Positions 1 to 64,000 of a DNA stretch of 64,000 nt are shown piece after piece. The translations under genes were made by a program, and so were the position numbers. Below the pieces are notes generated by a model. It searched no databases. It saw only the letters and a list, made by a program, of their open reading frames with translations, and had not been told where the DNA came from. Within the stretch, counting starts at the first letter, position 1, and every line of letters begins with the position of its first letter. This stretch comes from Candidatus Epulonipiscium fishelsonii (lineage in GTDB: Bacteria > Bacillota > Clostridia > Lachnospirales > Cellulosilyticaceae): assembly GCA_001983455.1 (NCBI GenBank), contig LJDB01000010.1, positions 11,399 through 75,398 of the forward strand. Direction: 5' to 3'.

Positions 1-1680
1 TTTACATCCCAATTGTTAGAACTAGGAATACCTATGGTAATTGCTCTAAATAAACATGACTTATCAGATAAAAAAGAGATAACTATTGATACACTTGGAC
101 TGTCTGAAAAATTGGAATGTAAAGTAGTAACAATTTCTGCTTTGAAATTTGAGGGGATAGAAACATTAATACAATTTGCAAAAAAAGCGAGTAGAGATAA
201 CCTAGTACCAAACCCAATAGATATGAATTTAATTATAACTGAAGGCGACAAACAAACATATAAAGAAAATGACATAAAAAGATTTAACCTTGCTAAACAA
301 ATAAGCAATACTTATGAAAAAAGAACAATTGATACTACTCTTAAAACAAGATCTGATAAAATAGACGAGATTGTTGCCAACAAAGTATGGGGTCTTCCTA
401 TTTTTGCAGTTATAATGTGGGCAGTATATTGGTTTTCTCAACGTGGATTAGGCGGATACCTTTCAGAATATTTAAATGAAGTATTTTTTGGTGATATAGT
501 TCCAACAACAGCTATTAATATTTTGGAAAGTATGAATGTATCAGGATTTTTACAAGCTTTAATAGTGGATGGTATAATTGGCGGTGTTGGTGCAGTACTT
601 GGATTTTTGCCTTTAATTATGGTTTTATTTTTCTGCCTATCTTTGTTGGAAGATTGTGGATATATGGCAAGAGTTGCTGTTATTATGAACAGATACTTTA
701 AAAAGATTGGTTTGTCAGGAAAGTCAATAATTCCTATGCTTGTTGGTTCTGGATGTGCAATTCCAGGGATTATGTCAACAAGAACTATTGAAAACACCAC
801 AGCTCGTAGAGCAACAGCAATATTAACTCCATTTGTTCCTTGTGGAGCAAAACTACCTATAATCGGATTATTTGCGATGGTATTTTTTCCAACATCAGCT
901 TGGGTAGCACCACTAACTTATTTTATTGCAATACTAGTAATTATAACGTCTGGACTAATAATTAAACATATGTTTAACATAGATAATTCAGAATCACTGT
1001 TTATAATTGAACTACCTGAATACAAATGGCCTAGTCTTAAAATTGCAACATTATCTATGTTGGATAAGGCAAAAGCTTTTATTATAAAGGCAGGAACAAT
1101 AATATTACTATGTAATGCGTCAGTGTGGTTGCTTCAAAGTTACGATTTTTCACTTCACATTGTTGAAAATGCAGATTTTAGTATGTTAGCATACTTAGGA
1201 GGAATTATTTCACCATTGTTTATTCCACTAGGTATGGTTGGATGGCAACTTGCAGCAGCATCAATTACTGGATTTATAGCAAAAGAAAATGTTGTTGGTA
1301 GTTTAGCTGTTATGTTTGCTATTAGTGAAGAAATGTTGCACTCTGGAATTAGTCCATTACTTATAGTGTTTACTCCAGTTACAGCTTTTGCATTTATGTG
1401 CTTTAACTTATTTACACCACCTTGTTTTGCAGCAATTGGTGCTATGAACTCTGAGCTTGCTAGTAGAAAAGTATTAGCTTTTGGCGTTGGATTTCAAGTA
1501 ATGGTTGGATATACAGTTGCTATGTTAATAAATCAAATTGGAACTTTTGTTACAACAGGAAATGTAGCAGATGGGTTTGTAGCTTCGATTATAATTTTAA
1601 TAGTTGAAGTAGCAGTATTTATTAAAGTTAGTCATAACTCTAGGAAATCAGCTAAACAAAGTATGTTAGCAACAGCATAA
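1..1680 (+). CDS. feoB: Ferrous iron transporter FeoB, C-terminal ~560 aa (5' end outside window)
   Basis: Frame 1 is open from base 1 (FTSQ precedes the TTG at 13). NKHD G4 box is followed by a long polytopic membrane domain typical of FeoB. Stop at 1678-1680. Confidence 0.9.
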   Translation, partial: FTSQLLELGIPMVIALNKHDLSDKKEITIDTLGLSEKLECKVVTISALKFEGIETLIQFAKKASRDNLVPNPIDMNLIITEGDKQTYKENDIKRFNLAKQISNTYEKRTIDTTLKTRSDKIDEIVANKVWGLPIFAVIMWAVYWFSQRGLGGYLSEYLNEVFFGDIVPTTAINILESMNVSGFLQALIVDGIIGGVGAVLGFLPLIMVLFFCLSLLEDCGYMARVAVIMNRYFKKIGLSGKSIIPMLVGSGCAIPGIMSTRTIENTTARRATAILTPFVPCGAKLPIIGLFAMVFFPTSAWVAPLTYFIAILVIITSGLIIKHMFNIDNSESLFIIELPEYKWPSLKIATLSMLDKAKAFIIKAGTIILLCNASVWLLQSYDFSLHIVENADFSMLAYLGGIISPLFIPLGMVGWQLAAASITGFIAKENVVGSLAVMFAISEEMLHSGISPLLIVFTPVTAFAFMCFNLFTPPCFAAIGAMNSELASRKVLAFGVGFQVMVGYTVAMLINQIGTFVTTGNVADGFVASIIILIVEVAVFIKVSHNSRKSAKQSMLATA

Positions 1681-1697
1681 GCAAGGGAGGACTAATT

Positions 1698-1835
1698 TTG
1701 GGTGATATTATTGTAGGAACAATACTTGTAATTGTGTTAGGATTAGCATTATACAAAGTAATAAAAGATAAGAAGGATGGAAAACCATGTAGCGGATGTG
1801 ATGGTTGTTCATGTTCAAAGAAAAAATGTGAATAA
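1698..1835 (+). CDS. FeoB-associated Cys-rich small membrane protein (45 aa)
   Basis: TTG start ~8 nt after GGGAGG. One hydrophobic helix, then a CSGCDGCSCSKKKCE tail. Lies immediately after feoB. Below the ORF-track length cutoff; translated by hand. Confidence 0.6.
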   Translation: MGDIIVGTILVIVLGLALYKVIKDKKDGKPCSGCDGCSCSKKKCE

Positions 1836-1984
1836 AATTTTAGATATCTTATAGGGGCGAAAAACATTCGTCCCTATAAATCTGTTATGAGCATTATAAA
1901 TGTTTATGGACGTGGGCATTCTGAATAATAGTAAAAAAAATATTTGGTTAAAAAGTAGAATTGGTAAATTTTAGTGAAAAGTAA

Positions 1985-2014
1985 TTGACACTAGTCTAGA
2001 TATTATGATAGGAT
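1985..2014 (+). promoter_or_regulatory. Candidate sigma-A promoter for the ptsG leader
   Basis: TTGACA at 1985-1990. Only a weak -10 candidate, TAGGAT at 2009-2014 (18-nt spacer). Confidence 0.3.
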
Positions 2015-2025
2015 TAAAATATATT

Positions 2026-2057
2026 AGAGTGTTACCACTAAAGTGGGCATTAACTAG
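2026..2057 (+). promoter_or_regulatory. RAT-like (ribonucleic antiterminator) element
   Basis: GUGUUACCACUAAAGUGGGCAUUAACUA resembles the RAT sites bound by BglG/SacY/GlcT proteins (UGUUAC..AAAG..GGCA..CUA). Its 3' half overlaps the 5' arm of the downstream terminator. Confidence 0.55.
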
Positions 2058-2096
2058 TAAAGGATTTTTCCCTTTATTTGTTAATGCCTATTTTTC
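2046..2096 (+). terminator. Leader terminator of the ptsG-type gene
   Basis: GGCATTAAC (2046-2054) pairs with GTTAATGCC (2080-2088), followed by TATTTTT. Located ~65 nt before the ATG. Confidence 0.65.
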
Positions 2097-2161
2097 ATTA
2101 CAAATAATAAGAAAAAGCCTGGGACGATTTTTTATAACAAATTTAATTAAGGAGGAGTTTT

Positions 2162-4240
2162 ATGAAAAATAATATCTTTGGAGTTTTACAAAGAGTAGGG
2201 CGTTCATTTATGCTACCTATTGCAATTTTGCCTGTAGCAGGATTATTTTTAGGAATTGGTGGTTCGTTTACTAATATGACTATGTTAGAAACATATAACC
2301 TAGTTGAATTGATGGGTCCAGGAACTGCAATAAATGCCATATTGAGCATACTTTCAAAATGTGGAGATATTGTGTTTGCTAATTTACCATTAATATTTGC
2401 AATGGGTGTTGCAATAGGTATGGCAAAGAAAGAAAAAGAAGTTGCAGCACTTTCTGCTGTAATTGCATTTTTGATTATGCACACAGCAATAGGTGCACTA
2501 ATTGATATTAACAATGCACAAGAATATTTATTATCAGGCTCAATTACATCTGTTGTAGGGATACAATCTTTGCAAATGGGAGTTTTTGGCGGTATTATAG
2601 TAGGATTAGGAGTAGCAGCTCTTCATAATAGGTTTTATAAAATAGAGTTACCTCAAGTACTTTCATTTTTTGGTGGAACAAGATTTGTACCTATTATTTC
2701 TGCTATTACATATTTAGTTGTTGGAATAGCAATGTTTTTTTTATGGCCAGTTGTACAAAATGGAATAAATGCAATTGGAGCTATAGTTACAAATAGTGGA
2801 TATGCAGGCACATTTGTATATGGATTAATGGAAAGATTACTAATTCCATTTGGATTACACCATGTGTTTTATCTTCCATTTTGGCAAACCGCAGTGGGTG
2901 GAACTGCTTTAATAGACGGAACATTAATTGAAGGGGCACAAAATATCTTTTTTGCAGAACTAGCTTCTCCAAACACAACAGCATTTTCTGTAACTGCAAC
3001 AAGATTTATGTCTGGAAAATTTCCACTAATGATTTTTGGTCTTCCTGGAGCTGCTCTTGCAATGTACCATTGTGCCAAAGCTTCTAAAAAAGAAATTGCA
3101 AAAGGTCTTTTGTTTTCAGCAGCACTAACAGCAATGATTACTGGTATTACAGAACCAATTGAATTTACTTTCTTATTTGTAGCTCCATTACTATATGGTA
3201 TTCATTGTATTGGTGCGGGTCTTGCTTATATGTTTATGCATATGCTTAATGTTGGAATAGGCATGACATTTTCAGGAGGAATTATCGATTTAACATTATT
3301 TGGTATAATGCAAGGGAATGACAAGACAAATTGGATAATGGTTGTTGTTGCAGGAATTGGATACTTTATAGTTTATTATGTTGTATTTAGATTTTTAATT
3401 ACAAAGTTAAACTTAAAAACTCCTGGACGTGAAGATGATAATCAAGAAACTAAACTTTATACTCGTGCAGATATGAATGAAAAGAAAGCTTCTGCTCAAA
3501 ATAGTAATGATACAAATTCTTTAATTATGCAAGGGCTTGGTGGAAAAAACAATATTGAAGATGTAGATTGTTGTGCAACTAGATTAAGAACTACTGTAAA
3601 AGATGCAACTCTTGTAAGTGAAAATTTATTAAAACAATCTGGAGCAGCAGGTGTAATTATTAGAGGCAATGGTGTTCAAGTAATCTATGGACCTCGTGTA
3701 AGTGTAATTAAATCTAATTTAGAAGATTTTCTTAGCTCAAAAGAAAGTGATAAACCATTTACTCCAGCTACACAAACAGAGTCATCAACAGGAAAAACAA
3801 TGTTTTATTCTCCAATACAAGGCAGAATGGCTTTACTTTCAGAAACACCTGACGAAACTTTTTCTAATGAAATGATAGGTAAAGGGGTAGTGTTTTTCCC
3901 TACAAAAGGAGAATTATATGCACCATGTGATGGAACAATAAATTTAGTATTTGATACAAAACATGCTATTGGTTTAACAAGCTCAACTGGAATAGAGTTA
4001 TTGTTACATGTAGGTATTGATACTGTAAATTTAAATGGTCAAGGGTTTGATGTTAAAGTAAAAGTTGATGATCAGGTAAAAGCTGGGGATTTATTACTAA
4101 CATTTGATTTAGACTATATTAAACAAAATGCTCCTAGTATTGCAACCCCTATGGTATTTACAAATTTAGAAAATGAAATACTAGACGTTAAATCACTAGG
4201 AAATGTAGATAAAATGGATAGTATATTAGAGATAAAATAA
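2162..4240 (+). CDS. ptsG: PTS glucose-family EIICBA permease
   Basis: 692 aa. Glc-family EIIC membrane domain, EIIB motif CCATRLR, EIIA-Glc domain with HVGIDTV. RBS AAGGAGG upstream. Confidence 0.85.
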   Translation: MKNNIFGVLQRVGRSFMLPIAILPVAGLFLGIGGSFTNMTMLETYNLVELMGPGTAINAILSILSKCGDIVFANLPLIFAMGVAIGMAKKEKEVAALSAVIAFLIMHTAIGALIDINNAQEYLLSGSITSVVGIQSLQMGVFGGIIVGLGVAALHNRFYKIELPQVLSFFGGTRFVPIISAITYLVVGIAMFFLWPVVQNGINAIGAIVTNSGYAGTFVYGLMERLLIPFGLHHVFYLPFWQTAVGGTALIDGTLIEGAQNIFFAELASPNTTAFSVTATRFMSGKFPLMIFGLPGAALAMYHCAKASKKEIAKGLLFSAALTAMITGITEPIEFTFLFVAPLLYGIHCIGAGLAYMFMHMLNVGIGMTFSGGIIDLTLFGIMQGNDKTNWIMVVVAGIGYFIVYYVVFRFLITKLNLKTPGREDDNQETKLYTRADMNEKKASAQNSNDTNSLIMQGLGGKNNIEDVDCCATRLRTTVKDATLVSENLLKQSGAAGVIIRGNGVQVIYGPRVSVIKSNLEDFLSSKESDKPFTPATQTESSTGKTMFYSPIQGRMALLSETPDETFSNEMIGKGVVFFPTKGELYAPCDGTINLVFDTKHAIGLTSSTGIELLLHVGIDTVNLNGQGFDVKVKVDDQVKAGDLLLTFDLDYIKQNAPSIATPMVFTNLENEILDVKSLGNVDKMDSILEIK

Positions 4241-4258
4241 AATTAACTTTTTTTAAAA

Positions 4259-4292
4259 ATGAATAAGTATGGCGAACTCTATACTTATTCAT
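4259..4292 (+). terminator. Hairpin between ptsG and the antiterminator gene (possible partial terminator)
   Basis: ATGAATAAGTAT (4259-4270) pairs perfectly with ATACTTATTCAT (4281-4292). Only a short T run follows. Confidence 0.4.
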
Positions 4293-4327
4293 TTCAACCT
4301 TAAATTGAGCAAAAGGAGGACGTTTAA

Positions 4328-5152
4328 ATGAATGTGTTAAAAATATTGAATAACAATGCTATTTTAGCAGTGGATAGCAACGCACTGGAATATATATTTT
4401 TAGGAAATGGTATAGGGTTTAAAAATAAAGCTAATACTCCTGTTGTTCAGGTAGATAATTTTAAAAAATATAAACTAGAAAATGATATTAAGTATAATGA
4501 AGTAGTAGAAAGAGTAGATGTTAAATATTTAGAAATTACTGCACAAATATTAGAACTAGTGAAACAAACATTTAAAGAAGTTGATACGACTGTTTTGCTT
4601 CCACTTGCTGACCATATAGCTTTTGCAGTAGAACGTATAAAAAAAGATATGGAAATTATTAATCCATTTACTCAAGACATTAAATTGTTGTTTCCACAAG
4701 AGTTTTTAATAGCAAAAAAGAGTGCTGAACTTATTGAACAGACTTTTAAAGTAGATATAAATGAAGATGAAATATCATATATTACTTTACATATAACTAG
4801 CGCTATATCTTCAAAGCATGTCAGCCTGTCTTTAAATATGGTTGAAGTAATCAAACAATTTATTTCCCAACTAGAGACAGAATATAATATGAATATTAAC
4901 TATAATTCTCTTTCTTATCATCGTCTTATAACTCATATTAAATATTTAGTCTCTCGAATGTATCATAAAGAAAAACTAAATTTAGACATGAACGACTATA
5001 CTAGAAGCAATTTTCCATTTTCATATGGTAAAGCTACAGAACTAGTGAACCTATTAGAAAAAACTTTAGGTGAACCTGTTATGGAACTAGAGGTTGGATA
5101 TTTAGCTATTAATATAGAAAAATTAATACAATCCACCTTAAATTGCTCGTGA
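4328..5152 (+). CDS. glcT: BglG/LicT/GlcT-family PRD transcriptional antiterminator
   Basis: 274 aa. N-terminal CAT-type motif MNVLKILNNNAILAV followed by two PRD-length regions. RBS AAGGAGG. Sits beside a RAT-controlled PTS gene. Confidence 0.8.
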   Translation: MNVLKILNNNAILAVDSNALEYIFLGNGIGFKNKANTPVVQVDNFKKYKLENDIKYNEVVERVDVKYLEITAQILELVKQTFKEVDTTVLLPLADHIAFAVERIKKDMEIINPFTQDIKLLFPQEFLIAKKSAELIEQTFKVDINEDEISYITLHITSAISSKHVSLSLNMVEVIKQFISQLETEYNMNINYNSLSYHRLITHIKYLVSRMYHKEKLNLDMNDYTRSNFPFSYGKATELVNLLEKTLGEPVMELEVGYLAINIEKLIQSTLNCS

Positions 5153-5156
5153 AAAA

Positions 5157-5183
5157 CCCCACCACCACGTAGTGGTGATGAGG
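5157..5183. terminator. Hairpin between convergent glcT and PTS EIIC genes
   Basis: CCCCACCACCAC / GTGGTGATGAGGG forms a ~12-bp GC-rich stem with two mismatches. Confidence 0.45.
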
Positions 5184-5208
5184 GTCTTATAAATAACGAA
5201 TAGTTGGT

Positions 5209-6330
5209 TTACACTATTGCTTTTCTTTTTACTTTTATTATAAACATTAATACAAATGCTACTAGTGCTCCAACTCCAAAATATGCAAACCATAATGCTG
5301 GATTAGTTGTAACAAGCCCTGTAATCAATGAGCCTCCAGCTCCAACATTAATGCCAATTTGTGACCAAAGAATTAATGCCCCTGCAATTCCACCGCCAAG
5401 CATTTGAGCAGGAATAATTGAAATTGGGTCACGCAATGCAAATGGAATAACTTGTTCTCCAATTCCACCAAGACCAGACAAAATGATAGCAGGAATTGCT
5501 GCGTCTTTTTCGTCTTGAGTAAAATATTTTGGTGCAACCATTGCAAGTATCCCAACGGTAATTCCAGGAATAATTTTTGCTGCTGTAAATGCGGCATAAT
5601 ACGTATAAAAACCGTCTGACCAAAGACCAACACAGAAAATATATGCAATTTTGTTAATTGGTCCACCAAAGTCAGTACAAGCCATCGCACCAATTATAAA
5701 TCCAAGTGGAATAGTCAGATTATTATCAGCCATCCAAGTTAATCCTGCAGTTATTCCATTGTTTAGTGTAGCAATGGATGGGCCAACAAACCAAATCATA
5801 GGAACAGCAACAATAAATCCAGCAATTAACGGTGTTACAAGTAATATATTTAAAGATTCGTATTTCTTTGTAAAGGGGAGTTTTTTTAGTGCCTGAACGG
5901 TAAATCCTGCTAAAATACCTGCAAATAAAGCACCCAAAAATCCTGAATCTTGAACAGCTATATGTCCAAAAGCCCCACCTTTAGCCAACATACCTCCAAT
6001 AAACCCTGGAGCAAGCCCAGCTTTGCCGGCAATTCCTTGTGATATAAAAGCTGCTAATACTGGTGATAATAACCCTAGTGCAAGAAATGCAACTTGTCGC
6101 ATTGTATATAAAAATTCTACTAGTCCATTTGCAGTAACTTCTTCAAGACTACCACGCAAATTATATCCTAGAATTTCCATTCCAATTATATCAACTATTG
6201 CAAGAAAAATACCACCAGTAATAATTACAGGAATAATGTGAGAGATGCCGTTCATTATTCCTTTATACGTTGTTCCCAATGCCTCTTGTATAGGTGTTTT
6301 TTCTTCTAATTGAATTTTTTTTCCCGCCAT
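5209..6330 (-). CDS. PTS fructose-family EIIC component
   Basis: 373 aa polytopic membrane protein with Fru-family EIIC-like glycine-rich motifs. RBS GAGGGGGG. Same operon as the EIIB and EIIA genes. Confidence 0.8.
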   Translation of the reverse strand: MAGKKIQLEEKTPIQEALGTTYKGIMNGISHIIPVIITGGIFLAIVDIIGMEILGYNLRGSLEEVTANGLVEFLYTMRQVAFLALGLLSPVLAAFISQGIAGKAGLAPGFIGGMLAKGGAFGHIAVQDSGFLGALFAGILAGFTVQALKKLPFTKKYESLNILLVTPLIAGFIVAVPMIWFVGPSIATLNNGITAGLTWMADNNLTIPLGFIIGAMACTDFGGPINKIAYIFCVGLWSDGFYTYYAAFTAAKIIPGITVGILAMVAPKYFTQDEKDAAIPAIILSGLGGIGEQVIPFALRDPISIIPAQMLGGGIAGALILWSQIGINVGAGGSLITGLVTTNPALWFAYFGVGALVAFVLMFIIKVKRKAIV

Positions 6331-6366
6331 ATTTATAAACCCCCCTCAAATATAAAATTGTACTAC

Positions 6367-6684
6367 TTAAGAATTAGCTTGTAATGCTTTTTCAAGTTTT
6401 TCAAATATTTTTTTAGGTTTTTTTATAGCATCTTTTACTTTGCATTCCAATACTACTGCATTATCAAATCGTTCAGGCTCTGTTACAGCGGTATCGACTG
6501 CAAAAATACATGCATCAGCTGAATCAATTTCTTCTTGAGTCAACCTATTGTCAATTCCATTGGCACCTTGTGTTTCAACTTTAATTTCATATCCAAGCTT
6601 TTTAGCTTCTTTTTCAAGAACCTCCGCTGCCATAAATGTGTGAGCTACCCCAACTGTACATGCTGTTACTGCTACAAATTTCAT
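6367..6684 (-). CDS. PTS fructose-family EIIB component
   Basis: Start moved to the internal ATG (MKFVAVTACTVGVAHTFMAAE) 8 nt after GGGGT. The active-site Cys context TAC is typical of EIIB-Fru. Confidence 0.8.
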   Translation of the reverse strand: MKFVAVTACTVGVAHTFMAAEVLEKEAKKLGYEIKVETQGANGIDNRLTQEEIDSADACIFAVDTAVTEPERFDNAVVLECKVKDAIKKPKKIFEKLEKALQANS

Positions 6685-6699
6685 AATATTTACCCCCAT

Positions 6700-7149
6700 T
6701 TAATTATTTTTTACTAGTGCTTCTACTTCTTGTGGTGTTTTTGCTAACAAAAGAGCTTCTGTGAATTCATCATGCATAAGTCGTCTTGCAATTTGGCTCA
6801 GAATAGATATATGATGGTTTTCTGTATCATTTTCAGGCACAGCTATTACAAATGCCATTTTTACTGGCTCATCATCCAAAGACTCCCATTCAATATCATT
6901 AGTGAATTTTACTATAATAAGTGCAGCACTTGTTACAGAGTTTACTTTTGCATGAGGGATTGCTAGGTTATGCCCAAATCCTGTAGAGTCTAAATTTTCA
7001 CGAGCCCAAAGTCCATTTTCAAAATCTTGGGCATTGGTAGTAATATTTTTTTCAAATGCAATTTTGGAAATTGCCCGAAAAGCTTCACCTTTAGTGGATG
7101 CTTCTACATTAAATATAATGTAATCAGGTTTCAATAACTCATTAATCAT
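6700..7149 (-). CDS. PTS EIIA component (Fru/Mtl type)
   Basis: Start moved to ATG at 7149 (MINELLKPDY) behind GAGGAG. Motif GFGHNLAIPHAK carries the phosphorylatable His. Confidence 0.8.
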   Translation of the reverse strand: MINELLKPDYIIFNVEASTKGEAFRAISKIAFEKNITTNAQDFENGLWARENLDSTGFGHNLAIPHAKVNSVTSAALIIVKFTNDIEWESLDDEPVKMAFVIAVPENDTENHHISILSQIARRLMHDEFTEALLLAKTPQEVEALVKNN

Positions 7150-7210
7150 ATTTATTCTCCTCACTTTTTTTATTTTAAAAGGAACGTAGGTATTCCTCTT
7201 AATTTTGTCA

Positions 7211-9880
7211 CTAAACAATATAAATTTTAATGGTTTTAATTTCACCAGATTTAATTTCACCTAGTGTTGTGCTTGCTTCTTTTAATGGGTTTTCACGTAA
7301 GTCCACCCATTCTAGCTTGGAATAATTAAAATTTAAAATTAATTCTCCAGCATCAATTGCAAAGTTTTCGTTGTTAAATATTCTTAAAATATAAGCATCA
7401 TCTGAATTAGATTTTTCTAGTGTTGAAAATTGAGCTTTTGAATTTCTTAGCTCTAACAAATTAAATTTAGTAGGTATTTCAGAAGTTAAGGAATTAACTT
7501 CAAAATATTTCATTGGAGTAAACACTCGGTTATATTCCTGATCTTCAAAATATACTTCCTTTGTAGCAAACTCAACATAGTCTCTATGAATAATGTTGCC
7601 ATCAACTTTGTTATTATAAAGTTTTATGCCATAAGAAAAGTGAATTTCTTTTCCAATCATTTGGCTAAGTGGACACTCCATTATGCATTCAGGAATTCCG
7701 CTTGCACGTCCTGGTCTTCTATTTAAATCAGGCAAACCAAAATGTCCAACTGCTCGATATAATGTTAATGCAATATCGGTAAAATTTTCACCTATAATTT
7801 CATATTCTTTTGTACTACTAGTAAATATCGTAGTGATATTATTTTCATCTGCTAAAGAAACATGGTTTAGCAATGGTTCAATTGGTAGTGGTTCTTCTAA
7901 CCATTTTTTTTCTTTCCAATATTTAAGCTCTTCTGGTTGTGTAGTTCTGCTTACATAGCCAAATTGCGTTCCTGCAGAAGAAGTTTGTGCTTCAATTTTA
8001 GTTTTTATTACAAGGCGTAGCCTATGATTATAGGCAGTGTTCAAAACTTTACCTTTTACTTCAATTATTTCACTATTACATTTTAAAGAAAGAGTTAATT
8101 CATATGGCAAAGTTTCATTTAACACTCCATCAGCTCTAGAGTCTAAATCTTTAGGAACTTTAATTTCACCTTGAATTGTCATTGATGACATTTCTTTGGT
8201 TTCATATGAAGATACAACTTTAGCGTCTTTAAACTTAGTGATGACAGTTAAATCCTTTGTGGGATAGTCATAATCAAATGTATCTCCTTGGTCACCAGAG
8301 TTTTCAAAGTAAATTGCATCTTCAATAAAGAGATCTGTTTGTTTATTTCTAATACTTAAACTACCCTCAAAAAGTTCAACTCTTACGGAGTCATTCTCAA
8401 TATAAGTATTGTTAGAATTTGCTATTGCTCTTAATGTTGGAAATATATCATTTTCAAGATATATTGTTTCATAAGAGATCCCTTCAAAGTCTGACATATT
8501 TAAAGCAATTGTACTCAAATAATAATCTCTGCCACTGTCTAAAAGTTCTCTGTGTTTTCGTCGCCAACCACCATATACTTTTTCTTGTGTAATAATAGAG
8601 TACTCTATCTCTTGGCCATTTCTAATTAATTTAAAGTTTTTATTTTTAGAGTAAACATTTAATTTTATATTAAGGTCACGTTTAAATGGCAACGTATTAA
8701 ATATGACTATAGGTTTGCAACCTGCAACTTTTGGAACAGAAACAGCAATTTTCCTAGTTAAGTAAGTTTTTAAACTTTCTGCCAATAAAAATGCCTTTTT
8801 GGCCCTAGCCAAAATTTGTTCATTAACGTCATCACTATTTGTAGCTTCACTATGAGTTTGACTTCTACTTAAAAGTTTCCAAGCCTCCAATACCATTCCA
8901 TGTTCATATGGTATTGCCAATTTATCTAGCATTGTCATAAGTGGTTGTACTTCGTATATTAGCATTCTTTCCGTTTTATCTTGTGTAATCTTTATATCAG
9001 GCCTAGCTGAAAAAATTGACTTATGTACTCTATGATATTGTGTTGTATATAACTCACCTTGATATTTTTGAAAATCAACATTTGATTCACGAAGCATCTT
9101 CATGTAGTTATCAAGAGTAGTCTCAATAAATTCAAAGTCTTCACTTTGTTCATTATATTGTTTAATCAAGTTTTTAAATTCAAACATTACAGGGCAGTTA
9201 TCTTTTCCTGCTGGAAATAAGAATTGTCCTTCAATTGCAGACTCAGCTTCACAGTCATGCATTAAACTTATAATTCCTTTTTTGTCTAGATTTAATCCAG
9301 CATTTTCAATTAATCGACCTTGATAAAATGCAAGCCCTGCAAAACTGTATCCACCTTGTAAAACATTTATCAAAATGCGACTTCCATCATTACTATCCCA
9401 CCAAAAATTGTTCTTTAGTTTGTGGACATCTCCCATTCCTCGTCTAAACACAAAATCATATATACCAAAACCATTCATAATCTTTGGATAATCTTGAACT
9501 TGACCAAATGGATCTGGTAAATATGCTGTTTTACAACTACCACCATATTCATCAGCTAAATCCATCCCCAATTGCAAATTTTTAATTATAGATTCTCCTG
9601 GAGCTATAAAAGCACTAAGTTGTTCATAAAAAGGTCCAATCAAGATTTTTCCTTCTTTTACATATTTAATAAATTTTTCTTTGGCCTCTGGATTGGTTTT
9701 AAAGTAGTCTTCCATCGAGTTCGATTTGCCATCCATATGATAAGTGTCAATCCATCCATTATCTAAAGCTTCAAATAGTTCTTGCATATGATAAATAAAT
9801 TGTACTTGAGAATGTTGTTCTGTAAAATACCATTCTGTGTCCCAGTGTGTATGATGGTAGGTGTAAGCTTTTTTCTTCAT
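7211..9880 (-). CDS. GH38 alpha-mannosidase / mannosylglycerate hydrolase-like enzyme
   Basis: 889 aa. N-terminal YHHTHWDTEWYF is the GH38 metal-site signature. Size and PTS linkage are as in MngB-type enzymes. Confidence 0.8.
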   Translation of the reverse strand: MKKKAYTYHHTHWDTEWYFTEQHSQVQFIYHMQELFEALDNGWIDTYHMDGKSNSMEDYFKTNPEAKEKFIKYVKEGKILIGPFYEQLSAFIAPGESIIKNLQLGMDLADEYGGSCKTAYLPDPFGQVQDYPKIMNGFGIYDFVFRRGMGDVHKLKNNFWWDSNDGSRILINVLQGGYSFAGLAFYQGRLIENAGLNLDKKGIISLMHDCEAESAIEGQFLFPAGKDNCPVMFEFKNLIKQYNEQSEDFEFIETTLDNYMKMLRESNVDFQKYQGELYTTQYHRVHKSIFSARPDIKITQDKTERMLIYEVQPLMTMLDKLAIPYEHGMVLEAWKLLSRSQTHSEATNSDDVNEQILARAKKAFLLAESLKTYLTRKIAVSVPKVAGCKPIVIFNTLPFKRDLNIKLNVYSKNKNFKLIRNGQEIEYSIITQEKVYGGWRRKHRELLDSGRDYYLSTIALNMSDFEGISYETIYLENDIFPTLRAIANSNNTYIENDSVRVELFEGSLSIRNKQTDLFIEDAIYFENSGDQGDTFDYDYPTKDLTVITKFKDAKVVSSYETKEMSSMTIQGEIKVPKDLDSRADGVLNETLPYELTLSLKCNSEIIEVKGKVLNTAYNHRLRLVIKTKIEAQTSSAGTQFGYVSRTTQPEELKYWKEKKWLEEPLPIEPLLNHVSLADENNITTIFTSSTKEYEIIGENFTDIALTLYRAVGHFGLPDLNRRPGRASGIPECIMECPLSQMIGKEIHFSYGIKLYNNKVDGNIIHRDYVEFATKEVYFEDQEYNRVFTPMKYFEVNSLTSEIPTKFNLLELRNSKAQFSTLEKSNSDDAYILRIFNNENFAIDAGELILNFNYSKLEWVDLRENPLKEASTTLGEIKSGEIKTIKIYIV

Positions 9881-9889
9881 AAGATCCCC

Positions 9890-11635
9890 CTAGTTTTTAA
9901 CTATTGCTCTAATAATTTTAATTTCTTCTTTATCAATGGGCTTAATTTTGTATATTTTGCAACTTTCAGGCACTATAAAAGTTTCAGCATAATGTACTAC
10001 TAAAGGATTAAAGGAATTATCTAAGCTTTCAACTAGTGCTTCTTTACCCTCAATTAAATTTAAAACATTTACACTTCCTTGAGTTTCAATAATAATTTCA
10101 TTTTTAATAGTATATCTTTTTGTTTCGATTGCTTGTGTACCATGTAGGCCAGTTTTTTCAATCTTAACATTCTCATTTTCCGTAATGTTTTCAAAGTGAT
10201 TTACTAAATTCTCATACACCCATTTTGTGTCTCTATCAAAGTCCAATACTTCTTTGCCATGATTCACATGGATTGGTCTTGGTTTGCCATCAAAATTAAC
10301 TCTACCCCAATCCCATAATTTAAACGTAAAAATATATGGCGTAGCAGAAATTTCCAAAACCATTGAATTGCTTCCAGAACAATGTATTGTTCCAGCTGGA
10401 ATTAAGAAATGGTCATGTTTTTTAGCAGCAATTTTATTTATATATTTGCTGTCATCAAAAGGTGTTCCGTCTGCTTGAGATTTATTTAAAGCCTCAATAA
10501 ATTCTTCCTTATCAATGCCTTCTTTAAATCCAAGGTATACTACGGCATCTTCGCCAGTATCAAGCATATAATAACTTTCATCTTGGGTGTAATGCATACC
10601 AAACTGTTCTTGGATATATGAAGTTATTGGATGAACTTGCAAACTTAAGTTTCCACCTTGCATAGTGTCCAAAAAATCAAATCTGATTGGAAACTCAGCA
10701 CCATACCTTGCATAAACATTGGGTCCTAATAAATTTTTTGGTTCTCTAAAAACAATGTTTATTGAGGGAACTTCAATAAACTCATCGCCATATTGTAAAT
10801 AAATGCTGTTTTCTTCGGGGACTCCATCAAAACTCCAGGCATAATTTTCACTGTTTTGATCAAGGTTACATACTTCTTTCATCCACTGGCCACCCCAAAC
10901 TCCTTTATCAAAATAAGGAACTAGTCTAAAAGGATTTGTAGATGCAAAGTTTAATCCATCAAGAAATGCTTTACCAGTAACCATTTTTGGAGTGTTTTGT
11001 ATATTAGTATCTAATAGATAGTCTATTTTGTTATATAGCTGTTTTTTTAATTTATCAGCCATTCGCCATTCAATAAAATATCCTCTTTTATATTTTCGTA
11101 ATATTTCTTCTGTATAATTGTCATCTCTCCAATTACCTATTTCATTGCTTCTATATCTTTGTTGAATTTCCCAGCGAGCAAGATCTGCATAAATTAATAA
11201 ATCACCTTCATGAATAATAGAAGCACCTGTACCATAAACTATAACTAGTCCATCGGTGTGAGCGATTTTTTCTCTACATTTGAAAATTTCTTCTTCTATA
11301 AAAAAATCTTTTAATGAATGCATTGTCATATATCCGAATACTCTATCATCTGTGATGTATTTATCTAAAACACTATTCATTTCTTTTACCGTCATTGCAC
11401 AATCATCGGAATTAATAATTAATGTAGGATTTAGTGGATTTATTATTCCTTCCATAACTTCTTCATATCTAACTCCAGGATACATTTCTATAGTTAACAC
11501 TTTTTTTTCTCTTAAATTGTATTTGAGTTCATTTACAATTTTATCATATCCTTTAAATAAATCAGCACTAGAATAACCTGATACTGTAATTTTAGGAAAT
11601 GGATTATATTGTGATTTAAAATTTAAGTAACTCAT
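9890..11635 (-). CDS. Type I phosphomannose-isomerase-like cupin protein with N-terminal extension
   Basis: 581 aa. LSLQVHP and a downstream cupin segment (IPAGTIHCSG) resemble class I PMI. First gene of the GH38/PTS operon. Confidence 0.5.
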   Translation of the reverse strand: MSYLNFKSQYNPFPKITVSGYSSADLFKGYDKIVNELKYNLREKKVLTIEMYPGVRYEEVMEGIINPLNPTLIINSDDCAMTVKEMNSVLDKYITDDRVFGYMTMHSLKDFFIEEEIFKCREKIAHTDGLVIVYGTGASIIHEGDLLIYADLARWEIQQRYRSNEIGNWRDDNYTEEILRKYKRGYFIEWRMADKLKKQLYNKIDYLLDTNIQNTPKMVTGKAFLDGLNFASTNPFRLVPYFDKGVWGGQWMKEVCNLDQNSENYAWSFDGVPEENSIYLQYGDEFIEVPSINIVFREPKNLLGPNVYARYGAEFPIRFDFLDTMQGGNLSLQVHPITSYIQEQFGMHYTQDESYYMLDTGEDAVVYLGFKEGIDKEEFIEALNKSQADGTPFDDSKYINKIAAKKHDHFLIPAGTIHCSGSNSMVLEISATPYIFTFKLWDWGRVNFDGKPRPIHVNHGKEVLDFDRDTKWVYENLVNHFENITENENVKIEKTGLHGTQAIETKRYTIKNEIIIETQGSVNVLNLIEGKEALVESLDNSFNPLVVHYAETFIVPESCKIYKIKPIDKEEIKIIRAIVKN

Positions 11636-11766
11636 AATAATCTCCTTTTTTTAATATAAAATTATAGTACCATGTATGTATATATAAGTAAATATTTTTA
11701 ACGAAATTAAATATATTTATAACATGTTTACTAAAAACGATTCTAATTTTTTATTCATGATAACAA

Positions 11767-11787
11767 GAAAAGGCCAAAGGCCTTTTC
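11767..11787. terminator. Short GC hairpin downstream of the aminotransferase gene
   Basis: GAAAAGGCC AAA GGCCTTTTC perfect stem with A/T runs on both sides. Lies just downstream of the aminotransferase stop (11840). Confidence 0.55.
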
Positions 11788-11839
11788 TATGATCAACTTG
11801 TATAATTTATATCCTGTTTGTATAAACATTTGCAACGTT

Positions 11840-13018
11840 TTATGATTTACTAGCTAGTATCTTTGATACAAAGCGTTCTATTCTAACTAGTGCTTCCTTT
11901 AATTCAGCTATGGAATAAGCATAAGAACATCTTATATACCCTTCGCCTGAGCTCCCAAAAGCATTTCCTGGTACAACTGCTACCTTTTCTTCCTTTAATA
12001 ATGCCTCACAAAATTCTTCACTAGTCATACCTGTTTCCTTAATAGAAGGAAATACATAAAATGCCCCTTTAGGTTCAAAACAAGACAACCCCATTTTTTT
12101 AAATCCATCCAACATAAGTTTTCGTCTACCATCATATGCTTTTCTCATCTCACGAACATCACTATCTCCGTTTTTCATAGCAGATATTGCCCCGTATTGA
12201 CTAGTCGTTGGAGCACACATAAGAACATATTGATGCATTTTTGTCATAGCCTGAATTACAGCAGGAGGCCCCAGTGCATACCCAAGCCTCCATCCTGTCA
12301 TAGCATATGCCTTAGAAAATCCACTAAGTATAATTGTTCGCTCATACATACCTTCTATATTTGCAATGGATACATGGTTTATACCATAGGTAAGTTCGGC
12401 GTATATTTCATCTGAAAGCACTATTAAATCATTCTTAATTATAACCTTAGCAATTTTCTCTAGTTCTTCTCTTTCCATTATTGCCCCAGTCGGATTGTTT
12501 GGATATGGCAAAATTAGCAACTTAGATTTATCAGTAATAGCGTTTTCTATCTCGTCAGCTGTCAATTTAAATTGATTTTCTGCTTTTGTGGCAATAGGTA
12601 CAGGAACCCCACCAGCAAATATTGTGCACGGCATATATGCTACAAAAGAAGGCTCTGGTATTAAAACTTCTTCGCCAGCTTCTAGTAATGTTCGTAAAGA
12701 AACGTCTATCCCTTCGCTTCCTCCAACAGTTACTAGAGTTTCTGTTTTTGGGTTGTATGTTAGGTCAAATCGTCTTTTCATATATTTGCATATCTCTTCT
12801 CTAAGAGTCAGCAACCCTGCATTTGCAGAGTAAACAGTTTTTCCTTGTTCCAAAGAATATATTGCTTCTTCTCTTACATGCCAAGGAGTGTCAAAATCAG
12901 GCTCCCCCACACCTAGAGATATAGCATCTCCCATTTCGCTGGCTACATCAAAAAACTTTCTAATTCCAGATGGTGGCATGTTTTTCACTTTGAGTGATAT
13001 TTTATCTTGTATATTCAT
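11840..13018 (-). CDS. Class I/II PLP-dependent aminotransferase
   Basis: 392 aa. PLP-lysine motif SGFSKAYAMTGWRLGY. N-terminal MPPSGIRKFFD is typical of AspC/PatA-like enzymes. Confidence 0.85.
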   Translation of the reverse strand: MNIQDKISLKVKNMPPSGIRKFFDVASEMGDAISLGVGEPDFDTPWHVREEAIYSLEQGKTVYSANAGLLTLREEICKYMKRRFDLTYNPKTETLVTVGGSEGIDVSLRTLLEAGEEVLIPEPSFVAYMPCTIFAGGVPVPIATKAENQFKLTADEIENAITDKSKLLILPYPNNPTGAIMEREELEKIAKVIIKNDLIVLSDEIYAELTYGINHVSIANIEGMYERTIILSGFSKAYAMTGWRLGYALGPPAVIQAMTKMHQYVLMCAPTTSQYGAISAMKNGDSDVREMRKAYDGRRKLMLDGFKKMGLSCFEPKGAFYVFPSIKETGMTSEEFCEALLKEEKVAVVPGNAFGSSGEGYIRCSYAYSIAELKEALVRIERFVSKILASKS

Positions 13019-13500
13019 GGTGATATTATCATCCTTTCATCTTTTTTTTGTTTTTCAAATATAACCTTATGCTCTTTGTACTTTTTAAGAACAAAGTGAG
13101 TTCCAGTACTAAGCACATTGTCAAGTGGAGCAAGTTTTTGACCAACAAATAGTGCAACCTCTTTCATGCTTTTACCTTCTACAACTACTGTTAAATCAAA
13201 TCCTCCAGACATAAGATAAACGGATGTTACTTCTTTAAACATATATATACGTTTGGCAATTTTGTCAAAGCCTTCGCCCCTTTGAGGAGTTACTTTCACT
13301 TCAATTAACGCTGTTACAACTTCTTTATCCTCTACTTCATCCCAATTAATTAAGGTTTTGTAGCCACAAATTATTTGTTCATCTTCTAGTTGTTGTACGA
13401 TGGATGCCACTTCTTCAATAGGTATCCCTATCATAATAGATATGTCTTCAAAAGTGTACTGGCTATTTTCCTCTAGTAATTCTAAAATTTTGTTTCTCAT
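13015..13500 (-). CDS. Lrp/AsnC-family transcriptional regulator
   Basis: 161 aa. N-terminal HTH region plus an AsnC-type ligand domain. 4-nt ATGA overlap with the aminotransferase gene. Confidence 0.8.
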   Translation of the reverse strand: MRNKILELLEENSQYTFEDISIMIGIPIEEVASIVQQLEDEQIICGYKTLINWDEVEDKEVVTALIEVKVTPQRGEGFDKIAKRIYMFKEVTSVYLMSGGFDLTVVVEGKSMKEVALFVGQKLAPLDNVLSTGTHFVLKKYKEHKVIFEKQKKDERMIISP

Positions 13501-13546
13501 AATTATGTTCCACCTTTTTTATAATTTTTTAGCTTATTAAAATTAT

Positions 13547-13624
13547 ATTACTATAGCCTTGTATTTTAAACGTGTATTTTTTACCAGTTTAAATTTTTAA
13601 ATTTTGATATACTCTAACTATTAA
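13547..13624. repeat. 78-nt direct repeat, left copy
   Basis: ATTACTATAGCCTTGTATTTTAAACGTGTATTTTTTACCAGTTTAAATTTTTAAATTTTGATATACTCTAACTATTAA matches 14831-14908 with 4 mismatches. A 25-nt partial third copy lies at 13779-13803. Confidence 0.9.
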
Positions 13625-13640
13625 ACTTTAACTTTTATTA

Positions 13641-13671
13641 CACAAAAATAGGGTGGATTTGCACCCACCCT
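13641..13671 (-). terminator. Hairpin plus U run after a short ORF remnant
   Basis: AGGGTGG / CCACCCT stem, followed on the minus strand by ATTTTTGTG. Directly follows a start-less reading frame ending ...FGNEMRPNRQWVFIAWM* (stop 13675-13677). Confidence 0.35.
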
Positions 13672-13960
13672 ACATCACATCCAAGCGATAAAAACCCATT
13701 GTCTATTTGGACGCATTTCATTTCCAAAAGTTCCTTGTTCTTCTGCATCCACCAAAAGAGTATTAAGCCTAAATCTAAGTATTTTTTACCAATTTAAATT
13801 TTAAAACAATAAAATATTTGACTAGTAGGGCTGATAAATTTAAAAAATAACTCTACATCCTTCACTAGTGTATTCCTCAAAATTCCAGATACATATAAAT
13901 GCTTATCTTTTTTTAATAATATTTATTAGTATAATGAATATTTATGCAAAGAATAACTCT

Positions 13961-14380
13961 GTTATCTGTGATAAAGGGTTTAGAATTAAAGGATTTAGGA
14001 GTAAAGGGAGTAAATCTGTTATACGTGATAAGGAGAAAAGGCTACAGATCTTTTCTTTTTACATGTAAGATATAAATTGTGGTTAAAAAGTTTATTATAC
14101 GTGATAAAGGATTTGGGAGTAAAGGGAGTAAATCTAGTATACGTGATAAAGGATTTGGGAGTAAAGGGAGTAAATTTGTTATACGTGATAAGGAGAAAAA
14201 GCTACAGGTCTTTTCTTTTTATACGTGATAAGGAGAAAAGGCTACAGGTCTTTTCTTTTTACATGTAAGATATGAATTGTGGTTAACAGGTCTTTTCTTT
14301 TTACATGTAAGATATGAATTGTGGTTAAAAAGTTTATTATACGTGATAAAGGATTTGGGAGTAAAGGGATAAATCAAGCT
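13961..14380. repeat. Mosaic tandem array of ~41-nt modules, each beginning TTATACGTGATAA
   Basis: Module A (GGATTTGGGAGTAAAGGGAGTAAATCT) x4. Module B (GGAGAAAAGGCTACAGGTCTTTTCTTTTT) x3 plus a partial. Module C (ACATGTAAGATATGAATTGTGGTTAA) x3. Read directly from the sequence. Confidence 0.9.
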
Positions 14381-14430
14381 AAGGCTAAGACCGTAGTTTT
14401 CACTTTAGTTTAAAACATATTTAATTTTTT

Positions 14431-14547
14431 TAATTCATGATAACGGAAAAAACGTTTTGAGTTTTTTTGGTTATTCGTGATAATAGAAAAAGCGTTTTGA
14501 GTTTTTTTGTTATTCGTGACAATAGAAAAAGCATTTTGAGTTTTTTT
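14431..14547. repeat. Three tandem ~39-nt repeats
   Basis: Three consecutive units of TTATTCGTGATAATAGAAAAAGCGTTTTGAGTTTTTTTG with few substitutions. Confidence 0.9.
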
Positions 14548-14550
14548 ATT

Positions 14551-14670
14551 ATGGGTTGTTAACTAGCTGTTACTTATTTTTTCACGTCTGCTCTACTACT
14601 AATTTTTTCACCTATTGGCTACTTATTTTTCGTGACTACTCTGCTACTTGTTTTTTTCACATGGGTTAAC
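14551..14670. repeat. Four ~25-nt repeats bracketed by ATGGGTT(GT)TAAC
   Basis: Unit GCT.TACT..TTTTTTCAC occurs four times between ATGGGTTGTTAAC (14551) and ATGGGTTAAC (14661). Confidence 0.8.
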
Positions 14671-14830
14671 TCTTAAAGTATATACCTATGTCTCACAAAA
14701 TACAATTGGCAAAATATCCTAATATACTTCTTATCACTAGTGAATTGTGTCCAATATAATTAACATTACTCCAAAATACATAATTATACATAATTGTGTA
14801 TTTTGTACAAATAAGTAATTCTAAAATTGT

Positions 14831-14908
14831 ATTACTATAACCTTGTATTTTAAACGTGTATTTTTTACCAGTTTAAATTTTTACATTTTGATATATACTA
14901 ACTATTAA
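14831..14908. repeat. 78-nt direct repeat, right copy (also the likely promoter region of the ABC operon)
   Basis: 74/78 identical to 13547-13624. Contains TTTACA (14879-14884) and lies ~65 nt upstream of the ABC ATPase start. Confidence 0.9.
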
Positions 14909-14973
14909 GTATTAATATATTTTTATAATTTATAAGGGATTTAATATTTAATGAAAGAGAGGTATTGTTATCT

Positions 14974-15678
14974 ATGGAATACATCTTAACTACAAACAAT
15001 TTGTGCAAAAACTTTAAAAAACAAAAAGCGAATGATAATATTAATATTTCCATTCGCAAAAATAGTATTTATGGTTTGCTTGGGCCAAATGGTGCGGGCA
15101 AATCCACATTGCTTAAAATGATTACGGGAATGTTAAATCCCACTTCTGGCCAGATTTATTTTAATGAAAAACCTTTAGAGCGTAGCGATTTAGTAAATAT
15201 AGGCTCACTTATTGAAAGTCCAGCCATCTATGAAAACCTAACAGCTCATGAAAACTTAAAGGTCAGAGCGTTGTTGTATAATTTACCAAATAGCCGTATT
15301 GACGAAGTATTAGAAATTGTGAATTTAAAAAATACTGGTAAGAAAAAATCTGGGCAGTTTTCTTTGGGTATGAAACAACGACTTGGGATTGCGATGGCAC
15401 TTTTAAACAACCCTAAACTACTTATTTTAGATGAACCAACCAATGGACTTGACCCGCTTGGCATACAAGATTTGCGAGAACTTATTTTGTCATTTCCTAA
15501 AAAAGCTATCACAGTCATTTTGTCATCTCATATCTTATCCGAGGTGGAGCAAATAGCTGAAGATATTGGAATTATTGCAAATGGCAAATTGGGGTATCAG
15601 GAGCACATATCTCATGATGTAGACCTTGAAAGTCTATTTATGGATGTAGTAAGAAAGTCAGGTGGTTATGATGTATAG
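14974..15678 (+). CDS. ABC transporter ATP-binding protein, lantibiotic-protection (LanF) type
   Basis: Walker A GPNGAGKST, signature SLGMKQRLGIA, Walker B LLILDEP. ATG at 14974 preferred over the TTG at 14965. Confidence 0.8.
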   Translation: MEYILTTNNLCKNFKKQKANDNINISIRKNSIYGLLGPNGAGKSTLLKMITGMLNPTSGQIYFNEKPLERSDLVNIGSLIESPAIYENLTAHENLKVRALLYNLPNSRIDEVLEIVNLKNTGKKKSGQFSLGMKQRLGIAMALLNNPKLLILDEPTNGLDPLGIQDLRELILSFPKKAITVILSSHILSEVEQIAEDIGIIANGKLGYQEHISHDVDLESLFMDVVRKSGGYDV

Positions 15679-16393
15679 CTTAGTTAAATCTAATTTTATA
15701 AAACAAAGACGTACATTCTCTAAAAAACTTTTATTTATTGCACCTATAACACCAATGGTGCTTTCTGTTTTACTTTTGCAAGGAAATTATTTTATAGAAA
15801 ATTCATGTAATTGGTGGTATGCTTTTATACTTCCAGCATCAATATTTATAATTGTTGGCTTTAACATATCTAGGGAACGAAAGAAAAATCGTCACGGACT
15901 TTTTTCTATTTGTGCAGACAAAAGAAAACTATGGGTTTCAGCTGTTTTAACAAATACAATAAGTCTACTGATTTTAAACCTTGGTTTCTTTATTTGTATT
16001 ACGATATGTATTTATATTCTTGGAATAGCTGACTTAAGAGTAGGTAAAAATTTATTAGCTAGTTTTTTATTATTTATAACATTTTCATGGCAAATACCTT
16101 TATTTATGTTTATTGCTGAAAAGACAGGTGCGTTCGTGACTATTTTTATTGGGATGGTTCTTAATATGGTTGGCATTTTCTTTGCTCCAAGCAACTTATG
16201 GTACATTCCTTTTGCAATTCCATCACGACTTATGTGTCCTGTGATTGGTACTATGCCAAATGGGTTGCCTGTGGAACCAGATAGTATCCTTAACGATTCT
16301 TCAGTTGTGCTTATAGGAGTTGTAATTACAATAATATTATACTTCATTATAACAATTTTAACTACTTTGTGGTATAACAAATTGGAGGCTTAA
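15668..16393 (+). CDS. ABC-2 permease, LanE/MutE-like
   Basis: ~241 aa, six predicted TM helices. Overlaps the ATPase stop. First of two paralogous permeases in the F-E-G order. Confidence 0.6.
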   Translation: MMYSLVKSNFIKQRRTFSKKLLFIAPITPMVLSVLLLQGNYFIENSCNWWYAFILPASIFIIVGFNISRERKKNRHGLFSICADKRKLWVSAVLTNTISLLILNLGFFICITICIYILGIADLRVGKNLLASFLLFITFSWQIPLFMFIAEKTGAFVTIFIGMVLNMVGIFFAPSNLWYIPFAIPSRLMCPVIGTMPNGLPVEPDSILNDSSVVLIGVVITIILYFIITILTTLWYNKLEA

Positions 16394-16394
16394 T

Positions 16395-17129
16395 ATGAAA
16401 ACTAATATAAAATCTGAAATTTATAGGTTTATACATTCACCTTTACTACCACTACACATAATAGTTCCTATTTTAGGTTCATTTATATTTGTAGCTTATT
16501 TTGCTACATCCAATTGGAGTGAAGAAGGCAGTGTATCAGCTTTTATACAAGCTCTATCAGTAACATTTCCTGTGCTTATAGGAATAATTATGGGTTTGTC
16601 TTGTGATTTTGAGCAAAATGCTGGAGGGTTTCAGATAATGCTTACTACGAAAAGTTCAAAACTTGTACCACATATCAGCAAAATAATAGTTCTTCTTATT
16701 TTAGGTTTAATATCTGCAATTTTAGCGCTTGGCTTGTTTTATATAGGTTTTTATTTTTTTAATCACACAAGTTTTAGTGCTTGGTTTTTCATACAAACAG
16801 CAATTTTTATGTTTATAAGTATGATTCCACTATATCTTCTTTCATATGTAATAAGCTTTTTGTACGGCAAAGGCATGAGCATAAGTATTGGGATTGTAGG
16901 TGGAATGGTATCAGCACTACTTTTGACAGGTCTTGGTGACAATAATTGGTTTTATACTCCTTGGGGGCTTGCTGCTCGCTTGTCGTTATTCCCTTTTATA
17001 AGAGATGTTGAAAACAATACTAGTGAAATGAATTGGGGTATTATTTCGCTACTTATATTTACAGCGATACTAACCATCTTGTTCATAGTAATTTTCAGAA
17101 AATGGGAGGGCAAAAGAATAGAAGACTAG
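16395..17129 (+). CDS. ABC-2 permease, LanG/MutG-like
   Basis: 244 aa, six predicted TM helices. Starts 1 nt after the previous stop. Confidence 0.6.
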   Translation: MKTNIKSEIYRFIHSPLLPLHIIVPILGSFIFVAYFATSNWSEEGSVSAFIQALSVTFPVLIGIIMGLSCDFEQNAGGFQIMLTTKSSKLVPHISKIIVLLILGLISAILALGLFYIGFYFFNHTSFSAWFFIQTAIFMFISMIPLYLLSYVISFLYGKGMSISIGIVGGMVSALLLTGLGDNNWFYTPWGLAARLSLFPFIRDVENNTSEMNWGIISLLIFTAILTILFIVIFRKWEGKRIED

Positions 17130-17150
17130 GAGAAATGAATTGAATATTAG

Positions 17151-17184
17151 AAAAGGCAAAGCCATGTAGCTTTGCCTTTTTTTA
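17151..17184. terminator. Bidirectional terminator between the ABC operon and rpoC
   Basis: AAAAGGCAAAGC / GCTTTGCCTTTT 12-bp stem, loop CATGTA, with T and A runs on both sides. Confidence 0.75.
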
Positions 17185-17188
17185 CAAA

Positions 17189-19377
17189 TTAGTTATCTTG
17201 AGTGACAACTTCAATTTTTCTATATCTATCCATTCCAGTACCTGCTGGAATAAGTTTACCAATAATAACATTTTCTTTAAGACCAATTAGTGGGTCAACT
17301 TTTCCTTTAATAGCAGCCTCGGTAAGAACTCTAGTAGTTTCTTGGAAAGAAGCAGCTGATAGGAATGATTCTGTAGCAAGAGATGCTTTAGTTATACCTA
17401 GTAAAGTATGTTTTCCTTCAGCAGGTGCCATACCTTTTTCAATCATTTCTTCATTAATTTGATCAAAATCAAGTACATCCACTAAACTTCCAGGAAGTAA
17501 ATTTGTATCTCCATTTTCTTCAATCTTAACTTTTTTAAGCATTTGACGAACAATTACTTCAATGTGCTTGTCATTTATATCAACCCCTTGAAGTCGATAT
17601 ACTCGTTGCACTTCTTGCAACATATAATCTTGAACTCCTCTAATACCTTTAATTTTAAGAATGTCATGAGGATTTATACTACCTTCTGTAAGCTCATCTC
17701 CAGCTTTAATAAAGTCTCCATCCATAACTTTAATTCTTGAACCATAAGGAATAAGATAAACTCTTGAATCATCAAGGGTATTATTTGCAATAGTAATTTC
17801 ACGTTTTTTCTTAGCTTCAGTAATAGTTACATATCCTTCAATTTCTGTTATAATTGCAAGACCTTTAGGTTTACGAGCCTCAAATAACTCTTCGATACGT
17901 GGAAGCCCTTGCGTAATATCGTCTCCTGCAATACCACCCGTATGGAATGTACGCATTGTAAGCTGTGTTCCTGGCTCACCAATGGATTGAGCTGCAATAA
18001 TTCCAACAGATTCACCTTCACGAACTTCGTTTCCAGATGACATATTTGCACCGTAACATTTTACACAAACTCCAACTTTTGATCTGCAAGATAAAGCATT
18101 TCTAATCTTAACTGTTTCAATTCCAATTCCTTCAATATATTCAGCTATTTTAGGTGAAATCATTGTATCAACTGGAACAATTACTTCCCCTGTTTCAGGA
18201 TGCACTACTGCTTCTGCTGCAAATCTTCCAGAAAGACGCTCATTCAATGGTTCAATCATTTCTGTGCCGTCTTTTACAGCTTTAACCCACATTCCAGGAA
18301 TTTCGTTTTTAGTATTGTTGTGACAACAATCTTTTTCTCTTATTATAACGTCTTGAGAAACGTCAACTAGCCTACGAGTAAGATATCCTGAGTCAGCAGT
18401 TTTTAATGCAGTATCGGCCAAACCTTTACGAGCTCCATGGGCAGAGTTAAAGAACTCTAGTACAGTAAGTCCTTCACGGAAATTTGCCTTAATTGGAAGT
18501 TCTAGTGTTTTTCCAGTTGGAGAAGACATCAGTCCCCTCATTCCAGCAAGCTGTTTAATTTGGTTATTTGAACCACGGGCACCAGAGTGTGCCATCATAT
18601 AAATGTTGTTATATTTTCCAAGTCCAGACAATAACGCTTCAGTAATTTTATCATTTGCAATGTTCCATGCTTGAATAACTTTGGTATATCGTTCGTCATC
18701 AGTCATTAGTCCACGTCTAAATAATTTTGTTACTTTATCAATGGATTGTTCTGCTTCAAGTAAATACTCACCTTTTTTAGCTGGAATAACCATATCAGAA
18801 ACAGAAACTGTCAAAGCACCACGAGTGGAATATTCAAATCCTAGGTCTTTGATATTATCTAGTAATATAGCTGTTTTAGTAGCTCCATGTTCATTTATAC
18901 ATCTTTTAATAATTTTTCCTAGCTCTTTTTTGCCCACCAAGAAGTCTATTTCATATTTTCTTGCAGGTAATTCATCGTTTTTACGTCTTTCCTCATTTTC
19001 AGCATGTTCTTTAGCTCTGTCAACAAATCCTAAATCTTGAGGAATTCTTTCATTAAATATAATTCGTCCTACGGTAATTTCTTCTCTTTTATACACTTCA
19101 CCATTAATTGTTCTACGAACTTGAATTCTAGCATGCAGTGTAATTTCTTTGTTTGCATACGCAAGCATCGCTTCCATTTCACTTTTAAAACATTTGCCTT
19201 CTCCAATTTCGCCTTCTTTGTCAAGAGTCAAGTAATATGTTCCAAGAACCATATCTTGAGAAGGAACAGCAACAGGAGCTCCATCAGACGGTTTTAGCAA
19301 GTTGTTTGGTGCTAAAAGCAAAAATCTACATTCTGCTTGTGCTTCAACAGATAAAGGTACGTGCACTGCCATTTGAT
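17189..19377 (-). CDS. rpoC: RNA polymerase beta-prime subunit, exon 2 (begins AT CAA ATG GCA GTG CAC = (D)QMAVH)
   Basis: 729 codons of conserved beta-prime sequence (trigger loop and bridge helix regions). Joining to exon 1 restores NADFDGDQMAVH in frame. Confidence 0.9.
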
Positions 19378-19460
19378 ATATGGATAGGTAACCATTTGAA
19401 ATTATCTCCAGGTTTTCCCCCCATCAGAACCGTACATGAGACTTTCATCTCATACGGCTC
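19378..19460 (-). ncRNA. Group II intron domains V and VI
   Basis: GAGCCGUAUGAGAUGAAAGUCUCAUGUACGGUUC is a 34-nt domain V with the AGC triad and a GAAA tetraloop. AUGGGGGG pairs with CCU(A)UCCAU to give domain VI with a bulged branch-point A. Confidence 0.9.
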
Positions 19461-19481
19461 GCCAACAATAATATTAACTAT

Positions 19482-21333
19482 TTATATAGTATTAATTTCT
19501 AAGCTTTCCCTAAGTTTATTGATTTTTATAATTTGTTTGTTATCTAAGTTAAGCGTTTCCATATATTCTTTAATAGTATCAATATGTGTAGCATATAGTA
19601 ATTTATGAACATTTGTTGTTACCCACATAAGATTGCTGCACTCATTTCCTCCACCTTTAATACGAGGTTTGATATGATGGCATTCCATCATATGTTTATT
19701 AAGTGGTTCTTGCGTTATAGCACATTTCCCACGTTGCCCATAAATGAGTGCTAATTTGTTGTTCAGTAAATCTACACTGTCATCCCACTTGTTACGCATT
19801 ATGAATGTAATTAAGTGGTCATAACCTTTTATACTATTGTGTGTGTATTGTCTACCATTAGGTGTGTAATTACACATATTTTGGTTAAATACTTTCACTC
19901 TTGCATATCTTACCCCGTGAACAGGGAAAAGGGTTACTGATGCAACAGTTCTAATCTTACTATGATACTTTCCGTATATGGCTAAATATGCTTTACTTTT
20001 ATTAGGTTTATTACTTAGATGATTTCTCAATCTTATATCAAAGGATTTCATAACGACATGGTTAATTTCTGCCATATCCCTAGAAACTAGACTAGGGTAG
20101 CTGATTTGTAATATTGATGTACACCTAAAATCATTGAATTAAGTTTTTGCATCTGTTTTGGTGTAGTATCTTTTTGTACCTCTTTAATTTGATTTTTGAG
20201 GTCACAAATTACATTTTTCTTAGCCTTATCTGTCATTTGAGTTCTACATGTGTATTTACGATTTTTTGATTTACCACTATCACTGTATGCTTTAAGTTTG
20301 AAACCTAGAAATTCACTATGTTTCTTTCTTAAGTTTGTGATTTATCTTGACAGAGTTCTAGGTGCAATCTCTTATGCAACCAATTAGTAGTTCGTTTGTA
20401 AACGATACTTGCTGTTTTATGGTCTTTACAAAAGATTTTAAAGTCATCTGCATATCGTACTATCCACATTTCTTTCACTTCGGAATAATTCCTGAGTGAT
20501 GCATATTTGTTTGACTGGTCTATTCTACCATCTTCTCTAACTTGCTTGTAGTCATAATCGGTTTTAAAAGTCTCCCATTGGTCACTTACCCACCAATCCA
20601 ACTCATTAAGCACTACATTAGACAATAATGGAGAGATAATACCTCCTTGTAGTGTACCTTTTGTTTGTATACCTACTCCAACAACTTCACTTTTAAGAAT
20701 TTTGCTAATAACTGTAATTAGGTTCTTATCTTGTATGCCCAGATTCCATAGTTGTTTAAGCAACTTTCCATGATTAATGTTGTCAAAGAAATCTTTAATG
20801 TCTATATCCACAACATAATGTAGTTTGCTTAAATTGACTAATGATTGGCATCTAGCTAGTGCATGGCTAGTTCCTCTGTTAGGACGAAAACCATAGCTAT
20901 GTGGGTGAAATTGTGCCTCAAGTATAGGTTCGATAACTTGCTTAATACATTGTTGTACGATTCTATCTTGTACGCATGGTATTCCTAGCGGTCTATTCTT
21001 ACCATTTGATTTAGGTATCTCAACTCTCCTCACCTTTTTAGGTCTGTAATCTCTAATAAGAGATCTTATAAATTTCACAAATCTGTCGGTCGGGAAATTG
21101 TCATAATATTTCAAAGTGACTTTATCCACTCCACATGTTTCGCTTCCTTTATTTCCTTTTAGGTTACGGTAAGCAAGTAGGATATTTCTTTCATCTTCGA
21201 TATATTTTATTAAATCGTTGAATTTGAATCCCTTTTTTGCTTTAGTGTACAATTCGTCAAATATGCTTTGCATTTCGTAGTACTCATTATTCCTTATCAA
21301 TTGTCTCTTTAGGGTTTGCCTATTCAAAGTCAA
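19482..21333 (-). pseudogene. Intron-encoded RT / maturase (domain X) / HNH protein, disrupted by two frameshifts
   Basis: Frame A 21333-20329 holds the RT domains (YADD) and a TTG start. Frame B ~20340-20087 reads TNLRKKHSEFLGFKL...GVHQYYKSATLV*. Frame C 20075-19482 holds the rest of X plus HNH (CHHIKPRIKGG...NLMWVTTNVH). Confidence 0.7.
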
Positions 21334-21811
21334 TCTACCTCCTTATACAGGATTGAGATTTCTTTTAGTCAATACGAGAACCTTTGATATATAATACTTT
21401 ATTAATATAAACATTTTTCTTAGTTAAATATTACTGTCTAAGGACTATCCCTCCACTTACATTACATAAGTATCTTTCTTAATGCGTCACTATTAAGACT
21501 TTCGGTACTGTGTCCTCGCTCAAATTGGATTAAGATGATTTCATTCTATTATAAGAACTTATACATCATATACCTTTATATCGATTACAGTTTATCTTGG
21601 TATATCCAATCTTTCCACGTTCCATTAGAACTATCTGTTCATATAGGGTTAGGTCTTGCCTATGAGCCTGTTAGCTTGATAGCACCTATAATGCTATAAG
21701 GTTTTTCATAACGGAGAGTTTTACTAAACCTCACTAACCATACTTGGTTGTATCCCTTTGCATTTCTACAAAGTCTTCGTCTAGACTCGTACATTCAGCA
21801 ATTCGCCAGTT

Positions 21812-21856
21812 GCTTATTCGTGATAACGGATTTAGTCACGTTGTTTCTAAATCTGT
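21812..21856. repeat. Copy of the dispersed hairpin element inside the intron 5' region
   Basis: GCTTATTCGTGATA + ACGGATTTAG / TCACGTTGTTT / CTAAATCTGT. The first 23 nt are 22/23 identical to 40358-40380. Confidence 0.85.
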
Positions 21857-22129
21857 TATTTGCAACATTCTAACCATACCTATTTTATAGACTTCCAGCC
21901 TATCATATGCAACCACGGACTAGATGATTTTTCGTTTATTACTTAATTTACGGCATATTTTAGCTGTCTTCACCGAGCTTCAGACCCTTTCATTCAACTG
22001 TGAATTACTTTCGCCTGTCGGAGTATTAAAGGGAGCATTTCCGAGCGTTACTTCTTCATTCTACTCTCTCGTTCTAACAGTTGTAAACTCTTTTAACGAC
22101 TGAGTTTACAGGTATCTTTTCAATACCTA

Positions 22130-23542
<1,413 letters not shown>

Positions 23543-26500
23543 TTATATTTCTGTATCTCCTTCTAAAAATTCACTCTCTTCATAATCATCATCAGGAAAA
23601 TCTTCTTCTTCAAAATCCTCTGGGAATTCTTCTTCTTCCTCTTCAAATTCTGCGATACTCTCTTCATCTAGTGTAACTTCGTGGTATCCCTCTCCCTCGG
23701 TATACTCATTACTTCCAACCATGTCGTTCATATCATCCATGCTTACTGCTATTCCTGTGCCGTCTTCAATAGTTTCTCTTATTTCAATTTCTTCATCTTC
23801 GGTCATAACTCTAATATCTAAGCCTAGTGATTGCAACTCTTTCAATAAAACTTTAAAAGACTCTGGAATTCCTGGTTCAGGAATATTTTCTCCCTTAACA
23901 ATTGCCTCATATGTTTTTACACGGCCAACAACATCATCTGATTTAATAGTTAAAATCTCTTGCAAAGTATAAGCCGCCCCATATGCTTCAAGAGCCCAAA
24001 CTTCCATTTCTCCAAATCTTTGCCCACCAAATTGAGCTTTTCCTCCAAGAGGTTGTTGAGTAATTGTAGCATATGGGCCAGTTGAACGAGCATGCATTTT
24101 ATCGTCAACTAAATGGTGCAATTTCAAGTAGTGCATATATCCAACTGTTACAGGATTATCAAAAAACTCACCGCTTCTTCCATCTCTTAGATGTATAGTT
24201 CCTGTTCTATCCAATGGAACCCCTTCCCATTCTGCTCTATGGTCAAGATTGTCTTCAAGATATTCCAAAGCATCAGGTTTAAGTTTATCTGTCCATTTTT
24301 CTTTAAAGTCTTCCCAATCATTGTTAACATAATCATTTGCCATCTCTAGGGTTTGCATTATATCACGTTCATTTGCTCCATCAAACACTGGTGTTGCAAC
24401 TTTAAATCCTAAAGCTTTTGCTGCAAGTCCCAAATGGACTTCCAAAACCTGCCCAATATTCATACGAGAAGGAACACCTAGTGGATTAAGAACGATATCT
24501 AGTGGTCTACCATTTGGTAAAAACGGCATATCTTCTTCAGGTAATACTCTAGAAATAACCCCTTTGTTTCCATGACGGCCTGCCATCTTGTCTCCAACAG
24601 AGATTTTTCTTTTTTGAGCGATATAACAACGTACCATTCTATTAACTCCAGGTGAAAGCTCATCACCATTTTCTCTAGTAAATACTTTAATATCCACTAT
24701 AATTCCAGCCTCACCATGTGGAACTCGTAATGAAGTATCCCGCACTTCTCTAACCTTTTCACCAAATATTGCTCTAAGCAAGCGTTCTTCTGCTGTAAGT
24801 TCTGTTTCTCCTTTTGGCGTAACTCTTCCAACCAAAATGTCTCCAGCACGAACTTCTGCTCCAATACGAATAATTCCTCTTTCGTCCAAATCTCTTAGTG
24901 CATCGTCACCAACATTTGGGATATCTCTAGTAATTTCTTCTGGACCAACTTTTGTATCTCTAGATTCAACTTCATATTCTTCAATATGAACAGAAGTGTA
25001 AATATCTTCTCTTACTAGTCTTTCACTCAAAAGAATTGCATCCTCAAAGTTATATCCTTCCCAAGTCATAAAGCCAATTAAAGGATTTTGTCCTAGTGCC
25101 AATTCTCCATTATCAGTGGATGGACCATCTGCCAATATTTCTCCAGCCTTTACAAAATCACCTTTTGATACTAATGGTCGCTGATTTATACATGTTCCTT
25201 GGTTACTTCTAGTAAATTTTGTTAGTTTATAAGAATCTTTATGACCAGTTTCCGTTTTGACTATAATTTCTTTTGAAGTAACTTTTTCAATAATACCTTC
25301 ATTCTTAGAAATTATTAAAACTCCAGAATCCATAGCTGCCTTTGATTCCATACCAGTACCAACAATTGGACTATTTGTACGAATTAGTGGCACTGCCTGA
25401 CGTTGCATGTTTGCTCCCATAAGTGCACGGTTAGCATCATCGTTTTCCAAGAAAGGTATCATTGCTGTTGCAACAGATACAATTTGCTTTGAAGAAATAT
25501 CCATGTGGTCAATTTGTGTATAATCAAATTCTAAAATGTCTTCTTTTCGTCTTGCTGTTACTTTTTTATTTACAAACTCTCTATTTTCATTTAAAGGTTC
25601 TGTAGCTTGACAAATTGTATAGTTTTCTTCTTCATCAGCTGTTATATATCTGAATTCATCTGTAACTTTCATTACAATTTGGCCATCTGCATTAACTTCT
25701 TTTTTTACAACTCTATATGGTGCTTCAATAAATCCATACTCGTTTATACGAGCAAAAGTTGCTAGTGAATTTATTAACCCGATGTTTGGACCTTCAGGTG
25801 TTTCAATTGGACACATTCTACCATAATGTGAATAGTGAACGTCACGCACTTCAAATCCTGCACGTTCTCTTGAAAGACCACCAGGTCCTAAAGCTGATAA
25901 TCTTCTTTTATGAGTAAGTTCCGCTAGTGGATTGTTTTGATCCATAAATTGAGAAAGCTGAGAACTACCAAAGAATTCCTTTATAGCAGCAGTAACAGGT
26001 CTAATATTAATAAAAGTTTGTGGACTTATTGTATCTGCGTCTTGTGTTGCCATACGTTCACGTACAACTCTTTCCATCCTTGAAAGCCCTATTCTAAACT
26101 GGTTTTGCAACAATTCTCCAACTGCACGAATACGACGATTTCCTAGGTGGTCAATATCATCTTTGTTTCCCATGCTATAGGTTAAATGAATATTATAATT
26201 GATTGAAGCAAAAATATCTTCTTTAGTAATATGCTTTGGTATAAGGTCGTTAATTCTAAGTTTAAGTTGCTCAATTATTTCTTCAGGTTCATCATAATTC
26301 TCTATAATCTCTTCAAGTACTGGGAAATAAACATTATCTTTAATTCCTAATTCTTCGGGTGTCACACCTAACGTATCAAATTCTAACACTTTTGTTATAT
26401 CTACCATTTTATTAGTAAGTATTTTTACTGGTCGTTCTATGTCTTCAACCATTAACAATACATAATCTGTCCCAGTGTTTTGAATAGCATTGGCAATTTC

Positions 26501-27451
26501 AGGGGTAATCTTATCTCCTTCGTTAGCTTCAATTTCCCCAGTTACAAGATTTACAACATCTTCAGCCAATTCAAATCCAACTATCCTATTTCTAAGAGCT
26601 AATTTTTTATTAAACTTATATCTTCCAACTTTTGCAAGGTCATATCTTCTTGGATCAAAAAACATATTATTTAAAAGATTTTCTGCACTTTCTACTGTAG
26701 GTGGCTCCCCTGGTCTAATTCTTTTATAAATCTCTAAGAGTCCTTCTTCATAATTATTGGTTCCATCCTTTTCAATTGTCTCTAATATTTTAGGCTCTTC
26801 ACCAAACATTTCTATTATTTCTGCGTCCGAACCAACTCCCATCGCTCTTAATAAAACAGTAACAGGAACTTTACGTGTTCTATCCACTCTAACAGAAAAA
26901 ATATCATTTGAGTCTGTTTCATATTCCAACCAAGCTCCACGATTTGGAATAACAGTAGCTGAAAATAATCTCTTTCCCACTTTGTCAAATTCACTGCTGT
27001 AATAAATTCCTGGAGATCTTACAAGCTGACTTACCACAACACGTTCGGCTCCATTAATAATAAATGTACCGGTTTCTGTCATAAGAGGGAACTCTCCCAT
27101 AAATACATCATTATCAATAATTTCTCCAGTTTCTTTATTATGCAATCTTGCTTTCACCTTTAAAGCTGTTGCATAATTGGCGTCTTTTTCCCTAGCTTCC
27201 TCAATAGTATATTTTGGCTTTGTGTCTAGAGAAAAATCCATAAATTCTAATCTTAGTTTCCCATTAAAATCAGTAATAGGAGAAATATCTTGAAATACTT
27301 CTTTTAAACCTTCCTCTAAAAACCACTTATAAGAGTCTTTTTGAACTTCAATTAAGTTTGGTATTTCAAATATTTCATCGTTCATAGCATAACTCATACG
27401 GACTTGTCTACCCGATTGAATTGGACTAATTTTAGATTTTTGCATATGCAT
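23543..27451 (-). CDS. rpoB: RNA polymerase beta subunit
   Basis: Conserved throughout ([13 protein letters not shown] ... [20 protein letters not shown]). Start placed at ATG 27451 or 27445 behind AAGGGGTGA rather than the TTG at 27466. Carries a long acidic C-terminal tail. Confidence 0.9.
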
Positions 27452-27800
27452 ATTCACCCCTTGCAAATTTAGTAAAATACTTTAATAAATTAGATATTAG
27501 CTTCTAATTTATGTATTTCAATATGATGAAATACATTTATAGCTTTATACTTCATCATTTAATATAATGAACAAGAGGCTAAAGCTCTCCCATTCACCAT
27601 CCATTTTAAAAACTTTAAATATTAGGTTGCAATATTTTTTATCATATGTTAAAATACATGTGTAGCTTGTACAAGGCAAAGAAGGTAGGTCTATCTTTTT
27701 TGTCTTGTATTTATGTGCCATAATATAATTACACATTTTTTAATGCTATCAGAAAAACATATAATCGTCAACCTATTTTTTTGACAAATTGATTTGATAA

Positions 27801-27838
27801 AAAAAAGTGAGCTACATTTAAAAGTATCTCACTTTTTT
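27801..27838 (-). terminator. Hairpin in the rplL-rpoB spacer (attenuator-type terminator)
   Basis: AAAAAAGTGAG / CTCACTTTTTT stems with a 16-nt loop, flanked by A/T runs. Lies ~40 nt after the rplL stop. Confidence 0.5.
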
Positions 27839-27879
27839 AATTTTTTAAAACACTTAAACAAATTATTCATTACAATTAA

Positions 27880-28254
27880 TTATTTTAGAGTTACTTTTGC
27901 TCCAACTGCTTCAAATTTAGCTTTTATTGCTTCTGCATCTTCTTTGCTTAAACCTTCTTTAACAACTTTTGGTGCACCTTCTGCAACTTCTTTAGCTTCT
28001 TTTAATCCAAGTCCAGTTATTTCACGAATAACTTTAATAACTTTAATTTTTTCTGCACCAGTGGCAGTTAATTCAACGTCGAATTCAGTTTTTTCTTCAA
28101 CTGCTGCAACTGGTCCTGCAACCATAACACCTGCCGCTGCTGAAACTCCAAATTCTTCTTCACATGCTGTTACAAGTTCGTTTAGTTCTAATATTGTTAA
28201 TTCTTTTACTGCATCAATTATTTCTTTAATTGATAATTTTGCCATTATAAGCAC
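27880..28254 (-). CDS. rplL: 50S ribosomal protein L7/L12
   Basis: 124 aa. Ala/Glu-rich hinge and a C-terminal domain ending GAKVTLK. Confidence 0.95.
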
Positions 28255-28274
28255 CTCCGAATATATTTAAAAAT

Positions 28275-28769
28275 TTAGTTTTTATCTTCTTCACTATTTG
28301 CAATTTCTTTAATAACTCTTGCAAAGCTTGAAATTGGTGATTTGAAACTTCCAAGCAATCTTCCAAGCAACTCTTCTATTGGAGCAATATTACCAATTGC
28401 TTCAATTCCTTTTGAATCATAGTAAGTTCCTTCAACAATCCCTGCTTTAAATTCAAGCTTGTCATTCTTTTTAGCAGCTTCAGCTAAAACTCTTGGGCCA
28501 GCCGTTGCGTCCGCATAGCTTATTGCTACAGCTGTTGGTCCTTCAAGATGCTTTGAAATCTGCTCAAATTCCGTACCTTTTACAGCAAAGTTTAACATAG
28601 TATTTTTATATACTTTGTACTCTACTCCAAGCTCACGGAAAGATTTTCTCATTTGGGTATCTTGTTCTACATTAATTCCCCTATAGTTAACTAATGCAAT
28701 TGAAGATGCTCCTTCAAGTTTACTTTTTATTTCATCAATAATAGTTTGTTTTTCTTCAATTTTTGGCAT
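28275..28769 (-). CDS. rplJ: 50S ribosomal protein L10
   Basis: 164 aa. Conserved position before rplL and a typical L10 N-terminus. Confidence 0.95.
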   Translation of the reverse strand: MPKIEEKQTIIDEIKSKLEGASSIALVNYRGINVEQDTQMRKSFRELGVEYKVYKNTMLNFAVKGTEFEQISKHLEGPTAVAISYADATAGPRVLAEAAKKNDKLEFKAGIVEGTYYDSKGIEAIGNIAPIEELLGRLLGSFKSPISSFARVIKEIANSEEDKN

Positions 28770-28975
28770 TTTTACACCTCCTTAAACTTGTATGGGCAAG
28801 TGTAAATTACGGTTTGCCCATGGTGTTTTACATTAAACATAAAATACCACTTTGCTGTTCTTTCCGCAGGCAAAGTGGTAATACATCCATCCATTCTAAT
28901 AGCCCTCGGTAGGTTGTATACGTTATGCGAAATTCGCACCTACTGTCTGCGGTACAGTATATTTATATTAAATGC
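28770..28975 (-). promoter_or_regulatory. Structured 5' leader of rplJ (L10-leader-type autoregulatory RNA candidate)
   Basis: ~200-nt untranslated leader between the promoter and rplJ, with several GC-rich complementary segments (e.g. GGGCAAACC / GCTTGCCC-type pairs, CACTTTGCCTGCGG). Position matches the L10 leaders of Firmicutes. Confidence 0.5.
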
Positions 28976-29004
28976 ATATTAACATTTTTGTTGTAACTTG
29001 TCAA
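28976..29004 (-). promoter_or_regulatory. Sigma-A promoter for rplJ-rplL
   Basis: TTGACA (28999-29004 complement), 17-nt spacer, TAATAT (28976-28981 complement). Confidence 0.6.
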
Positions 29005-29010
29005 GTTTTC

Positions 29011-29703
29011 TTACACTAATCTTGCAGGATTTATTTTAATTCCTGGGCCCATTGTCGAAGAAATAGCTACGCTTTTTAAATATTGACCTTTTGCAGCAGC
29101 TGGTTTTGCTTTTATAATTGCTGACATTAAAGTGCTAAAATTTTCTTTTAATTTTTCATCTCCAAAAGATACTTTTCCAATTGGAACATGAATAATATTT
29201 GTTTTATCAAGACGATATTCAATTTTACCAGCTTTAATTTCATTTACTGCTTTTGTTACATCCATTGTAACTGTTCCAGCTTTAGGGTTTGGCATTAATC
29301 CTTTTGGTCCAAGCACACGTCCAAGTCGTCCAACAACTCCCATCATGTCTGGTGTTGCAACAACAACGTCAAAGTCAAGCCATCCTTCATTTTGAATTTT
29401 TGGTATCAAATCTTCAGCTCCAACAAATTCAGCTCCAGCAGCTTTGGCTTCGTCAGCTTTTACTCCTTTTGCAAATACAAGAACCCTTACACTTTTACCG
29501 GTACCATGTGGAAGAACAACTGCTCCACGTACTTGTTGATCAGCATGACGACTGTCTACACCCAATTTAACATGTGCTTCAACTGTTTCGTCAAATTTTG
29601 CTATTGCTGTTTTTCCTACAAGCCCAAAAGCATCTATTACTTCGTAAAGATTATTACGGTCAATTTGTTTTGCAGCTTCAATATATTTTTTTCCTCTTTT
29701 CAT
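29011..29703 (-). CDS. rplA: 50S ribosomal protein L1
   Basis: Start moved to ATG 29703 ([10 protein letters not shown]) behind AAGGAGG. Conserved L1 sequence. Confidence 0.95.
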
Positions 29704-29770
29704 TTCTTTACCTCCTTGTGGTAATATCGGGGTTAATACCCTCCCACGCATTAAATATGCGATATATTTT
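29704..29770 (-). promoter_or_regulatory. L1-binding-site-like leader motif before rplA
   Basis: AUGCGUGGGAGGGUAUUAACCCCGAUAUUACCACA lies directly before the SD. It is paralogous to the motif before rplK. Confidence 0.4.
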
Positions 29771-29773
29771 AAA

Positions 29774-30199
29774 TTAGTCTTTTATTACTATTCCCATTGA
29801 ACGAGCAGTTCCGCTAATCATACTAATTGCTGCCTCAAGACTTCCTGCATTTAAATCAGGCATTTTTAATTCTGCAATTTTTTGAATTTCTGATTTTGGT
29901 AAAGTTGCAACTTTAGTTTTATTTGGTACAGCTGAACCTGATTGAAGATTTGCAGCTTTTTTTAATAAAACAGCAGCTGGTGGAGTTTTTGTAATGAAAG
30001 AAAAGCTTCTATCTTGATATATTGTTATAACAACAGGGATAATAAGCCCAACTTCTTTTGATGTTCTTTCATTAAACTCTTTTGTAAACTGTACTATATT
30101 TACACCATGTTGCCCCAATGCTGGTCCAACTGGTGGTGCTGGTGTTGCTTTTCCAGCTGGAATTTGTAATTTAACCATTCCTGTAACTTTTTTTGCCAT
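29774..30199 (-). CDS. rplK: 50S ribosomal protein L11
   Basis: 141 aa. Motif [19 protein letters not shown]. Confidence 0.95.
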
Positions 30200-30265
30200 A
30201 ATGGCACCTCCTAAAATGTGGTATTTGCGGGGAATTCCCTCCCACTCGCATACTTAATATTAACT
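30200..30265 (-). promoter_or_regulatory. L1-binding-site-like leader motif before rplK
   Basis: AUGCGAGUGGGAGGGAAUUCCCCGCAAAUACCACA lies directly before the SD AGGAGG. Confidence 0.45.
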
Positions 30266-30275
30266 AAATTTTTTT

Positions 30276-30794
30276 CTAAATAACCCTTTTAACTTGATCA
30301 ACTCTTAGTGTAACTGGGAAATCTCTTCCAAATCCATTAAGTGATACGGTTATTGTTTCTTTATCATCACTGATTTCTTTAACAGTTCCTTCAGATCCAG
30401 CAAACGCACCATCTAACAACTCTACTAAATCGCCAATTTCAAAGCTTGGCCTAAGTTGAGATATGTCCATTCCCATTTCTTGAATTTCTTCTAAAGATAA
30501 AGGTACAGGCTTAGAATCAGGGCCCACAAAACCTGTAACTCCTCTTGTGTTACGCACTACATACCAAGCGTCATCTGTTATTATCATCTTTATAAGCACA
30601 TATCCAGGGAATGTTTTTCGCTGTACTGTTTTTGCAACTCCATTTTTCTCTTCAACTTCATTTTGCATAAGAACTTTAACATCATGGATTAATTCTTGCA
30701 TGTTGCGATTTTTAATCGCTTTTTCAATATTCATTTTTACTTTGTTTTCATATCCAGAGTATGTGTGAACCACATACCATTTTGCTTCTTCCAT
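30276..30794 (-). CDS. nusG: Transcription termination/antitermination factor NusG
   Basis: 172 aa. WYVVHTYSGYENKV N-terminus and a KOW region. Confidence 0.95.
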   Translation of the reverse strand: MEEAKWYVVHTYSGYENKVKMNIEKAIKNRNMQELIHDVKVLMQNEVEEKNGVAKTVQRKTFPGYVLIKMIITDDAWYVVRNTRGVTGFVGPDSKPVPLSLEEIQEMGMDISQLRPSFEIGDLVELLDGAFAGSEGTVKEISDDKETITVSLNGFGRDFPVTLRVDQVKRVI

Positions 30795-30809
30795 TTAAAA
30801 GTTCCCCCA

Positions 30810-30989
30810 CTAAATTAATTGATGTATTAGAGATATTCCTTGGTTAAAAACAAGGTCCATTATCACTAAAATAATAGCTACTAGTACGCACATTGAAACA
30901 ACCGCTCCTGTTTTAGAAAACAGCTCTTCTTTGCTTGGCCAAATTATTCTTTTGCTTTCTGCTACAAAGTCTCTAAAAAATTCGCCCAT
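30810..30989 (-). CDS. secE: Preprotein translocase subunit SecE (59 aa)
   Basis: Hand-translated: MGEFFRDFVAESKRIIWPSKEELFSKTGAVVSMCVLVAIILVIMDLVFNQGISLIHQLI. Single TM helix. Conserved position between rpmG and nusG. Confidence 0.85.
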   Translation of the reverse strand: MGEFFRDFVAESKRIIWPSKEELFSKTGAVVSMCVLVAIILVIMDLVFNQGISLIHQLI

Positions 30990-31021
30990 CTTTTAACCTC
31001 CCTAGATATTTTCCACAGAAA

Positions 31022-31174
31022 CTATTTTTTAGTTTCTTTATGTGGTGCATGTGTTCTACAAAATTTACAATATTTTTTAGTCTCCATACGGTCTGGATGT
31101 GCTTTTTTATCCTTAGTCATAGTATAATTCCTACGTTTACATTCTTCACAAGCTAGTGTAATTTGTACTCTCAC
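31022..31174 (-). CDS. rpmG: 50S ribosomal protein L33 (50 aa, GTG start)
   Basis: Hand-translated: [50 protein letters not shown], with CxxC...CxxC zinc-ribbon cysteines. Confidence 0.85.
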
Positions 31175-31245
31175 TTTACAACACCTTCTTTCGTTATTTA
31201 CACATAAAATTTTACATAAAAAAAGACCTGTCTAGGTATGTCAAT

Positions 31246-31275
31246 ACTATATCACACACCAAAACAAGTCGTCAA
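31246..31275 (-). promoter_or_regulatory. Sigma-A promoter for rpmG-secE-nusG
   Basis: TTGACG (31270-31275 complement), 18-nt spacer ending TGA, TATAGT (31246-31251 complement). Confidence 0.45.
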
Positions 31276-31336
31276 GTTTTTTTCCACTAAGTTACTAATT
31301 TAAAATAATAAAAATAATCCAATATACTAGTCGTAA

Positions 31337-31777
31337 TTAGATAGAACCGCTATGTTTACTAAATTTTTTGTACGCCGTTATTGCAGAATTTACATTTTTT
31401 ATAACTTTCATTGGTCCCAATAATTCTTTGGATTTTGTTTGCATTATAGTAACATTAGTTCTTTCTAAATTTATAACTTCTTTTTTTAAATTTAAAATCT
31501 CTTGAATATTTTTTTGCAAAACTAAAATAACGTTCTTTTCAATATTTCCTTTTCTACGCTCAAAATATCGTTCCTCAAACTTTTTTTCTATCGTCTCCAT
31601 CTCGCCTGTTAGTTCTTCTTTATATCTGTTCATTTCTTCAAGCAGAGTTACTTTATTATCTTCATCTTCATTACTCAAAAGTATTTGGCTTTGATTTAAA
31701 GTAATGTTTTGAATTTGAATTAATTTATCTGCTACATTTTTTAAAAGCTGTATTAAATCATTAATTTCTTTTGTCAA
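31337..31777 (-). CDS. Coiled-coil protein, FlgN-like flagellar chaperone candidate
   Basis: 146 aa, all-helical heptad-rich sequence. TTG start behind GGGAGGG. Last gene of the flagellar glycosylation cluster. Confidence 0.3.
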   Translation of the reverse strand: MTKEINDLIQLLKNVADKLIQIQNITLNQSQILLSNEDEDNKVTLLEEMNRYKEELTGEMETIEKKFEERYFERRKGNIEKNVILVLQKNIQEILNLKKEVINLERTNVTIMQTKSKELLGPMKVIKNVNSAITAYKKFSKHSGSI

Positions 31778-31797
31778 AGAAGTTCCCTCCCAATCCT

Positions 31798-33138
31798 TTA
31801 AGACGGTAATTCTGTTTCGTTCAAAGCCTTCATTACATAGTACATATTTACTAATTCTTCTGCTCTATTTTTCCAAGTATGTTTCTCACTTACCAACTTA
31901 TATGCATTTTCAATTATAGGCTGTGCTAAATCATAATTTTCTGTATAAAATCTCACTTTTTCCACTAGCTCATTTAAATTATTTGCATCATAGTAAATGA
32001 TATTTACACCATCTATAAGCTCATCATTTGCAAAACTGTTCCTATTGCTTATTACCAACGTTCTATTTAACATTGCATTAAATACTCTTTCACTACCTCC
32101 ATTTTTTACAGGATACAAATCTTGCAGTAAAATTTTGCTCTCAGCAATTTTTTCAATTATTTCAGGATACGGTAGTTCTCCATTATCTACAAAATTAGGA
32201 TATTCATTAAAAAACTTATTTTTACTATTTAACCAAAATTCTACTTTTATGTCATTATCCAATAAAGTTTTAACTACTTTCTGCCTATAGTGCATTCTTC
32301 TATGCCAATCTAGAATAATATATACTTGTTCAAATAATATTTGTTTTAAGTTTGGAATGTTCATAGCTGATTGTATATCTTCGTTTTCTAATATGACCTC
32401 TTCTATACATTGTTCCATTGTTTTATTAAAATCATTACATGCTTTATTATGAACTTCTTTAATAAATTTTTTAAATATAGTTATTTCAGATTCCTTAATC
32501 TTCCCTTTTTCTATGAATTTATTTGCTGCATTCTCAGGTAAGTCTGGTCCTGATAAATTAGCAGTCATGATTACATCTATATTTTTTTTGTTATTCATAA
32601 TAATGGATTTACTTCCAGCTTGCATTAAATGCGTTAATATTCTAGTGTTATCAATATATTTTTCATATGAATTCAAAAAACTTTCGGCAAACATTCCTAT
32701 AAATACATTGTTCTTAGGGGTATATTTCAAAAACATTTTAAAGCGAGCTGGATTATCAAGTAATACTGTGCCGACAATGACATTATTATCTGAAAAAAAT
32801 TTAAACAAAGAAGGTACAAGTGCTAAAGTTAAGCAGAAATTGATAACATAATCTACTTTTATTAAACTTTTAGGCACTCCATATTGATCAAAATCTGTTG
32901 TAGTTTGGTCCATATCTTTAAAAACAATGCTTGCTCCATCTGAATTAATAACATAATCCAAGTTTATAGAATCTTTATGAACTGCATATTGATCAAAATC
33001 TAGTATTGTTACTATATGACCCATATTTTTAAAAGTAATTTCTAGCTCATCTATAAACTTGCCTAATATCTGTCTATTATTTTTTGAAGTGTATTTAAAA
33101 AGTAATATGTTTATTTTATCATCTGTTTTTTGTGTCAA
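31798..33138 (-). CDS. CgeB-like / GT1-type glycosyltransferase, paralog 1
   Basis: 446 aa, TTG start behind GGAGGG. The C-terminal ~180 aa (..GGSERVFNAMLNRTLVISNRN..EKHTWKNRAEEL) resemble the CgeB / glycosyltransferase group 1 C-terminal fold. Confidence 0.6.
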   Translation of the reverse strand: MTQKTDDKINILLFKYTSKNNRQILGKFIDELEITFKNMGHIVTILDFDQYAVHKDSINLDYVINSDGASIVFKDMDQTTTDFDQYGVPKSLIKVDYVINFCLTLALVPSLFKFFSDNNVIVGTVLLDNPARFKMFLKYTPKNNVFIGMFAESFLNSYEKYIDNTRILTHLMQAGSKSIIMNNKKNIDVIMTANLSGPDLPENAANKFIEKGKIKESEITIFKKFIKEVHNKACNDFNKTMEQCIEEVILENEDIQSAMNIPNLKQILFEQVYIILDWHRRMHYRQKVVKTLLDNDIKVEFWLNSKNKFFNEYPNFVDNGELPYPEIIEKIAESKILLQDLYPVKNGGSERVFNAMLNRTLVISNRNSFANDELIDGVNIIYYDANNLNELVEKVRFYTENYDLAQPIIENAYKLVSEKHTWKNRAEELVNMYYVMKALNETELPS

Positions 33139-33191
33139 AGAAAATTCCCTCCTAAACTTTCATTCGTTTCATATTGCAAATTCCCAAACTT

Positions 33192-34535
33192 TTAAGATGG
33201 TGATTCTGTTTCGTTTAAATCTTTCATTACGTAGTACATATTTACTAATTCTTCTGCTCTATTTTTCCAAGTATGTTTCTCACTTACCAATTTATATGCA
33301 TTTTCAATGATAGGCTGAGCTAAATCATAATTTTCTGTATAAAATCTCACTTTTTCCACTAGCTCATTTAAATTGTTTGCATCATAGTAAATGATATTCA
33401 CTCCATCTATAAGTTCATCATTTGCAAAACTGTTCCTATTGCTTATTACCAACGTTCTATTTAACATTGCATTAAATACTCTTTCACTACCTCCATTTTT
33501 TACAGGATACAAATCTTGTAGTAAAATTTTGCTCTCAGCAATTTTTTCAATTATTTTAGGATACGGTAGTTTTCCATTATCTACAAAATTAGGATATTCA
33601 TTAAAAAACTTATTTTTACTATTTAACCAAAACTCTACTTTTATGTCATTATCCAATAAACTTTTAACTACTTTCTGCCTATAGTGCATTCTTCTATGCC
33701 AATCTAGAACAATATATACTTGTTCAAATAATATTTGTTGTAAGTCTGGAATATTCATAGCTATTTGTATATCTTTGTTTTCTAATATGACTTCTTCTAT
33801 ACATTCTTCCATAGTTTTATTAAAATCGTCAAATGCTTTATTGTAAACTTCTTCAACAAATTTTTTTAATATATTTGCGGTAGTTTCTCGAAGTTCCCAT
33901 TTTTCTATCAATTTATTTATCTTATCATCGGGTGAGTTGATTTCTCTTAAAGAAGCGGTCATAATTACATCTATATTTTTTTTATTATTCATGATAACGG
34001 ATTTACTTCCTGCTTGCATTAAATGTGTTAATATCCTAGTATTATCAATATATTTTTCATATGAATTTAAAAAACTCTCGGCAAACATTCCTATAAATAC
34101 ATTTTTTATAGGAATGTTTATTAGCAAGTTTTTAACGTGAACGGGTGGATCTATTAATAATGTTCCTACAATGACATTATTATCTGAAAAAAATTTAAAT
34201 AAAGAAGGTATTCCAGCTAACATTGAATTAAAATCAATAACATAATCTACTTTCACTGAATCTTTAGGAAATCCATATTTATCAAAATCTGTTGTAGTTT
34301 GGTCCATATCTTTAAAAACAATGCTTACTCCATCTGAATTAATAACATAATCCAAGTTTATAGAATCTTTATGAAGTGCATATTGATCAAAATCTAGTAT
34401 TGTTACTATATGCCCCATATCTTTAAAAGCAATTTCTAATTCATTTATAAACTGATTTATTATTTGCATACTAGTCATTCTTAAATGGTATCTAAATAAT
34501 ACGATATTTATCTTATTATCTACTTCTTTTGTCAA
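33192..34535 (-). CDS. CgeB-like / GT1-type glycosyltransferase, paralog 2
   Basis: 447 aa, TTG start. The 3' ~650 nt are >90% identical to paralog 1. Confidence 0.6.
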   Translation of the reverse strand: MTKEVDNKINIVLFRYHLRMTSMQIINQFINELEIAFKDMGHIVTILDFDQYALHKDSINLDYVINSDGVSIVFKDMDQTTTDFDKYGFPKDSVKVDYVIDFNSMLAGIPSLFKFFSDNNVIVGTLLIDPPVHVKNLLINIPIKNVFIGMFAESFLNSYEKYIDNTRILTHLMQAGSKSVIMNNKKNIDVIMTASLREINSPDDKINKLIEKWELRETTANILKKFVEEVYNKAFDDFNKTMEECIEEVILENKDIQIAMNIPDLQQILFEQVYIVLDWHRRMHYRQKVVKSLLDNDIKVEFWLNSKNKFFNEYPNFVDNGKLPYPKIIEKIAESKILLQDLYPVKNGGSERVFNAMLNRTLVISNRNSFANDELIDGVNIIYYDANNLNELVEKVRFYTENYDLAQPIIENAYKLVSEKHTWKNRAEELVNMYYVMKDLNETESPS

Positions 34536-34597
34536 AGAAAATCTCCTCCTAAACTTCCACTTGTTTTATATTGTAAAAAAAATTTTCATATAAACTT

Positions 34598-35947
34598 TTA
34601 AGATGGTAATTCTGTTTCATTTAAATCTTTCATTACATAGTACATATTTACTAATTCTTCTGCCCTATTTTTCCAAGTATGTTTCTCACTTGCCAATTTA
34701 TATGCATTTTCAATTATAGGCTGTGCTAAATCATAATTTTCAGTATAAAATCTCACTTTTTCCACTAGCTCATTTAAATTGTTTGCATCATAGTAAATGA
34801 TATTTACGCCATCTATAAGCTCATCATTTGCAAAACTGTTCCTATTGCTTATTACTAATGTTCTATTTAACATTGCATTAAATACTCTTTCACTACCTCC
34901 ATTTTTTACAGGATACAAATCTTGCAGTAAGATTTTACTCTCAGCAATTTTTTCTACTATTTCATGATACCACAATATTCCATTATCTACGAAATTAGGA
35001 TATTCATTAAAATATTTATTTTCACTAGCTAACCAAAATTCTACTTTTATGTCGTTATCCAACAAAGCTTTAACTACATTATACCTGTATTTATTTCTTC
35101 TATACCAATCTACAGTGAGATATAGTTCTTCAAATAATAGATGTTTTAATTCTGGCATAGCCATAGCTAATTGTATATCTTCGTTTTCTAATATGACTTC
35201 TTCTATACATTCTTCCATAGTTTTATTAAAATTATCAAATGCTTTAGTATAAAGTTCGTTAGCAAATTTTTTAACTATATTTGCAGTAGTTTCTCTAAGT
35301 TCCCATTCTTCTATCAATTGGTTTATCCTACCATCAGGTAAGTCTACTTCTTCTAATCTTAAAGCAGCAGTCATAATTACATCTATATTTTTTTCACTAT
35401 TCATGATAACAGATTTACTTCCAGCTTGCATTAAATGTATTAATATTCTAGTGTTATCAATATATTTTTCATATGAATTCAAAAAACTCTCGGCAAACAT
35501 TCCTATAAACACATTTCTTTTAGGGGTATTTTTCAATAGCCTTCTAATATAAACGGGTGGATCAGGTAATAATGTTCCTACAATGACATTATTATCTGAA
35601 AAAAATTTAAATAAAGAAGGTATTCCTGCTAAAGTTGCGCCAAAATTAATAACATAATCTACTTTTACTGAATCTTTAGGAAATCCATATTGATCAAAAT
35701 CTATTGCAGTTTGCCCCATATCTTTAAAAACAATGCTTACTCCGTCTGAATTAGTAGTATAATCTAATCTTATAGAATCTTTATGAAATGCATATTGATC
35801 AAAATCTAGTATTGTTACTATATGCCCCATATCTTTAAAAGCAATTTCTAGCTCATCTATAAACTTACCTAATATTCGTCTATTGCCCCCTCTTAAACTA
35901 TATTTAAATAATACTATATTTATCTTATTATCTGTTTCTTTTATCAA
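34598..35947 (-). CDS. CgeB-like / GT1-type glycosyltransferase, paralog 3
   Basis: 449 aa, TTG start. The last ~125 aa are nearly identical to paralogs 1 and 2. Confidence 0.6.
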   Translation of the reverse strand: MIKETDNKINIVLFKYSLRGGNRRILGKFIDELEIAFKDMGHIVTILDFDQYAFHKDSIRLDYTTNSDGVSIVFKDMGQTAIDFDQYGFPKDSVKVDYVINFGATLAGIPSLFKFFSDNNVIVGTLLPDPPVYIRRLLKNTPKRNVFIGMFAESFLNSYEKYIDNTRILIHLMQAGSKSVIMNSEKNIDVIMTAALRLEEVDLPDGRINQLIEEWELRETTANIVKKFANELYTKAFDNFNKTMEECIEEVILENEDIQLAMAMPELKHLLFEELYLTVDWYRRNKYRYNVVKALLDNDIKVEFWLASENKYFNEYPNFVDNGILWYHEIVEKIAESKILLQDLYPVKNGGSERVFNAMLNRTLVISNRNSFANDELIDGVNIIYYDANNLNELVEKVRFYTENYDLAQPIIENAYKLASEKHTWKNRAEELVNMYYVMKDLNETELPS

Positions 35948-36290
35948 AGAAAATACCCTCCTCTTGGGCTATATTATATGAATTATAATATTTATCATGA
36001 ACATCTTTTTGTAATCTAGATATACGAAGCTGTTCTTTAGTTTCAGCATAAAGTTCATTATAAAGTTCATTGTTTTCTTGATCTACTTCTTTAATTTTAT
36101 TTATAACTTCTCTATATAGTTCTACATCATCATCTATAGAGGAATTTAATTTTTCTAAGTCATTTATCAATCTTCTTTTTCTAATTAACAATTTATTAAG
36201 CTCCTCCATATCCTCATTATGTAGTGCTATAGATTGTCTTTCAGATAACTTCAAAATTCTATTATAAATCTTTAATTTTCCTTGATTCAT
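35928..36290 (-). CDS. Coiled-coil protein, FlgN-like candidate (120 aa)
   Basis: Start moved to ATG 36290 (MNQGKLKIYN) behind GGAGGAG. ATGA overlap with the upstream gene's stop. Helical and charged. Confidence 0.3.
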   Translation of the reverse strand: MNQGKLKIYNRILKLSERQSIALHNEDMEELNKLLIRKRRLINDLEKLNSSIDDDVELYREVINKIKEVDQENNELYNELYAETKEQLRISRLQKDVHDKYYNSYNIAQEEGIFFDKRNR

Positions 36291-37453
36291 AAATCTCCTC
36301 CATCTATTTGTCTGATTATATATTCTGCGACTTCTCGAACACAACCTTCCCCGCCCTTTCTTTTGGTTATAAAGTCAGCTTTTTGTTTTATTATTTCCAG
36401 TGCACTACTAGGTGCACAACCCAATCCAACTTGTTCAATTGCTGGTAAGTCAAATATATCATCACCGATATATGCACATTGGTTTAACGTTATTTTATAT
36501 TTTTCACATAAATTCTTTACGCTTTGCAGTTTATCTCTTTGTCCTAAAACAATATCATCTACTTTTAATTTTTTACCACGTTTTTTTACCATAAAATTAT
36601 TTATGTCATTATTTTCAGCTGTGATGATAGCTATTTTTATTCCCCTGTTTCTTAACAATTCAAACCCCATTCCATCCAAAGTATTAAATTTTTTAAGCTC
36701 CTCTCCTGTGCTAGAATAATACATTCCTCCATCAGTTAAAACTCCATCACAATCCGTTGCTAATAATTTAATATCTAACTTATCTGTATTTGAATGTTGT
36801 TTAAGTAAGTTTTCAACTATTATCCAATCAGATGGTTCATCTATCTCAAAGTAACTCTCTTCAGACATTTCACATATTTGTATATTTCCAGAAATTCTAT
36901 TTTTAGATCTTATTAAGTTTTCTTTAGAAGTTATATAAAAGGCACCATTTTCAACAAAATACCCTTCAAAATCTTGTCGGCGTGGTCTATTATAGACATT
37001 ATAATTTGTTGGTACGGCAAACCCATCTTTTACTTCCCAGTTAAATCTTTTTTGTCTAACTACAGAAACAACACTATCTATTTCTTTTTTGTTAAATATC
37101 TCAAATCCTCTGTCTAAATCTTGAGTTTGTAACAATGGAGAAGTTGCTTGTATAAGTGCTATATTATCAAACTTATATTTGTTAGCAAATTCTAACATAA
37201 CTGATTCAGTGCTTGCTGTATCAGTGCTTGTTTCTTCTGTTCTATCAACAACAATCACTTTATTAAATTTAAAATCTTCTACGGTTTGCTTTATTTGTAT
37301 ATTATCAGTTGCAACATATATTCTTTCTATATATTTGCAATCTTCAGAAGCTTTCAATGTCCAATATACTAGTGGTTTCCCGTTCATTTCTTTGATATTT
37401 TTTAAGTGTATAGACTTACTTCCACCTCTAACAGGAATAAATGCTATATTCAT
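36287..37453 (-). CDS. CMP-nonulosonate (N-acylneuraminate-type) cytidylyltransferase fused to a KdsC/YrbI-family HAD phosphatase
   Basis: N-terminus IAFIPVRGGSKSIHLKNI..GKPLVYWT is the NeuA/CMP-sugar synthetase motif. The C-terminus has DCDGVLTDGGMYY ... GDDIFDLP ... GGEGCVREV, the KdsC-type HAD motifs. Confidence 0.8.
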   Translation of the reverse strand: MNIAFIPVRGGSKSIHLKNIKEMNGKPLVYWTLKASEDCKYIERIYVATDNIQIKQTVEDFKFNKVIVVDRTEETSTDTASTESVMLEFANKYKFDNIALIQATSPLLQTQDLDRGFEIFNKKEIDSVVSVVRQKRFNWEVKDGFAVPTNYNVYNRPRRQDFEGYFVENGAFYITSKENLIRSKNRISGNIQICEMSEESYFEIDEPSDWIIVENLLKQHSNTDKLDIKLLATDCDGVLTDGGMYYSSTGEELKKFNTLDGMGFELLRNRGIKIAIITAENNDINNFMVKKRGKKLKVDDIVLGQRDKLQSVKNLCEKYKITLNQCAYIGDDIFDLPAIEQVGLGCAPSSALEIIKQKADFITKRKGGEGCVREVAEYIIRQIDGGDL

Positions 37454-37468
37454 ATTGTTTATCCTTTT

Positions 37469-38446
37469 CTACATTGTTTTATTATAAAAAGTATCCCATT
37501 CTATTAATGTAGCTAAATCACTATTAATTGGCTCAAATCTTTTGCTACTATTATTAAAGCAATTATAGCACATGGTATTTTCTAAATCTTTATTTAAAAG
37601 TCTTTTCCTAAAATTTACATACCTTTCACTGTTCCAAGCATCACTCAAACTCATTTTATTTAAATCTTCAATAGCCACATAATTATTAAAGTCTCCACAA
37701 CAAGCTGTTAAATAGCCTTCCCATGTAATGTGAATAGTGTTAAAAGGTAATTTACATTCAAATTCTTTTTTTGTATCAGGTTCATCAATTTGTAAATCTT
37801 CCATAACTTCTGTAATTAATCCACTAGCATTTCTAACTTTATAAAACATCATTTCATCAACATATTCTTGCAATAAGTTTTTTAATTTTTCCTCATCATC
37901 AATAGTATATTTAGTCAATATAGTAGAAGTATATAATTTTAGTGGTTTATTATTTTCAATTCTATATTTATGAACTTGTTTTAAATTGTTTATAACTTCA
38001 TCAAAATCATCTTTACCATGAATAAATTTATAAGTACTAGAATTAGCAGCATTAATAGAATATTTTAAACTATCTAATCCTGCTTCAACACACTTTTCAA
38101 TATTTTCTACAGTCGCTAGTTTTCCATTTGTATTTAAATATACATATTCATATCCTATTTCCTTTGCATACGAAATATATAAGCATAAATTTGTATTTAA
38201 AAATGGTTCTCCTGTAGAATAAAATCCTACACATCTAACTCCCAAGCTATAAGCTTCTTGTAAAATGCGTTTTAAAAAATTTTCATCAATAAATCCTTTT
38301 TTTCTACTCATTTTTCTATTTGCACAAAATATGCATGTATGATTGCAAGCATTATTAATTTCTACCAACATATATTTATCTATTTTAGGATGGAGCAAAA
38401 AATCGTCATTTATAAATCTTTCAGCATAACGTTCTGAATATTTCAT
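37469..38446 (-). CDS. Radical SAM protein with C-terminal SPASM/twitch-like Cys cluster
   Basis: CNHTCIFC is a CxxxCxxC motif near the N-terminus. C-terminal cysteines are CKLP..ACCGD..CYNC. Confidence 0.75.
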   Translation of the reverse strand: MKYSERYAERFINDDFLLHPKIDKYMLVEINNACNHTCIFCANRKMSRKKGFIDENFLKRILQEAYSLGVRCVGFYSTGEPFLNTNLCLYISYAKEIGYEYVYLNTNGKLATVENIEKCVEAGLDSLKYSINAANSSTYKFIHGKDDFDEVINNLKQVHKYRIENNKPLKLYTSTILTKYTIDDEEKLKNLLQEYVDEMMFYKVRNASGLITEVMEDLQIDEPDTKKEFECKLPFNTIHITWEGYLTACCGDFNNYVAIEDLNKMSLSDAWNSERYVNFRKRLLNKDLENTMCYNCFNNSSKRFEPINSDLATLIEWDTFYNKTM

Positions 38447-38457
38447 CTTTTATTCTC

Positions 38458-40347
38458 CTACATTTTTTTAGCAATAAAAATCATTGTATCAGAAAAACCT
38501 TTTTCATCAACTTCTTTTTGTATTATATTATTTATTGACAATAATTCATTGTACAACGAATTTTCTTGTTTATCAGTTCTTAACATCTGAGAGGTTAAAA
38601 TATCAAAATATCCTTGACCAAACCCCCATTTACTTAAAATATCAAATTTGTCTTTAAGCAAATTGTCTATTCCATTCTCAGTAAATACTTGTAGATGAAT
38701 TGGAGGTATAATATGTCTATATACATTTTCATTATCTGTTAAATTTACAAATGATGCCATAGAAGGATATCTTGGAACTTCAAAAACAATAACACTATTT
38801 GGTTTTATATGTTTATAAATATAATTTATAAATTCAATAGGATTTTCTATATGTTCTAACACATTAAAAAAAGTTATTATTGTTGCTTCACTAAATATTT
38901 TTTCAATTTCTATATTTTGTACATCTGGATTTATAAACCCTTTAATAATATCAATACCATTGCTTTTTGCAAACTCTATCTCACGCTCATCAGACTCAAT
39001 CCCTATAGGGACAATACTAGTCTCTTTTGATATTATATAAAGTATTTCTCCACTACCACATCCAATATCTATCCACTTATCTATCTTAATATTATTTTCT
39101 TTCATTTCATCCAAAATATATTCTACTTTTGGCTTCGCAATAAATTCAGCTCTTTTATAAAATAATTCTTTGTCAACATAGTGATCTATTGGTGTGGTTG
39201 TATTGTTATACAAACTTTCTGTATTTGGCAAATTAGTTAAATAAATACTTCCACAGTTTCCACATTTATAATATTTATATCCATATATATCCACAAATAT
39301 TTTATTGTGTTCATCATTCAAACAAACTCTACAAAATGTTTGGACATCTTCAAAAGATAAATTATTCTCAGCCGTTTTTTTAGATTTTGAAATCATTGTT
39401 TGTATTTTAGTAATATCTCTACCTATATTACGCATATCCATTGATTTTCCATATTTAGTTTTTATAATTTTTATATTATGTTTTTTATATTTTAATTTAG
39501 CTCTTTGCACTTGTTCAATAGGTAAAATATCTTCACTTTTATAAGTTAAAGCTTTATAGTTAGTATTCAAGTCACGTTTTACTCTACGTAATCCTTCTGG
39601 TTCCAATGAGGCAGCATGGTCTGTACCTTTCCATGTTCTATCTAAAGTATAGTGCCTTTCAATAATATTTGCTCCTAAAACATACGCTGAAATGTCAATA
39701 GATATCCCATGATGATGTCCAGAAAATCCAATATCTTTTACTCTGTCTTTATACAGTCCTCTTATTCTAGTAATTTCTAATAAGCATATATCTTCTGTAG
39801 GAACAGGATATCCAGATGTGCAGGCATATAAAACTATATCTTGATTTCTGTTATTTTTCTCAAAAAACTCAACTAGTTCTTTTTCTTCTTGTTTTGTAGT
39901 CATTCCTAAAGATACATGAATTTCTCCAAAATAGTTTTTACATATCCATTCTAACATTTCATAATTATTGTTACAGGCAGAAGGAATTTTTATAAACTTA
40001 GGATTTAATGAAGCAATTTCTTTTGCTGAAGTCAAATCCCAAACTGAACAACTATATGTTATTCCAAATTTCTCACAATATATTTTAAGCTCCCTATGTT
40101 CTTCTAAGCTGAATTCCAAATATTCTCTATGTTCGCCATAAGTTTTCCCATATGAATTATAATATACGGGATGAGGAGCGTTATATTGCTCTATCGTCAA
40201 TAACTCCTTATTACATCTTTTTTGAAATTTAATTGCGTCTACTTTGCAATATATATAGGCAGTTTCTATAAGCTTTTTTGCAATATCTAACTCTCCTAAA
40301 TGATTGCAACCAACTTCAGCAATTACATAAGGTTTTTTATACTCCAT
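38458..40347 (-). CDS. NeuB-like nonulosonate synthase (TIM barrel only) fused to a zinc-ribbon plus class I SAM methyltransferase
   Basis: N-terminus PYVIAEVGCNHLGELDIAKKLI is the NeuB/PseI/LegI signature. Middle has CRVC...CGNC. C-terminus WIDIGCGSGE is SAM motif I. Confidence 0.75.
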   Translation of the reverse strand: MEYKKPYVIAEVGCNHLGELDIAKKLIETAYIYCKVDAIKFQKRCNKELLTIEQYNAPHPVYYNSYGKTYGEHREYLEFSLEEHRELKIYCEKFGITYSCSVWDLTSAKEIASLNPKFIKIPSACNNNYEMLEWICKNYFGEIHVSLGMTTKQEEKELVEFFEKNNRNQDIVLYACTSGYPVPTEDICLLEITRIRGLYKDRVKDIGFSGHHHGISIDISAYVLGANIIERHYTLDRTWKGTDHAASLEPEGLRRVKRDLNTNYKALTYKSEDILPIEQVQRAKLKYKKHNIKIIKTKYGKSMDMRNIGRDITKIQTMISKSKKTAENNLSFEDVQTFCRVCLNDEHNKIFVDIYGYKYYKCGNCGSIYLTNLPNTESLYNNTTTPIDHYVDKELFYKRAEFIAKPKVEYILDEMKENNIKIDKWIDIGCGSGEILYIISKETSIVPIGIESDEREIEFAKSNGIDIIKGFINPDVQNIEIEKIFSEATIITFFNVLEHIENPIEFINYIYKHIKPNSVIVFEVPRYPSMASFVNLTDNENVYRHIIPPIHLQVFTENGIDNLLKDKFDILSKWGFGQGYFDILTSQMLRTDKQENSLYNELLSINNIIQKEVDEKGFSDTMIFIAKKM

Positions 40348-40690
40348 AACTAGGCTCCTTATTCATGATAACGGATTTAGGAACAACGTGACTAAAGCTG
40401 TCATTGGTAATGCATATTTTACATTGTTTAATTATATCTATTAACTCATATTCTAATAAATCTTCAATTAAAATATAATCTTCGTTTTCAATTGCTTTAG
40501 TCAATTCCGTAAATACCTCTGCAATTTGAGATGAATTTTGAATTGTTAATATTGATGATATCTGTACATATATTTGCAAACTAATTGTAAGTATTTTACT
40601 AACTAAAAAAATTGTAAAACTTTGTTTTGAAAGTATTGATTGAACTAAGTCTTCTAACAAATCTAATTGTTTAATTAAATTATTTTCCAT
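40337..40690 (-). CDS. Hypothetical helical protein (117 aa)
   Basis: ORF between maf and the NeuB-MTase gene with no recognisable motif. Its last ~20 codons are encoded by the dispersed hairpin element. Confidence 0.4.
   Translation of the reverse strand: MENNLIKQLDLLEDLVQSILSKQSFTIFLVSKILTISLQIYVQISSILTIQNSSQIAEVFTELTKAIENEDYILIEDLLEYELIDIIKQCKICITNDSFSHVVPKSVIMNKEPSYGV
40356..40401. repeat. Dispersed hairpin element immediately upstream of the NeuB-MTase start
   Basis: CTCCTTATTCATGATA + ACGGATTTAG / GAACAACGTGA / CTAAAGCTGT. Related copies at 21812-21856 and 54213-54257. Confidence 0.85.
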
Positions 40691-40695
40691 AAATT

Positions 40696-42465
40696 TTAAC
40701 CTTTTCTATATTTAATTTTAAATGACTCTAATATTTTTTCAAGATTATCATGTACAAGAGTATAATCTATTTGAAGTACTTGCACAACTGAAAAATATTC
40801 AACATACATTTCTTCTAAACTATTATTTTCTATTGTTTCAACATTTGTGGGAAATATTTCTCTAGTTACATGAGATTTATTTTGTACTTGAGCTGATGTC
40901 TCTAGTATATTTATTAAAGGATATATAGTATATTGCTGAATTTGATCAAAAAAATCTTCTATTTTACTATAGTTTATTCTTATATCTTCAACATTTCTAT
41001 ATTTTATTGTTGTAGCTATATCGGTCAATAAATCTAATAAAGATTTTATCAAGTCTATTACTTCTTCCAGCTCTAAAATAATATCTTTTAATTCAATTTT
41101 TACATTACTTTTAGATGGTTTTACATGTTCAATTTTTACTTTATGTTTTGGATTGTATTTTTCAATAACACTTTTTAATGACATATGAGAGCATCCTTCA
41201 ATATATGCTCCTCCTTCTGTAGCATTAATAAATTCTATATTTGTATGGGTACTAATAAATTTTTCAATAACATCTTTTATACGAAGGTACATATTATTTG
41301 ATTTAATTTCAAATTTTTCATCAAAAGCTTTAGTCCATATAAAATCATCTGGCATTTTGAAAGTTTGAGTCTCTTGCTCATCTTGAGCTTCTTTATCATG
41401 AAATTCATTGTTTGTAAAAGCTAAATCTTGTCCCATAAGAATAATAGGACTACACTTTAAATAAGTTGCAACACTAATTGCAAGCGAACTTACAGAAATA
41501 GAATATGATAATTCATTTAACTCCACACCTAATGCTTTACACATAGGTCTTAATGTTGTAACAAAATATTTTATATTTTTATGCCTTTCCATTAAATCAT
41601 AATTACTATGATAAGTGCAAATCATAGGATAATCTAAGCAAGCATCTTCTTTTAATAAATCAAAGCTAACGTTGTTTGAGTCAGCATGAAATATAAAATC
41701 GGGTTCAATGTTATTGTTATAAATAGCATTTAAAGTTCTTGAGATGACAAAAATTAAGCCATTAAAATCTTTTAATTGATTAATATTTTTTGAAAGAGAA
41801 GGTCCAGCAGAAACTATTACAGCTGGGATATTTTTATATTGTTTTAAATCATTTAAAGAATATGAATTTGTAATAAAGTTATAATTTGATATTGTGTGTT
41901 CAATCTCTTCCATAGTTCTTATCTCAAAAAATTTATAGGTTAACTCTTCATGTAATCTAACGTTTTCAAAGATAAAATTTACTTGTTTAAAATATTTTTC
42001 ATAAAAATATGAGTAAACCTTATCTGTTATTAAACAGTACTTTCTTAAAGCTATTTGGTGATTATTCCTTGAAAATATAGTTGTTAGCTTATCAAAGTCC
42101 ATACCACTAAAAACTGTTATTTTGTCTGGATCTATTTGTTCAAATTCCATTTGATAATTTAATAGTTCTTCATTAGGTTCAATTATAATTAATTTATTTC
42201 TAAACTCTCCTATATAGTCTAATATTTTTTTTATTCCATAACCTAAACTATAGCCCATTATAATCCATAAGGTGTCTTTGTTAAATTTATTTAATTCCAA
42301 ATTTTTAAATGCTTTTTGCCTAGGTTCATATTTACTTAGGACATATTTTTCAGTATATTCGTTATAAAGTTTCATGGTATAATCTATACCATTTTTAGCT
42401 TTTTCAATTTTCATATGTGTGTTTTGAATTTCTAATTCAATGTCTTTTAATTCTTGTCCATCCAC
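40696..42465 (-). CDS. maf: Motility accessory factor (Maf / DUF115) flagellin nonulosonate glycosyltransferase
   Basis: 589 aa. PAVIVSAGPSLSKNINQLKD is the MptE-like/DUF115 core motif. Typical size and flagellar context. Confidence 0.75.
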   Translation of the reverse strand: MDGQELKDIELEIQNTHMKIEKAKNGIDYTMKLYNEYTEKYVLSKYEPRQKAFKNLELNKFNKDTLWIIMGYSLGYGIKKILDYIGEFRNKLIIIEPNEELLNYQMEFEQIDPDKITVFSGMDFDKLTTIFSRNNHQIALRKYCLITDKVYSYFYEKYFKQVNFIFENVRLHEELTYKFFEIRTMEEIEHTISNYNFITNSYSLNDLKQYKNIPAVIVSAGPSLSKNINQLKDFNGLIFVISRTLNAIYNNNIEPDFIFHADSNNVSFDLLKEDACLDYPMICTYHSNYDLMERHKNIKYFVTTLRPMCKALGVELNELSYSISVSSLAISVATYLKCSPIILMGQDLAFTNNEFHDKEAQDEQETQTFKMPDDFIWTKAFDEKFEIKSNNMYLRIKDVIEKFISTHTNIEFINATEGGAYIEGCSHMSLKSVIEKYNPKHKVKIEHVKPSKSNVKIELKDIILELEEVIDLIKSLLDLLTDIATTIKYRNVEDIRINYSKIEDFFDQIQQYTIYPLINILETSAQVQNKSHVTREIFPTNVETIENNSLEEMYVEYFSVVQVLQIDYTLVHDNLEKILESFKIKYRKG

Positions 42466-42588
42466 TGTACTGATTCTCCTTAAAGATTTATATTATAATA
42501 AAATACAGTAGTTTCATTTACCATAATAAGGAAAAAAGATTATATTCCTTTTCTCCCTACATAAAACTATTTGAAATTTTATTAGTAG

Positions 42589-42774
42589 TCAAATTCTAAT
42601 ATTTATATTGCTTCCTAAATTTGGATTAACAGATGTTTCCATATTTCTCATCATTTCATTCATCATTTCGGATGATTGTTCAACTGTATCCATAGCCATT
42701 TTTGCTACAGATAAACTTACTTGAACTCCTACATTCATTTGGCTCATTCCAGCTGATAAACCTGCAATATCCAT
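42589..42774 (-). CDS. YjfB-family putative motility protein (61 aa)
   Basis: MDIAGLSAGMSQMNVGVQVSLSVAKMAMDT... matches the short YjfB-type motility protein pattern. RBS AAGGGGGA. Confidence 0.65.
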   Translation of the reverse strand: MDIAGLSAGMSQMNVGVQVSLSVAKMAMDTVEQSSEMMNEMMRNMETSVNPNLGSNINIRI

Positions 42775-43038
42775 TAAAATATCCCCCTTTAGTATTTTTA
42801 TATACTAGAAATTTAGCTAATTAATTAGCTCTTAGTTTAATGAATAGTGGAAAATAAAAAAAAGACTTTGAGCTTTTAATAACCTAACTTAATAAGCTCC
42901 TGAGAGTCACATAATTAGTTCTAACAATTTTATAACCTGGTTAAAATCTTTTAATAATTATAACTTATTAAAATGTGAGTAAGTTTTTATAATGTAGGAT
43001 TATAACCAGGTTTTTAAATGAATAATAAAATAAAGAAT

Positions 43039-43470
43039 TTATTTTTTAGTATCAACAAATAATCCTGCTCTTTGTTCCATTGCAGCTATCATTTCTACTA
43101 TTTCTTCTGGAGGAAATTCTCTAATAACTTCTTGAGTTTCCTTGTCGATTACTTTACCTAGAACTTGATTTGTTTCGCTGTGCATAGAAAATTTAATTTG
43201 GCTAGTATGTGAATTAATTTCTATATTTGCACTTTCAATAGAATGAGAGATTTTTTTCACAAAATCTTCTGTTTGGGTTTTAGTTTTAGCTTGATTTTGA
43301 GCTTGAGTTTGAGCTTGGTTTTGATTTTGGTGATTTAGTTGCGGCTTATTTTGTGGTGTAGTTGCAACTTTAATTTCTTTTGGTGCTTGCACTTGTGGTT
43401 GTGGTTGAGCTTGTGGTGCATTATTTATTTCAACTGGTTGTGGTGTATTTGTTGTATTTGTGATATTCAT
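43039..43470 (-). CDS. flaG: Flagellar protein FlaG
   Basis: 143 aa. Q/P-rich N-terminus. C-terminus IKFSMHSETNQVLGKVIDKETQEVIREFPPEEI is the FlaG motif. Confidence 0.8.
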   Translation of the reverse strand: MNITNTTNTPQPVEINNAPQAQPQPQVQAPKEIKVATTPQNKPQLNHQNQNQAQTQAQNQAKTKTQTEDFVKKISHSIESANIEINSHTSQIKFSMHSETNQVLGKVIDKETQEVIREFPPEEIVEMIAAMEQRAGLFVDTKK

Positions 43471-43497
43471 TTTAAATCCCCTCTTTTATTAAAATAA

Positions 43498-43872
43498 TTA
43501 AGTTTGCTGTTGCTTTACTTTCTGCAACACCTGTACCCATAAATCTCTAAACTCTCTTATAAAGTGTAAGGCTTCTTCTAGTTCTGGTTTGCTTTTTTTC
43601 AAGTTAGCTTTTAATAATAATTCAAAGATATAGTCATATAATAAAGCCATGGAATGAGCAACTTCATATTCCATTTTTAAAGTCATATGGAGTTCCTGAA
43701 TAATATTTTGAGCTTTAACTATATTGATATGGCTTTCGGTAATATCTTTATTATCTAAAGCTATTAAAGCTTTATTACAAAATTTAATAGCACCTTCATA
43801 TAATAATAAAGTTATTTCACCTGGTGAAGCTGTTAATATTTTGTTTTGTTGGTACGTTTGATATGGGTTCAT
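43498..43872 (-). CDS. fliS: Flagellin-specific chaperone FliS
   Basis: 124 aa. YQQNKILTASPGEITLLLYEGAIKF is the canonical FliS N-terminus. Confidence 0.9.
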   Translation of the reverse strand: MNPYQTYQQNKILTASPGEITLLLYEGAIKFCNKALIALDNKDITESHINIVKAQNIIQELHMTLKMEYEVAHSMALLYDYIFELLLKANLKKSKPELEEALHFIREFRDLWVQVLQKVKQQQT

Positions 43873-43940
43873 ATTTCATTTCCCTTTCCTAATAAGTAAA
43901 CTGTGTGTAATTTTTGAGAACTTCATAAACAATTTCTTGA

Positions 43941-45485
43941 CTATGCAGTAGCAAATACAGAACTTTGACTATTCCATTCATTCATCATTTGTTCCATAGC
44001 AGTAAATTGACTGTAATAATATTCTTCACGAGACTCATATCTGCTCTGATATCTTTCTATGTCAGTTGCAAGAGTACGGAATTGGTCATCAAATACCTTA
44101 TCGTTATAAAAACTGCCAAAGCTATTTAACGATGTAGTAGCAATTTGGTCACTAATTTTGTCATATAAGGTGTCCATTACTCCATCTGTTTTATTTCCGT
44201 CCGCATCAACTTCACCTGCAAAAGCGGCTATTACTTTATCAGCATCAGAACTTATAGCAGCTTTTAGTTTTTCCTCATCGATATGCAATTTTCCTTTTTC
44301 TTGCCAATTCCCCGTTGTAATACCCATTGAAATTAAATCTTCGTTACTTCCTAAAGCACCTCTTAATGTATCCACAAACTCTTGTAAATGTGGATCATCC
44401 TCAAATAAATGTGTTTCAATTTTTTCATTCCAAAGCTCAATTTCATAATCAGACATTTCGGCCATTTCTTCCTCGGTCAAAGGCATATATTCTTCTTTTG
44501 AATAAGGTACATCAAGTTTGCTATTTAAATCTTCAATAAGTTTATTGTACTCGTCAACAAAACCTACAATTCTATCATATATTGCACCAACGTCTTGTTC
44601 AGACGAAATTAATATCTTGGAATCTCCATCTGTTGCTGTAACACCATTTTTTTCATCATATGCTCCAGTAGTTTGTTTAAAAGTCATATTCAGTCCATTT
44701 ACTGTAACAGTATTTGAAGTTGATTCATAATCATAGCCATTATATTTGTAGTGAGCATTTTTTCCTTGATTAGTACCTACAGTGTAGGTGCCGTCAACGT
44801 CAGATACATTATTTTTGCCAAATAATGCTTCTAAGGCATCTACATTAGCGTTACCCTCTTGACTAGCTGAAATATTTATATCAATGTTTCCAGTTTCTTT
44901 ATTAGAAATCATAAATCTACCTTGATCAAAGTTTACATTTAAACTATCATCGACTTCTTTGATTTTATTAGCAATGTCTTCCATTGTATCAGAGCCCAAA
45001 ATCTCAACTTCTTCATTACCAATATTTATAGTATATGTTGCTGATTCATCCGTTGTATACGCACTAATTTCAGATAATTTTGTATCTTTTGTAGCTAATT
45101 CCTTTGTTTCCTTACCAGTATTAGGATCTACTTTATATATTTGATCGGTATCTACTTGTGTATTTGTTGCAAGTTGCCCGATAATAATTTCATTTGTTCC
45201 ATCAGGAATGTCACTTCCTTCATGAAGGGTTAATGCATCTTCATTTGTGTTTATTATTGTTTCAGAATAAAATCCTCCATCATGTCTTAAGCTACCAATC
45301 TGATCTGTGTAGAAATTCATTAGAGTAGTATTCATTTCTTTCCATTTTTCTTCTTTTAATTCTAACAGCATTTCTTCTTTTTTTAAGTTATCTACTTTAG
45401 ATTTGTCGGTTGCAACCAGTGCTTTAACAATTGACTCGGTGTCTAACCCAGAAGTTAATCCTGTAAATCTTATTGTATCTGACAT
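43941..45485 (-). CDS. fliD: Flagellar filament cap protein FliD
   Basis: 514 aa. N-terminus IRFTGLTSGLDTESIVKALV and a conserved C-terminal coiled-coil. Confidence 0.9.
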   Translation of the reverse strand: MSDTIRFTGLTSGLDTESIVKALVATDKSKVDNLKKEEMLLELKEEKWKEMNTTLMNFYTDQIGSLRHDGGFYSETIINTNEDALTLHEGSDIPDGTNEIIIGQLATNTQVDTDQIYKVDPNTGKETKELATKDTKLSEISAYTTDESATYTINIGNEEVEILGSDTMEDIANKIKEVDDSLNVNFDQGRFMISNKETGNIDINISASQEGNANVDALEALFGKNNVSDVDGTYTVGTNQGKNAHYKYNGYDYESTSNTVTVNGLNMTFKQTTGAYDEKNGVTATDGDSKILISSEQDVGAIYDRIVGFVDEYNKLIEDLNSKLDVPYSKEEYMPLTEEEMAEMSDYEIELWNEKIETHLFEDDPHLQEFVDTLRGALGSNEDLISMGITTGNWQEKGKLHIDEEKLKAAISSDADKVIAAFAGEVDADGNKTDGVMDTLYDKISDQIATTSLNSFGSFYNDKVFDDQFRTLATDIERYQSRYESREEYYYSQFTAMEQMMNEWNSQSSVFATA

Positions 45486-46192
45486 TATTATACCACATCC
45501 TTATTTAAAAAATACTTTTATTGATTAAAAAGTTTACTACATTACCATACTAGGTTGTTGAATATTTTATTGTGTACTATCAAATAAACTCTTTGATAAT
45601 TACTATCGGCTAAAATTTCACTTAACGGTATACTTATATTGGATATTACTCTGATTTTTATAGTTAGACAACTTTATTGCATCAAATATAAATGTCCTGA
45701 TGTATACTTTGTTTAACAACCTAAACACTATGAAGTAATGTTTTTTATCAAACTTTAGAAGTTTACTATAATAAATTTATCTAGTCCTTTTGAGTAACTT
45801 TGATATTTTAACTATGTTATAAAATAAGCTGTATTTTATGCTTGATTTTATATAAATATTTTATACTCATAGCTTCTTATTTTTTTTGATGTTAAGATTG
45901 TAAATAACTTTTAAATTATTACTTAATTAATAATGATAATAATAAAAGACTAGAGATCTATTATTATTTGTTGTAAATATGTAAAGACAAAAGTTTTATT
46001 GATTGCAAAATAAGAAGATATGGACAAATATTTTTCTTGTTATTAATCATTACAATATATATATCGATTGATTTTAAAAAACACTTTAGTTATTTAATAA
46101 ATATTTTTTTATTTTTAATATAATTCCGTAGTCTTATAAATATTTATTGCAATTCTAAATATAATAAATAGGTAGTAATTACAAAATTGATA

Positions 46193-46234
46193 TAAAAAAA
46201 ACTAAGGCAGACTAAATGTCTACCTTAGTTTTTT
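46193..46234. terminator. Bidirectional terminator at the 3' end of the PTS-ascorbate operon
   Basis: AACTAAGGCAGAC / GTCTACCTTAGTT stem with A8 upstream and T5 downstream. Overlaps the EIIC stop codon. Confidence 0.6.
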
Positions 46235-47577
46235 AAACTTGATTTTGGAGTCAATGATGTTTTAACCATTATTCCAACAATAGCTAACAACACTGCGGTT
46301 AATCCAAATGAACCAATAAATTCTTGAACTTTAGCAATAGCAACGCCCAATATAGCAAAATCTGTATCACTAAATGTTGAGTTTGCTATTCCAAGATCAC
46401 CTAAAACAGGTAGTAATAGTACTGGTAAGAAAGAGATTATAACTCCGTTTACAAAAGAACCAATAACTGCACCACGTCTTCCACCTGTTGCGTTTGCAAA
46501 AACTCCTGCTGTTGCACCAGTGAAAAAGTGAGGAACTACACCTGGGATTATAATTGTAAGTCCTAATGAAGCTAATGCAATCATTGAAACTATTCCACCC
46601 ATAAATGAAGACATAAATCCAATTAGCACTGCATTTGGTGCGTAAGGAAATACAATAGGGCAATCTAGTGCTGGTTTAGAATTTGGAACAAGTTTTGTTG
46701 CAATTCCCTTAAATGCTGGTACGATTTCAGCAAGAACAAGTCTTACTCCATTTTGAATAAGTATAAATCCAGCAGTAAATGTTAAAGCTTGAATTATTGC
46801 AAAGACAAGAAAGTTTTTTCCACCAGATAATTCTGCTTCAATATATTCAGGTCCTGCTACAAATGCTACTATAATATATAAAATCAACATAGTTATTGAT
46901 ATAGACACAATAGAGTCTCTTAAAAATGCTAGTGATTTTGGAACTTTCATCTCTTCAGTTGATTTTGAACCTTTTCCCACTAATTTACCTATTGCTCCAG
47001 CTAAGGCATAGCCAACTCCAGAGAAATGACCCAATGCAACTTGATCATTTTTAGTAACTTCCTTCATAAAAGGTTGGCAAACAGCAGGTGAAAGTACCAT
47101 TATAAGACCAAGTGACAATGCTCCATTTAAAATAAGTAAAAATCCTGACATACCTGAGCTTGTTAAAATAACAGCTATCATTCCCGCCATATATAGTGTG
47201 TGATGTCCAGTTAAAAATATGTACTTAAAGTTTGTAAATCTAGCAATTAAAATGTTTGCTAACATACCAAATGTCATAATTAAAGCAGTTGACTGTCCAT
47301 ATTGATTGATAGCTAGTGCTATAATAGCTTCATTATTAGGGATAACTCCATTTATATTAAAGCCATATTCAAACATTTTTCCAAATGGATCTAATGATGC
47401 AACTATAACTCCTGCTGAAGCTGAGATTACAACAAATCCCACCATTGCCTTTAATGTTGCTTTTATAATTTCATCCACTGTCTTCTTTTGAAGAATTAGT
47501 CCTATAAGTACTATTATACCTATTAATATTGCTGGTTCTGAAATAAAATCTACTAAATCTTGTAAAATGCCTTGCAT
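46225..47577 (-). CDS. ulaA: PTS ascorbate-family EIIC (UlaA/SgaT-like)
   Basis: 450 aa polytopic protein. The N-terminal pattern ILQDLVDFISEPAILIGIIVLIGL is typical of SgaT/UlaA. Confidence 0.8.
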   Translation of the reverse strand: MQGILQDLVDFISEPAILIGIIVLIGLILQKKTVDEIIKATLKAMVGFVVISASAGVIVASLDPFGKMFEYGFNINGVIPNNEAIIALAINQYGQSTALIMTFGMLANILIARFTNFKYIFLTGHHTLYMAGMIAVILTSSGMSGFLLILNGALSLGLIMVLSPAVCQPFMKEVTKNDQVALGHFSGVGYALAGAIGKLVGKGSKSTEEMKVPKSLAFLRDSIVSISITMLILYIIVAFVAGPEYIEAELSGGKNFLVFAIIQALTFTAGFILIQNGVRLVLAEIVPAFKGIATKLVPNSKPALDCPIVFPYAPNAVLIGFMSSFMGGIVSMIALASLGLTIIIPGVVPHFFTGATAGVFANATGGRRGAVIGSFVNGVIISFLPVLLLPVLGDLGIANSTFSDTDFAILGVAIAKVQEFIGSFGLTAVLLAIVGIMVKTSLTPKSSLKN

Positions 47578-47631
47578 AAAATCCCCCCCTATGTGTAATC
47601 TGTAAGGGTGAAATCAATCCACCCATTATGA

Positions 47632-47901
47632 TTAATTAATTTTTGCTAACAATTTATCTTTTAACTCATTCCTATCAATTAAGGAGTTAAGCACAATAAG
47701 ATTTGGTAAATGCTCCGCACTAGGAGCAAGGTCTGCTGCTACAACAAATATATCTGCTTGCGAAGGTGATGCATCTGCCAATGAGTTATGTGCTGCCTGA
47801 TATCCACTTATTCCTGCTTCTTTTAAAATATCATTAATGCTCATCTCCACCATAAAACTTGATCCAAGTCCTGATCCACATACTGCCATAATTGTTTTCA
47901 T
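47632..47901 (-). CDS. PTS EIIB (UlaB/SgaB-like)
   Basis: 89 aa. MKTIMAVCGSGLGSSFM carries the active-site Cys motif. Confidence 0.8.
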   Translation of the reverse strand: MKTIMAVCGSGLGSSFMVEMSINDILKEAGISGYQAAHNSLADASPSQADIFVVAADLAPSAEHLPNLIVLNSLIDRNELKDKLLAKIN

Positions 47902-47904
47902 ACT

Positions 47905-48306
47905 CTACACAACCTTTCTTATATCTTCCTCATTATCTGAATACATTATTTTATTTAATACATCTGAGTTCATACAAATGCTTGCTATCTTTTGTATTAA
48001 TTCCATATGCGAGTTACTATCTTTTGCACATAAAGTTATAAATAGCTTTATTTCATTCCCTAAAAAATCTACTGGTTGATTAAGCTTTAATATACATGCA
48101 TTGCTTGCAATTACTCCATCTTCTGGTCTTGCATGAGGCATAGCTACATTTTCACCAATACAAAAATATGGGCCAAACTCCTCTATTTTTTCTAATATAG
48201 CAGGATAATATCTGGGTGTAACAAATCCTGCTTGCTCAAGCTCTTCACAACTTATCTTTATGGCTTCTTGATACGAATTAACATATTCTACAACTTTTAC
48301 AAACAT
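47905..48306 (-). CDS. PTS EIIA (Mtl/Fru/Ula type)
   Basis: 133 aa. NVAMPHARPEDGV carries the phospho-His motif. Confidence 0.75.
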   Translation of the reverse strand: MFVKVVEYVNSYQEAIKISCEELEQAGFVTPRYYPAILEKIEEFGPYFCIGENVAMPHARPEDGVIASNACILKLNQPVDFLGNEIKLFITLCAKDSNSHMELIQKIASICMNSDVLNKIMYSDNEEDIRKVV

Positions 48307-48316
48307 CGTATCCTCC

Positions 48317-50242
48317 TTATATAATTTCTACTAAATCACTATATTCTTTTGCTGTCTTTAGTTTGGATACATTATCTCCCTTTAAAAGGATGTTGATCAA
48401 TTTTATTAAATTCATGTTTTCTGTTTTATTTGCCAAGACTACAATAACTTTGACTGGTACATAATTTTTATCTCCAAATTGTACTCTATTTTTTAACGTA
48501 ATTAAACTTATACTATTCTCATTTACATGTTCTGCTTGGGCATGAACAAATGCAATTTCAGGAACAAATACCATATAGGTTCCCAATTTTTCTATACTAT
48601 GGATTATATCCATTACATACAATTTCTTTACTTTGTTTGATTTAATAAGTGGTTTGGTAGCTTCTTTTATTGCTTCTCTCCAATCACTTATTTCCAAGCT
48701 AAATTGAGTATTTGGCTTAAATATAAGATCCATTATAGAAAAAGTTTCATTATGCTGATATCTATTGACTAGGTATTGACTACTTTTTTGGTATGCTTTT
48801 TTAAATGTAAATTCCCTTATAACCTCTAGGTCTTTATTATTTAGCAACGGACTAACTTCTATAACCTTAATTTTATTATGGGTAAATGGAATAGTCGTAA
48901 TTATAAAATCAATATCGTTAAAATAATGAGTGTTTTCAAACTCATCTATACCAAATGTTTCAAGTATATTTAAATTTGGCAACGCACTCTTAAGTCGTAC
49001 ATTTAAAAGTCTTGAGGTAGAAAATCCACTGTTGCATATAATAACTGTTTTAGTTAAAAAAATTTTATGGCTCATACTTTCAAATATCGCACCAAAATGC
49101 ATCGCCATATATGCAATCTCAGAATCTGGAAAAATTACGTCTAGTTGGTTTTCATATTTTCTAAGTATTTCTTGAGTAATTTTATAAATAATGCCAATCT
49201 CATATCTAATCTCTGATGCAAGTGGATTAGTTATACTAAAGTTGTTTTTTAACCTATAAACTGCTATATTAAAATGCGTAATTACTGAGTTCATTATCTC
49301 TATATCTTGCGTAAATGAAATCCCCAAGTAGCTTTCAAAATCCTTAAGTATCCTCATTGCTATTAAATCTATTTCATTTTCACACTTTATAGTTTGTGTT
49401 TTAAAGTTATTAACTACTTTAGCACTCTTAAACCATTTAATTAAATAGCAAATTTCTTGGTTTATAAATTCTTCATATAGATTAATATTCTTAAAACTAT
49501 CTTGTAGTACTTTAAACATTACTTTTCTTGTTGCGATATCTAGGTGTTCAGCAGGATATTCAATATAATTGCCTTTGCGTATTCTATGCAAACAATAAAG
49601 GATAATAGTGCTAAGTTCTTCAAATGAACTCTTTGAATATCTAACTCCCATTGAAATCTCAACGGATCTAATTAGATTTTCGATAGTTACTCTATTTTCC
49701 TCAAACGTTCTTATTATTTTAAGTTTTTCGGTATTGCATTTTCTATAAAAATCAACGAATGCATATCGGATATCTTCTTCATTACCTTGAATTTGTGTAC
49801 CTTGATAAGGCTTTGCTTCTATCCAAAGATTAAATGTTTTTAAGTATGATTTAACTTTCTTAATATCTTGAACAATAGTATTTTTACTAAGGTCAAGTTG
49901 ATTTGCTAAATCATTTATTGTTGTGCTTTCTAAAAGTAATATTAAAGCTAAATTTACTATTCTTTCATCTTGGCTAAAAATATTAGCCTGTAAAATTTCG
50001 ATTTGAACTAGTAAAGTCCTTCTGCCTAGTTCATCTTTATACACAATCTTATTACCATTTTTAGGAACTCTTACTAAATCAATTCCTAATTTTCTCAAGG
50101 TATATTCAATGCTATCTAAATCATAGCGGACAGTTCTTTCGCTTACTTCAAAGTTATTTGCAATGTATTTTGTAGAAACGTATTCGTTCTTTTCTACCAA
50201 CATTTTCAAAATGTTTAATTGTCGCTTATTCATTATCTGCAC
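48317..50242 (-). CDS. PRD-containing PTS operon regulator (MtlR/LicR-like: HTH, 2x PRD, EIIB-like, EIIA-like)
   Basis: 641 aa. N-terminal HTH (LNILKMLVEKNEYVSTKYIA), a central PRD-length region, C-terminal VIICNSGFSTSRLL (EIIB-Gat-like) and an EIIA-like end. GTG start 7 nt after AGGAGG. Confidence 0.75.
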   Translation of the reverse strand: MQIMNKRQLNILKMLVEKNEYVSTKYIANNFEVSERTVRYDLDSIEYTLRKLGIDLVRVPKNGNKIVYKDELGRRTLLVQIEILQANIFSQDERIVNLALILLLESTTINDLANQLDLSKNTIVQDIKKVKSYLKTFNLWIEAKPYQGTQIQGNEEDIRYAFVDFYRKCNTEKLKIIRTFEENRVTIENLIRSVEISMGVRYSKSSFEELSTIILYCLHRIRKGNYIEYPAEHLDIATRKVMFKVLQDSFKNINLYEEFINQEICYLIKWFKSAKVVNNFKTQTIKCENEIDLIAMRILKDFESYLGISFTQDIEIMNSVITHFNIAVYRLKNNFSITNPLASEIRYEIGIIYKITQEILRKYENQLDVIFPDSEIAYMAMHFGAIFESMSHKIFLTKTVIICNSGFSTSRLLNVRLKSALPNLNILETFGIDEFENTHYFNDIDFIITTIPFTHNKIKVIEVSPLLNNKDLEVIREFTFKKAYQKSSQYLVNRYQHNETFSIMDLIFKPNTQFSLEISDWREAIKEATKPLIKSNKVKKLYVMDIIHSIEKLGTYMVFVPEIAFVHAQAEHVNENSISLITLKNRVQFGDKNYVPVKVIVVLANKTENMNLIKLINILLKGDNVSKLKTAKEYSDLVEII

Positions 50243-50407
50243 CTAACTACCTCCTAATTTAATTATAACAATCTTATACTTAATTTTACAATACCAATTC
50301 ATTTCCTCATATGTGGCAATTTTCATATATTAGTATATATTTTTGAATTAATTAGTATGCAAAAAATAGAGGAGAATCATGTTCGCCTCTATGGATGTTG
50401 TTAATTA

Positions 50408-52072
50408 TTAATTATGCATTAAATTTATAGCTTGAGTTTGTTTAATTTCTCCATTCACAATCATTTCAACTTTTAGTTCTGATTTACCTGCAAGTGCATC
50501 TTGACCAACATTAATGGTATAAGGTGATTGAGTAGCTTCTGACAAAAGCATATCATCTAACCAATATTTCACTGAGATTTCATTTACATCGTTAGCATAT
50601 GGGTAATATGCACTTACACTAAGTTCAATATCTGAGCCTATTTCGATTCCTCCATTTGTAATGTTTTTATATCCAATTGTAGCAGGCTGGCCGTATTCCT
50701 TAATAAATAGTTCATCACTTACTAAAGCATTATAAGTTTCTAACAATATATCATTATCATGTAGAGCAAAGCTATTTTCCCAATGTAAACTATTGTTAAA
50801 ATAATTTATTGCTTTAATCTGAGGATATTTATAAAACATCTCCGTATAAGTTTTTTGCATTTGAAGCTTAGCCCAATCTGTAGTTTCTATATTAAGATTT
50901 CTAACAAAATGATGGTCACCTGTTTCGCTAATTGCTATAGGTTTTTGAATATTATGTTCTTGCATAAACGTTATAATATGTTCAATTTTTTTAATAGGGT
51001 TTGCATGTTCACCTGCAATAAAAATACTTTCATTTATATCTTTATTATCAGATGTATCAATTTGGTCTAGAAAATATTTCTTTGGATACATACTTACTCC
51101 AATCCAATCAACATATTCATCTCCAGGATAAAACATTTCAAAAGGTGTATCAAGTCCGCCTATGTCATCAGGTGACCAAACCATTCCAACATTATCATAT
51201 TGTTTTGCTATGGTAGATACATATTGAAAACTTTCTATAAATCCTGCTGGATCCACTTCTCCTGTAAACACATTCCTTCCACTGGGACCATTGTTCATTT
51301 CTCCACCAAAACGAATTAATGTATCTAAGCCTTGTGATGATAAGTACTCAATAGTAGAGGCAATATATTCTTGTGGAGTTTGATGCAGTGGAAAATCTGA
51401 ACTATTTGCAGTATCCAAAGTACTTCCTGCTGTGTTCCAGCCTAAAAAAACAAGTTTATTTTCTTCTTTAGCAAGATTTAACATATTTTGTATGTACGGA
51501 GTCTTAATATCCTGACCAAATTCTAGGTAAACCAGCAACATAGATTCTTCAGCAGGATATCTGGAACGAATATCTTCATTATTATATGCAACTCCAACAT
51601 AAGGGTCTTTATCATAGTAACTGCCGTATATAACACCTTGAGTGGGTTCAAGTTTTGCACCAAAATATGGGGCCGATGAATTAGTACTTAATTGAAACAC
51701 TTCTAAAGAAGGTTGTAATGTCATCAGCTTAGCATAAGCATAACTTACATCATGCCCTTGTGATTCTCCAAATGGTATATATAATTTAAAGTTTTCATAT
51801 GCTTTTTCGTAACTTCCGATACTATTATAAGCGTTTGCTAATTCTAAATGATGATTTAACAATATGTTAATCCGTTCTTGACTTTCTGGCTCAGGAGTCA
51901 TAATGGATACTACCTGTTCTGAAGCTGCAATTTGATTTATTACATTATTTTCTGATTTAGAAGCTGTATATTCATCTAGTGGTTTCCATATTGCATGTGG
52001 AAACACACTTGCTAAAATTGGTGTCGTGCCTAATATTAATGTTAATCCTATGATACTAAATTTTTTTAACAT
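50408..52072 (-). CDS. Secreted GH26-like glycoside hydrolase with N-terminal helical repeat region
   Basis: Signal peptide MLKKFSIIGLTLILGTTPILASV. Motifs IRFGGEMNNGP, VWSPDD and YPGDEYVDWIGVSMY resemble the GH26 catalytic-region pattern. Confidence 0.5.
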   Translation of the reverse strand: MLKKFSIIGLTLILGTTPILASVFPHAIWKPLDEYTASKSENNVINQIAASEQVVSIMTPEPESQERINILLNHHLELANAYNSIGSYEKAYENFKLYIPFGESQGHDVSYAYAKLMTLQPSLEVFQLSTNSSAPYFGAKLEPTQGVIYGSYYDKDPYVGVAYNNEDIRSRYPAEESMLLVYLEFGQDIKTPYIQNMLNLAKEENKLVFLGWNTAGSTLDTANSSDFPLHQTPQEYIASTIEYLSSQGLDTLIRFGGEMNNGPSGRNVFTGEVDPAGFIESFQYVSTIAKQYDNVGMVWSPDDIGGLDTPFEMFYPGDEYVDWIGVSMYPKKYFLDQIDTSDNKDINESIFIAGEHANPIKKIEHIITFMQEHNIQKPIAISETGDHHFVRNLNIETTDWAKLQMQKTYTEMFYKYPQIKAINYFNNSLHWENSFALHDNDILLETYNALVSDELFIKEYGQPATIGYKNITNGGIEIGSDIELSVSAYYPYANDVNEISVKYWLDDMLLSEATQSPYTINVGQDALAGKSELKVEMIVNGEIKQTQAINLMHN

Positions 52073-52217
52073 GATAATCTCCTTATTAATTAATAATTAT
52101 AATATCTAAAAATAAATAAACTTTTTAGGGTTGTACCATGTAATTATATTTTTATTTTTAATCTTTTATGACTTAGTATAATAATTGATATATTTTAACA
52201 AATCAATAATTATTTTT

Positions 52218-52391
52218 ATGGGTTCAAAGAAAAATCATTGACGTGGTGTATATTTTTTGATACTATTAACTGAAATCGGTGGAACTAGTGGATATATATT
52301 TGGTTCAGGAAATAGCATCCCAACCTATTGTAAGCTTGAAAATGTTATTGCAATGGTTGAAATTTATAAAAAATTCGTTGGCAAAGAATAA
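52218..52391 (+). pseudogene. Possible C-terminal remnant of a uroporphyrinogen-decarboxylase/MtaA-family gene
   Basis: 58-codon frame ending EIGGTSGYIFGSGNSIPTYCKLENVIAMVEIYKKFVGKE*. This resembles URO-D family C-termini (GGGFIL..G..IP...P.EN..AM). There is no upstream body. Confidence 0.3.
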
Positions 52392-52446
52392 CCCCCACCC
52401 AGCCTCCCCTTTTAAGGGGAGGTGCCTCTTCTAGAGGCGGAGGGGT
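52391..52446. other. Isolated GC-rich nested hairpin element
   Basis: ACCCC..[CCTCCCCTT tt AAGGGGAGG] t [GCCTCT tct AGAGGC] gga GGGGT: two hairpins enclosed by an outer 5-bp helix, set in otherwise AT-rich DNA. Confidence 0.6.
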
Positions 52447-52468
52447 AAGTTCAATATTTTTCTCATTG

Positions 52469-52497
52469 TTGACTTAATGTAATGTATAAGATATAAT
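52469..52497 (+). promoter_or_regulatory. Sigma-A promoter for rpsT
   Basis: TTGACT (52469-52474), exact 17-nt spacer, TATAAT (52492-52497). Confidence 0.7.
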
Positions 52498-52571
52498 TAA
52501 AACATATTTATTACCGTTCAGATTTCCCCAACCGTGTCGAAATATTAAAATTTGAATGGAGGCCTATTAAA

Positions 52572-52835
52572 ATGGCAAATATTAAATCAGCAAAAAAACG
52601 TATTAAAGTAATCGCAACAAAAACAGCACGCAATCGTGCAATCACTTCAGCAGTAAAAACTTATTCTAAAAAAGTAATCTCTGCTGTACAAGCTAAAGAT
52701 AAAGAACTAGCTCAAACTCAATTAAAAATAGCAGTTAAAAAAATTGACCAAGCAACTTCAAAGGGAATTTTCCACTCTAACACTGCTGGTCGTAAAAAAT
52801 CTAAATTACAAAGACTAGTAAATCAAATAGCATAA
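52572..52835 (+). CDS. rpsT: 30S ribosomal protein S20
   Basis: 87 aa. MANIKSAKKRIKV is the canonical S20 N-terminus. Confidence 0.95.
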   Translation: MANIKSAKKRIKVIATKTARNRAITSAVKTYSKKVISAVQAKDKELAQTQLKIAVKKIDQATSKGIFHSNTAGRKKSKLQRLVNQIA

Positions 52836-52838
52836 AAA

Positions 52839-52884
52839 GAATACTCATACCTATAATAACAGTTATAGATATGAGTATTTTTCG
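52839..52884. terminator. Bidirectional terminator between rpsT and flagellin 1
   Basis: GAATACTCATA / TATGAGTATT stems with a 20-nt loop, T run after and A run before. Confidence 0.65.
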
Positions 52885-52893
52885 TTATGTATA

Positions 52894-54201
52894 TTATCCT
52901 TGAATTAATTGTAAGATGGTATTTGGCAATTCATTAGCTTTGCTAAGCATAGCAGTTGCACTTTGAGTTAAAACATTTGTACGAGTATATTCCGCCATTT
53001 CTGCAGCCATATCTGTATCTTGAATTTGAGAAAGTGACATTGTCATATTTTCTTCAGAAACACCCAAGTTTTCTACAGTATGTTCAAGACGATTTTGATA
53101 TGCGCCCATAGACGAACGGGTGGAAGAAACTTTATTTATAGCCTTATCAATTGCTCCAATAGCATAATGTATATCATCATCTTCTGTAAGATTTAGTCCC
53201 GCTCGACTCATTTCAATACCAATACCTTCTTCGATATTAGCAGCAACTCCATATCCAGGAGTTCCTGGAGGTGCACTAAGACCTAATTCGTATGAAGACA
53301 TTGAGCCCAATTTTACTTCTAACAATTGGTTTGCATTCGCCCCAATTTGAAGGCCTATGTTTGTTTGTGGTATTCCTCCAGGACTAGAGATCATATAATT
53401 GCCAATGCTGCCTTTTTCCTTGGCTGTAAGTTTAAATTCTCCAGCATCTTCTTTAAATACAAAGTTGTCAAATCCAGGAGAGTCATTATATGATTTTAAA
53501 ACATCTGAAGTACTGCCGAGAGGTTCTTTTTGGCTAATATCGATTGGCTGGGCCATCCCAATGTATGGTCCGTTAGCTGAATTGTAATATTCAAACACAA
53601 CTCCGTCCAAAGTAAATCCTGTACCTGCTGTTGCTGCACTACTGTCTAGTATTTGTACTGTATACTCGGCATATTCATCCAACGTAGCTAGTCTTGGGTC
53701 ACTTGTTAAATCTGCTATTTCCACTCCATTTTCATCTACTGTTCTTGTCAACTTTATTTCAAAAGAAGCTTCTGCCACAGGAGTTCCTCCATTAAGTAAA
53801 GGCATAGTATTAAATTCGGTATTTCCTGATATCACATTTATCTCAGAAATAAGATGATCAATTTCTTTTTGAATTTGCTCACGGTCGCTTGTTCCATATG
53901 TACCATTTGCTGCTTGAATTGAAAGCTCTCTCATACGTTGAAGCATATCGTGCACTTCGTTTAGTGACCCTTCTGCTGTTTGGATCATAGAAATGCCATC
54001 CATTGCATTGTTATTTGCTTGCTTTAGCCCTTGAACCTGTGTTTTCATTTTCTGAGAAATAGCCATACCTGCAACATCATCTGCTGCCTTATTAATTCGT
54101 AAACCAGAAGATAATTTTTCTAGTGAGCTATTTAGTGCACCTGTATTTTGGTGCAAAGCATTTAGACCTTGCAAAGCTGGTATATTATTATTAATTTTCA
54201 T
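52894..54201 (-). CDS. fliC: Flagellin, paralog 1 (435 aa)
   Basis: Conserved D0/D1 termini (LSSGLRINKAADDVAGMAISQKM ... QNRLEHTVENL ... LPNTILQLIQG) with a variable centre. Confidence 0.9.
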   Translation of the reverse strand: MKINNNIPALQGLNALHQNTGALNSSLEKLSSGLRINKAADDVAGMAISQKMKTQVQGLKQANNNAMDGISMIQTAEGSLNEVHDMLQRMRELSIQAANGTYGTSDREQIQKEIDHLISEINVISGNTEFNTMPLLNGGTPVAEASFEIKLTRTVDENGVEIADLTSDPRLATLDEYAEYTVQILDSSAATAGTGFTLDGVVFEYYNSANGPYIGMAQPIDISQKEPLGSTSDVLKSYNDSPGFDNFVFKEDAGEFKLTAKEKGSIGNYMISSPGGIPQTNIGLQIGANANQLLEVKLGSMSSYELGLSAPPGTPGYGVAANIEEGIGIEMSRAGLNLTEDDDIHYAIGAIDKAINKVSSTRSSMGAYQNRLEHTVENLGVSEENMTMSLSQIQDTDMAAEMAEYTRTNVLTQSATAMLSKANELPNTILQLIQG

Positions 54202-54212
54202 ATCAAAATACT

Positions 54213-54257
54213 CCTTATTTGTTATAACAGATTTAGGAACAAGCGGACCTAATCTGT
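54213..54257 (-). promoter_or_regulatory. 5'-UTR hairpin of flagellin 1 (member of the dispersed hairpin family)
   Basis: RNA ACAGAUUAGG-UCCGCUUGUU-CCUAAAUCUGU is followed by UAUAACAAAUAAGGAG and the ATG. ~75% identical to 40356-40401. Confidence 0.6.
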
Positions 54258-54382
54258 CACTCGAAATTTTTATTGATCAAAATATATATCGTATTTTAAT
54301 CATGTACACAATAATATTTTTTGGGAAAATTATTTAGAAAATGAGATAAGTTTAAAACTAGTTTACATATTTTTTAAACATA

Positions 54383-55822
54383 TTAATTTTGTAGTAATTG
54401 CATGACTAAACTAGGTAATTCATTAGCCTTTGCAAGCATTGATACTGCACTTTGAGTTAAAACGTCAGTACGTGTAAATTCTGTCATTTCAGCTGCCATA
54501 TCTGTATCTCTAATTTTAGAGAAAGTTTCAGTCATTGTTTCTTCCGTTACATCCAAATCTTCGATAGTATATTGAAGTCGATTTTGAGCTGCACCTATGT
54601 ATGAACGAGCTTTTGATACTTTTGCAATAGCTTTGTCAATAGCTTGAATTGAAAATTGTATGCTATCATCATCCATAACATTTAATCCGCTATATTCTAT
54701 ATTACTACTGGTAAGAGGAACAGCACTAGCAAAATTCACTGCATTATTTGACTCATCATTTTCAAATTTAAAACTTGATGGAGACATTTCTGTATTATTT
54801 AAAGGTAAAGTTACAGGTGTTCCTCCATATGAGGGTAAACTTACAGGTTTTCCGCCATTTGAAGCTTCTTTGTACCCAGGAGTCCCAGTAGGTGCCATAA
54901 GTCCTAACGTAGTGGAAGATATTGCATCCAACTTTAGATCCAAAAGTTGATGTGCATTTGCTCCAATTTGAGTTTTGATATTATTTGTTGGAGTTCCACC
55001 CATATGGGCTACCATATAGTTTCCAGCACTACCTTTTTCTTTAGCAGTAAGTTTAAATTCTCCTCCTTCTTCACTAAATACAAAGTTTTTAAATCCTGGA
55101 GTTATATTATACATATGCAAAACATCTGAGGTACTTCCGTCAGGTCTAGCTTTTTTTATATCAATTGGTTGAGCAGAACCTTTATATAAACCTTCATCCG
55201 AGTCATAATATTCAAAGACAACTCCATCTAAAGTAAATCCTGAGCCAGGTTCTGCTGTTGCACTGTTTAATATTTGTACTTTATACTGGGCATATTCATC
55301 TAATCTGGCAAGTCTTGGGTTATTTGTTAAGTCGGATATTTCATCTCCATTTTCGTCTACTGTTCTTTTCAACTCTACTATAAAAGGAGCTTCTGCTAGT
55401 GGTTTGCCTCCCTTTAATAAAGGCATAGTATTAAATTCTGAATTTCCCGTAATGGTGTTTATTTCTGCAATAAGGTGATCCATTTCTTTTTGAATTTGTG
55501 AACGGTCTATTGATACATTTGTATTGTTGGCTGATTGTATTGCTAGTTCTCTCATTCGTTGAAGCATATCATGAACTTCTTCCAGGGATCCTTCCGCTGT
55601 TTGAACTATAGCAATACCATCCATTGCGTTATTGTTAGCTTGCTTGGTACCTTGTACTTGAGTGCGTATTTTATTAGAAATTGCATATCCAGAAACATCA
55701 TCAGCTGATTTGGTAATTCTTAGGCCTGAAGATAATTTTTGTGCAGAGGCGTTAAGTAACCCATTGTTGTAATGAAAAGAATTTAAACCTTGTAGTGCTG
55801 GTATATTATTAATAATTTTCAC
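54383..55822 (-). CDS. fliC: Flagellin, paralog 2 (479 aa, GTG start)
   Basis: Conserved flagellin termini, more divergent than paralogs 1 and 3. Extra ~45-aa S/P/N-rich insertion. Start codon GTG behind AAGGGGGA. Confidence 0.85.
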   Translation of the reverse strand: MKIINNIPALQGLNSFHYNNGLLNASAQKLSSGLRITKSADDVSGYAISNKIRTQVQGTKQANNNAMDGIAIVQTAEGSLEEVHDMLQRMRELAIQSANNTNVSIDRSQIQKEMDHLIAEINTITGNSEFNTMPLLKGGKPLAEAPFIVELKRTVDENGDEISDLTNNPRLARLDEYAQYKVQILNSATAEPGSGFTLDGVVFEYYDSDEGLYKGSAQPIDIKKARPDGSTSDVLHMYNITPGFKNFVFSEEGGEFKLTAKEKGSAGNYMVAHMGGTPTNNIKTQIGANAHQLLDLKLDAISSTTLGLMAPTGTPGYKEASNGGKPVSLPSYGGTPVTLPLNNTEMSPSSFKFENDESNNAVNFASAVPLTSSNIEYSGLNVMDDDSIQFSIQAIDKAIAKVSKARSYIGAAQNRLQYTIEDLDVTEETMTETFSKIRDTDMAAEMTEFTRTDVLTQSAVSMLAKANELPSLVMQLLQN

Positions 55823-55848
55823 GTATTTTCCCCCTTATTATTAATTTA

Positions 55849-55866
55849 CTAGAGACGACTCTCTAG
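55849..55866 (-). promoter_or_regulatory. Short hairpin in the flagellin 3 - flagellin 2 spacer
   Basis: CTAGAGA CGAC TCTCTAG 7-bp stem, located between the flagellin 3 terminator and the flagellin 2 SD. Confidence 0.4.
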
Positions 55867-55870
55867 TAGT

Positions 55871-55896
55871 AGGGGCGAACATATGTATTCGCCCCT
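55871..55896 (-). terminator. Terminator after flagellin 3
   Basis: AGGGGCGAA TACATATG TTCGCCCCT: 9-bp GC-rich stem 15 nt after the stop. Confidence 0.7.
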
Positions 55897-55911
55897 AAGT
55901 TATGTTTGATA

Positions 55912-57279
55912 TTATGCTTGAATTAATTGTAAAATAGTATTAGGTAATTCATTAGCTTTGCCAAGCATAGCAGTTGCACTTTGTGTTAAAACATTGGTAC
56001 GAGTATATTCAGCCATTTCACCTGCCATATCTGTATCTTGAATTTGAGAAAGTGACATTGTCATATTTTCTTCAGATACACCTAGATTTTCTACAGTATG
56101 TTCAAGTCGATTTTGATATGCCCCCATAGAAGAACGAGTAGCAGAAACTTTGTCAATGGCAAAGTCAATAGCTGCAATAGCATAATGTATATCATCCTCT
56201 GCTGTAACGTTTAGTCCCGCTTGACTCATGTCAACACCAATACCTTCTTCGATATTAGCAGCAACTCCATATCCAGGAGTTCCTGGAGGTGCACTAAGAC
56301 CTAATTCTCGTGAAGACAGTGAGCCCAATTTTACTTCCAACAATTGGTTTGCATTTGCTCCAATTTGAATGCCTATGTTTACTGGCGGTGTGGCGCCATC
56401 ATAAGCTATCATATAGTTACCAGCACTAGTTTTTTCTTTTGCTGTAAAAGTATCTGTTCCGTCAAATTCAAAATGATCAAATCCAGGAGAGTCAGCATAT
56501 TCGGTTAAAATCTGGTCAAGACTATCCTTCAGTTCTATTGGAACAGCAGTTCCTGTATAAGGACCTTGATCTATATCATAGTATTCGAATGCAACACCAT
56601 CTATAGTAAACCCAGAACCGACTATTATATTTGCTGAATCCGGAGGTGTCATTTTATAAACAGCTTTTTCTTTTACTGTAGCAAGCCTCGCATCGTCATA
56701 TATACCTGAGAAAGAAGAACTTTCTCCTGTAACGCCATCTGCATCCAAGTCTTCGGTTGCAAACTCTACGAACCCTTCCCCATCATCTATAATTCCGTTT
56801 CCATCTGTGTCTGATATTGCACCAACTAACATCATTTTAAATCCACTATTTGTAATTGGATCGCCTCCATTAAGTAAAGGCATAGTATTAAATTCTGTAT
56901 TTCTAGATGTTGTATTTATCTCTGAAATCAGATGATCAATTTCTTTTTGAATTTGCTCACGGTCGCTTGTTCCATATGTACCATTTGCTGCTTGAATTGA
57001 AAGTTCTCTCATACGTTGAAGCATGTCGTGTACTTCGTTTAGAGAGCCCTCTGCCGTTTGTATCATGGAAATGCCGTCCATTGCATTGTTGTTAGCTTGT
57101 TTAAGACCTTGCACTTGTGTTCTCATTTTTTGAGAGATAGCCATTCCAGCAACATCATCTGCTGCTTTATTAATTCTTAAACCGGAAGATAATTTTTCAA
57201 GAGATTTATTTAATGCTCCTGTATTTTGGTGCAAAGCATTTAGTCCTTGTAAAGCTGGTGTATTGTTGTTAATTTTCAT
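55912..57279 (-). CDS. fliC: Flagellin, paralog 3 (455 aa)
   Basis: N-terminal ~135 aa and C-terminal ~150 aa are nearly identical to paralog 1. The central domain is different and carries an EF-hand-like loop. Confidence 0.9.
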   Translation of the reverse strand: MKINNNTPALQGLNALHQNTGALNKSLEKLSSGLRINKAADDVAGMAISQKMRTQVQGLKQANNNAMDGISMIQTAEGSLNEVHDMLQRMRELSIQAANGTYGTSDREQIQKEIDHLISEINTTSRNTEFNTMPLLNGGDPITNSGFKMMLVGAISDTDGNGIIDDGEGFVEFATEDLDADGVTGESSSFSGIYDDARLATVKEKAVYKMTPPDSANIIVGSGFTIDGVAFEYYDIDQGPYTGTAVPIELKDSLDQILTEYADSPGFDHFEFDGTDTFTAKEKTSAGNYMIAYDGATPPVNIGIQIGANANQLLEVKLGSLSSRELGLSAPPGTPGYGVAANIEEGIGVDMSQAGLNVTAEDDIHYAIAAIDFAIDKVSATRSSMGAYQNRLEHTVENLGVSEENMTMSLSQIQDTDMAGEMAEYTRTNVLTQSATAMLGKANELPNTILQLIQA

Positions 57280-57324
57280 CGTTTTTGTCTCCTTATTATA
57301 TAGTTATTTTAGTTGTATTTTCTG

Positions 57325-57753
57325 CTATGCTTTAAATCCTCGATTTTGCCCTCCTGTAACAAACTCGTTCAGTGATGAGCCGCTATATGTTGCTCCAGCA
57401 TAGATTTGTTGAGTATTTTGCATAACTTGCTGGCGGTGTGGTTGTTGTTTGTTGACCATCTCAAAAGTTTCTTGTAAATGTCTTATTAACTTGTATGCAT
57501 CAGGTAAAGTATCATATTTCAAAAGCATTTTTTGAACATATACATATATTTGAAATACATTGCTTGATATAGGTACGTCAAAGTCTAGGTTGTTGACTAA
57601 TACCTTAAGGACTTCTCTAGCTCTTTGTGTATGTTGCTTAAATTCATCCTTATTATTTATAGCATCCTGTACTCTCTCCAAAAATAATTCATAGGTCAAA
57701 CATATCATTTCTGCATCAGATGCTTGTGTCACTTGTGCTACTGTTACCATCAT
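57325..57753 (-). CDS. FliS-like flagellin chaperone paralog
   Basis: ~142 aa from the ATGATG behind AAGGAGG. Helical bundle-type sequence with a FliS-like pattern (LTYELFLERV..A......REVLKVLVNNLDFDV.IS.NVFQIYVYV). Immediately upstream of flagellin 3. Confidence 0.45.
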   Translation of the reverse strand: MMVTVAQVTQASDAEMICLTYELFLERVQDAINNKDEFKQHTQRAREVLKVLVNNLDFDVPISSNVFQIYVYVQKMLLKYDTLPDAYKLIRHLQETFEMVNKQQPHRQQVMQNTQQIYAGATYSGSSLNEFVTGGQNRGFKA

Positions 57754-57838
57754 TGTCCTCCTTATCAACTTCTTCAAAATAAGTTATAAATTGCTTTACT
57801 ATATCTAAAATTGGTTCAGTTGTTTTTTTCTCTTCCAT
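57719..57838 (-). CDS. Possible 39-aa acidic small ORF overlapping the FliS-like start
   Basis: ATG 57838 lies 8 nt after GAGGA and gives MEEKKTTEPILDIVKQFITYFEEVDKEDNDGNSSTSDTSI. No homology can be judged by eye. Confidence 0.2.
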
Positions 57839-57892
57839 ATGTATCGTCCTCATATATTAAACTGCGGGCACACAGTGTGTAGAACTATTGTC

Positions 57893-60892
57893 CTATGCAA
57901 TAACTTCAAACTCAGTATCTCCTCGTTTTACTGGTGCAGACTGTTCTGGTTTTAATATAGGATTATATATTTTAGCATCCTGATATATTCCTTGCTTAAC
58001 ACTATATCCTATGTTTTTTAACATTGTGTCCAAATTACTTCCCTTTGTTTGGAGTCTCTTTGTTATTTCTGGAGTTTCTCCACTAACTTCATATGAAATC
58101 GCTTCATCAGTGATATTTAAATGGGCTACAACTGTACCCATAGACTTAGTGTCATAGCTTATTACAGCTTTTAGATCATTGTTTTGTTCAACTGATTGTT
58201 TATTTTTCTTGTTCATATAAAGATGTACTAGTTTTTGCTCACCGTTAATCATAAATGGTACTTGATATACTTCGTCTTGCTTTTGCAATTCTTTTTGAAT
58301 ATTTACCATTTCTTCCATCTGTTTGTGTTGCTTGTATTGATTGATATTACTTTCCATAACGGCAATTTCTTTTTCGGATGATGCTGTTTCTTTAATTTCT
58401 TCTAACATCTCTCGGATTTCTTCAAAATTATTTACTTCATTTTTGTGATCGGGGTTGCCTTCATTATAGTCTTTTAACATTTCACCATATAAATTTGGCT
58501 CATCAACCATTTTTTGAAGCCAATATATATTGTTTAAAGTTACTGGTATTTCTTTATCTTTCATAACGGATACAATTTCAGGGGAAACTTTTTTTGCTAT
58601 CTCAATTTTTTCTAAAACACTTTTTGGCAATGTATCTATACCTTCAAAATCTCCTAGTTCTTTTTTCACCTGGCTTTTTATGAACGGATAAATCATACTA
58701 CTTATTTTATCGTCAGATTTTAAGTTTAGTTGAGTGTTTTCTAGTACCTTTGATAAATTTACCAATTTTTCTGTTTCTATATTTGCTTGTTCTATCCTTA
58801 CTTTTGCTGTTTCAAGAGGCTGTTTAAACCCTTCTAATTCTCCAAAGCTATCATCAACCACTGTTTCTATATTAGTATTTTTCCCTGCATATTTAACAGC
58901 TTCTTGCAAGTTCTCTACATTTAAGTCAAAATTATTCTGTTGGATATACCCTATTACTTGCTCTTTATTTTTTTCCACTTTATCTAGTACTTGATATAGT
59001 CCTATTAATTCGTCTTTTTGTGACTTGGATAATTGTCCATTTTCTTCCAAAGCAACAATTGCTTCTGCCACAGATGTTTTAAGTTGGGGCATATTTTCTT
59101 TTTCAATAAATTCAAGTGTATTGTCCACTGTAGAGTAATATGGGTTTATTCCTTCTTTAATCATATTTGATGCTACATGCGGAGTTAATTCTAGTAAAAA
59201 TGTATTAAGTTTTTGAGAAATAACCGCTGCTTGCTCCATATTTTCAGGGGTCAACTCTTGATTGTTTAAAATAAGTGCTTCCGCTGCTTGTTTATTTATT
59301 TTATTAACTTCAAAATTGTTATTTTGCAAAAATTGTTCAATCTGACCTTTTACACTGCGTAGTCCTTCGCCAAAACGTTTTTCTGGTTCCAGTGCATTTT
59401 GATCATATTTAGATAATGCAACATTAAATTGCTCTAGTGTTGCTTCCTCTGATGTTTCAAGCTGAATTTCTATAGTTTGGGTAGGATGAAACTTCATTTG
59501 ATTTGTAGTTTCAATAACCTTTTCCAAAATTTGTTTGTTTTCTTCAGAGACTGGAACATTTGCCTTATTTAATGCTTCTGTGATTACTACATCTTCTATG
59601 GCAATTAATTCTTGTGCCACCTTGGAAAGTTCGGTGCTCTCTAGTGGCATCTTAGTACTAATGTTTCTTGCTGCTTCTACGTTTAGTTTTGCCCTAATTA
59701 TATTTATGTAATTTTTGACATCTTGAACTGTTTGTTGTTTATTAATATGTGATTTGTTAACATCGATACTTGGTGTGCTTATGTTTGCACCAACATTTGG
59801 TATATTGATATTTGGAGTATTAATATTTATATCAACATTTGGAGTACTGATATTTGGAATATTAACATTTGGAGCACTACCATTTATATCAACATTTGGC
59901 ATATTGATATTTGGAATATTAACATTTGGAGCACTACCATTTATATCAACATTTGGCATACTTATATTTGGAGTACTACCATTTGTACCAATATTTGGTA
60001 TGCTGATATTTGGAGTATTAACATTTGGCCTGCTGATATTTGGAGCCAAAATTTGCATTGTGTTCTGGTATAATATTGCTTTTAAATTATTGATATTTAT
60101 TTTAATATCTTTTTCCAGCAATTCTTCAATTTGCTCGTCTTTTATTTCAGACAAATCAGTTAAAAGTTTATTTATATCTTCTTGTGTATAATGTACCTGA
60201 TCATTTTTTATAAGAGGCTTTTTAGACACATCTATAGGCAGTTCCTCTTCATTTAACAAATCACTTGGAGACAAGTTATCAATTTGCTCTTTTATGTTTT
60301 GTATTTTTGAAATATTTTCCAATGTAACATCCTGACCAACTTTAAGCAATTTCTCTGTTGCCCACTGATTTTCTGGAGTTATTTCAATACTATTTAACCT
60401 TAAAACCTGATCTATCTCTTCCTTACTATATTCTGTTGGGTAACCTGTGCCTTTAAAACTTCCAAGGTACAAATTGGCTATATTTATTTCACCTTGCTCC
60501 TCCATAGCACATTTGTACATAGCATCTGTATGTTCTTTTAATTTGTTTACTTTATCTTTAAGTTGCAACTGTTGTTTTTCATTTAAAATTACTTCTTCTT
60601 TTTCTTGAATTTGCTCAAATTCTAAATATTTGTAAACATCATATTCCATCTCTCCAATGTCATATCCGTTTTGCTGAATATTTGAAATTTTTTCCTGTTC
60701 AAAATCAAATGTAGTCTCACCAAAATTGGTTTCTTTTTCATATGCAATTTGTTCCAAATCCTGCTGTTTGCTTGGTGCATATTTTGTCATTTCATATTCA
60801 AAATTAGAATTTCCCACTGATGAAGACTTTGATAATTTGGGATTTGTGTAAGTATATTGATTATATTTTGATGTAATTAAATTTTCAACCAT
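57893..60892 (-). CDS. Large flagellar-locus protein with central pentapeptide-type repeat and FliK-like C-terminal region (tentative)
   Basis: 999 aa. The C-terminal ~90 aa (LVHLYMN...GTVVAHLNITDEAISYEVSGETPEITKRLQTKGSNLDTMLKNIGYSV) follow the FliK C-terminal pattern. First gene behind a sigma-D-type promoter. Confidence 0.35.
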   Translation of the reverse strand: MVENLITSKYNQYTYTNPKLSKSSSVGNSNFEYEMTKYAPSKQQDLEQIAYEKETNFGETTFDFEQEKISNIQQNGYDIGEMEYDVYKYLEFEQIQEKEEVILNEKQQLQLKDKVNKLKEHTDAMYKCAMEEQGEINIANLYLGSFKGTGYPTEYSKEEIDQVLRLNSIEITPENQWATEKLLKVGQDVTLENISKIQNIKEQIDNLSPSDLLNEEELPIDVSKKPLIKNDQVHYTQEDINKLLTDLSEIKDEQIEELLEKDIKININNLKAILYQNTMQILAPNISRPNVNTPNISIPNIGTNGSTPNISMPNVDINGSAPNVNIPNINMPNVDINGSAPNVNIPNISTPNVDININTPNINIPNVGANISTPSIDVNKSHINKQQTVQDVKNYINIIRAKLNVEAARNISTKMPLESTELSKVAQELIAIEDVVITEALNKANVPVSEENKQILEKVIETTNQMKFHPTQTIEIQLETSEEATLEQFNVALSKYDQNALEPEKRFGEGLRSVKGQIEQFLQNNNFEVNKINKQAAEALILNNQELTPENMEQAAVISQKLNTFLLELTPHVASNMIKEGINPYYSTVDNTLEFIEKENMPQLKTSVAEAIVALEENGQLSKSQKDELIGLYQVLDKVEKNKEQVIGYIQQNNFDLNVENLQEAVKYAGKNTNIETVVDDSFGELEGFKQPLETAKVRIEQANIETEKLVNLSKVLENTQLNLKSDDKISSMIYPFIKSQVKKELGDFEGIDTLPKSVLEKIEIAKKVSPEIVSVMKDKEIPVTLNNIYWLQKMVDEPNLYGEMLKDYNEGNPDHKNEVNNFEEIREMLEEIKETASSEKEIAVMESNINQYKQHKQMEEMVNIQKELQKQDEVYQVPFMINGEQKLVHLYMNKKNKQSVEQNNDLKAVISYDTKSMGTVVAHLNITDEAISYEVSGETPEITKRLQTKGSNLDTMLKNIGYSVKQGIYQDAKIYNPILKPEQSAPVKRGDTEFEVIA
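59765..60055 (-). repeat. Coding tandem repeat: ~19 pentads P-N-[IV]-x-[IMT], including a 57-bp duplication
   Basis: Protein reads NISRPNVNTPNISIPNIGTNGSTPNISMPNVDINGSAPNVNIPNINMPNVDINGSAPNVNIPNISTPNVDININTPNINIPNVGANISTP. DNA 59849-59903 is repeated exactly at 59906-59960. Confidence 0.9.
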
Positions 60893-60920
60893 TTTTTCAC
60901 CTCACTATTTTATATAATAT

Positions 60921-60948
60921 ATGTCGGCCATTTATTTTCAAATCTTTA
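60921..60948 (-). promoter_or_regulatory. Sigma-D (FliA, sigma-28)-type promoter
   Basis: Minus strand TAAA (60945-60948), 16-nt spacer, GCCGACAT (60921-60928), versus the consensus TAAA-N15/16-GCCGATAT. ~30 nt upstream of the 999-aa ORF. Confidence 0.55.
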
Positions 60949-61166
60949 ATATTATAAAGCAGTTTGACGTATACTATTTATATATATTGATGACAATATT
61001 ATTATTTTTGTCAGAATGTTCAAGTTGTCGAATAACTTATCAGTAGTGAATAAATTGATTTTGGGTTCGGGGAAAATCCCCTCTTTAAAAGTTGTGTACT
61101 TTGTAGTTATTTAACAATATAAAGAAAATATAGCAGTCTTTTCCATTACAATGTATAGGTGTTTTA

Positions 61167-61195
61167 TTGCAAAAATAAGTTTATTATTTTATAAT
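61167..61195 (+). promoter_or_regulatory. Sigma-A promoter for the CNNM/TlyC gene
   Basis: TTGCAA (61167-61172), 17-nt spacer, TATAAT (61190-61195). Confidence 0.55.
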
Positions 61196-61242
61196 TTGTA
61201 AGTGATTAATTTTTTTTATTTTATTAGGAGTGTGATTTTAAA

Positions 61243-62523
61243 TTGAACCCGGTTCAGATATTACAAATCGTTATTCTTATTTTATTGTTGTTTTGTTCAG
61301 CTTTTTTTTCTATGTCAGAAACTGCGTTGATGTCCATTAGCAAAATTGATGCTAGGCACATGGTTTCACAAAATGTTAAAGGTGCAGAACTAGTTTCAAA
61401 ACTATTGGAAGATCCATCAAAGCTTCTTGGTGCTATATTGGTAGGAAATAACCTTGTAAATGTTGCTAGTGCCTCTTTATCAACGGTTGTTGCAACAAAT
61501 TTGTTTGGAAGTGCAGGAGTTGGTATTGCAACAGGAACTGTAACAGTACTTGTATTAATATTTGGTGAAATAACTCCCAAGTCATTATCAACTCAAAATC
61601 CTCAAAAAATTGCTGTTTTTGTAGCACGACCAATATCTATAGTTGTAGTATTGTTTGGTGGAGTTGTTAAAATATTAATGGTAGTTTCCAATATTTTAAT
61701 AAAAGTGCTTGGAGGAAATAGTAATACAGTAAAAGATTTTATGACAGCCGAACAACTTAGGACTATAGTTACTGTAAGTCATGAAGAAGGTGTTTTAGAG
61801 GATGAAGAAAAAGAAATGATTTATAATGTATTTGATTTTGGAGACTTATACGCTAAAGATATAATGATTCCAAGAACTGATATGGTAGCTATTGACATTG
61901 AATCGACATATAACGAAGTAATTAATTTGTATAAAGAGTATCAATTTTCACGTATGCCTGTTTTTGAAGAAACTCATGACAATATTGTGGGAATGATATA
62001 TATGAAAGATTTTTTAATTAAATCAATAAAAGCAGAATCTTTTAAGGTAAAAGATATTGCTCGTGAAGCTTATTTTGTGCATGAATTTAAACAATTGGAT
62101 GAATTGTTTAAAGAACTTAGATCAAAAAAATTGGGTTTAGCACTTGTTGTCGATGAATACGGAGGAACTTCCGGACTTGTAACTTTAGAAGACTTAATCG
62201 AAGAAATTGTTGGTGACATTGATGATGAATACGATATAAGCGAGGAAAACTTTTCAAAAATAAGCGATACGGAATTTCTTGTTGACGGTACATATCGTAT
62301 TTCAGATGTAAATGAAGAGTTAGGAATACCAATACAATCCAATGAGTTTGATTCGATTGGTGGATTTATAATAGGGTTGCTGGATAGATTTCCAAATGAT
62401 GGAGAAATAGTTGAATGGGACTCGGCAACTTTTATTGTTGAAGAAACTTGTAACAATCGTATAAACAAAGTTAGAATTATATTAAAATCTCCAGAAGAAG
62501 AATTGTTGCCAGAAGCAACATAA
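61243..62523 (+). CDS. CNNM/TlyC-family protein (DUF21 membrane domain + CBS pair + CorC_HlyC domain)
   Basis: 426 aa. N-terminal 4-TM DUF21 region (FFSMSETALMS), a CBS-pair region and a C-terminal CorC/HlyC-type domain. TTG start. Confidence 0.85.
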   Translation: MNPVQILQIVILILLLFCSAFFSMSETALMSISKIDARHMVSQNVKGAELVSKLLEDPSKLLGAILVGNNLVNVASASLSTVVATNLFGSAGVGIATGTVTVLVLIFGEITPKSLSTQNPQKIAVFVARPISIVVVLFGGVVKILMVVSNILIKVLGGNSNTVKDFMTAEQLRTIVTVSHEEGVLEDEEKEMIYNVFDFGDLYAKDIMIPRTDMVAIDIESTYNEVINLYKEYQFSRMPVFEETHDNIVGMIYMKDFLIKSIKAESFKVKDIAREAYFVHEFKQLDELFKELRSKKLGLALVVDEYGGTSGLVTLEDLIEEIVGDIDDEYDISEENFSKISDTEFLVDGTYRISDVNEELGIPIQSNEFDSIGGFIIGLLDRFPNDGEIVEWDSATFIVEETCNNRINKVRIILKSPEEELLPEAT

Positions 62524-62555
62524 TTTATTTTTATTATGTTATATATGTTGGAAAA

Positions 62556-62600
62556 AAAGAGATATTGCACTGGTAAATTAATAGTGTTATATCTCTTTTT
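62556..62600. terminator. Bidirectional terminator between the CNNM/TlyC gene and serS
   Basis: AAAGAGATAT / ATATCTCTTT 10-bp stem flanked by an A run and a T run. Confidence 0.6.
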
Positions 62601-62606
62601 AAATGA

Positions 62607-63941
<1,335 letters not shown>

Positions 63942-64000
63942 TTAAGTTGTATCAGGAGAATACGTAGTTTCGGCAATGGCATTGGTGGCAACAGAAAATT

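Follow-up and report, generated by a model that had tools for sequence, protein, structure and literature searches.

A probable fossil of an old complex insertion between lrp and a LanFEG-type operon in Candidatus Epulonipiscium fishelsonii, built from a duplicated promoter region and a truncated dispersed element

In Candidatus Epulonipiscium fishelsonii, a gene for an Lrp-type regulator and an operon for a lantibiotic-protection transporter are separated by a spacer in which two long direct repeats enclose several different tandem arrays. How did this arrangement arise, and does it serve either neighbour? The original prediction, made on the window (the whole stretch of 64,000 nt that was analysed), likened it to an att-like or target duplication around a non-autonomous insertion, or to a duplicated promoter cassette. 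Here, G000 denotes this genome and G001 that of the sister species; copy A and copy B are the left and right repeats, and X1 is the segment 13641–13778. The locus is laid out as follows, with tandem arrays delimited by TRF.

11840–13018: aminotransferase gene (NF005816, 588 bits), overlapped by lrp, with which it forms the left-hand operon.
13015–13500, minus strand: lrp, Lrp/AsnC-family regulator gene (PF01037, 54 bits; PF13412).
13538–13640, no strand assigned: copy A, the putative native lrp–LanFEG intergenic promoter region, collinear with the single copy in G001.
13641–13778, minus strand: X1, an orphan filler of 39% GC with an intrinsic-terminator-like hairpin and a 36-codon open frame.
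13779–13806, no strand assigned: 28-nt fragment of the repeat (positions 37–64, 26/28) between X1 and the element.
13808–14821, plus strand: truncated copy of a dispersed non-coding terminal-inverted-repeat element (positions 117–1143 of a 1209-nt consensus).
13808–13956, plus strand: left module of the element, with ~25 copies elsewhere in the genome at 80–86% identity.
13972–14378, plus strand: internal minisatellites of 40–42-nt units containing TTATACGTGATAA; the unit sequence is copy-specific.
14425–14552, plus strand: 39-nt unit repeated 3.3 times (TTATTCGTGATAATAGAAAAAGCGTTTTGAGTTTTTT), within the right module.
14540–14821, plus strand: right-module core, with four T-rich ~25-nt repeats between GTTAAC sites, then palindromes.
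14571–14630: array of a 26-nt T-rich unit.
14822–14928, no strand assigned: copy B, directly upstream of the LanFEG operon.
14974–17129, plus strand: LanFEG-type lantibiotic-protection ABC transporter operon (ATPase 14974–15678; permeases 15662–16393 and 16395–17129).

The direct repeats were originally placed at 13547–13624 and 14831–14908, and these segments are indeed identical at 74 of 78 positions. Aligned without gaps, the repeat spans 13538–13631 and 14822–14915 (86/94 identical, 91%; longest identical run 43), and in the alignment with G001, with one small indel, it reaches ~13640 and ~14928, or ~100 nt. The start-to-start spacing of the two copies corresponds to an insert of 1,284 bp. 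A partial third copy had also been reported, and the 28-nt fragment at 13779–13806 bears this out. Numbered along the repeat and along the element consensus, the pieces follow one another in the order target(1–103), X1, target(37–64), element(117–1143), target(1–...). We likewise agree that no credible ORF lies between the repeats, as the ORFs in 13547–14908 are all ≤66 aa and are built of repeat units.

Both neighbours are readily identified. The transporter operon encodes an ATPase together with MutE-type and MutG-type permeases, which all score above the curated NCBIfam cut-offs (TIGR03740, 369 bits against 310; TIGR03732, 190 against 145; TIGR03733, 197 against 117). Each repeat copy carries promoter-like sites in both directions. 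In copy A, a minus-strand site (TTTAAA-17-TATAAT, 13570–13542) is placed to drive lrp and is conserved in G001, and a plus-strand site (TTTAAA-16-TACTCT), a weaker version of the transporter promoter-like site, points into the insert. In copy B, the plus-strand site reads TTTAAA-16-TATACT (14872–14899), and a minus-strand site of the lrp type (TTTAAA-17-TACAAT, 14854–14826) is aimed into the insert. No plus-strand terminator was found between the transporter-type site of copy A and the LanFEG operon. A transcript from the lrp-type promoter of copy B would run antisense through the element and end at the X1 terminator, before lrp. Since the shared promoter region is present in full in front of both lrp and the LanFEG operon, expression of either may have been left unaffected by the insertion; as a description of the outcome, therefore, ‘duplicated promoter cassette’ is apt. 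The retention of a promoter copy by both operons would also explain why the insertion was tolerated.

If the repeats result from an insertion, a relative might carry an empty site with a single copy, as the original prediction proposed to check. Of the 41 related genomes that were searched, just one, G001, represents a second species of the genus, and it does carry such a site: its locus reads lrp, one repeat copy, LanFEG operon. In that genome, C244:6081–6815 matches window positions 12900–13634 at 95% identity and C244:6719–7638 matches 14822–15700 at 93%; the two matches overlap on the single repeat copy, and the site is otherwise collinear. The difference between the two species is thus an insertion of 1,284 bp, together with a duplication of ~100 nt of the intergenic region. 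As G001 holds one copy at a collinear site, the repeat is the native intergenic sequence, read here as the divergent lrp/LanFEG promoter region. The other possibility raised, that the 78-mer is a common intergenic promoter repeat dispersed through the genome, does not stand: the 94-mer occurs only here in the 3.38-Mb genome, and the next-best matches are AT-rich chance matches of ≤44 nt.

A three-way comparison of the repeat copies revealed ~2 changes specific to copy A, ~8 specific to copy B and ~6 specific to G001. The single copy of G001 has none of the ~8 bases specific to copy B, which speaks against its being a simple A/B recombinant. Judged by divergence, the insertion is old, because there are 8 differences over the 94 aligned positions of copies A and B and because the element copy in the window, 77–89% identical to other copies, has diverged by at least 11% from each of them. 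By parsimony, the direction of change was probably gain in G000, not loss in G001 by recombination between the repeats; the comparison covered one sister species, and no outgroup shared the synteny.

What, then, was inserted? When the spacer was compared with the whole genome by blastn, 13808–14821 proved to belong to a dispersed family present at dozens of loci with 77–89% identity. The recurring parts are the left module (13808–13956) and a right module (~14385–14821), and many of them lie at contig ends. Complete copies are bounded by terminal inverted repeats, ACGTCTTGTGCTAGTTAA at the left end and, as its reverse complement, ACCATTTGTGCTAGTTAA at the right (15/18). We counted 35 left and 31 right element ends in G000, corresponding to ~35 copies; eight copies are complete within contigs and measure 1,057–1,594 bp. 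Exact target duplications of 6–7 bp flank three of the eight (AAATAGT, TATAAT and TTATTT), and their absence from the other complete copies is consistent with later exchange between copies. None of the eight contains an ORF of ≥70 aa; the longest open frame in a complete copy measures 52–84 aa, and no transposase gene lies inside. Of the 61 element ends that could be scored, 45 (74%) face gene starts. Three tandem arrays had been noted in the spacer. They are present, as the TRF calls confirm, but they did not originate at this locus: the dispersed element regularly contains them as internal modules.

The family was confined to the genus among the 47 genomes of the search set at the level of the family Cellulosilyticaceae. 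Its right-module core (~255 nt) recurs at 80–83% identity, ~40 times in G000 and at least 38 times in G001. The G001 cores each adjoin large minisatellites whose unit varies from copy to copy, and the element arrays there have units of 69–101 nt. Throughout both species, the core always adjoins fast-evolving minisatellites with copy-specific units. Long flanking repeats were sought around the G001 copies, and only internal minisatellites were found; clean empty sites in G001 for canonical copies were sought as well and none was recovered, the flanks lying on different contigs or being absent.

Terminal inverted repeats, short target duplications and many transposase-less copies are the hallmarks of a MITE or other non-autonomous terminal-inverted-repeat transposon, and the family has all of them. 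Its complete copies exceed the miniature size of MITEs (usually < ~0.6 kb), and by size it is closer to a mobile insertion cassette. It is best described, from these sequence features, as a kilobase-size, non-autonomous, minisatellite-carrying terminal-inverted-repeat element. The 97%-complete draft yielded no cognate autonomous IS sharing these inverted repeats, and pairs of inverted-repeat cores within 6 kb of each other enclose non-coding copies only. A 3.4-kb inverted-repeat pair in contig C45 was considered as the autonomous parent and rejected: it encloses ordinary sporulation-type genes and a 50-bp mini-palindrome. Members of the IS982 family have ends beginning with 5′-AC and generate target duplications of 3–9 bp (ISfinder). 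The AC ends and 6–7-bp duplications of the element would fit this family, and this is only a lead. An IS982 transposase as parent was also rejected, the best hit scoring 49.9 bits against a cut-off of 130 and being an IS5-like gene with different inverted repeats; NF033520, the model for IS982-type DDE transposases, stayed below cut-off in both genomes of the genus.

We also asked whether the element might encode a structured RNA. A search of the window and of six complete copies yielded no Rfam match at E ≤ 1. When 16 right-module cores were folded jointly with RNAalifold, the result was −6.4 kcal/mol, with a covariation term of −0.16 and one compensatory pair, and so no conserved fold. The single-sequence z-score of the core on the plus strand (−3.6) is explained by DNA palindromes. 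Neither a match to a known family nor a conserved fold with covariation, the marks of a structured non-coding RNA gene, was therefore seen.

The copy in the window is atypical of this family. It lacks both ends, with ~113 nt gone on the left and ~64 nt on the right, both inverted repeats included, and it is flanked by the 100-nt repeats where an intact member would have 6–7-bp duplications. In flank-versus-flank alignments at 23 element loci, the score was 72 here and ≤14 at the 22 others; a long duplication is thus peculiar to this locus and does not characterize the family. The idea that the repeat is itself related to the element was rejected, since copies A and B, the G001 spacer and X1 align to the 1,209-nt consensus no better than shuffled sequences do. 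The joint between element and copy B shows an overlap of TAA. A 15-mer at this joint, AGTAATTCTAAAATT (14814–14828), is identical to lrp codons at 13475–13489, 48 nt to the left of copy A, and 11 of its 15 bases are also the element's own sequence. The joint may therefore have arisen at 11 nt of microhomology within lrp.

Between copy A and the 28-nt fragment lies X1, 138 nt at 39% GC, compared with 15–16% in the repeats and 33–35% in the neighbouring genes. It contains a minus-strand terminator-like hairpin (13673–13648) and, on the same strand, a 36-codon open frame (13678–13785) that ends 2 nt before the terminator. No source for X1 was found in its own genome by blastn or tblastn. The frame had no homologue in a six-frame search of 47 genomes of the family and 401 of the order, nor among 1.84 billion representative proteins; exact-match scans of genomic and metagenomic contigs for the terminator stem, and comparison of X1 with plasmids and phages, gave no match. 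The coding-like 39% GC is the one argument for reading X1 as the remnant of a gene, a reading that may hold but is so far unsupported.

Taking these observations together, we believe that the locus is probably the relic of a single old and complex insertion event in the divergent lrp/LanFEG promoter region, accompanied by a target duplication of ~100 nt. The three parts of the insert would be the orphan, coding-like X1 (138 nt), the 28-nt target fragment and 1,014 nt from the interior of the element; such a patchwork would be explained most simply by one replication or repair event in which the template was switched several times at microhomologies. We infer that microhomology-mediated template switching or illegitimate recombination produced it, and not the element's transposase or a site-specific recombinase. 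The duplication may at first have been longer, perhaps ~166 nt (~13475–13640), copy B later losing 55 nt by slippage between two TAAAATT repeats. A multi-step history, in which a canonical insertion was followed by duplication and deletions, could have led to the same end state, but it needs more steps than a single template-switching event. The original suggestion of a non-autonomous insertion holds in outline: the insert is absent from G001 and consists mostly of a multi-copy non-autonomous element.

An alternative that we consider unlikely starts from an ancestral minus-strand gene that lay between two promoter copies and was driven from copy B. The element would have inserted into it, deletions would have left at most its 36 last codons and the terminator, and G001 would have lost everything by recombination between the repeats. 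The coding-like composition of X1, its open frame just ahead of a correctly oriented terminator and the promoter-like site in copy B that aims at X1 would all fit such a history, and a segment flanked by 100-nt direct repeats is easily lost. Nevertheless, the X1 frame has no homologue in any of the searches, and the G001 copy is no A/B chimera, as the missing B-specific bases attest. This scheme also requires a prior, unexplained duplication of the promoter region and leaves the 28-nt scrap unaccounted for.

It is more doubtful still that the spacer is a functional non-coding locus, such as a regulatory or sponge RNA or an iteron-type platform regulating lrp or the LanFEG operon, for which the promoter duplication was selected as a driver. 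Its arrays are dense in repeated motifs (TTATWCGTGATAA has 67 occurrences genome-wide, with 1.2 expected), the right-module core has been kept in dozens of copies between the species, and the element ends tend to face gene starts; the BrickBuilt element, discussed below, carries bidirectional promoters (PMC4596501). Against this, the same modules occur at ~35 unrelated loci and are not specific to the lrp/LanFEG pair, the RNA searches gave neither an Rfam match nor a conserved, covarying fold for the core, and G001 manages without the insert. We presume that the locus has no dedicated function today.

Canonical transposition, with the repeats as the target-site duplication of a non-autonomous element, was part of the original prediction and now seems highly improbable. 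Most of the insert is indeed a copy of a mobile element, and target DNA repeated in direct orientation flanks it, as such a duplication would require, but the duplications of the family measure 6–7 bp, neither terminal inverted repeat survives in the window copy, the left repeat is kept apart from the element by unrelated DNA (138 nt) and the 28-nt scrap, and long duplications are absent from the 22 other loci aligned. Integration of a small integrative element by a site-specific, att-like route had been put forward too, and we find it scarcely credible. It would leave an insert between direct repeats and, in a relative, an unoccupied site with one copy, as seen here, but the insert is a truncated transposon-like repeat with no integrase, no other recombinase and no ORF of >66 aa, and the putative attL and attR are 91% identical (86/94) where near-100% would be expected and have no counterpart elsewhere in the genome. 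A chimeric join at a collapsed repeat is just as hard to credit, even in a 109-contig draft that breaks at many element copies, because the repeat copies differ at 8 positions and so are distinct loci, the passage from copy A into X1 is also found in an independent Logan contig (SRR4102196), and reads from a window copy only 77–89% identical to the others would not be confused with theirs.

The complex insertion that we favour resembles FoSTeS/MMBIR template switching and templated ‘filler’ insertions in being a patchwork of short pieces that re-uses its target (the 28-nt scrap), with duplicated sequence at the breakpoint and identities of 3–15 nt at the joints. It differs from those cases in that the mechanism is deduced here from the junction anatomy of a single old event.

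The element family has its own points of comparison. Mobile insertion cassettes, such as MIC231 of Bacillus cereus, are of kilobase size, carry IS-type inverted repeats, lack a transposase, are presumably mobilized in trans and make short target duplications. The element shares with them its size, its inverted-repeat bounds, the lack of a transposase and the short target duplications; unlike them, it carries no ORF, and the search of the 97%-complete draft yielded no cognate IS. The closest published analogue appears to be BrickBuilt of Porphyromonas gingivalis, a MITE that contains a minisatellite of 23-nt units and is present in 19 copies (Klein et al., 2015, PMC4596501). Like BrickBuilt, the element is non-coding, intergenic, taxon-restricted and multi-copy (~35 here); the two also share small inverted repeats at their ends, ‘leader’ and ‘tail’ modules and, inside, a tandem array of variable length (PMC4596501). 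In contrast to BrickBuilt, it is larger (1.06–1.6 kb), contains several unrelated arrays (26-, 39- and 40–42-nt units) in place of the single 23-nt unit, and has the ~255-nt core conserved between species. Closer to home, Ca. Epulopiscium viviparus has imperfect intergenic tandem-repeat blocks with 18- or 21-bp units, almost no mobile elements and a GC content of 38% (Sannino et al., 2023, PMC10756260). Those blocks, like the arrays here, are scattered, intergenic and built of units that differ from block to block (PMC10756260); the arrays here form part of an element that has a conserved core and is bounded by terminal inverted repeats, and at 31% GC the genome belongs to a different organism.

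The locus is a product of ordinary genome decay, not a new system. One decayed element copy and a duplicated promoter region jointly account for the 78-nt repeats, the ‘purine-rich modules’ and the 39-nt and T-rich arrays, and these arrays should not be taken for a locus-specific sRNA or iteron system. The locus also offers a well-resolved natural case of a long duplication (100–166 nt) arising, as we understand the mechanism, from a non-transposase insertion in a bacterium. The element family is the more notable result: a genus-restricted, kilobase-size, minisatellite-carrying non-coding element of this kind has apparently gone undescribed so far. It is improbable, in our estimation, that the element is more than selfish DNA and that its core serves as a cis-acting platform for a host protein, for example in chromosome organization or promoter insulation in a highly polyploid giant gut bacterium; if it did so, such a role would account for the orientation of 74% of element ends towards gene starts, and for how a copy without ends could be installed by recombination rather than transposition. 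A large part of the contig breaks in the draft can be put down to the ~35 element copies, and recognizing them will be useful for the assembly and annotation of these genomes.

The inverted-repeat core TTGTGCTAGTTAA is common to the dispersed, non-coding 1.1-kb element, present in about 35 copies in the genome of the window (G000), and to miniature palindromic elements of 50–130 bp, in that genome and in the sister species (G001). The latter are listed below, by contig (C) or by excerpted locus with its own coordinates (L).

Miniature palindromic elements carrying TTGTGCTAGTTAA
G000 C45:59700-59749 (L044 3900-3950), miniature palindromic element
G000 C75:4810-4911, miniature palindromic element
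G000 C24:19967-20097, miniature palindromic element
G001 L049 2771-2901, miniature palindromic element

An IS5-like transposase gene on the minus strand of G000 (C38:~4470-5250; L051 1430-2210) is broken: an N-terminal ORF of 111 aa lies in one frame and the DDE part in another. The inverted repeats of this transposase gene, GGGGCTTTCTTAAAA, bear no relation to those of the 1.1-kb element.

Among the other G000 copies of the 1.1-kb element, two have different left flanks and share the same right flank with the same 475-aa gene (C32:28002-29070 / C33 and C50:68695-69761), which could mean either that a segment was duplicated or that element copies recombined with each other. A complete copy is followed, about 110 nt beyond its right end, by two tRNA genes (C13:19324-19474; L029 2325-2475) in the same orientation. 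In the sister species, very large minisatellites adjoin the right-module core, the conserved part of the element, and their unit sequence differs in each copy (39 nt × about 23, 77 nt × 10, and 69/101-nt units).

Right-module core with adjoining minisatellite in G001
L049 1770-2690
L043 2310-3123
L039 292-1129

The 13-mer TTATWCGTGATAA occurs 67 times in G000, against 1.2 expected, with matches in the window at 14019-14483 and 21814-21826. It appears to be either the core of another dispersed element, smaller than the 1.1-kb one, or a binding site. Forty-eight of the 67 matches fall outside loci of the 1.1-kb element, one of them in the rpoC intron. The rpoC reading frame begins mid-protein at 19372, and an HNH-containing ORF comes after it (window 17189-20075).

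The genes for an Lrp-type regulator and an aminotransferase (window 11840-13500) share 4 nt and appear to form an operon of the alaR-alaT type, resembling AlaR/AlaT of B. subtilis. The aminotransferase scores 588 bits against NF005816, slightly under the cut-off of 620. Window 12900-15700, including the intergenic repeat (the lrp-LanFEG promoter region), is 93–95% identical to G001 C244, compared with 81–85% for the other flanks aligned between the two species (L030-L032, L049). The closer match here may mean that the two species exchanged this region recently, or only that it is strongly conserved.

Because the palindromic elements and the 1.1-kb element share TTGTGCTAGTTAA, several non-autonomous families may be mobilised by one and the same, as yet unseen, transposase.

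Follow-up and report, generated by a model that had tools for sequence, protein, structure and literature searches.

The rpoC gene of Candidatus Epulonipiscium fishelsonii found in the window (the whole 64-kb stretch of DNA analyzed here) is split by a group II intron lodged in the codons of its NADFDGD motif, and the reverse transcriptase (RT)/maturase/HNH gene inside this intron is broken by two short indels, with the RNA enzyme preserved. The host is a giant, extremely polyploid gut bacterium of the Epulopiscium type. With moderate confidence, we favor an account in which the maturase gene was lost recently through slippage, the ribozyme and the exons were left untouched, and splicing of rpoC continues with maturase supplied in trans. 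That the lesions exist in vivo, that splicing goes on, and where the maturase comes from are points we infer.

A group II intron interrupts rpoC within its Mg2+-binding motif

Two minus-strand open reading frames (ORFs) share the coding sequence of RpoC. The first (22127..23506) encodes the N-terminal 459 residues and ends in ...AAYNADFDG followed by a few junk codons, and the second (17189..19372) opens with MAVHVPLS.... The sequence between them starts with GTGCGACACG and ends with CCTATCCATAT. At the end of exon 1 the boundary reads GGCG/GTGCGAC, with the slash marking a splice site that falls between bases 1 and 2 of the second-metal Asp codon, so that the gene is split inside NADFDG/D. 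The intron ends (GUGCG...CAUAU) fit the GUGYG and AY boundaries of group II introns and an in-frame exon junction, and removal of the intron in silico joins the exons in frame to give an RpoC of 1,184 amino acids whose only stop is the terminal one. Pfam-annotated RpoC homologs are 89 to 93% identical to the product of exon 1. The positions of all features are collected in Table 1.

Table 1. Features of the interrupted rpoC locus, by position in the window
Feature	Position	Strand	Description	Basis
rpoC exon 1	22141..23506	minus	ends ...AAYNADFDG plus base 1 of the Asp codon	ORF
Group II intron	19378..22140	minus	2,763 nt, GUGCG...AU	sequence reading and Rfam matches
5' ribozyme part	21334..22140	minus	domains 1-3 and start of domain 4; includes RF02004 match 21884-22085	
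Intron-encoded protein (IEP) fragment 1	20329..21333	minus	RT domain, 334 codons; TTG start behind AGGAGG ribosome-binding site; premature TAA	
Frameshift 1	within 20336-20343	minus	7-nt deletion; one AATCACA left, two in tandem in the sister locus	alignments to L079, L005, L089 and L001
IEP fragment 2	20087..20341	minus	RT end and start of domain X (thumb); ITNLRKK...QYYKSATLV, then stop; second frame	
Frameshift 2	20086..20095	minus	5-nt tandem duplication, CTAGTCTAGT; single CTAGT in relatives	
IEP fragment 3	19482..~20090	minus	putative rest of domain X, DNA-binding region and HNH endonuclease; third frame, stop 19484-19482	
Domain 5	19429..19462	minus	34-nt hairpin, AGC triad, GAAA loop, 2-nt bulge	RF00029 and fold
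Domain 6	19378..19426	minus	A19385 bulged, 8 nt away from the 3' splice site	fold and RF00029 alignment
rpoC exon 2	17189..19377	minus	opens with the last two Asp-codon bases, then QMAVHVPLS...	ORF

Two related loci carry the same interrupted arrangement. The closer one, referred to here as the sister locus (L079; GCA_001983515.1, LJHH01000040.1, 8,642 nt), belongs to Candidatus Epulonipiscium fishelsonii (Epulopiscium sp.) SCG-C06WGA-EpuloA1. It is the ortholog of the window locus and comprises the last part of exon 1 of rpoC, the intron, and exon 2, together with three ABC-transporter genes that are also present in the window. The NusG of the window falls in a 90%-identity cluster in which the named member comes from Candidatus Epulonipiscium. 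A more distant intron with an intact ORF occupies the same rpoC site in a 38.7-kb ENA metagenome contig (L001) whose RpoC is 83% identical. These loci bear on the idea that the rpoC of the window is a dead copy and that a second, intron-less rpoC elsewhere supplies beta', which we regard as very improbable. A second rpoC finds no support within the visible 64 kb. The interrupted gene stands in a normal rplJ-rplL-rpoB-rpoC context (L10 leader, L10, L7/L12, and rpoB upstream), its exons are open and join in frame, and across 3.5 kb of exon sequence it differs from the sister locus by two synonymous changes, one of them in exon 2, and by no non-synonymous change. Since the intron sits in the Mg2+-binding motif of the only visible rpoC, every RNA polymerase molecule would depend on its splicing.

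The ribozyme core is preserved

The sequence-only reading had judged the ribozyme core to be intact, and full-length Rfam matches uphold this. RF02004 (group II domain 1-4) is matched over model positions 1 to 201 of 201 with 139.6 bits, and RF00029 (D5/D6) is matched at 19378-19462 over its full model length with 69.2 bits against a gathering score of 40; both scores lie well beyond the gathering thresholds of their models. The distance of the bulged A of domain 6 from the 3' splice site agrees with the 7 to 8 nt expected of a branch point. Compared to the sister locus, the non-coding parts of the intron differ at two positions, both in predicted helices and both exchanging G-U with G-C, so that the pairs are kept. 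An RNAalifold consensus of the window, the sister locus, and the more distant metagenomic locus contains 184 pairs, 13 of which show compensatory changes and 6 of which are broken or gapped. A search for EBS/IBS pairings by complementarity and duplex energy returned only candidates containing G-U pairs, such as CGUUAU (intron positions 428 to 433) opposite AUGGCG; a stronger duplex at intron positions 457 to 466 falls in a hairpin stem that is backed by a compensatory change.

Against the more distant metagenomic locus, identity is 88.1% in the 5' ribozyme part, 82% in the 3' part, 76% in the ORF, and 75 to 77% in the exons, and by this comparison the ribozyme is better conserved than the rpoC exons that flank it. 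Ribozyme boundaries, domains 1 to 3, D5, D6, and the RT domain together identify the element in rpoC, at the level of sequence and predicted fold, as a member of the group II intron family. The strong constraint on both rpoC and the RNA enzyme implies that splicing of rpoC is required and would still be occurring.

The intron-encoded protein gene lies in three frames

From the sequence alone, the domain 4 ORF had been described as encoding the RT/maturase/HNH protein of a group II intron that interrupts an essential gene, with an RT frame that stops at 20329 after LELCQDKSQT, a continuation in another frame that stops at 20087, and the remainder of domain X and the HNH motif in a third frame. 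Each element of this description is present in the sequence, the third frame beginning at about 20090, and the identity of the gene is borne out by a Pfam RVT_1 match to fragment 1 (E = 3.4e-33) and by alignment to homologs from end to end. Fragment 1, whose stop codon occupies 20331-20329, aligns to residues 1 to 333 of intact homologs. Fragment 2 reads ITNLRKKHSEFLGFKL...QYYKSATLV, is open from 20341 to its stop at 20089-20087, and aligns to residues 334 to 417. Fragment 3 reads LVSRDMAEINH...CHHIKPR...NVHKLLYATH..., with the HNH region at ~19593-19682. No further stops or indels are present in the downstream frames.

Conceptual repair of the gene yields a protein of 617 residues. The three joined fragments match intact group II intron proteins of 597 to 617 amino acids end to end, so the arrangement is not a chance pattern. 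The repaired protein matches thousands of group II RT/maturases, mostly at ~55% identity, from Clostridium, Sarcina, Paraclostridium, and Priestia, and its RT part matches LtrA, TeI4h, GsI-IIC, and the Roseburia/Eubacterium maturases in the PDB at E values of 1e-36 to 1e-43. Its closest relatives are the IEP of the sister locus (P0127, ~99% identity), P0001 (97%), and P0002 (81%); the P0001 cluster includes ONI47746.1, a 597-aa "group II intron reverse transcriptase/maturase" of Candidatus Epulonipiscium fishelsonii (SCG-C06WGA-EpuloA1). The Pfam match to HNH is weak (17.5 bits against a cut-off of 21.4, E = 0.0048), and no Pfam maturase domain match was returned for the IEP. Both the domain X and the HNH regions align over their full length with named group II RT/maturases, and some homologs of the repaired protein carry a precomputed PF01844 match. 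At 19593-19595, a conserved histidine of the HNH region is replaced by tyrosine, a derived change specific to the window.

Two tandem-repeat indels separate the window from an intact sister locus

Against the three frames and the pair of premature stops in the window, domain 4 of the sister locus holds a single ORF of 617 uninterrupted codons from a TTG start, and the more distant metagenomic locus likewise has one continuous ORF. DNA alignment to three independent relatives placed both lesions and substantiated the earlier claim that the ORF is frameshifted twice. The sister locus aligns to window positions 23722..15083 at 99.56% identity over 8.6 kb with 26 substitutions and exactly two indels, and these two indels are the two frameshifts.

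At the first frameshift, the sister locus reads AATCACAAATCACA (in wider context, GATAAATCACAAATCACAAAC), a perfect AATCACA-AATCACA repeat, and the window retains a single AATCACA. In more distant relatives the second unit is AATCACC; a C-to-A change common to the window and the sister locus would therefore first have perfected the 7-nt repeat, one unit of which was then lost. At the second frameshift, the relatives read ACC-CTAGT-TTCTAGG and the window reads ACC-CTAGT-CTAGT-TTCTAGG, with the CTAGT copies at 20091-20095 and 20086-20090. The net change of -2 nt accounts for the three frames. Judged by their sequence context, both indels are classic slipped-strand events at tandem repeats, as opposed to homopolymer length errors. 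Because this intron occupies the identical site in the sister genome and its ORF is intact there, the damage would be extremely recent.

Programmed ribosomal frameshifting across the two sites, or fragments working together as a split protein, would make the gene functional as it stands, and fragment 3 does happen to open with an ATG, 12 nt past the second stop. We consider such rescue exceedingly unlikely. Neither site has a slippery heptamer, a TAA in the second frame lies immediately upstream of the switch point, and all relatives have one continuous ORF, so the shifts are not conserved. Nor does the middle fragment, of 84 codons, begin with a start of its own. With no slippery site, with shifts that are not conserved, and with exons that are under purifying selection, both programmed frameshifting and a dead rpoC copy are contradicted by the sequence data.

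The indels as mutations or as assembly artefacts

A more serious alternative is that both indels arose as artefacts of whole-genome amplification or consensus assembly, for example as a mosaic of heterogeneous templates, and that the true IEP gene is an intact ORF of 617 codons. We regard this as unlikely, though it carries real weight. In its favor, the ORF of the sister locus is unbroken, and by substitutions alone the two loci are 99.7% identical; the lack of further decay downstream of the frameshifts fits an artefact as well as it fits a very recent event. When the proteins of the three fragments and ribosomal protein L10 were looked up by exact match, no record turned up in independent assemblies, so the fragments of the window are absent from the other assemblies searched; in the scanned genome collection there was no close relative of the repaired IEP, the best match being 55% identical. 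Going by its name (SCG...WGA), the sister genome derives from a whole-genome-amplified single cell, as the window may do, and sequence obtained in this way can include artefacts. Plainly spurious sequence occurs in related data sets, for instance the adapter at the end of one contig (L005).

Several observations speak against an artefact. The indels are of 7 and 5 nt at tandem repeats and do not resemble homopolymer errors. They are the sole indels in 8.6 kb, and both fall in the one gene that can be lost. By our own arithmetic, the probability that two random indels would both fall in a 1.85-kb ORF of an 8.6-kb alignment is ~0.05, and the same chance within the ~57 kb of coding sequence in the window is far smaller. 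The sequence-only reading had argued from the integrity of the other long genes that there is no general indel noise, and this held wherever genes of the window were examined: some 50 further long ORFs are unbroken, and no split genes were found elsewhere in the 64 kb, where adjacent or overlapping ORF pairs are separate, complete genes. A related contig of 1.8 kb, found via NusG and L11 and 99% identical (L078), likewise has no indels relative to the window. A genome present in many thousands of copies would also offer many templates, making a jackpot consensus error improbable. Weighing these points, loss of the maturase gene is best read as both real and very recent.

Other lesions and the history of selection

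The same ORF was found at 97 to 98% identity on Logan contigs from three neighboring SRA runs, which do not have the indels of the window and have other lesions instead. One has a GGA-to-TGA nonsense change at codon 60 (L089), another has deletions of 115 and 49 nt in the endonuclease part (L005), and P0130 to P0134 represent further variants with internal deletions. These contigs are of low grade, one of them (L005, above) ending in an Illumina adapter, so their lesions offer weak support and are suggestive only.

The ratio dN/dS of the IEP gene is ~0.04 in comparison to the more distant metagenomic locus, which indicates that the protein was under strong selection until recently, and 0.17 to 0.39 among close variants. 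A raised ratio between very close genomes is expected in any case, because mildly harmful changes have yet to be purged. The "intact" IEP of the sister locus itself carries three derived amino acid changes.

Distribution and mobility of the intron

The closest RpoC relatives (89 to 93% amino acid identity) have no intron and read through NADFDGDQMAV. Occupancy of the site is therefore patchy, a pattern that either homing into a universally conserved target or loss would produce. In a relative, an IEP (P0002) is encoded identically on four contigs that break at the intron ends, and a second insertion site of this element lies in the C-terminal part of fliD (L002, L003), so that in this relative the element is multicopy and mobile. 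The fliD gene of the window (43941..45485) is uninterrupted, and an Rfam search found no second intron within the 64 kb. Both the window and the sister locus assemble straight through the intron, which suggests that neither genome has a near-identical second copy.

Other candidate occurrences were set aside. A scan of JGI metagenomes for NADFDG codons followed by GTGCG gave nine matches, all of them chance occurrences in unrelated ORFs without group II RNA. Two RpoC N-terminal homologs that looked truncated proved to be an overlapping or duplicated gene call (P0135/L090) and a gene cut by a contig end (P0140/L091), and neither contains an intron.

How rpoC could still be spliced

The sequence-only reading had reasoned that, should the frameshifts be real, splicing would rely on a trans-acting maturase, a host factor, or self-splicing, which is a reasonable expectation; intact alleles on other chromosome copies of the cell add a further candidate source of maturase, perhaps the simplest. 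For its maturase activity a group II IEP requires domain X, and such proteins are able to work in trans. At physiological Mg2+, most group II introns depend on their maturase. In the account that we favor, a mobile-type group II intron with an RT-X-D-HNH gene in domain 4 became lodged in the NADFDGD codons of rpoC, and two replication-slippage events (loss of a repeat unit and a 5-nt duplication) then struck the gene in the lineage of this genome or in its dominant allele. The product would be a 334-aa RT stub without the maturase (X/thumb) domain. Since the ribozyme and exons are untouched, the intron would still be removed as RNA and beta' would still be made, with maturase arriving in trans, most likely from intact alleles on other chromosome copies of an extremely polyploid cell or population; a paralogous intron copy is a less likely source. 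Supply in trans would shield the protein gene from selection, so that individual copies could start to decay.

Two pieces of published background bear on this account. Trans-acting IEPs for ORF-less bacterial introns have been documented (PMC4424553), and for Epulopiscium a passage in PMC4789555 gives more than 100,000 copies in some cells. Splicing is probably kept going by maturase from intact alleles within the polyploid cell.

Alternatively, the lesions may be real and no maturase needed, splicing being achieved by the RNA itself or with a host factor, as proposed for the ORF-less C.te.I1 of Clostridium tetani, so that the IEP is dispensable and is being lost everywhere. Several different inactivating lesions in related samples would fit this, as would assemblies that run through the intron as if it were single copy, a ribozyme more conserved than the exons, and the precedent in PMC4424553. 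The long-term dN/dS implies that the IEP was strongly selected until recently, the sister genome and the metagenomic locus both keep intact ORFs, and the general need for a maturase weighs in the same direction; we therefore find maturase-free splicing rather improbable.

Comparison to known intron systems

Mobile RT-X-D-En introns such as Ll.LtrB of Lactococcus lactis, with its protein LtrA, share with the rpoC intron a six-domain ribozyme, an ORF in domain 4, a GUGCG 5' end, D5, and a bulged A in D6, and the repaired protein has the corresponding RT domain and, by alignment, putative thumb/X and HNH regions. The rpoC intron differs from them in residing in the most conserved motif of an essential gene and in having a broken ORF. 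Bacterial group II introns are mostly found outside housekeeping genes, and among them degenerate protein genes and trans-spliced ORF-less introns are known but rare (PMC4424553).

Closer in organization are the trans-spliced introns that have no ORF or a degenerate IEP gene (cyanobacteria in PMC4424553; Thermosynechococcus, PMC2882425), which also combine an intact ribozyme with the lack of a working protein gene of their own and an expected dependence on maturase made elsewhere. Their helpers are paralogous introns in the same chromosome, whereas the candidate helper of the rpoC intron is an intact allele of the same locus, no paralog being seen in the 64 kb, and its decay, at two indels, has only just begun. 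C.te.I1 of Clostridium tetani, which is ORF-less, has no IEP in its genome, and self-splices, resembles the rpoC intron in its Clostridia-lineage host, its location in a protein-coding gene, and possible independence from maturase. It differs in having no ORF remnant and in interrupting a surface-layer protein gene, whereas the rpoC intron keeps a nearly complete ORF.

Group II introns of organelles (fungal, algal, and plant mitochondria, and plastids) offer a further parallel in their housekeeping host genes, polyploid genomes, ongoing sporadic loss of IEP genes, and splicing-only existence (PMC4424553). Unlike them, the rpoC intron resides in a free bacterial cell, with no nucleus from which splicing factors could be imported, and its ribozyme is not degenerate. 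It is a tentative thought, and one we would not yet bet on, that the rpoC intron, in a giant bacterium with tens of thousands of genome copies per cell, is behaving as an organellar intron does. The ribozyme would be fixed and strongly selected, and the maturase gene would be shielded by trans-complementation among chromosome copies and knocked out independently across cells or populations, by two slippage indels in the window and by a nonsense codon and deletions in other samples.

In literature searches, no description emerged of a bacterial intron that interrupts the NADFDGD codons of rpoC, or of this intron in Epulopiscium; for Ca. E. viviparus, one paper gives two group II introns and one RT without saying where they lie. 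Were the indels an artefact, the locus would be left with an ordinary mobile intron, its site an unusual one for which those searches found no report. If the damage is real, nature would here be testing how an essential-gene intron outlives the loss of its own helper, and whether such genes come under weaker selection in an extremely polyploid cell, as they do in organelles. The question of polyploidy bears on how mobile introns became host-dependent, and if the organelle-like reading is true, the rpoC intron would mark the start of the passage from mobile retroelement to splicing-only intron, observed as it happens in a free-living bacterium.

Intron copies and rpoC in related genomes

In a relative whose intron protein is 81% identical to the repaired protein of the window, a second intron copy is present in the C-terminal region of fliD (contigs L002, positions 1 to 3137, and L003, positions 1 to 2809). 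On L002, the intron bridges the rpoC exon-1 flank and the fliD 3′ flank, a join that is probably an assembly chimera induced by the repeat. Two further Logan contigs from different SRA runs, L005 and L089, which carry variants of the rpoC-intron open reading frame (ORF), begin at an identical site within the intron (window position 21458) and stop no more than 3 nt apart (19422 to 19424), directly past domain 5. Illumina adapter follows the intron sequence in L005. The common ends could represent defined fragment ends, or the graph may have branched at the boundaries of variants or repeats.

A JGI contig, L090, contained two overlapping gene calls for rpoC (positions 6001 to 11033), encoding 621 and 1,062 amino acids, the first of which diverges directly after NADFDGDQM. 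Each of the two calls includes N-terminal RpoC domains. This arrangement looks like a duplication or an assembly problem rather than an intron.

Other features of the window

Features elsewhere in the window
Feature	Position	Strand	Length	Remarks
Imperfect direct repeats	13870-14630			Intergenic blocks; unit of 39-42 nt
ORF	15662-16393	plus	243 aa	Flanked by ABC ATPase and ABC-2 permease genes
Low-GC island	31800-42500			~26% GC
fliD	43941..45485			Uninterrupted; after the island
DUF6240 protein gene	57893..60892	minus	999 aa	
Nested tandem repeats	59789-60045			Within DUF6240 coding sequence; periods of 15, 27, 42, 57, and 99 nt

The intergenic repeats are similar to repeat blocks described in the Epulopiscium type B genome (PMC10756260). 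By appearance, the low-GC island looks like a flagellin-glycosylation locus. It encodes three glycosyltransferase-like paralogs of ~447 amino acids each, arranged in tandem, along with one protein each of the FlgN/FliT-like, cytidylyltransferase plus HAD, radical-SAM/SPASM, NeuB-methyltransferase fusion, and MptE-like types.

Compared to the sister genome, SCG-C06WGA-EpuloA1, the 243-amino-acid ORF contained 7 nonsynonymous and 2 synonymous differences, while differences in the adjoining genes were almost all synonymous. This ORF may be fast evolving or diversifying.

Follow-up and report, generated by a model that had tools for sequence, protein, structure and literature searches.

The closest described systems to the locus analysed here are the pathways that make Kdn, a relative of sialic acid, in Bacteroides thetaiotaomicron and Prymnesium parvum, the Maf islands of several bacteria, and the animal NANS/NANP/CMAS route. 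The CMP-Kdn synthetase of Bacteroides thetaiotaomicron is presumably BT1715. The pathway of this organism was reportedly described by Wang et al. 2008, with BT1713 as the phosphatase and BT1714 as the synthase. That of P. parvum has been described by Wagstaff et al. 2018 (PMC6200933) and Morley et al. 2026 (PMC12934254). The 64-kb stretch of DNA that we analysed (hereafter the window), from the uncultured Candidatus Epulonipiscium fishelsonii, carries a module predicted to perform the same three reactions with the same enzyme families. In contrast to both described pathways, the window encodes a cytidylyltransferase-phosphatase fusion and a synthase-methyltransferase fusion with a radical SAM gene between them, and the module lies with a maf gene in a flagellar operon rather than in a polysaccharide or glycolipid context.

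Maf-dependent islands for flagellin glycosylation are known from Campylobacter, Helicobacter, Aeromonas, Clostridium botulinum, and Geobacillus kaustophilus, where, as in the window, a Maf gene (PF01973) lies by flagellin, fliD, fliS, and flaG together with genes for a nonulosonate synthase and a CMP-sugar synthetase. The sugars of these islands are Pse, Leg, or, by prediction for Geobacillus, Neu5Ac; they derive from nucleotide-hexosamine precursors and are built by NeuB, PseI, or LegI enzymes with a SAF domain, whereas the window module would follow a hexose-6-phosphate route with a SAF-less Kdn-9-P synthase. A preprint on the donor promiscuity of Maf makes no mention of Kdn. The 9-phosphate logic is also common to the module and the animal route, and CMAS likewise has a cytidylyltransferase followed by a C-terminal KdsC-like domain; both domains of mouse CMAS (1qwj, 3ewi) are matched by the fusion in the window. 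In mouse CMAS the C-terminal domain is reportedly without catalytic activity, whereas the DxD (aa 234-236) and GDD (aa 330) motifs are intact in the window phosphatase. The module further differs from the animal pathway in that its predicted substrate is Man-6-P rather than ManNAc-6-P, and in that its synthase lacks an AFP/SAF domain.

The five-gene module and its proposed pathway

ORF calls on the window place exactly five ORFs at 36287-42465, all on the minus strand and tightly packed, with 5 to 15 bp between neighbours or, in one case, an 11-bp overlap. An earlier note, made from the letters alone, had proposed the content of these genes, and Pfam and NCBIfam searches of each domain bore it out. 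The first gene (42465..40696, 589 aa) encodes a MptE-like/Maf protein (PF01973, 124.6 bits over aa 190-352), and it is followed by a small Maf companion of 117 aa that is DUF8042-like (40690..40337). The third gene (40347..38458, 629 aa) joins a NeuB domain (PF03102, aa 27-269, 215 bits) to a class I methyltransferase (PF13489, aa 417-565), the fourth (38446..37469, 325 aa) encodes a protein with Radical_SAM and SPASM domains, and the fifth (37453..36287, 388 aa) joins CTP_transf_3 (aa 3-209) to a KdsC/YrbI-type HAD domain (aa 228-381). This fusion-gene architecture recurs at 83-93% identity on two further Epulopiscium contigs, L001 and L090, so the fusions are not assembly artefacts.

The earlier note had also claimed that PseB/PseC/LegB/LegC-type and NeuC-type genes are missing, and this holds among the large ORFs that we scanned. 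No PseB/LegB-type dehydratase, DegT-type sugar aminotransferase, or NeuC-type epimerase was found with Pfam in about 40 of the roughly 50 large ORFs of the window, and the sole aminotransferase among them (13018..11840) is of the class I/II amino-acid type. The approximately nine ORFs outside the scan, of which eight are shorter than 250 aa and the ninth is a 727-aa C-terminal part of rpoC, mean that this absence is not exhaustive for the window.

We believe, with a probability of roughly 0.7, that the locus is a flagellin glycosylation operon that builds CMP-Kdn, probably methylated and further modified, by a 9-phosphate route and O-glycosylates flagellin with it. In the proposed pathway, the N-terminal synthase domain of the 629-aa protein would condense mannose 6-phosphate and PEP to Kdn-9-P, the HAD domain at the C-terminus of the 388-aa protein would remove the 9-phosphate, and the N-terminal domain of the latter would join Kdn and CTP to give CMP-Kdn. 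The sugar would be methylated by the methyltransferase domain of the 629-aa protein, and the BtrN-like radical SAM enzyme would take a hydrogen from it, probably in its cytidylyl-activated form, leaving a keto, epimeric, or deoxy derivative. Lastly, Maf and its small DUF8042 partner would load the product onto Ser/Thr of three flagellins before export. The first three of these steps are predicted from close homology to characterised enzymes and from specificity residues, the last from conserved gene context and a gene fusion, methylation from gene context, and the radical SAM step is suggested by a distant homologue.

Methyltransferase domain and radical SAM protein

The C-terminal part of the 629-aa fusion (38458..39345, minus strand) consists of a zinc ribbon with the Cys motif CRVC...CGNC at aa 339-365 and a class I SAM methyltransferase domain (51.9 bits to PF13489), and is a putative sialic-acid/Kdn methyltransferase. 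To our knowledge, no member of its family has been characterised. Free-standing homologues with 49-51% identity adjoin CTP_transf_3/NeuB sialic-acid genes in all three contigs sampled, and in Clostridium malenominatum two methyltransferases follow the Kdn genes, one of them 27% identical to the window domain. The putative methylation of the sugar gains support from this gene context. 5-O-methyl-Kdn has reportedly been found in a polysaccharide of Sinorhizobium fredii, and 8-O-methyl sialic acids in echinoderms. These sugars provide a precedent for SAM-dependent methylation of hydroxyl groups of Kdn or sialic acid, and the family in the window consistently adjoins genes of the Kdn or the Neu5Ac type. 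The likeliest target would be a hydroxyl that the two sugars have in common (O4, O7, O8, or O9).

The radical SAM protein (PF04055, 78 bits; PF13186, 48 bits) has a 100% identical counterpart at NCBI, AN639_09615 from Ca. Epulonipiscium fishelsonii. Its closest solved relative is BtrN (PDB 4m7t; 72.8 bits), the 2-deoxy-scyllo-inosamine dehydrogenase of butirosin synthesis, which is matched over both its core and its C-terminal domain. Both proteins have a CxxxCxxC core (C34/C38/C41 here) and a single C-terminal auxiliary Fe-S ('twitch'/SPASM) domain; C231, C249/C250, C293, and C296 are also conserved. The substrate of BtrN is a polyhydroxylated small molecule, and we consider the window protein a putative BtrN-like modifier of Kdn or CMP-Kdn. 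Sequence similarity to BtrN is low, however, and genes of the window family occur in nonulosonate or phosphonate loci, not in an aminoglycoside context. The butirosin pathway goes on to transaminate the ketone, whereas the window operon has no aminotransferase.

The protein may instead act on another protein, in the manner of SPASM maturases, or on a small molecule other than the sugar that is linked to a cytidine nucleotide and joined to the glycan, and we regard this as possible but clearly less probable than action on the sugar. Peptide maturases are numerous among the SPASM-domain enzymes listed in NCBIfam, and 38 of 80 loci of the radical SAM family are phosphonate loci, compared with 27 that are nonulosonate loci. 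The gene is also absent from all 80 Kdn-type genome loci sampled, and is therefore not a core Kdn enzyme. On the other side, BtrN is a small-molecule carbinol dehydrogenase whose single auxiliary-cluster domain matches that of the window protein, and neither precursor-peptide nor phosphonate genes occur in the operon. Relatives in a metagenome scan include a close orthologue (L090), a NUDIX fusion in a Kdn-type locus (L120), and, in phosphonate loci, fusions to a cytidylyltransferase-like domain, and these fusions point to nucleotide-linked small substrates. Outside phosphonate loci, CTP_transf_3 is the commonest neighbour of the family. The tailoring of the sugar by both enzymes, as the earlier note had it, is retained here as a putative role that we infer from these data.

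Identity of the nonulosonate

The predicted Kdn-9-phosphate synthase domain (39478..40347, minus strand; aa 1-290 of the 629-aa fusion) is 58% identical over aa 3-287 to the Kdn-9-P synthetase of P. parvum (347 bits, E 3e-125), for which Man-6-P is the only accepted substrate (PMC6200933). Solved NeuB, PseI, and SpsE enzymes match it with only 63-78 bits. The invariant residues of the synthase subfamily are kept, and an AFP/SAF domain is lacking, as in the 312-aa P. parvum enzyme. From this kinship we infer that the domain converts Man-6-P and PEP to Kdn-9-P. The predicted Kdn-9-phosphate phosphatase (36287..36781, minus strand; aa 225-388 of the 388-aa fusion) is a YrbI/KdsC-type HAD domain (TIGR01670, 149 bits; cutoff 107) with BT1713 (3e81, 122.8 bits) as its closest solved relative, and the equivalog model that it matches best, NF058599 for Kdn-9-P phosphatase, gives 162 bits, below the cutoff of 180. 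In a sequence alignment, its Glu280 (codon 36616..36614) falls on Glu56 of BT1713, where KdsC has Arg. The kinship of the synthase to 6-phosphosugar enzymes and the intact phosphatase motifs both support the 9-phosphate route that the earlier note had put forward.

An unlikely alternative is an animal-type NANS/NANP/CMAS route in which ManNAc-6-P is turned into CMP-Neu5Ac or a different 5-amino sialic acid, as the cytidylyltransferase plus KdsC-like architecture of animal CMAS and the 38% identity of the synthase to human NANS, a Neu5Ac-9-P synthase, would allow. The window synthase also has Thr at the position of Met42 in human NANS, as does mouse NANS, which is without Kdn-9-P activity. The substitution M42T in human NANS is said to abolish its Kdn-9-P synthase activity. 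The same Thr is, however, found in other members of the bacterial subfamily, and the window synthase is far closer to the P. parvum enzyme, which rejects ManNAc-6-P. Many of its relatives are fused to mannose-6-P isomerase; other fusions in the subfamily are to HAD phosphatases, to CMP-sugar synthetases (CTP_transf_3), to HAD and CTP_transf_3 together (P0029), and to Maf (P0024). No NeuC, NanE, NanK, or GNE-type gene was found in the window among the same 40 or so scanned ORFs. The predicted CMP-Kdn synthetase domain (36794..37453, minus strand; aa 1-220 of the 388-aa fusion) is closest among solved structures to PpNeuA (9t4z, 163 bits), the CMP-Kdn synthetase of P. parvum, with 127 bits to mouse CMAS and 65 bits to the N. 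meningitidis enzyme. Its Arg186 (codon 36898..36896) aligns with the gatekeeper Arg196 of PpNeuA, whereas mouse CMAS has Leu. Arg at this position sterically excludes the 5-N-acetyl group, and the R196L variant of PpNeuA shifts from Kdn to Neu5Ac. Synthase identity, Arg186, and Glu280 together narrow the "KDN/Neu-like" sugar of the earlier note to Kdn.

The pairing of this synthase with a cytidylyltransferase and a phosphatase is widespread. Our genome survey gave at least 584 synthase matches; among the best 80, a cytidylyltransferase is adjacent in 69 and a HAD domain in 65, with the specificity Glu present in 65/65 HAD domains and the Arg in 63 cytidylyltransferases.

Maf and the flagellar setting

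The module is preceded by fliD, fliS, flaG, and a 61-aa YjfB-like ORF (42589..45485, minus strand; Pfam FliD_N/C, FliS, and FlaG), in the same order as upstream of the module in L001, which places it in a flagellar locus. Downstream lies a gene for a FliT/FlgN-like small protein (35928..36344, minus strand; sub-threshold Pfam matches of 25 bits to FlgN and 22 bits to FliT), possibly a flagellar export chaperone, whose L001 orthologue is annotated as PF05400 FliT. Three flagellin genes (52894..57279, minus strand; 435, 479, and 455 aa, each matching Flagellin_N and Flagellin_C) encode the presumed acceptor proteins, which are 50-72% identical in pairs and contain about 15-16% Ser+Thr. Maf, which scores 74.7 bits against the NCBIfam FlagModPseD domain model, is the putative enzyme for transferring the nonulosonate from a CMP-linked donor to Ser/Thr of flagellin. 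The window copy of the 117-aa protein matches no Pfam or NCBIfam family, and it is 64% identical to an L001 orthologue that carries PF26154 (DUF8042). The three downstream glycosyltransferases named in the earlier note are indeed present in tandem (31798..35947, minus strand; 449, 447, and 446 aa) as paralogues with 77-82% pairwise identity, a near-identical C-terminal 100 aa, and a C-terminal Glyco_trans_1_2 domain (PF13524, 54-55 bits each). No solved or characterised relatives of them were found, they lie outside the Kdn core conserved in other genomes, and their role in extending the glycan is putative.

These glycosyltransferases, and the absence of Maf and flagellin near most Kdn-type modules surveyed (Flavobacteriia and many Clostridia), which presumably serve polysaccharides, could also mean that Kdn ends up in a capsule, a wall polymer, or some further glycoconjugate and that the adjacency of maf is incidental. 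We consider this slightly less likely still than the Neu5Ac alternative. The genes are packed together with maf between flaG and the FliT-like gene, an arrangement kept in three Epulopiscium contigs, and the scanned ORFs of the window include no flippase, polymerase, or export genes. Other Clostridia likewise have Maf homologues immediately upstream of Kdn-type synthases. Maf is encoded near the synthase in 7/80 loci (L021, L043, L046, L047 from Clostridium malenominatum JCM 1405, L055, L080, and L082 from Roseburia), five of which (L043, L046, L047, L055, and L082) also have a flagellin gene. One Butyrivibrio locus (L039) has flagellin with no Maf detected. On a metagenome contig (L008), the order is flagellin, DUF8042, Maf::synthase, and PMI, with Maf and synthase encoded as a single polypeptide (P0024). 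It is very improbable that the synthase is fed by a full set of pse or leg precursor genes in another part of the genome to give a pseudaminic or legionaminic acid derivative on flagellin: although the native donors of the Maf enzymes characterised so far are Pse or Leg, the synthase scores well below the NCBIfam cutoffs for PseI (130 bits against 340) and NeuB_NnaB (181 against 400), its closest characterised relatives all take 6-phosphosugars, and the fused, catalytically intact phosphatase implies a phosphate that, by established chemistry, the precursors of Pse and Leg, being 6-deoxy sugars, cannot carry. Pse and Leg are themselves 9-deoxy sugars for which a 9-phosphate intermediate is impossible, so pse or leg genes elsewhere in the genome, which the earlier note had named as a refutation, are largely moot.

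We found no link between Kdn and flagellin or flagella in the literature searched. The module would use enzymes of known kinds to place Kdn on the flagella of Ca. Epulonipiscium fishelsonii, a location for this sugar without an earlier report in that literature.

Gene content and flagellar setting of the operon

The operon at 42465..36287 on the minus strand comprises five ORFs that are separated by gaps of 5-15 bp or overlap by 11 bp. The first two encode a 589-aa Maf protein (PF01973, Maf_flag10/MptE-like, 124.6 bits in Pfam) and a 117-aa protein with no match in Pfam or NCBIfam. The third product, of 629 aa, joins a NeuB domain (aa 27-269, 215 bits) to a class I methyltransferase (aa 417-565); the fourth is a radical SAM/SPASM protein of 325 aa; and in the fifth, of 388 aa, a CMP-sugar synthetase (CTP_transf_3) is fused to a YrbI/KdsC-type HAD phosphatase. 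The five-gene description in the earlier note is thus accurate, as profile searches against Pfam and NCBIfam confirmed its domains. An exact database look-up of the fusion protein gave no match; it is 86% identical to its counterpart from another Ca. Epulonipiscium fishelsonii assembly, and for the radical SAM protein a database entry of Candidatus Epulonipiscium fishelsonii is 100% identical. Because the same gene order with both fusions recurs in contigs L001 and L090, both also from Epulopiscium, we consider both fusions to be real. A promoter scan of this AT-rich DNA returned 119 promoter-like sites against 112 expected, and a terminator scan returned none on the minus strand.

Upstream of the operon lie a YjfB-like ORF, flaG, fliS, and fliD, followed by a PTS insertion and, 10-15 kb upstream of maf, three flagellin genes; downstream, a FliT/FlgN-like ORF is followed by three glycosyltransferase paralogs, beyond which come nusG and genes for ribosomal proteins. 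Maf is a putative transferase of a CMP-activated nonulosonate onto flagellin Ser/Thr residues. Such transfer has been shown for the Maf proteins of C. botulinum and Geobacillus through co-expression or MS, in work discussed in a preprint on Maf donor promiscuity that treats Neu5Ac and Kdo but not Kdn. In the literature we searched, we found neither a connection between Kdn and flagellin nor any account of flagellin glycosylation in Epulopiscium. To our knowledge, flagellin glycosylation by Maf has so far been tied to Pse and Leg, with Neu5Ac and Kdo appearing only as promiscuous or predicted donors.

Genes for the Pse and Leg precursors were sought by a Pfam scan of approximately 40 of the approximately 50 large ORFs in the 64-kb window (the remaining nine or so comprise eight ORFs shorter than 250 aa and the rpoC C-terminal ORF). 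No PseB/LegB dehydratase, DegT-type aminotransferase, or NeuC epimerase (Epimerase_2) was found among the scanned ORFs, so the absence of these genes proposed previously holds within that set. The N-acetyltransferase, the hydrolase/2-epimerase, and the PseI/LegI synthase of the Pse/Leg pathway had no match among these approximately 40 ORFs either.

A probable Kdn-9-phosphate pathway

The synthase domain of the 629-aa fusion aligned over its whole length with the Kdn-9-P synthetase of Prymnesium parvum, with 167 of 287 residues identical (58%, 347 bits, E 3e-125); the P. parvum sequence compared here was translated from the expression construct given in the PMC6200933 supplement. The P. parvum enzyme converts Man-6-P and refuses ManNAc-6-P, Ara-5-P, and unphosphorylated sugars (PMC6200933). 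Human and mouse NANS, the Neu5Ac-9-P synthase, were also compared (the human query sequence was confirmed by exact look-up), and identity to the human enzyme was 38%. The closest characterized relatives, at 58% and 38% identity, therefore all form 9-phosphates. Pse and Leg are 9-deoxy sugars, and a 9-phosphate route thus cannot yield either of them. The solved structures of NeuB, PseI, and SpsE are distant from the window NeuB domain (63-78 bits), and its scores for the NCBIfam models of NeuB (TIGR03569, 181 bits, cutoff 400) and PseI (TIGR03586, 130 bits, cutoff 340) fall far short of equivalog level. The score for the PseF model of the Pse pathway is also below its cutoff (97 bits, cutoff 206). 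A bacterial NeuB would also be expected to carry a C-terminal SAF/antifreeze-like domain and to have a NeuC partner; the fusion has no PF08666 match in Pfam, and no such partner is encoded among the scanned window ORFs. The P. parvum enzyme is only 312 aa long and stops at the point matching the end of the window synthase domain, and the absence of SAF is therefore a family trait.

This synthase subfamily is tightly conserved, with 55-69% identity across phyla, dinoflagellate sequences included, and the window synthase retains its invariant motifs GCNH, KFQKR, YG.TYG.HRE.LEF, GFSGHH, ERH, and RTWKGTDHAASLEP (alignments A1 and A3). Subfamily members (P0024, P0029, P0051, and others) are fused to an HAD phosphatase, to mannose-6-P isomerase (dozens of cases), to a CMP-sugar synthetase, to both HAD and synthetase domains, or, in one case, to Maf. 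The window synthase would be predicted to turn over Man-6-P rather than ManNAc-6-P or free sugars, with the isomerase fusions as indirect support. Fusion to both HAD and cytidylyltransferase domains places a complete three-step pathway within one 695-aa protein (P0029), and the Maf-synthase fusion protein (P0024) is 933 aa long. Like other bacterial members, the window synthase has Thr at the position of human Met42 and mouse Thr42 in NANS, which we take to control the Kdn-9-P activity of the human enzyme (M42T). As it is shared by bacterial members of the family, this residue would carry little weight against the Kdn assignment. One homolog, P0112, is labelled as from the fish Seriola lalandi. 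Its conserved blocks are nearly identical to those of dinoflagellate and haptophyte Kdn-9-P synthases and its C-terminus is nonsense-like; rather than a fish NANS, this protein probably reflects contamination or misassembly of the Seriola lalandi genome.

The other two catalytic domains point to the same sugar. The top solved relative of the cytidylyltransferase (PF02348, 82 bits, with the CTP-binding loop 'RGGSKSIHLKN' present) is PpNeuA, the P. parvum CMP-Kdn synthetase (9t4z, 163 bits), followed by mouse CMAS (127 bits) and the N. meningitidis enzyme (65 bits). In PpNeuA, Arg196 confers specificity for Kdn, and the R196L exchange shifts its specificity to Neu5Ac (PMC12934254). Anchoring the alignment on the landmarks Gln110 and Thr89, we found that Arg186 of the window protein ('SKNRISG') corresponds to this Arg196 ('HKCRLGE'); at this position, Neu5Ac-active enzymes have Leu, as does mouse CMAS. 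For the phosphatase, whose HAD motifs are intact (DCD at aa 234-236 as DxD, GDD at aa 330), the top solved relative is the Bacteroides Kdn-9-P phosphatase BT1713 (122.8 bits). It passes TIGR01670 (149 bits, cutoff 107) and falls just below the cutoff of the Kdn-9-P phosphatase equivalog NF058599 (162 bits, cutoff 180), which is still its top-scoring model; KdsC PRK09484 ranks after it (147 bits, cutoff 208). Glu280 aligns with Glu56 of BT1713 (in 'LTGEKTE'), where PDB 4hgq is an Ala variant and the Moraxella KdsC has Arg ('ITGRS'). Glu56 is said, in the 2013 work of Daughtry et al., to be a lineage marker of Kdn-9-P phosphatases, with Arg in the Kdo-8-P phosphatases.

A genome scan with one genome per species found a Kdn-type synthase in at least 584 species, and we counted module components in the best 80 of these loci, none of which is from Epulopiscium. 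Among these 80, a cytidylyltransferase adjoins the synthase in 69 and an HAD domain in 65, mostly as the identical fusion. Glu occupies the BT1713 Glu56 position in each of these 65 HAD domains, and 63 neighboring cytidylyltransferases have the gatekeeper Arg. Given this adjacency and the conservation of both residues, the synthase and the cytidylyltransferase-phosphatase pair is, as judged from sequence, a widespread and coherent Kdn module. The earlier note had proposed a KDN/Neu-like 9-phosphate route, and the homology of the three enzymes, together with their specificity residues, both backs this route and sharpens it to Kdn.

Most Kdn modules, such as those of Flavobacteriia, lie away from flagellar genes, but in Clostridia the module recurs beside maf. 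Maf is encoded near the synthase in seven of the best 80 loci (L021, L043, L046, L047, L055, L080, and L082 (Roseburia)), and five of these (L043, L046, L047, L055, and L082) also have a flagellin gene. A Butyrivibrio locus (L039) has flagellin with no Maf detected. In Clostridium malenominatum JCM 1405 (L047), the genes run flaG, fliS, fliD, flagellin, maf, a small ORF, the Kdn synthase, the cytidylyltransferase-phosphatase, and finally two methyltransferases, and a metagenome contig (L008) has flagellin and DUF8042 genes, then a single maf-synthase gene, and then mannose-6-P isomerase. Beside the Maf-synthase gene of the latter contig (12814-15284) are genes for a TagF-like glycerophosphotransferase and a TagD-like cytidylyltransferase; both types also occur in a phosphonate locus (L006), which hints at decoration of flagellar glycans with glycerol-phosphate or phosphonate in some Clostridia.

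Putative methyltransferase and radical SAM tailoring

The methyltransferase domain of the 629-aa fusion is preceded by a CxxC...CxxC zinc ribbon. Free-standing homologs (P0240-P0299) are zinc-ribbon class I methyltransferases of approximately 335 aa with 40-52% identity, and in three of three sampled contigs (among L170-L173) they directly adjoin nonulosonate genes. One of these contexts is Kdn-type, in Aminipila (cytidylyltransferase, HAD, and PMI), and two are Neu5Ac-type (NeuA, SAF-NeuB, and NeuC), one of them in a Methanobrevibacter genome (MAG). The occurrence of homologs beside both types supports methylation at a position common to Kdn and Neu5Ac, and we consider this family to be candidate O-methyltransferases of sialic acid and Kdn. 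We also considered a TcaB9-type sugar C-methyltransferase acting on a ketone made by the radical SAM enzyme. The zinc ribbon and methyltransferase domain resemble those of TcaB9-type enzymes, but we dropped this idea: the fusion lacks the C-terminal domain found in such enzymes, and the methyltransferase family is not seen together with the radical SAM family at other loci.

The closest solved relative of the radical SAM protein is the carbinol dehydrogenase BtrN (72.8 bits), and the match covers the core as well as the auxiliary-cluster domain. The CxxxCxxC motif (C34/C38/C41), as well as C231, C249/C250, C293, and C296 for the single auxiliary [4Fe-4S] 'twitch' domain, is kept across 24 homologs. 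By this homology, the enzyme may oxidize a secondary alcohol of a sugar-like substrate. The family occurs in loci L091-L169 and L002-L007. Among 80 metagenome loci with it, 38 encode PEP mutase and/or phosphonopyruvate decarboxylase, 27 are nonulosonate loci, and three are both. The nonulosonate loci include one with the order flagellin-maf-rSAM-LegB-LegC (L092), and a Kdn-type locus (L120) has the radical SAM enzyme fused to a NUDIX domain. Fusion to a cytidylyltransferase-like domain (PF01467), with an APS-kinase-like gene alongside, is frequent in the phosphonate loci, and outside them CTP_transf_3 is the commonest neighbor of the radical SAM enzyme in the metagenome loci. These fusions and neighbors suggest that its substrate would be nucleotide-linked, namely cytidylyl-linked. 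This radical SAM gene was absent from the best 80 of the at least 584 Kdn-type genome loci, and we therefore regard it as accessory. In the literature searched we found nothing connecting radical SAM enzymes to nonulosonate biosynthesis, no description of a function for this family, and only passing mentions for the Leg and phosphonate contexts.

Overall, the evidence supports the reading of this locus as a Maf-linked flagellin glycosylation operon that would use Kdn made by a 9-phosphate route and that also encodes a methyltransferase in fused form and, as an accessory, the BtrN-like radical SAM enzyme. The family of each core enzyme is already known; the novelty lies in the pairing with Maf, in the fusions, and in the putative radical SAM step. 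A bolder proposal, to which we would give roughly one chance in three, is that the flagella of this giant bacterium carry an undescribed nonulosonate, a Kdn that is methylated and then given, for instance, a keto, epimeric, deoxy, or branched form through remodelling by the BtrN-like enzyme, in either order, and that the radical SAM family constitutes a new tailoring class acting on cytidylyl-activated building blocks.

Neighboring genes and implications

The three tandem glycosyltransferase paralogs (31798-35947, minus strand) share 77-82% identity; all three are 96-100% identical over the final ~100 aa and differ most around aa 200-250. This pattern suggests that they arose by recent duplication, or underwent gene conversion, while acceptor or donor regions diversified. 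They equal the flagellin genes in number, which may be a coincidence, a search for solved relatives gave none even at E = 1, and they are not conserved with the Kdn module in other genomes. Between fliD and the flagellin genes, 46225-52072 on the minus strand encodes a GH26-like protein and a PTS set comprising EIIC-GAT, IIB, IIA, and a PRD/HTH regulator; the window also encodes a GH38 alpha-mannosidase-like protein at 9880..7211 and, at 2162..5152, a glucose-type PTS EIICBA together with a BglG antiterminator. It is possible that these PTS and glycosidase genes are tied to mannose supply for Kdn. Elsewhere in the window, rpoC (17189-23506, minus strand) is split by a group II intron into an N-terminal ORF (23506..22127) and a C-terminal ORF (19372..17189). 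The intron is marked by Rfam matches to D1-D4 (RF02004, 22085..21884, 139.6 bits) and domain V/VI (RF00029, 19462..19378, 69 bits) with a reverse-transcriptase ORF (21333..20329) between them, all on the minus strand. It is unusual for an RNA polymerase gene, which is essential, to contain an intron. As expected, rplJ is preceded by a ribosomal protein L10 leader (RF00557, 69 bits; 28832-28970, minus strand).

If the proposed tailoring class is real, it would explain why this radical SAM family occurs in both Kdn/Leg-type nonulosonate loci and phosphonate loci, with cytidylyltransferase-like and NUDIX fusions. Two uncharacterized families gain a testable context here, namely the methyltransferase associated with sialic acid genes and the BtrN-like radical SAM enzyme of nonulosonate and phosphonate loci. 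The putative Kdn flagellar route recurs in several Clostridia of the gut and rumen, among them Clostridium malenominatum and Lachnospiraceae such as Roseburia and Butyrivibrio; its cultured carriers could serve at once as test systems, and the cassette is compact enough to be of possible use for placing Kdn on proteins. If our reading is correct, the flagellar sugar would be drawn straight from central metabolism (Man-6-P and PEP) with only three catalytic domains, and this direct route from Man-6-P could affect how host immunity and flagellotropic phages perceive the flagella of commensals. A dedicated Kdn route would then add the third major nonulosonate class to the native flagellar glycans.

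Follow-up and report, generated by a model that had tools for sequence, protein, structure and literature searches.

The very small dispersed repeats (SDR) of cyanobacteria are mobile palindromes of 20-50 nt that carry fixed short flanks, nest in one another and stack. Integron attC sites are not known to be shorter than 57 nt. The GC clusters of yeast mitochondria are likewise mobile palindromes of 20-50 nt, bordered by short fixed repeats, that nest and stack (PMC4478555). REPs, found in hundreds of copies in Proteobacteria, are thought to move as single-stranded DNA by means of an HUH Y1 enzyme (PMC3116915). For the giant Epulopiscium, the paper on the type B genome describes mobile elements as almost absent and lists MITEs as 'not determined' (PMC10756260).

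Why should a giant bacterium of the surgeonfish gut carry one and the same hairpin in front of a NeuB-methyltransferase gene, in front of a flagellin gene and inside an intron? The window analysed here is a stretch of 64,000 nucleotides (C10:11399-75398; contig LJDB01000010.1) of the 3.38-Mb draft genome of Candidatus Epulonipiscium fishelsonii (31% GC; G000), which we compared with a sister species whose genome is 76% complete (G001). The hairpin is one copy of a 42-nt selfish element that has been inserted more than 100 times, always at TTATT. Literature searches, the paper describing the type A genomes not being among the texts covered, yielded no description of this element.

Results

Copies of the element in the window

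All three copies named in the original prediction are present in the window (Table 1), although their true boundaries lie 2-4 nt further to the right than had been proposed. The gene identities hold as well: Pfam recognizes the NeuB and methyltransferase fusion and the flagellin, and Rfam the group II intron that splits rpoC. No Rfam family matches the element itself. On the plus strand the three copies read TTATT-C(A/G)T-GATAAC-GGATTTAG-(11-nt loop)-CTAAATC(T)G-TTATT. The copy in the NeuB leader has the layout TTATT, then CATGATAACGGATTTAG-GAACAACGTGA-CTAAAGCTGTCATT, with mutations in its right arm; the inserted 42 nt are positions 40364-40405. It shares 21 of 22 bases of head and left arm with the intron copy, and 36 of 47 positions with the flagellin copy. 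The latter is placed between a sigD-like -10 (CGATAT) and the Shine-Dalgarno sequence (SD); the -10 itself falls at 54285-54300 of the minus strand. The intron copy sits between the match to intron domains D1-D4 and the reverse transcriptase ORF. In this copy the loop (TCACGTTGTTT) is flipped with respect to head and arms, a rare state (2/78 full type A copies) that fits recombination or a template switch between the arms, inside the G/T asymmetry described below. The intron spans 19378-22085 (minus strand) and separates exon ORFs at 22127-23506 and 17189-19372; its reverse transcriptase frame appears as two ORFs (20329-21333 and 19482-20075), and diverged paralogs of it lie on C43, C57, C55 and C12.

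Table 1. Features of the window, given in window positions, and of the resident insertion sequence, given in contig positions.
Feature	Position	Strand	Remarks
Type A copy, NeuB-methyltransferase leader	40359..40405	+	nhmmer E = 2.7e-14
Type A copy inside rpoC group II intron	21814..21860	+	profile match
Type A copy, flagellin 1 leader	54215..54261	+	diverged (77%); E = 1.4e-5
NeuB + methyltransferase fusion gene	38458-40347	minus	Pfam
NeuB-methyltransferase start codon and SD AAGGAG	40345..40360	-	start codon 40345-40347; SD 40355-40360
117-aa ORF	40337..40690	-	last ~21 codons run through element and SD; sister ortholog 96 aa
Flagellin gene (flagellin 1)	52894-54201	minus	Pfam
Wider-family module	11751..11797	+	head TTATTCATGATAA, then other hairpin AAGAAAAGGCC-AAA-GGCCTTTTCT
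Array of TTATACGTGATAA-headed modules	13989..14390	+	40-42-nt units, wider family
Three tandem 39-nt modules	14431..14552	+	head + AAAAAGCGTTTTGAG(C/T)TTTTT hairpin, type B-like
Composite repeat, ~1 kb	13800..14825	+	ORF-less; hosts module arrays
IS200-type insertion sequence	G000 C100:31434-32172		copies at ends of C50, C86, C22, C3, C91, C48, C12, C32

With at most one mismatch allowed, the window has 17 matches to the core TTATWCRTGATAA; 100 shuffled sequences have 1.7 +/- 1.3, and none of them reaches 17. Among the matches are those at 11751, 14431, 14471 and 14510, as well as six copies or near copies of TTATACGTGATAA (14019-14349).

These arrays are housed in the composite repeat of Table 1, which has no match in Rfam. 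The genome contains the left arm (13800-13950), which is promoter-like and includes TAGTATAAT, 26 times, and the right arm (14660-14825) 47 times, the copies of the latter being 75-91% identical and in many cases located at contig ends. Left and right arms pair up 0.65-1.4 kb apart on either side of variable arrays of hairpin modules, and the TTATT beside the left arm is an insertion hot spot. We attribute the fragmented state of the assemblies to the hairpin elements and this repeat.

Three tandem glycosyltransferase paralogs in the window (31798-35947, minus strand; ~447 aa, 82% identical) encode the peptide SKSVIMN with AAATCCGTTATCATGAATAA, a 21-nt match to the right arm and head of the element. 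A recent in-frame insertion was rejected for this look-alike (33985, 35397, 32591), since all three paralogs encode it and no indel accompanies it; the match may be due to chance or to a very old exaptation.

Genome-wide census and consensus

The search for further copies of core and hairpin, for which the original prediction had called, extended to the whole genome. A profile built from 56 seed copies detects 129 type A loci at the cut-off of E < 0.01 and 118 at E < 1e-3 (nhmmer). On a crude longest-ORF map made for this analysis, 116 of the 129 (90%) are intergenic, though ORFs cover 84% of the genome; the remainder lie at ORF ends or within small dubious ORFs. The type A consensus is TTATTCGTGATAACGGATTTAGGAACAACGTGACTAAATCTGTTATT, in full TTATTCgTGATAACGGATTTAGGAACAACGTGACTAAATCTGTTATT, and the flanks beyond it are unconserved. 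Forty-two nucleotides are inserted, and the element measures 47 nt when both TTATT are included, with the arms GATAACGGATTTAG and CTAAATCTGTTATT as terminal inverted repeats. Nearly all copies have TTATT at both ends, and where one end deviates the other does not deviate to match. The many copies are without coding capacity. Clusters are direct tandems in which neighboring copies share a TTATT, giving a period of 42 nt. Where the hairpin has its foot, two type A copies (C13:45714 and C105:48321) show 7 nt duplicated internally (GATAACAGATAACAG), which suggests replication slippage within elements.

A wider family with covarying stems

The head alone, written as TTAT[TA]C[AG]TGA[TC]AA, occurs 136 times against 5.5 expected. 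The common frame of the family is the head TTATTCRT-GATAA and the tail TTATT, whereas the stems differ. Alternative stems following the head include GGGAAAAAGC-gttttga-GCTTTTTCTC, GAAGAAAAGGC-taaag-aTCTTTTCTTC and TGATGGAAAGTC-aaag-ATTTTCCATCA, each ending in TTATT, and others exist. In 131 of 296 heads with at most one mismatch, a hairpin of 9 or more pairs begins at GATAA, compared with 2.9% of control GATAA sites; with further type A loci added, the family comes to ~187 members. Covariation was likewise examined, in 32 non-A members of equal length: both sides change in 10 of 15 stem pairs, and the covariation score of 0.46 exceeds that of shuffled alignments (0.21; 0/500 reach it) and of slid partners (at most 0.18), with rows that are related copies preselected for having a hairpin. 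What does not vary is the two TTATT, the linker CRT and GATAA, the last being complementary to both TTATT.

One strand folds better than the other

The predicted hairpin of type A has 14 pairs. The strand that carries the head is predicted to fold at -15.0 kcal/mol (z = -5.2), its complement at -8.8. Wobble pairs are placed asymmetrically: G.T, almost never T.G, is found at closing position 0 (81%) and at position 6 (41%). On the complement these conserved pairs turn into A.C mismatches, which is why the head strand folds better. In all three window copies the head strand is antisense to the local genes. In mRNA sense, the hairpin lies outside the predicted fold of the NeuB leader (z = +0.18); it is part of the predicted fold of the flagellin 1 leader, which is not distinguishable from shuffles (z = -0.9).

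Empty and filled sites

Has the element moved? Only a subset of sites can be compared, and at every one of these the element proves to be an insertion. The NeuB leader region aligns at 76-82% throughout with the sister species, which is without the element: the empty site reads CTCCTTATT directly followed by TCATAC, the filled one CTCCTTATT, then the insert CATGATAAC...GCTGTCATT, then GGTAATG. Conversely, at four sites filled in the sister species (L037, L039, L038, L049) the flanks are adjacent on one G000 contig and the element is absent. Paralogs tell the same story. The leaders of four flagellin paralogs of the sister species and of flagellin 2 of the window are without it, and the distance from the sigD-like -10 to the ATG is ~40 nt in one sister-species paralog and ~85 nt in flagellin 1, whose leader the element lengthens by ~45 nt relative to that paralog. 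The 47-nt segment is also missing from the paralogous group II introns on C55, C43 and C57. The cleanest case is offered by paralogs of the 1-kb repeat, where C50 has no module, C73 a type B module, and C26, in addition to that type B module, one of type A that is an exact 42-nt insertion after the TTATT ending type B.

These empty sites in orthologs and paralogs show the element to be mobile. Empty sites hold a single TTATT and filled sites are flanked by two; insertion of 42 nt after TTATT fits the data, and a 5-bp duplication of a fixed target would look identical. Since insertion regenerates the target, elements stack into tandem and mosaic arrays.

The NeuB leader and the 117-aa ORF

Two copies adjoin an SD on the minus strand, as had been noted (...GTTATCATGAATAAGGAG-N7-ATG). 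In gene-strand order, the NeuB-methyltransferase and flagellin copies run hairpin, GTTATCAYGAATAA, SD, ATG. The empty site of the sister species already carries AATAAGGAG-N-ATG, and the SD is therefore part of the NeuB gene and was not supplied by the element. The proposal that the element provides the 3' end of the 117-aa ORF is borne out, as this ORF reads through it; the sister ortholog ends at a TAA inside AATAAGGAG. With the orthologous site empty, insertion into a gene end at 40356 is also confirmed.

Gene context

On the head side of full type A copies we count 45 gene starts and 29 gene ends, on the tail side 42 and 32. Copies between co-directional genes are 35 sense and 38 antisense. 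Two positional clusters stand out, heads lying 11-25 nt from a start codon and tails overlapping a convergent stop. Both are explained by the target: the complement of TTATT, AATAA, is common just upstream of SDs and around stops, where it contains TAA. The same preference accounts for the positions beside the SD in the NeuB and flagellin leaders. Scans with consensus terminator models call no terminator at the window copies.

Distribution across genomes

A 38-mer of the element, searched with at most 3 mismatches in genomes of the same family and order, matches 52 times in G000, 19 times in the sister species, once in G023 and not at all in 38 others; the reversed control pattern has no matches. 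For the 13-nt head the counts are 119 in G000 and 39 in the sister species; across 39 further genomes of the family they stay at the control level of 0-5. Scanned for the pattern, species genomes reveal one other rich carrier only, Ca. Epulonipiscium fishelsonii A1 (LJHD01). The element family is confined to the genus Ca. Epulonipiscium. No copies were found in a viral collection, and a metagenome scan returned five contigs only, all from one project and ~90% identical to this genome.

The same species-genome scan lists one exact type A copy, at a contig end in a MAG of Ca. Epulonipiscioides saccharophilum. This copy (L001/L010; LNZM01000046, positions 113-158) is accompanied by a second module, and the contig also holds stretches 94-98% identical to the genome studied here. 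Elsewhere the MAG has no full type A copy and matches the 13-nt head once only; mis-binning or transfer is possible.

Target habit and candidate enzymes

A hairpin counted as strong if it reached -8 kcal/mol or lower, fell within 40 nt and had the left TTATT as its end. Such a hairpin directly precedes 24% of the 94 solo elements on their 5' side, compared with 5% of 1500 control intergenic TTATT sites, while enrichment at the opposite flank is marginal (6% vs 2%, p = 0.047).

Three Y1 transposase genes are present in the genome (PF01797, NF033573), on C8, C100 and C50, all of IS200/IS605 type (NCBIfam). One of them belongs to the resident IS200-type insertion sequence, which is ~740 bp long, occurs in at least 6 copies and encodes a 168-aa TnpA (NF033573; C100:31571-32077); the copy on C50 has an internal stop. 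Its left junctions lie 3' of TTATT, TTGTT or TTTTT, and of TTTAT in one diverged copy, and five of six directly follow a hairpin and T tract like those of a terminator. At its right end a hairpin is followed by TTTTGATT, and the type A copy at C43:108116 abuts a solo hairpin resembling this end. IS200 hairpins are GC-rich, and their spacing to the cleavage sites is unlike that of the 42-nt element.

Several searches for a dedicated enzyme or parent were negative. The flanks of the Y1 transposase genes, inspected for a REPtron, hold no copy of the element. The RAYT model NF047646, whose cut-off is 80 bits, scores at most 33 in G000 and G001. Head pairs no more than 6 kb apart, which could mark a longer parent with the same ends, enclose housekeeping genes only (Ddl, M42 peptidase, EF-Ts and HtpG are bracketed by two copies). 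The integron integrase model TIGR02249 has no match in G000 or G001. Not even a weak Xer-type hit was obtained with it, while 14/14 control genomes gave weak hits; this may be a search artefact or a real lack of close Xer relatives in Epulonipiscium.

Replication strand was assigned by gene-strand majority and GC skew. The bias is weak (93:66, head strand on the G-poor strand, p = 0.04) and runs in a direction other than would be expected for elements of IS608 type.

Discussion

The leader and intron hairpins, the extended ORF, the tandem arrays and the shared core are all accounted for by one family of tiny mobile elements. Of the three origins originally considered, the MITE/REP-like one is upheld by more than 100 intergenic copies in one genus with precise empty and filled sites. 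In our best reading of the sequences, the element would be a non-autonomous, REP/MITE-like unit that moves as single-stranded DNA, and taken as a whole we consider it probable that we are dealing with a tiny non-autonomous mobile element whose route would be single-stranded and whose positions in leaders are incidental.

How might such an element move? As single-stranded DNA, its hairpin would be recognized by an HUH/Y1-type enzyme that cuts 3' of TTATT at both ends; GATAA at the foot of the hairpin is complementary to both TTATT. The cut strand would then be joined to another TTATT, preferably one following a hairpin, for example that of a terminator. HUH-type chemistry is proposed on account of the parallel in target habit with the resident IS200-type element, whose TnpA, acting in trans, would be the best candidate enzyme. 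Speaking against it are the unlike hairpins and spacings, the lack of copies beside transposase genes, of a RAYT and of a longer parent, and the direction and weakness of the replication-strand bias.

Mobility without an HUH/Y1 enzyme is an alternative that we regard as possible, though we do not favor it. A recombinase could act on the palindrome TTAT-TCRTG-ATAA in an attC- or Xer-like manner, or the copies could spread through template switches between TTATT repeats during replication or by a genus-specific nuclease. No cognate transposase lies beside any copy, the geometry differs from that of IS200/IS605 ends, replication shows only a weak strand bias, and the plan of a variable folded center between conserved ends, in ORF-less arrays, recalls the attC sites of integrons. 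Yet the integron integrase model TIGR02249 detects nothing, the R''/R' core consensus is unmatched, and the G.T strand asymmetry together with hairpin-adjacent targets, as in the resident IS200, fits single-stranded HUH chemistry.

Could the copies instead be kept for a function in the host? As a cis-acting RNA, the hairpin would serve as a 5' stabilizer, processing site or terminator selected in flagellin and glycosylation leaders. Two copies do stand in 5' leaders immediately before the SD, the hairpin is within the predicted flagellin 1 leader fold, and the head is 11-25 nt from a start codon in 11/78 full copies. Against this, the element is absent from the orthologous NeuB leader and from all flagellin paralog leaders examined, its orientation to flanking genes is unbiased, the transcribed strand is the weaker one (z = +0.18 for NeuB, z = -0.9 for flagellin 1), terminator scans call no site at the window copies and the AATAA target accounts for the position beside the SD; we find such a role quite unlikely. 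The original prediction had offered a shared operator or a 5' stabilizer as options, and random orientation combined with a weak hairpin in mRNA sense leaves both unsupported: orthologous and paralogous leaders do without the element, copies flank unrelated housekeeping genes both ways, and the hairpin is not in the fold of the NeuB mRNA. Neither a fixed orientation to the transcript nor conservation at orthologous loci, as would mark a cis-regulatory element, was found. Highly improbable, in our judgment, is that the head TTATTCRTGATAA is a double-stranded binding site, as operator or nucleoid organizer, for a genus-specific protein for which the copies are retained. The 13-nt head is indeed the most conserved part and quasi-palindromic, and the authors of the type B genome speculated that repeats might assist giant polyploid cells in managing their DNA (PMC10756260). 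The copies, however, are insertions that differ between the two species, what the G.T asymmetry and the stem covariation indicate is recognition of a folded single strand, not of a duplex, and the neighboring genes share no common function. Any effect of the mobile element on the NeuB and flagellin mRNAs appears, from sequence and predicted folds, to be incidental.

The published view of Epulopiscium as nearly free of mobile elements needs qualification, as the type A lineage has more than 180 such elements and a 1-kb repeat in 26-47 copies. The element, 42 nt long, with a single hairpin and invariable TTATT ends, offers a natural substrate of very small size. With dozens of variant stems and a candidate enzyme to hand, the rules of hairpin-guided single-stranded transposition become directly testable. 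We tentatively suggest that these are minimal single-hairpin transposable modules of an undescribed class, moved in trans by the IS200-type TnpA or another enzyme. If so, a 13-nt head and a TTATT tail would frame interchangeable stems, GATAA would guide both TTATT cleavages, and the modules would be aimed at sites with a hairpin plus T tract such as terminators. They would then represent, in a Firmicute, an equivalent of the REP/RAYT system that lacks the RAYT and is spreading in a giant bacterium of extreme polyploidy.

How does the element compare with the systems named at the outset? The core sites of integron attC, RYYYAAC and GTTRRRY, are not matched by its cores TGATAAC and GTTATTC, and its 42-nt unit is below the attC minimum. 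Cyanobacterial SDR and mitochondrial GC clusters resemble it in size and stacking, and for them, too, the mobilizing enzyme is not known; both SDR and GC clusters differ from it in having unrelated sequences and hosts and no common head with interchangeable stems. MITEs such as Correia/NEMIS, RUP, BOX and ERIC are similarly non-coding and intergenic, have terminal inverted repeats, are often co-transcribed with neighboring genes and can extend ORFs. They are, however, 100-200 nt in length, and a parent IS determines their target duplications, whereas in the element TTATT is invariant, its two copies show no covariation, and there is no parent IS whose ends match.

In the way it works, the element stands nearest to REP/REPIN and to palindromic elements derived from IS200/IS605. 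With REP/REPIN (PMC3116915) it shares short imperfect palindromes in extragenic positions and at high copy number, a conserved single-stranded motif 5' of the hairpin, class-specific stems, conserved stem mismatches, and occurrence as singlets and clusters. REPs, in contrast, have GTAG 5' of the hairpin where the element has TTATTCRT and AT-rich stems; they form inverted doublets instead of direct tandems sharing TTATT, depend on Proteobacteria and not on a Firmicute of the Lachnospirales as hosts, and go with a RAYT gene, usually REP-flanked, which this genome lacks. Each IS200/IS605 element has distinct subterminal hairpins at its two ends, separated from the cleavage sites by spacers, unlike the single 37-39-nt hairpin that serves both ends here and whose 3' arm contains the proposed cleavage pentamer, and any described PATE is far larger than 42 nt. 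IS200/IS605 and PATEs insert just 3' of a pentanucleotide or tetranucleotide that is fixed, no variable duplication being made, and the element appears to do likewise. They depend on a hairpin and favor one strand, as the element would, judged from its folding. With the resident IS200-type element it shares, moreover, the target itself, TTNTT after a hairpin.
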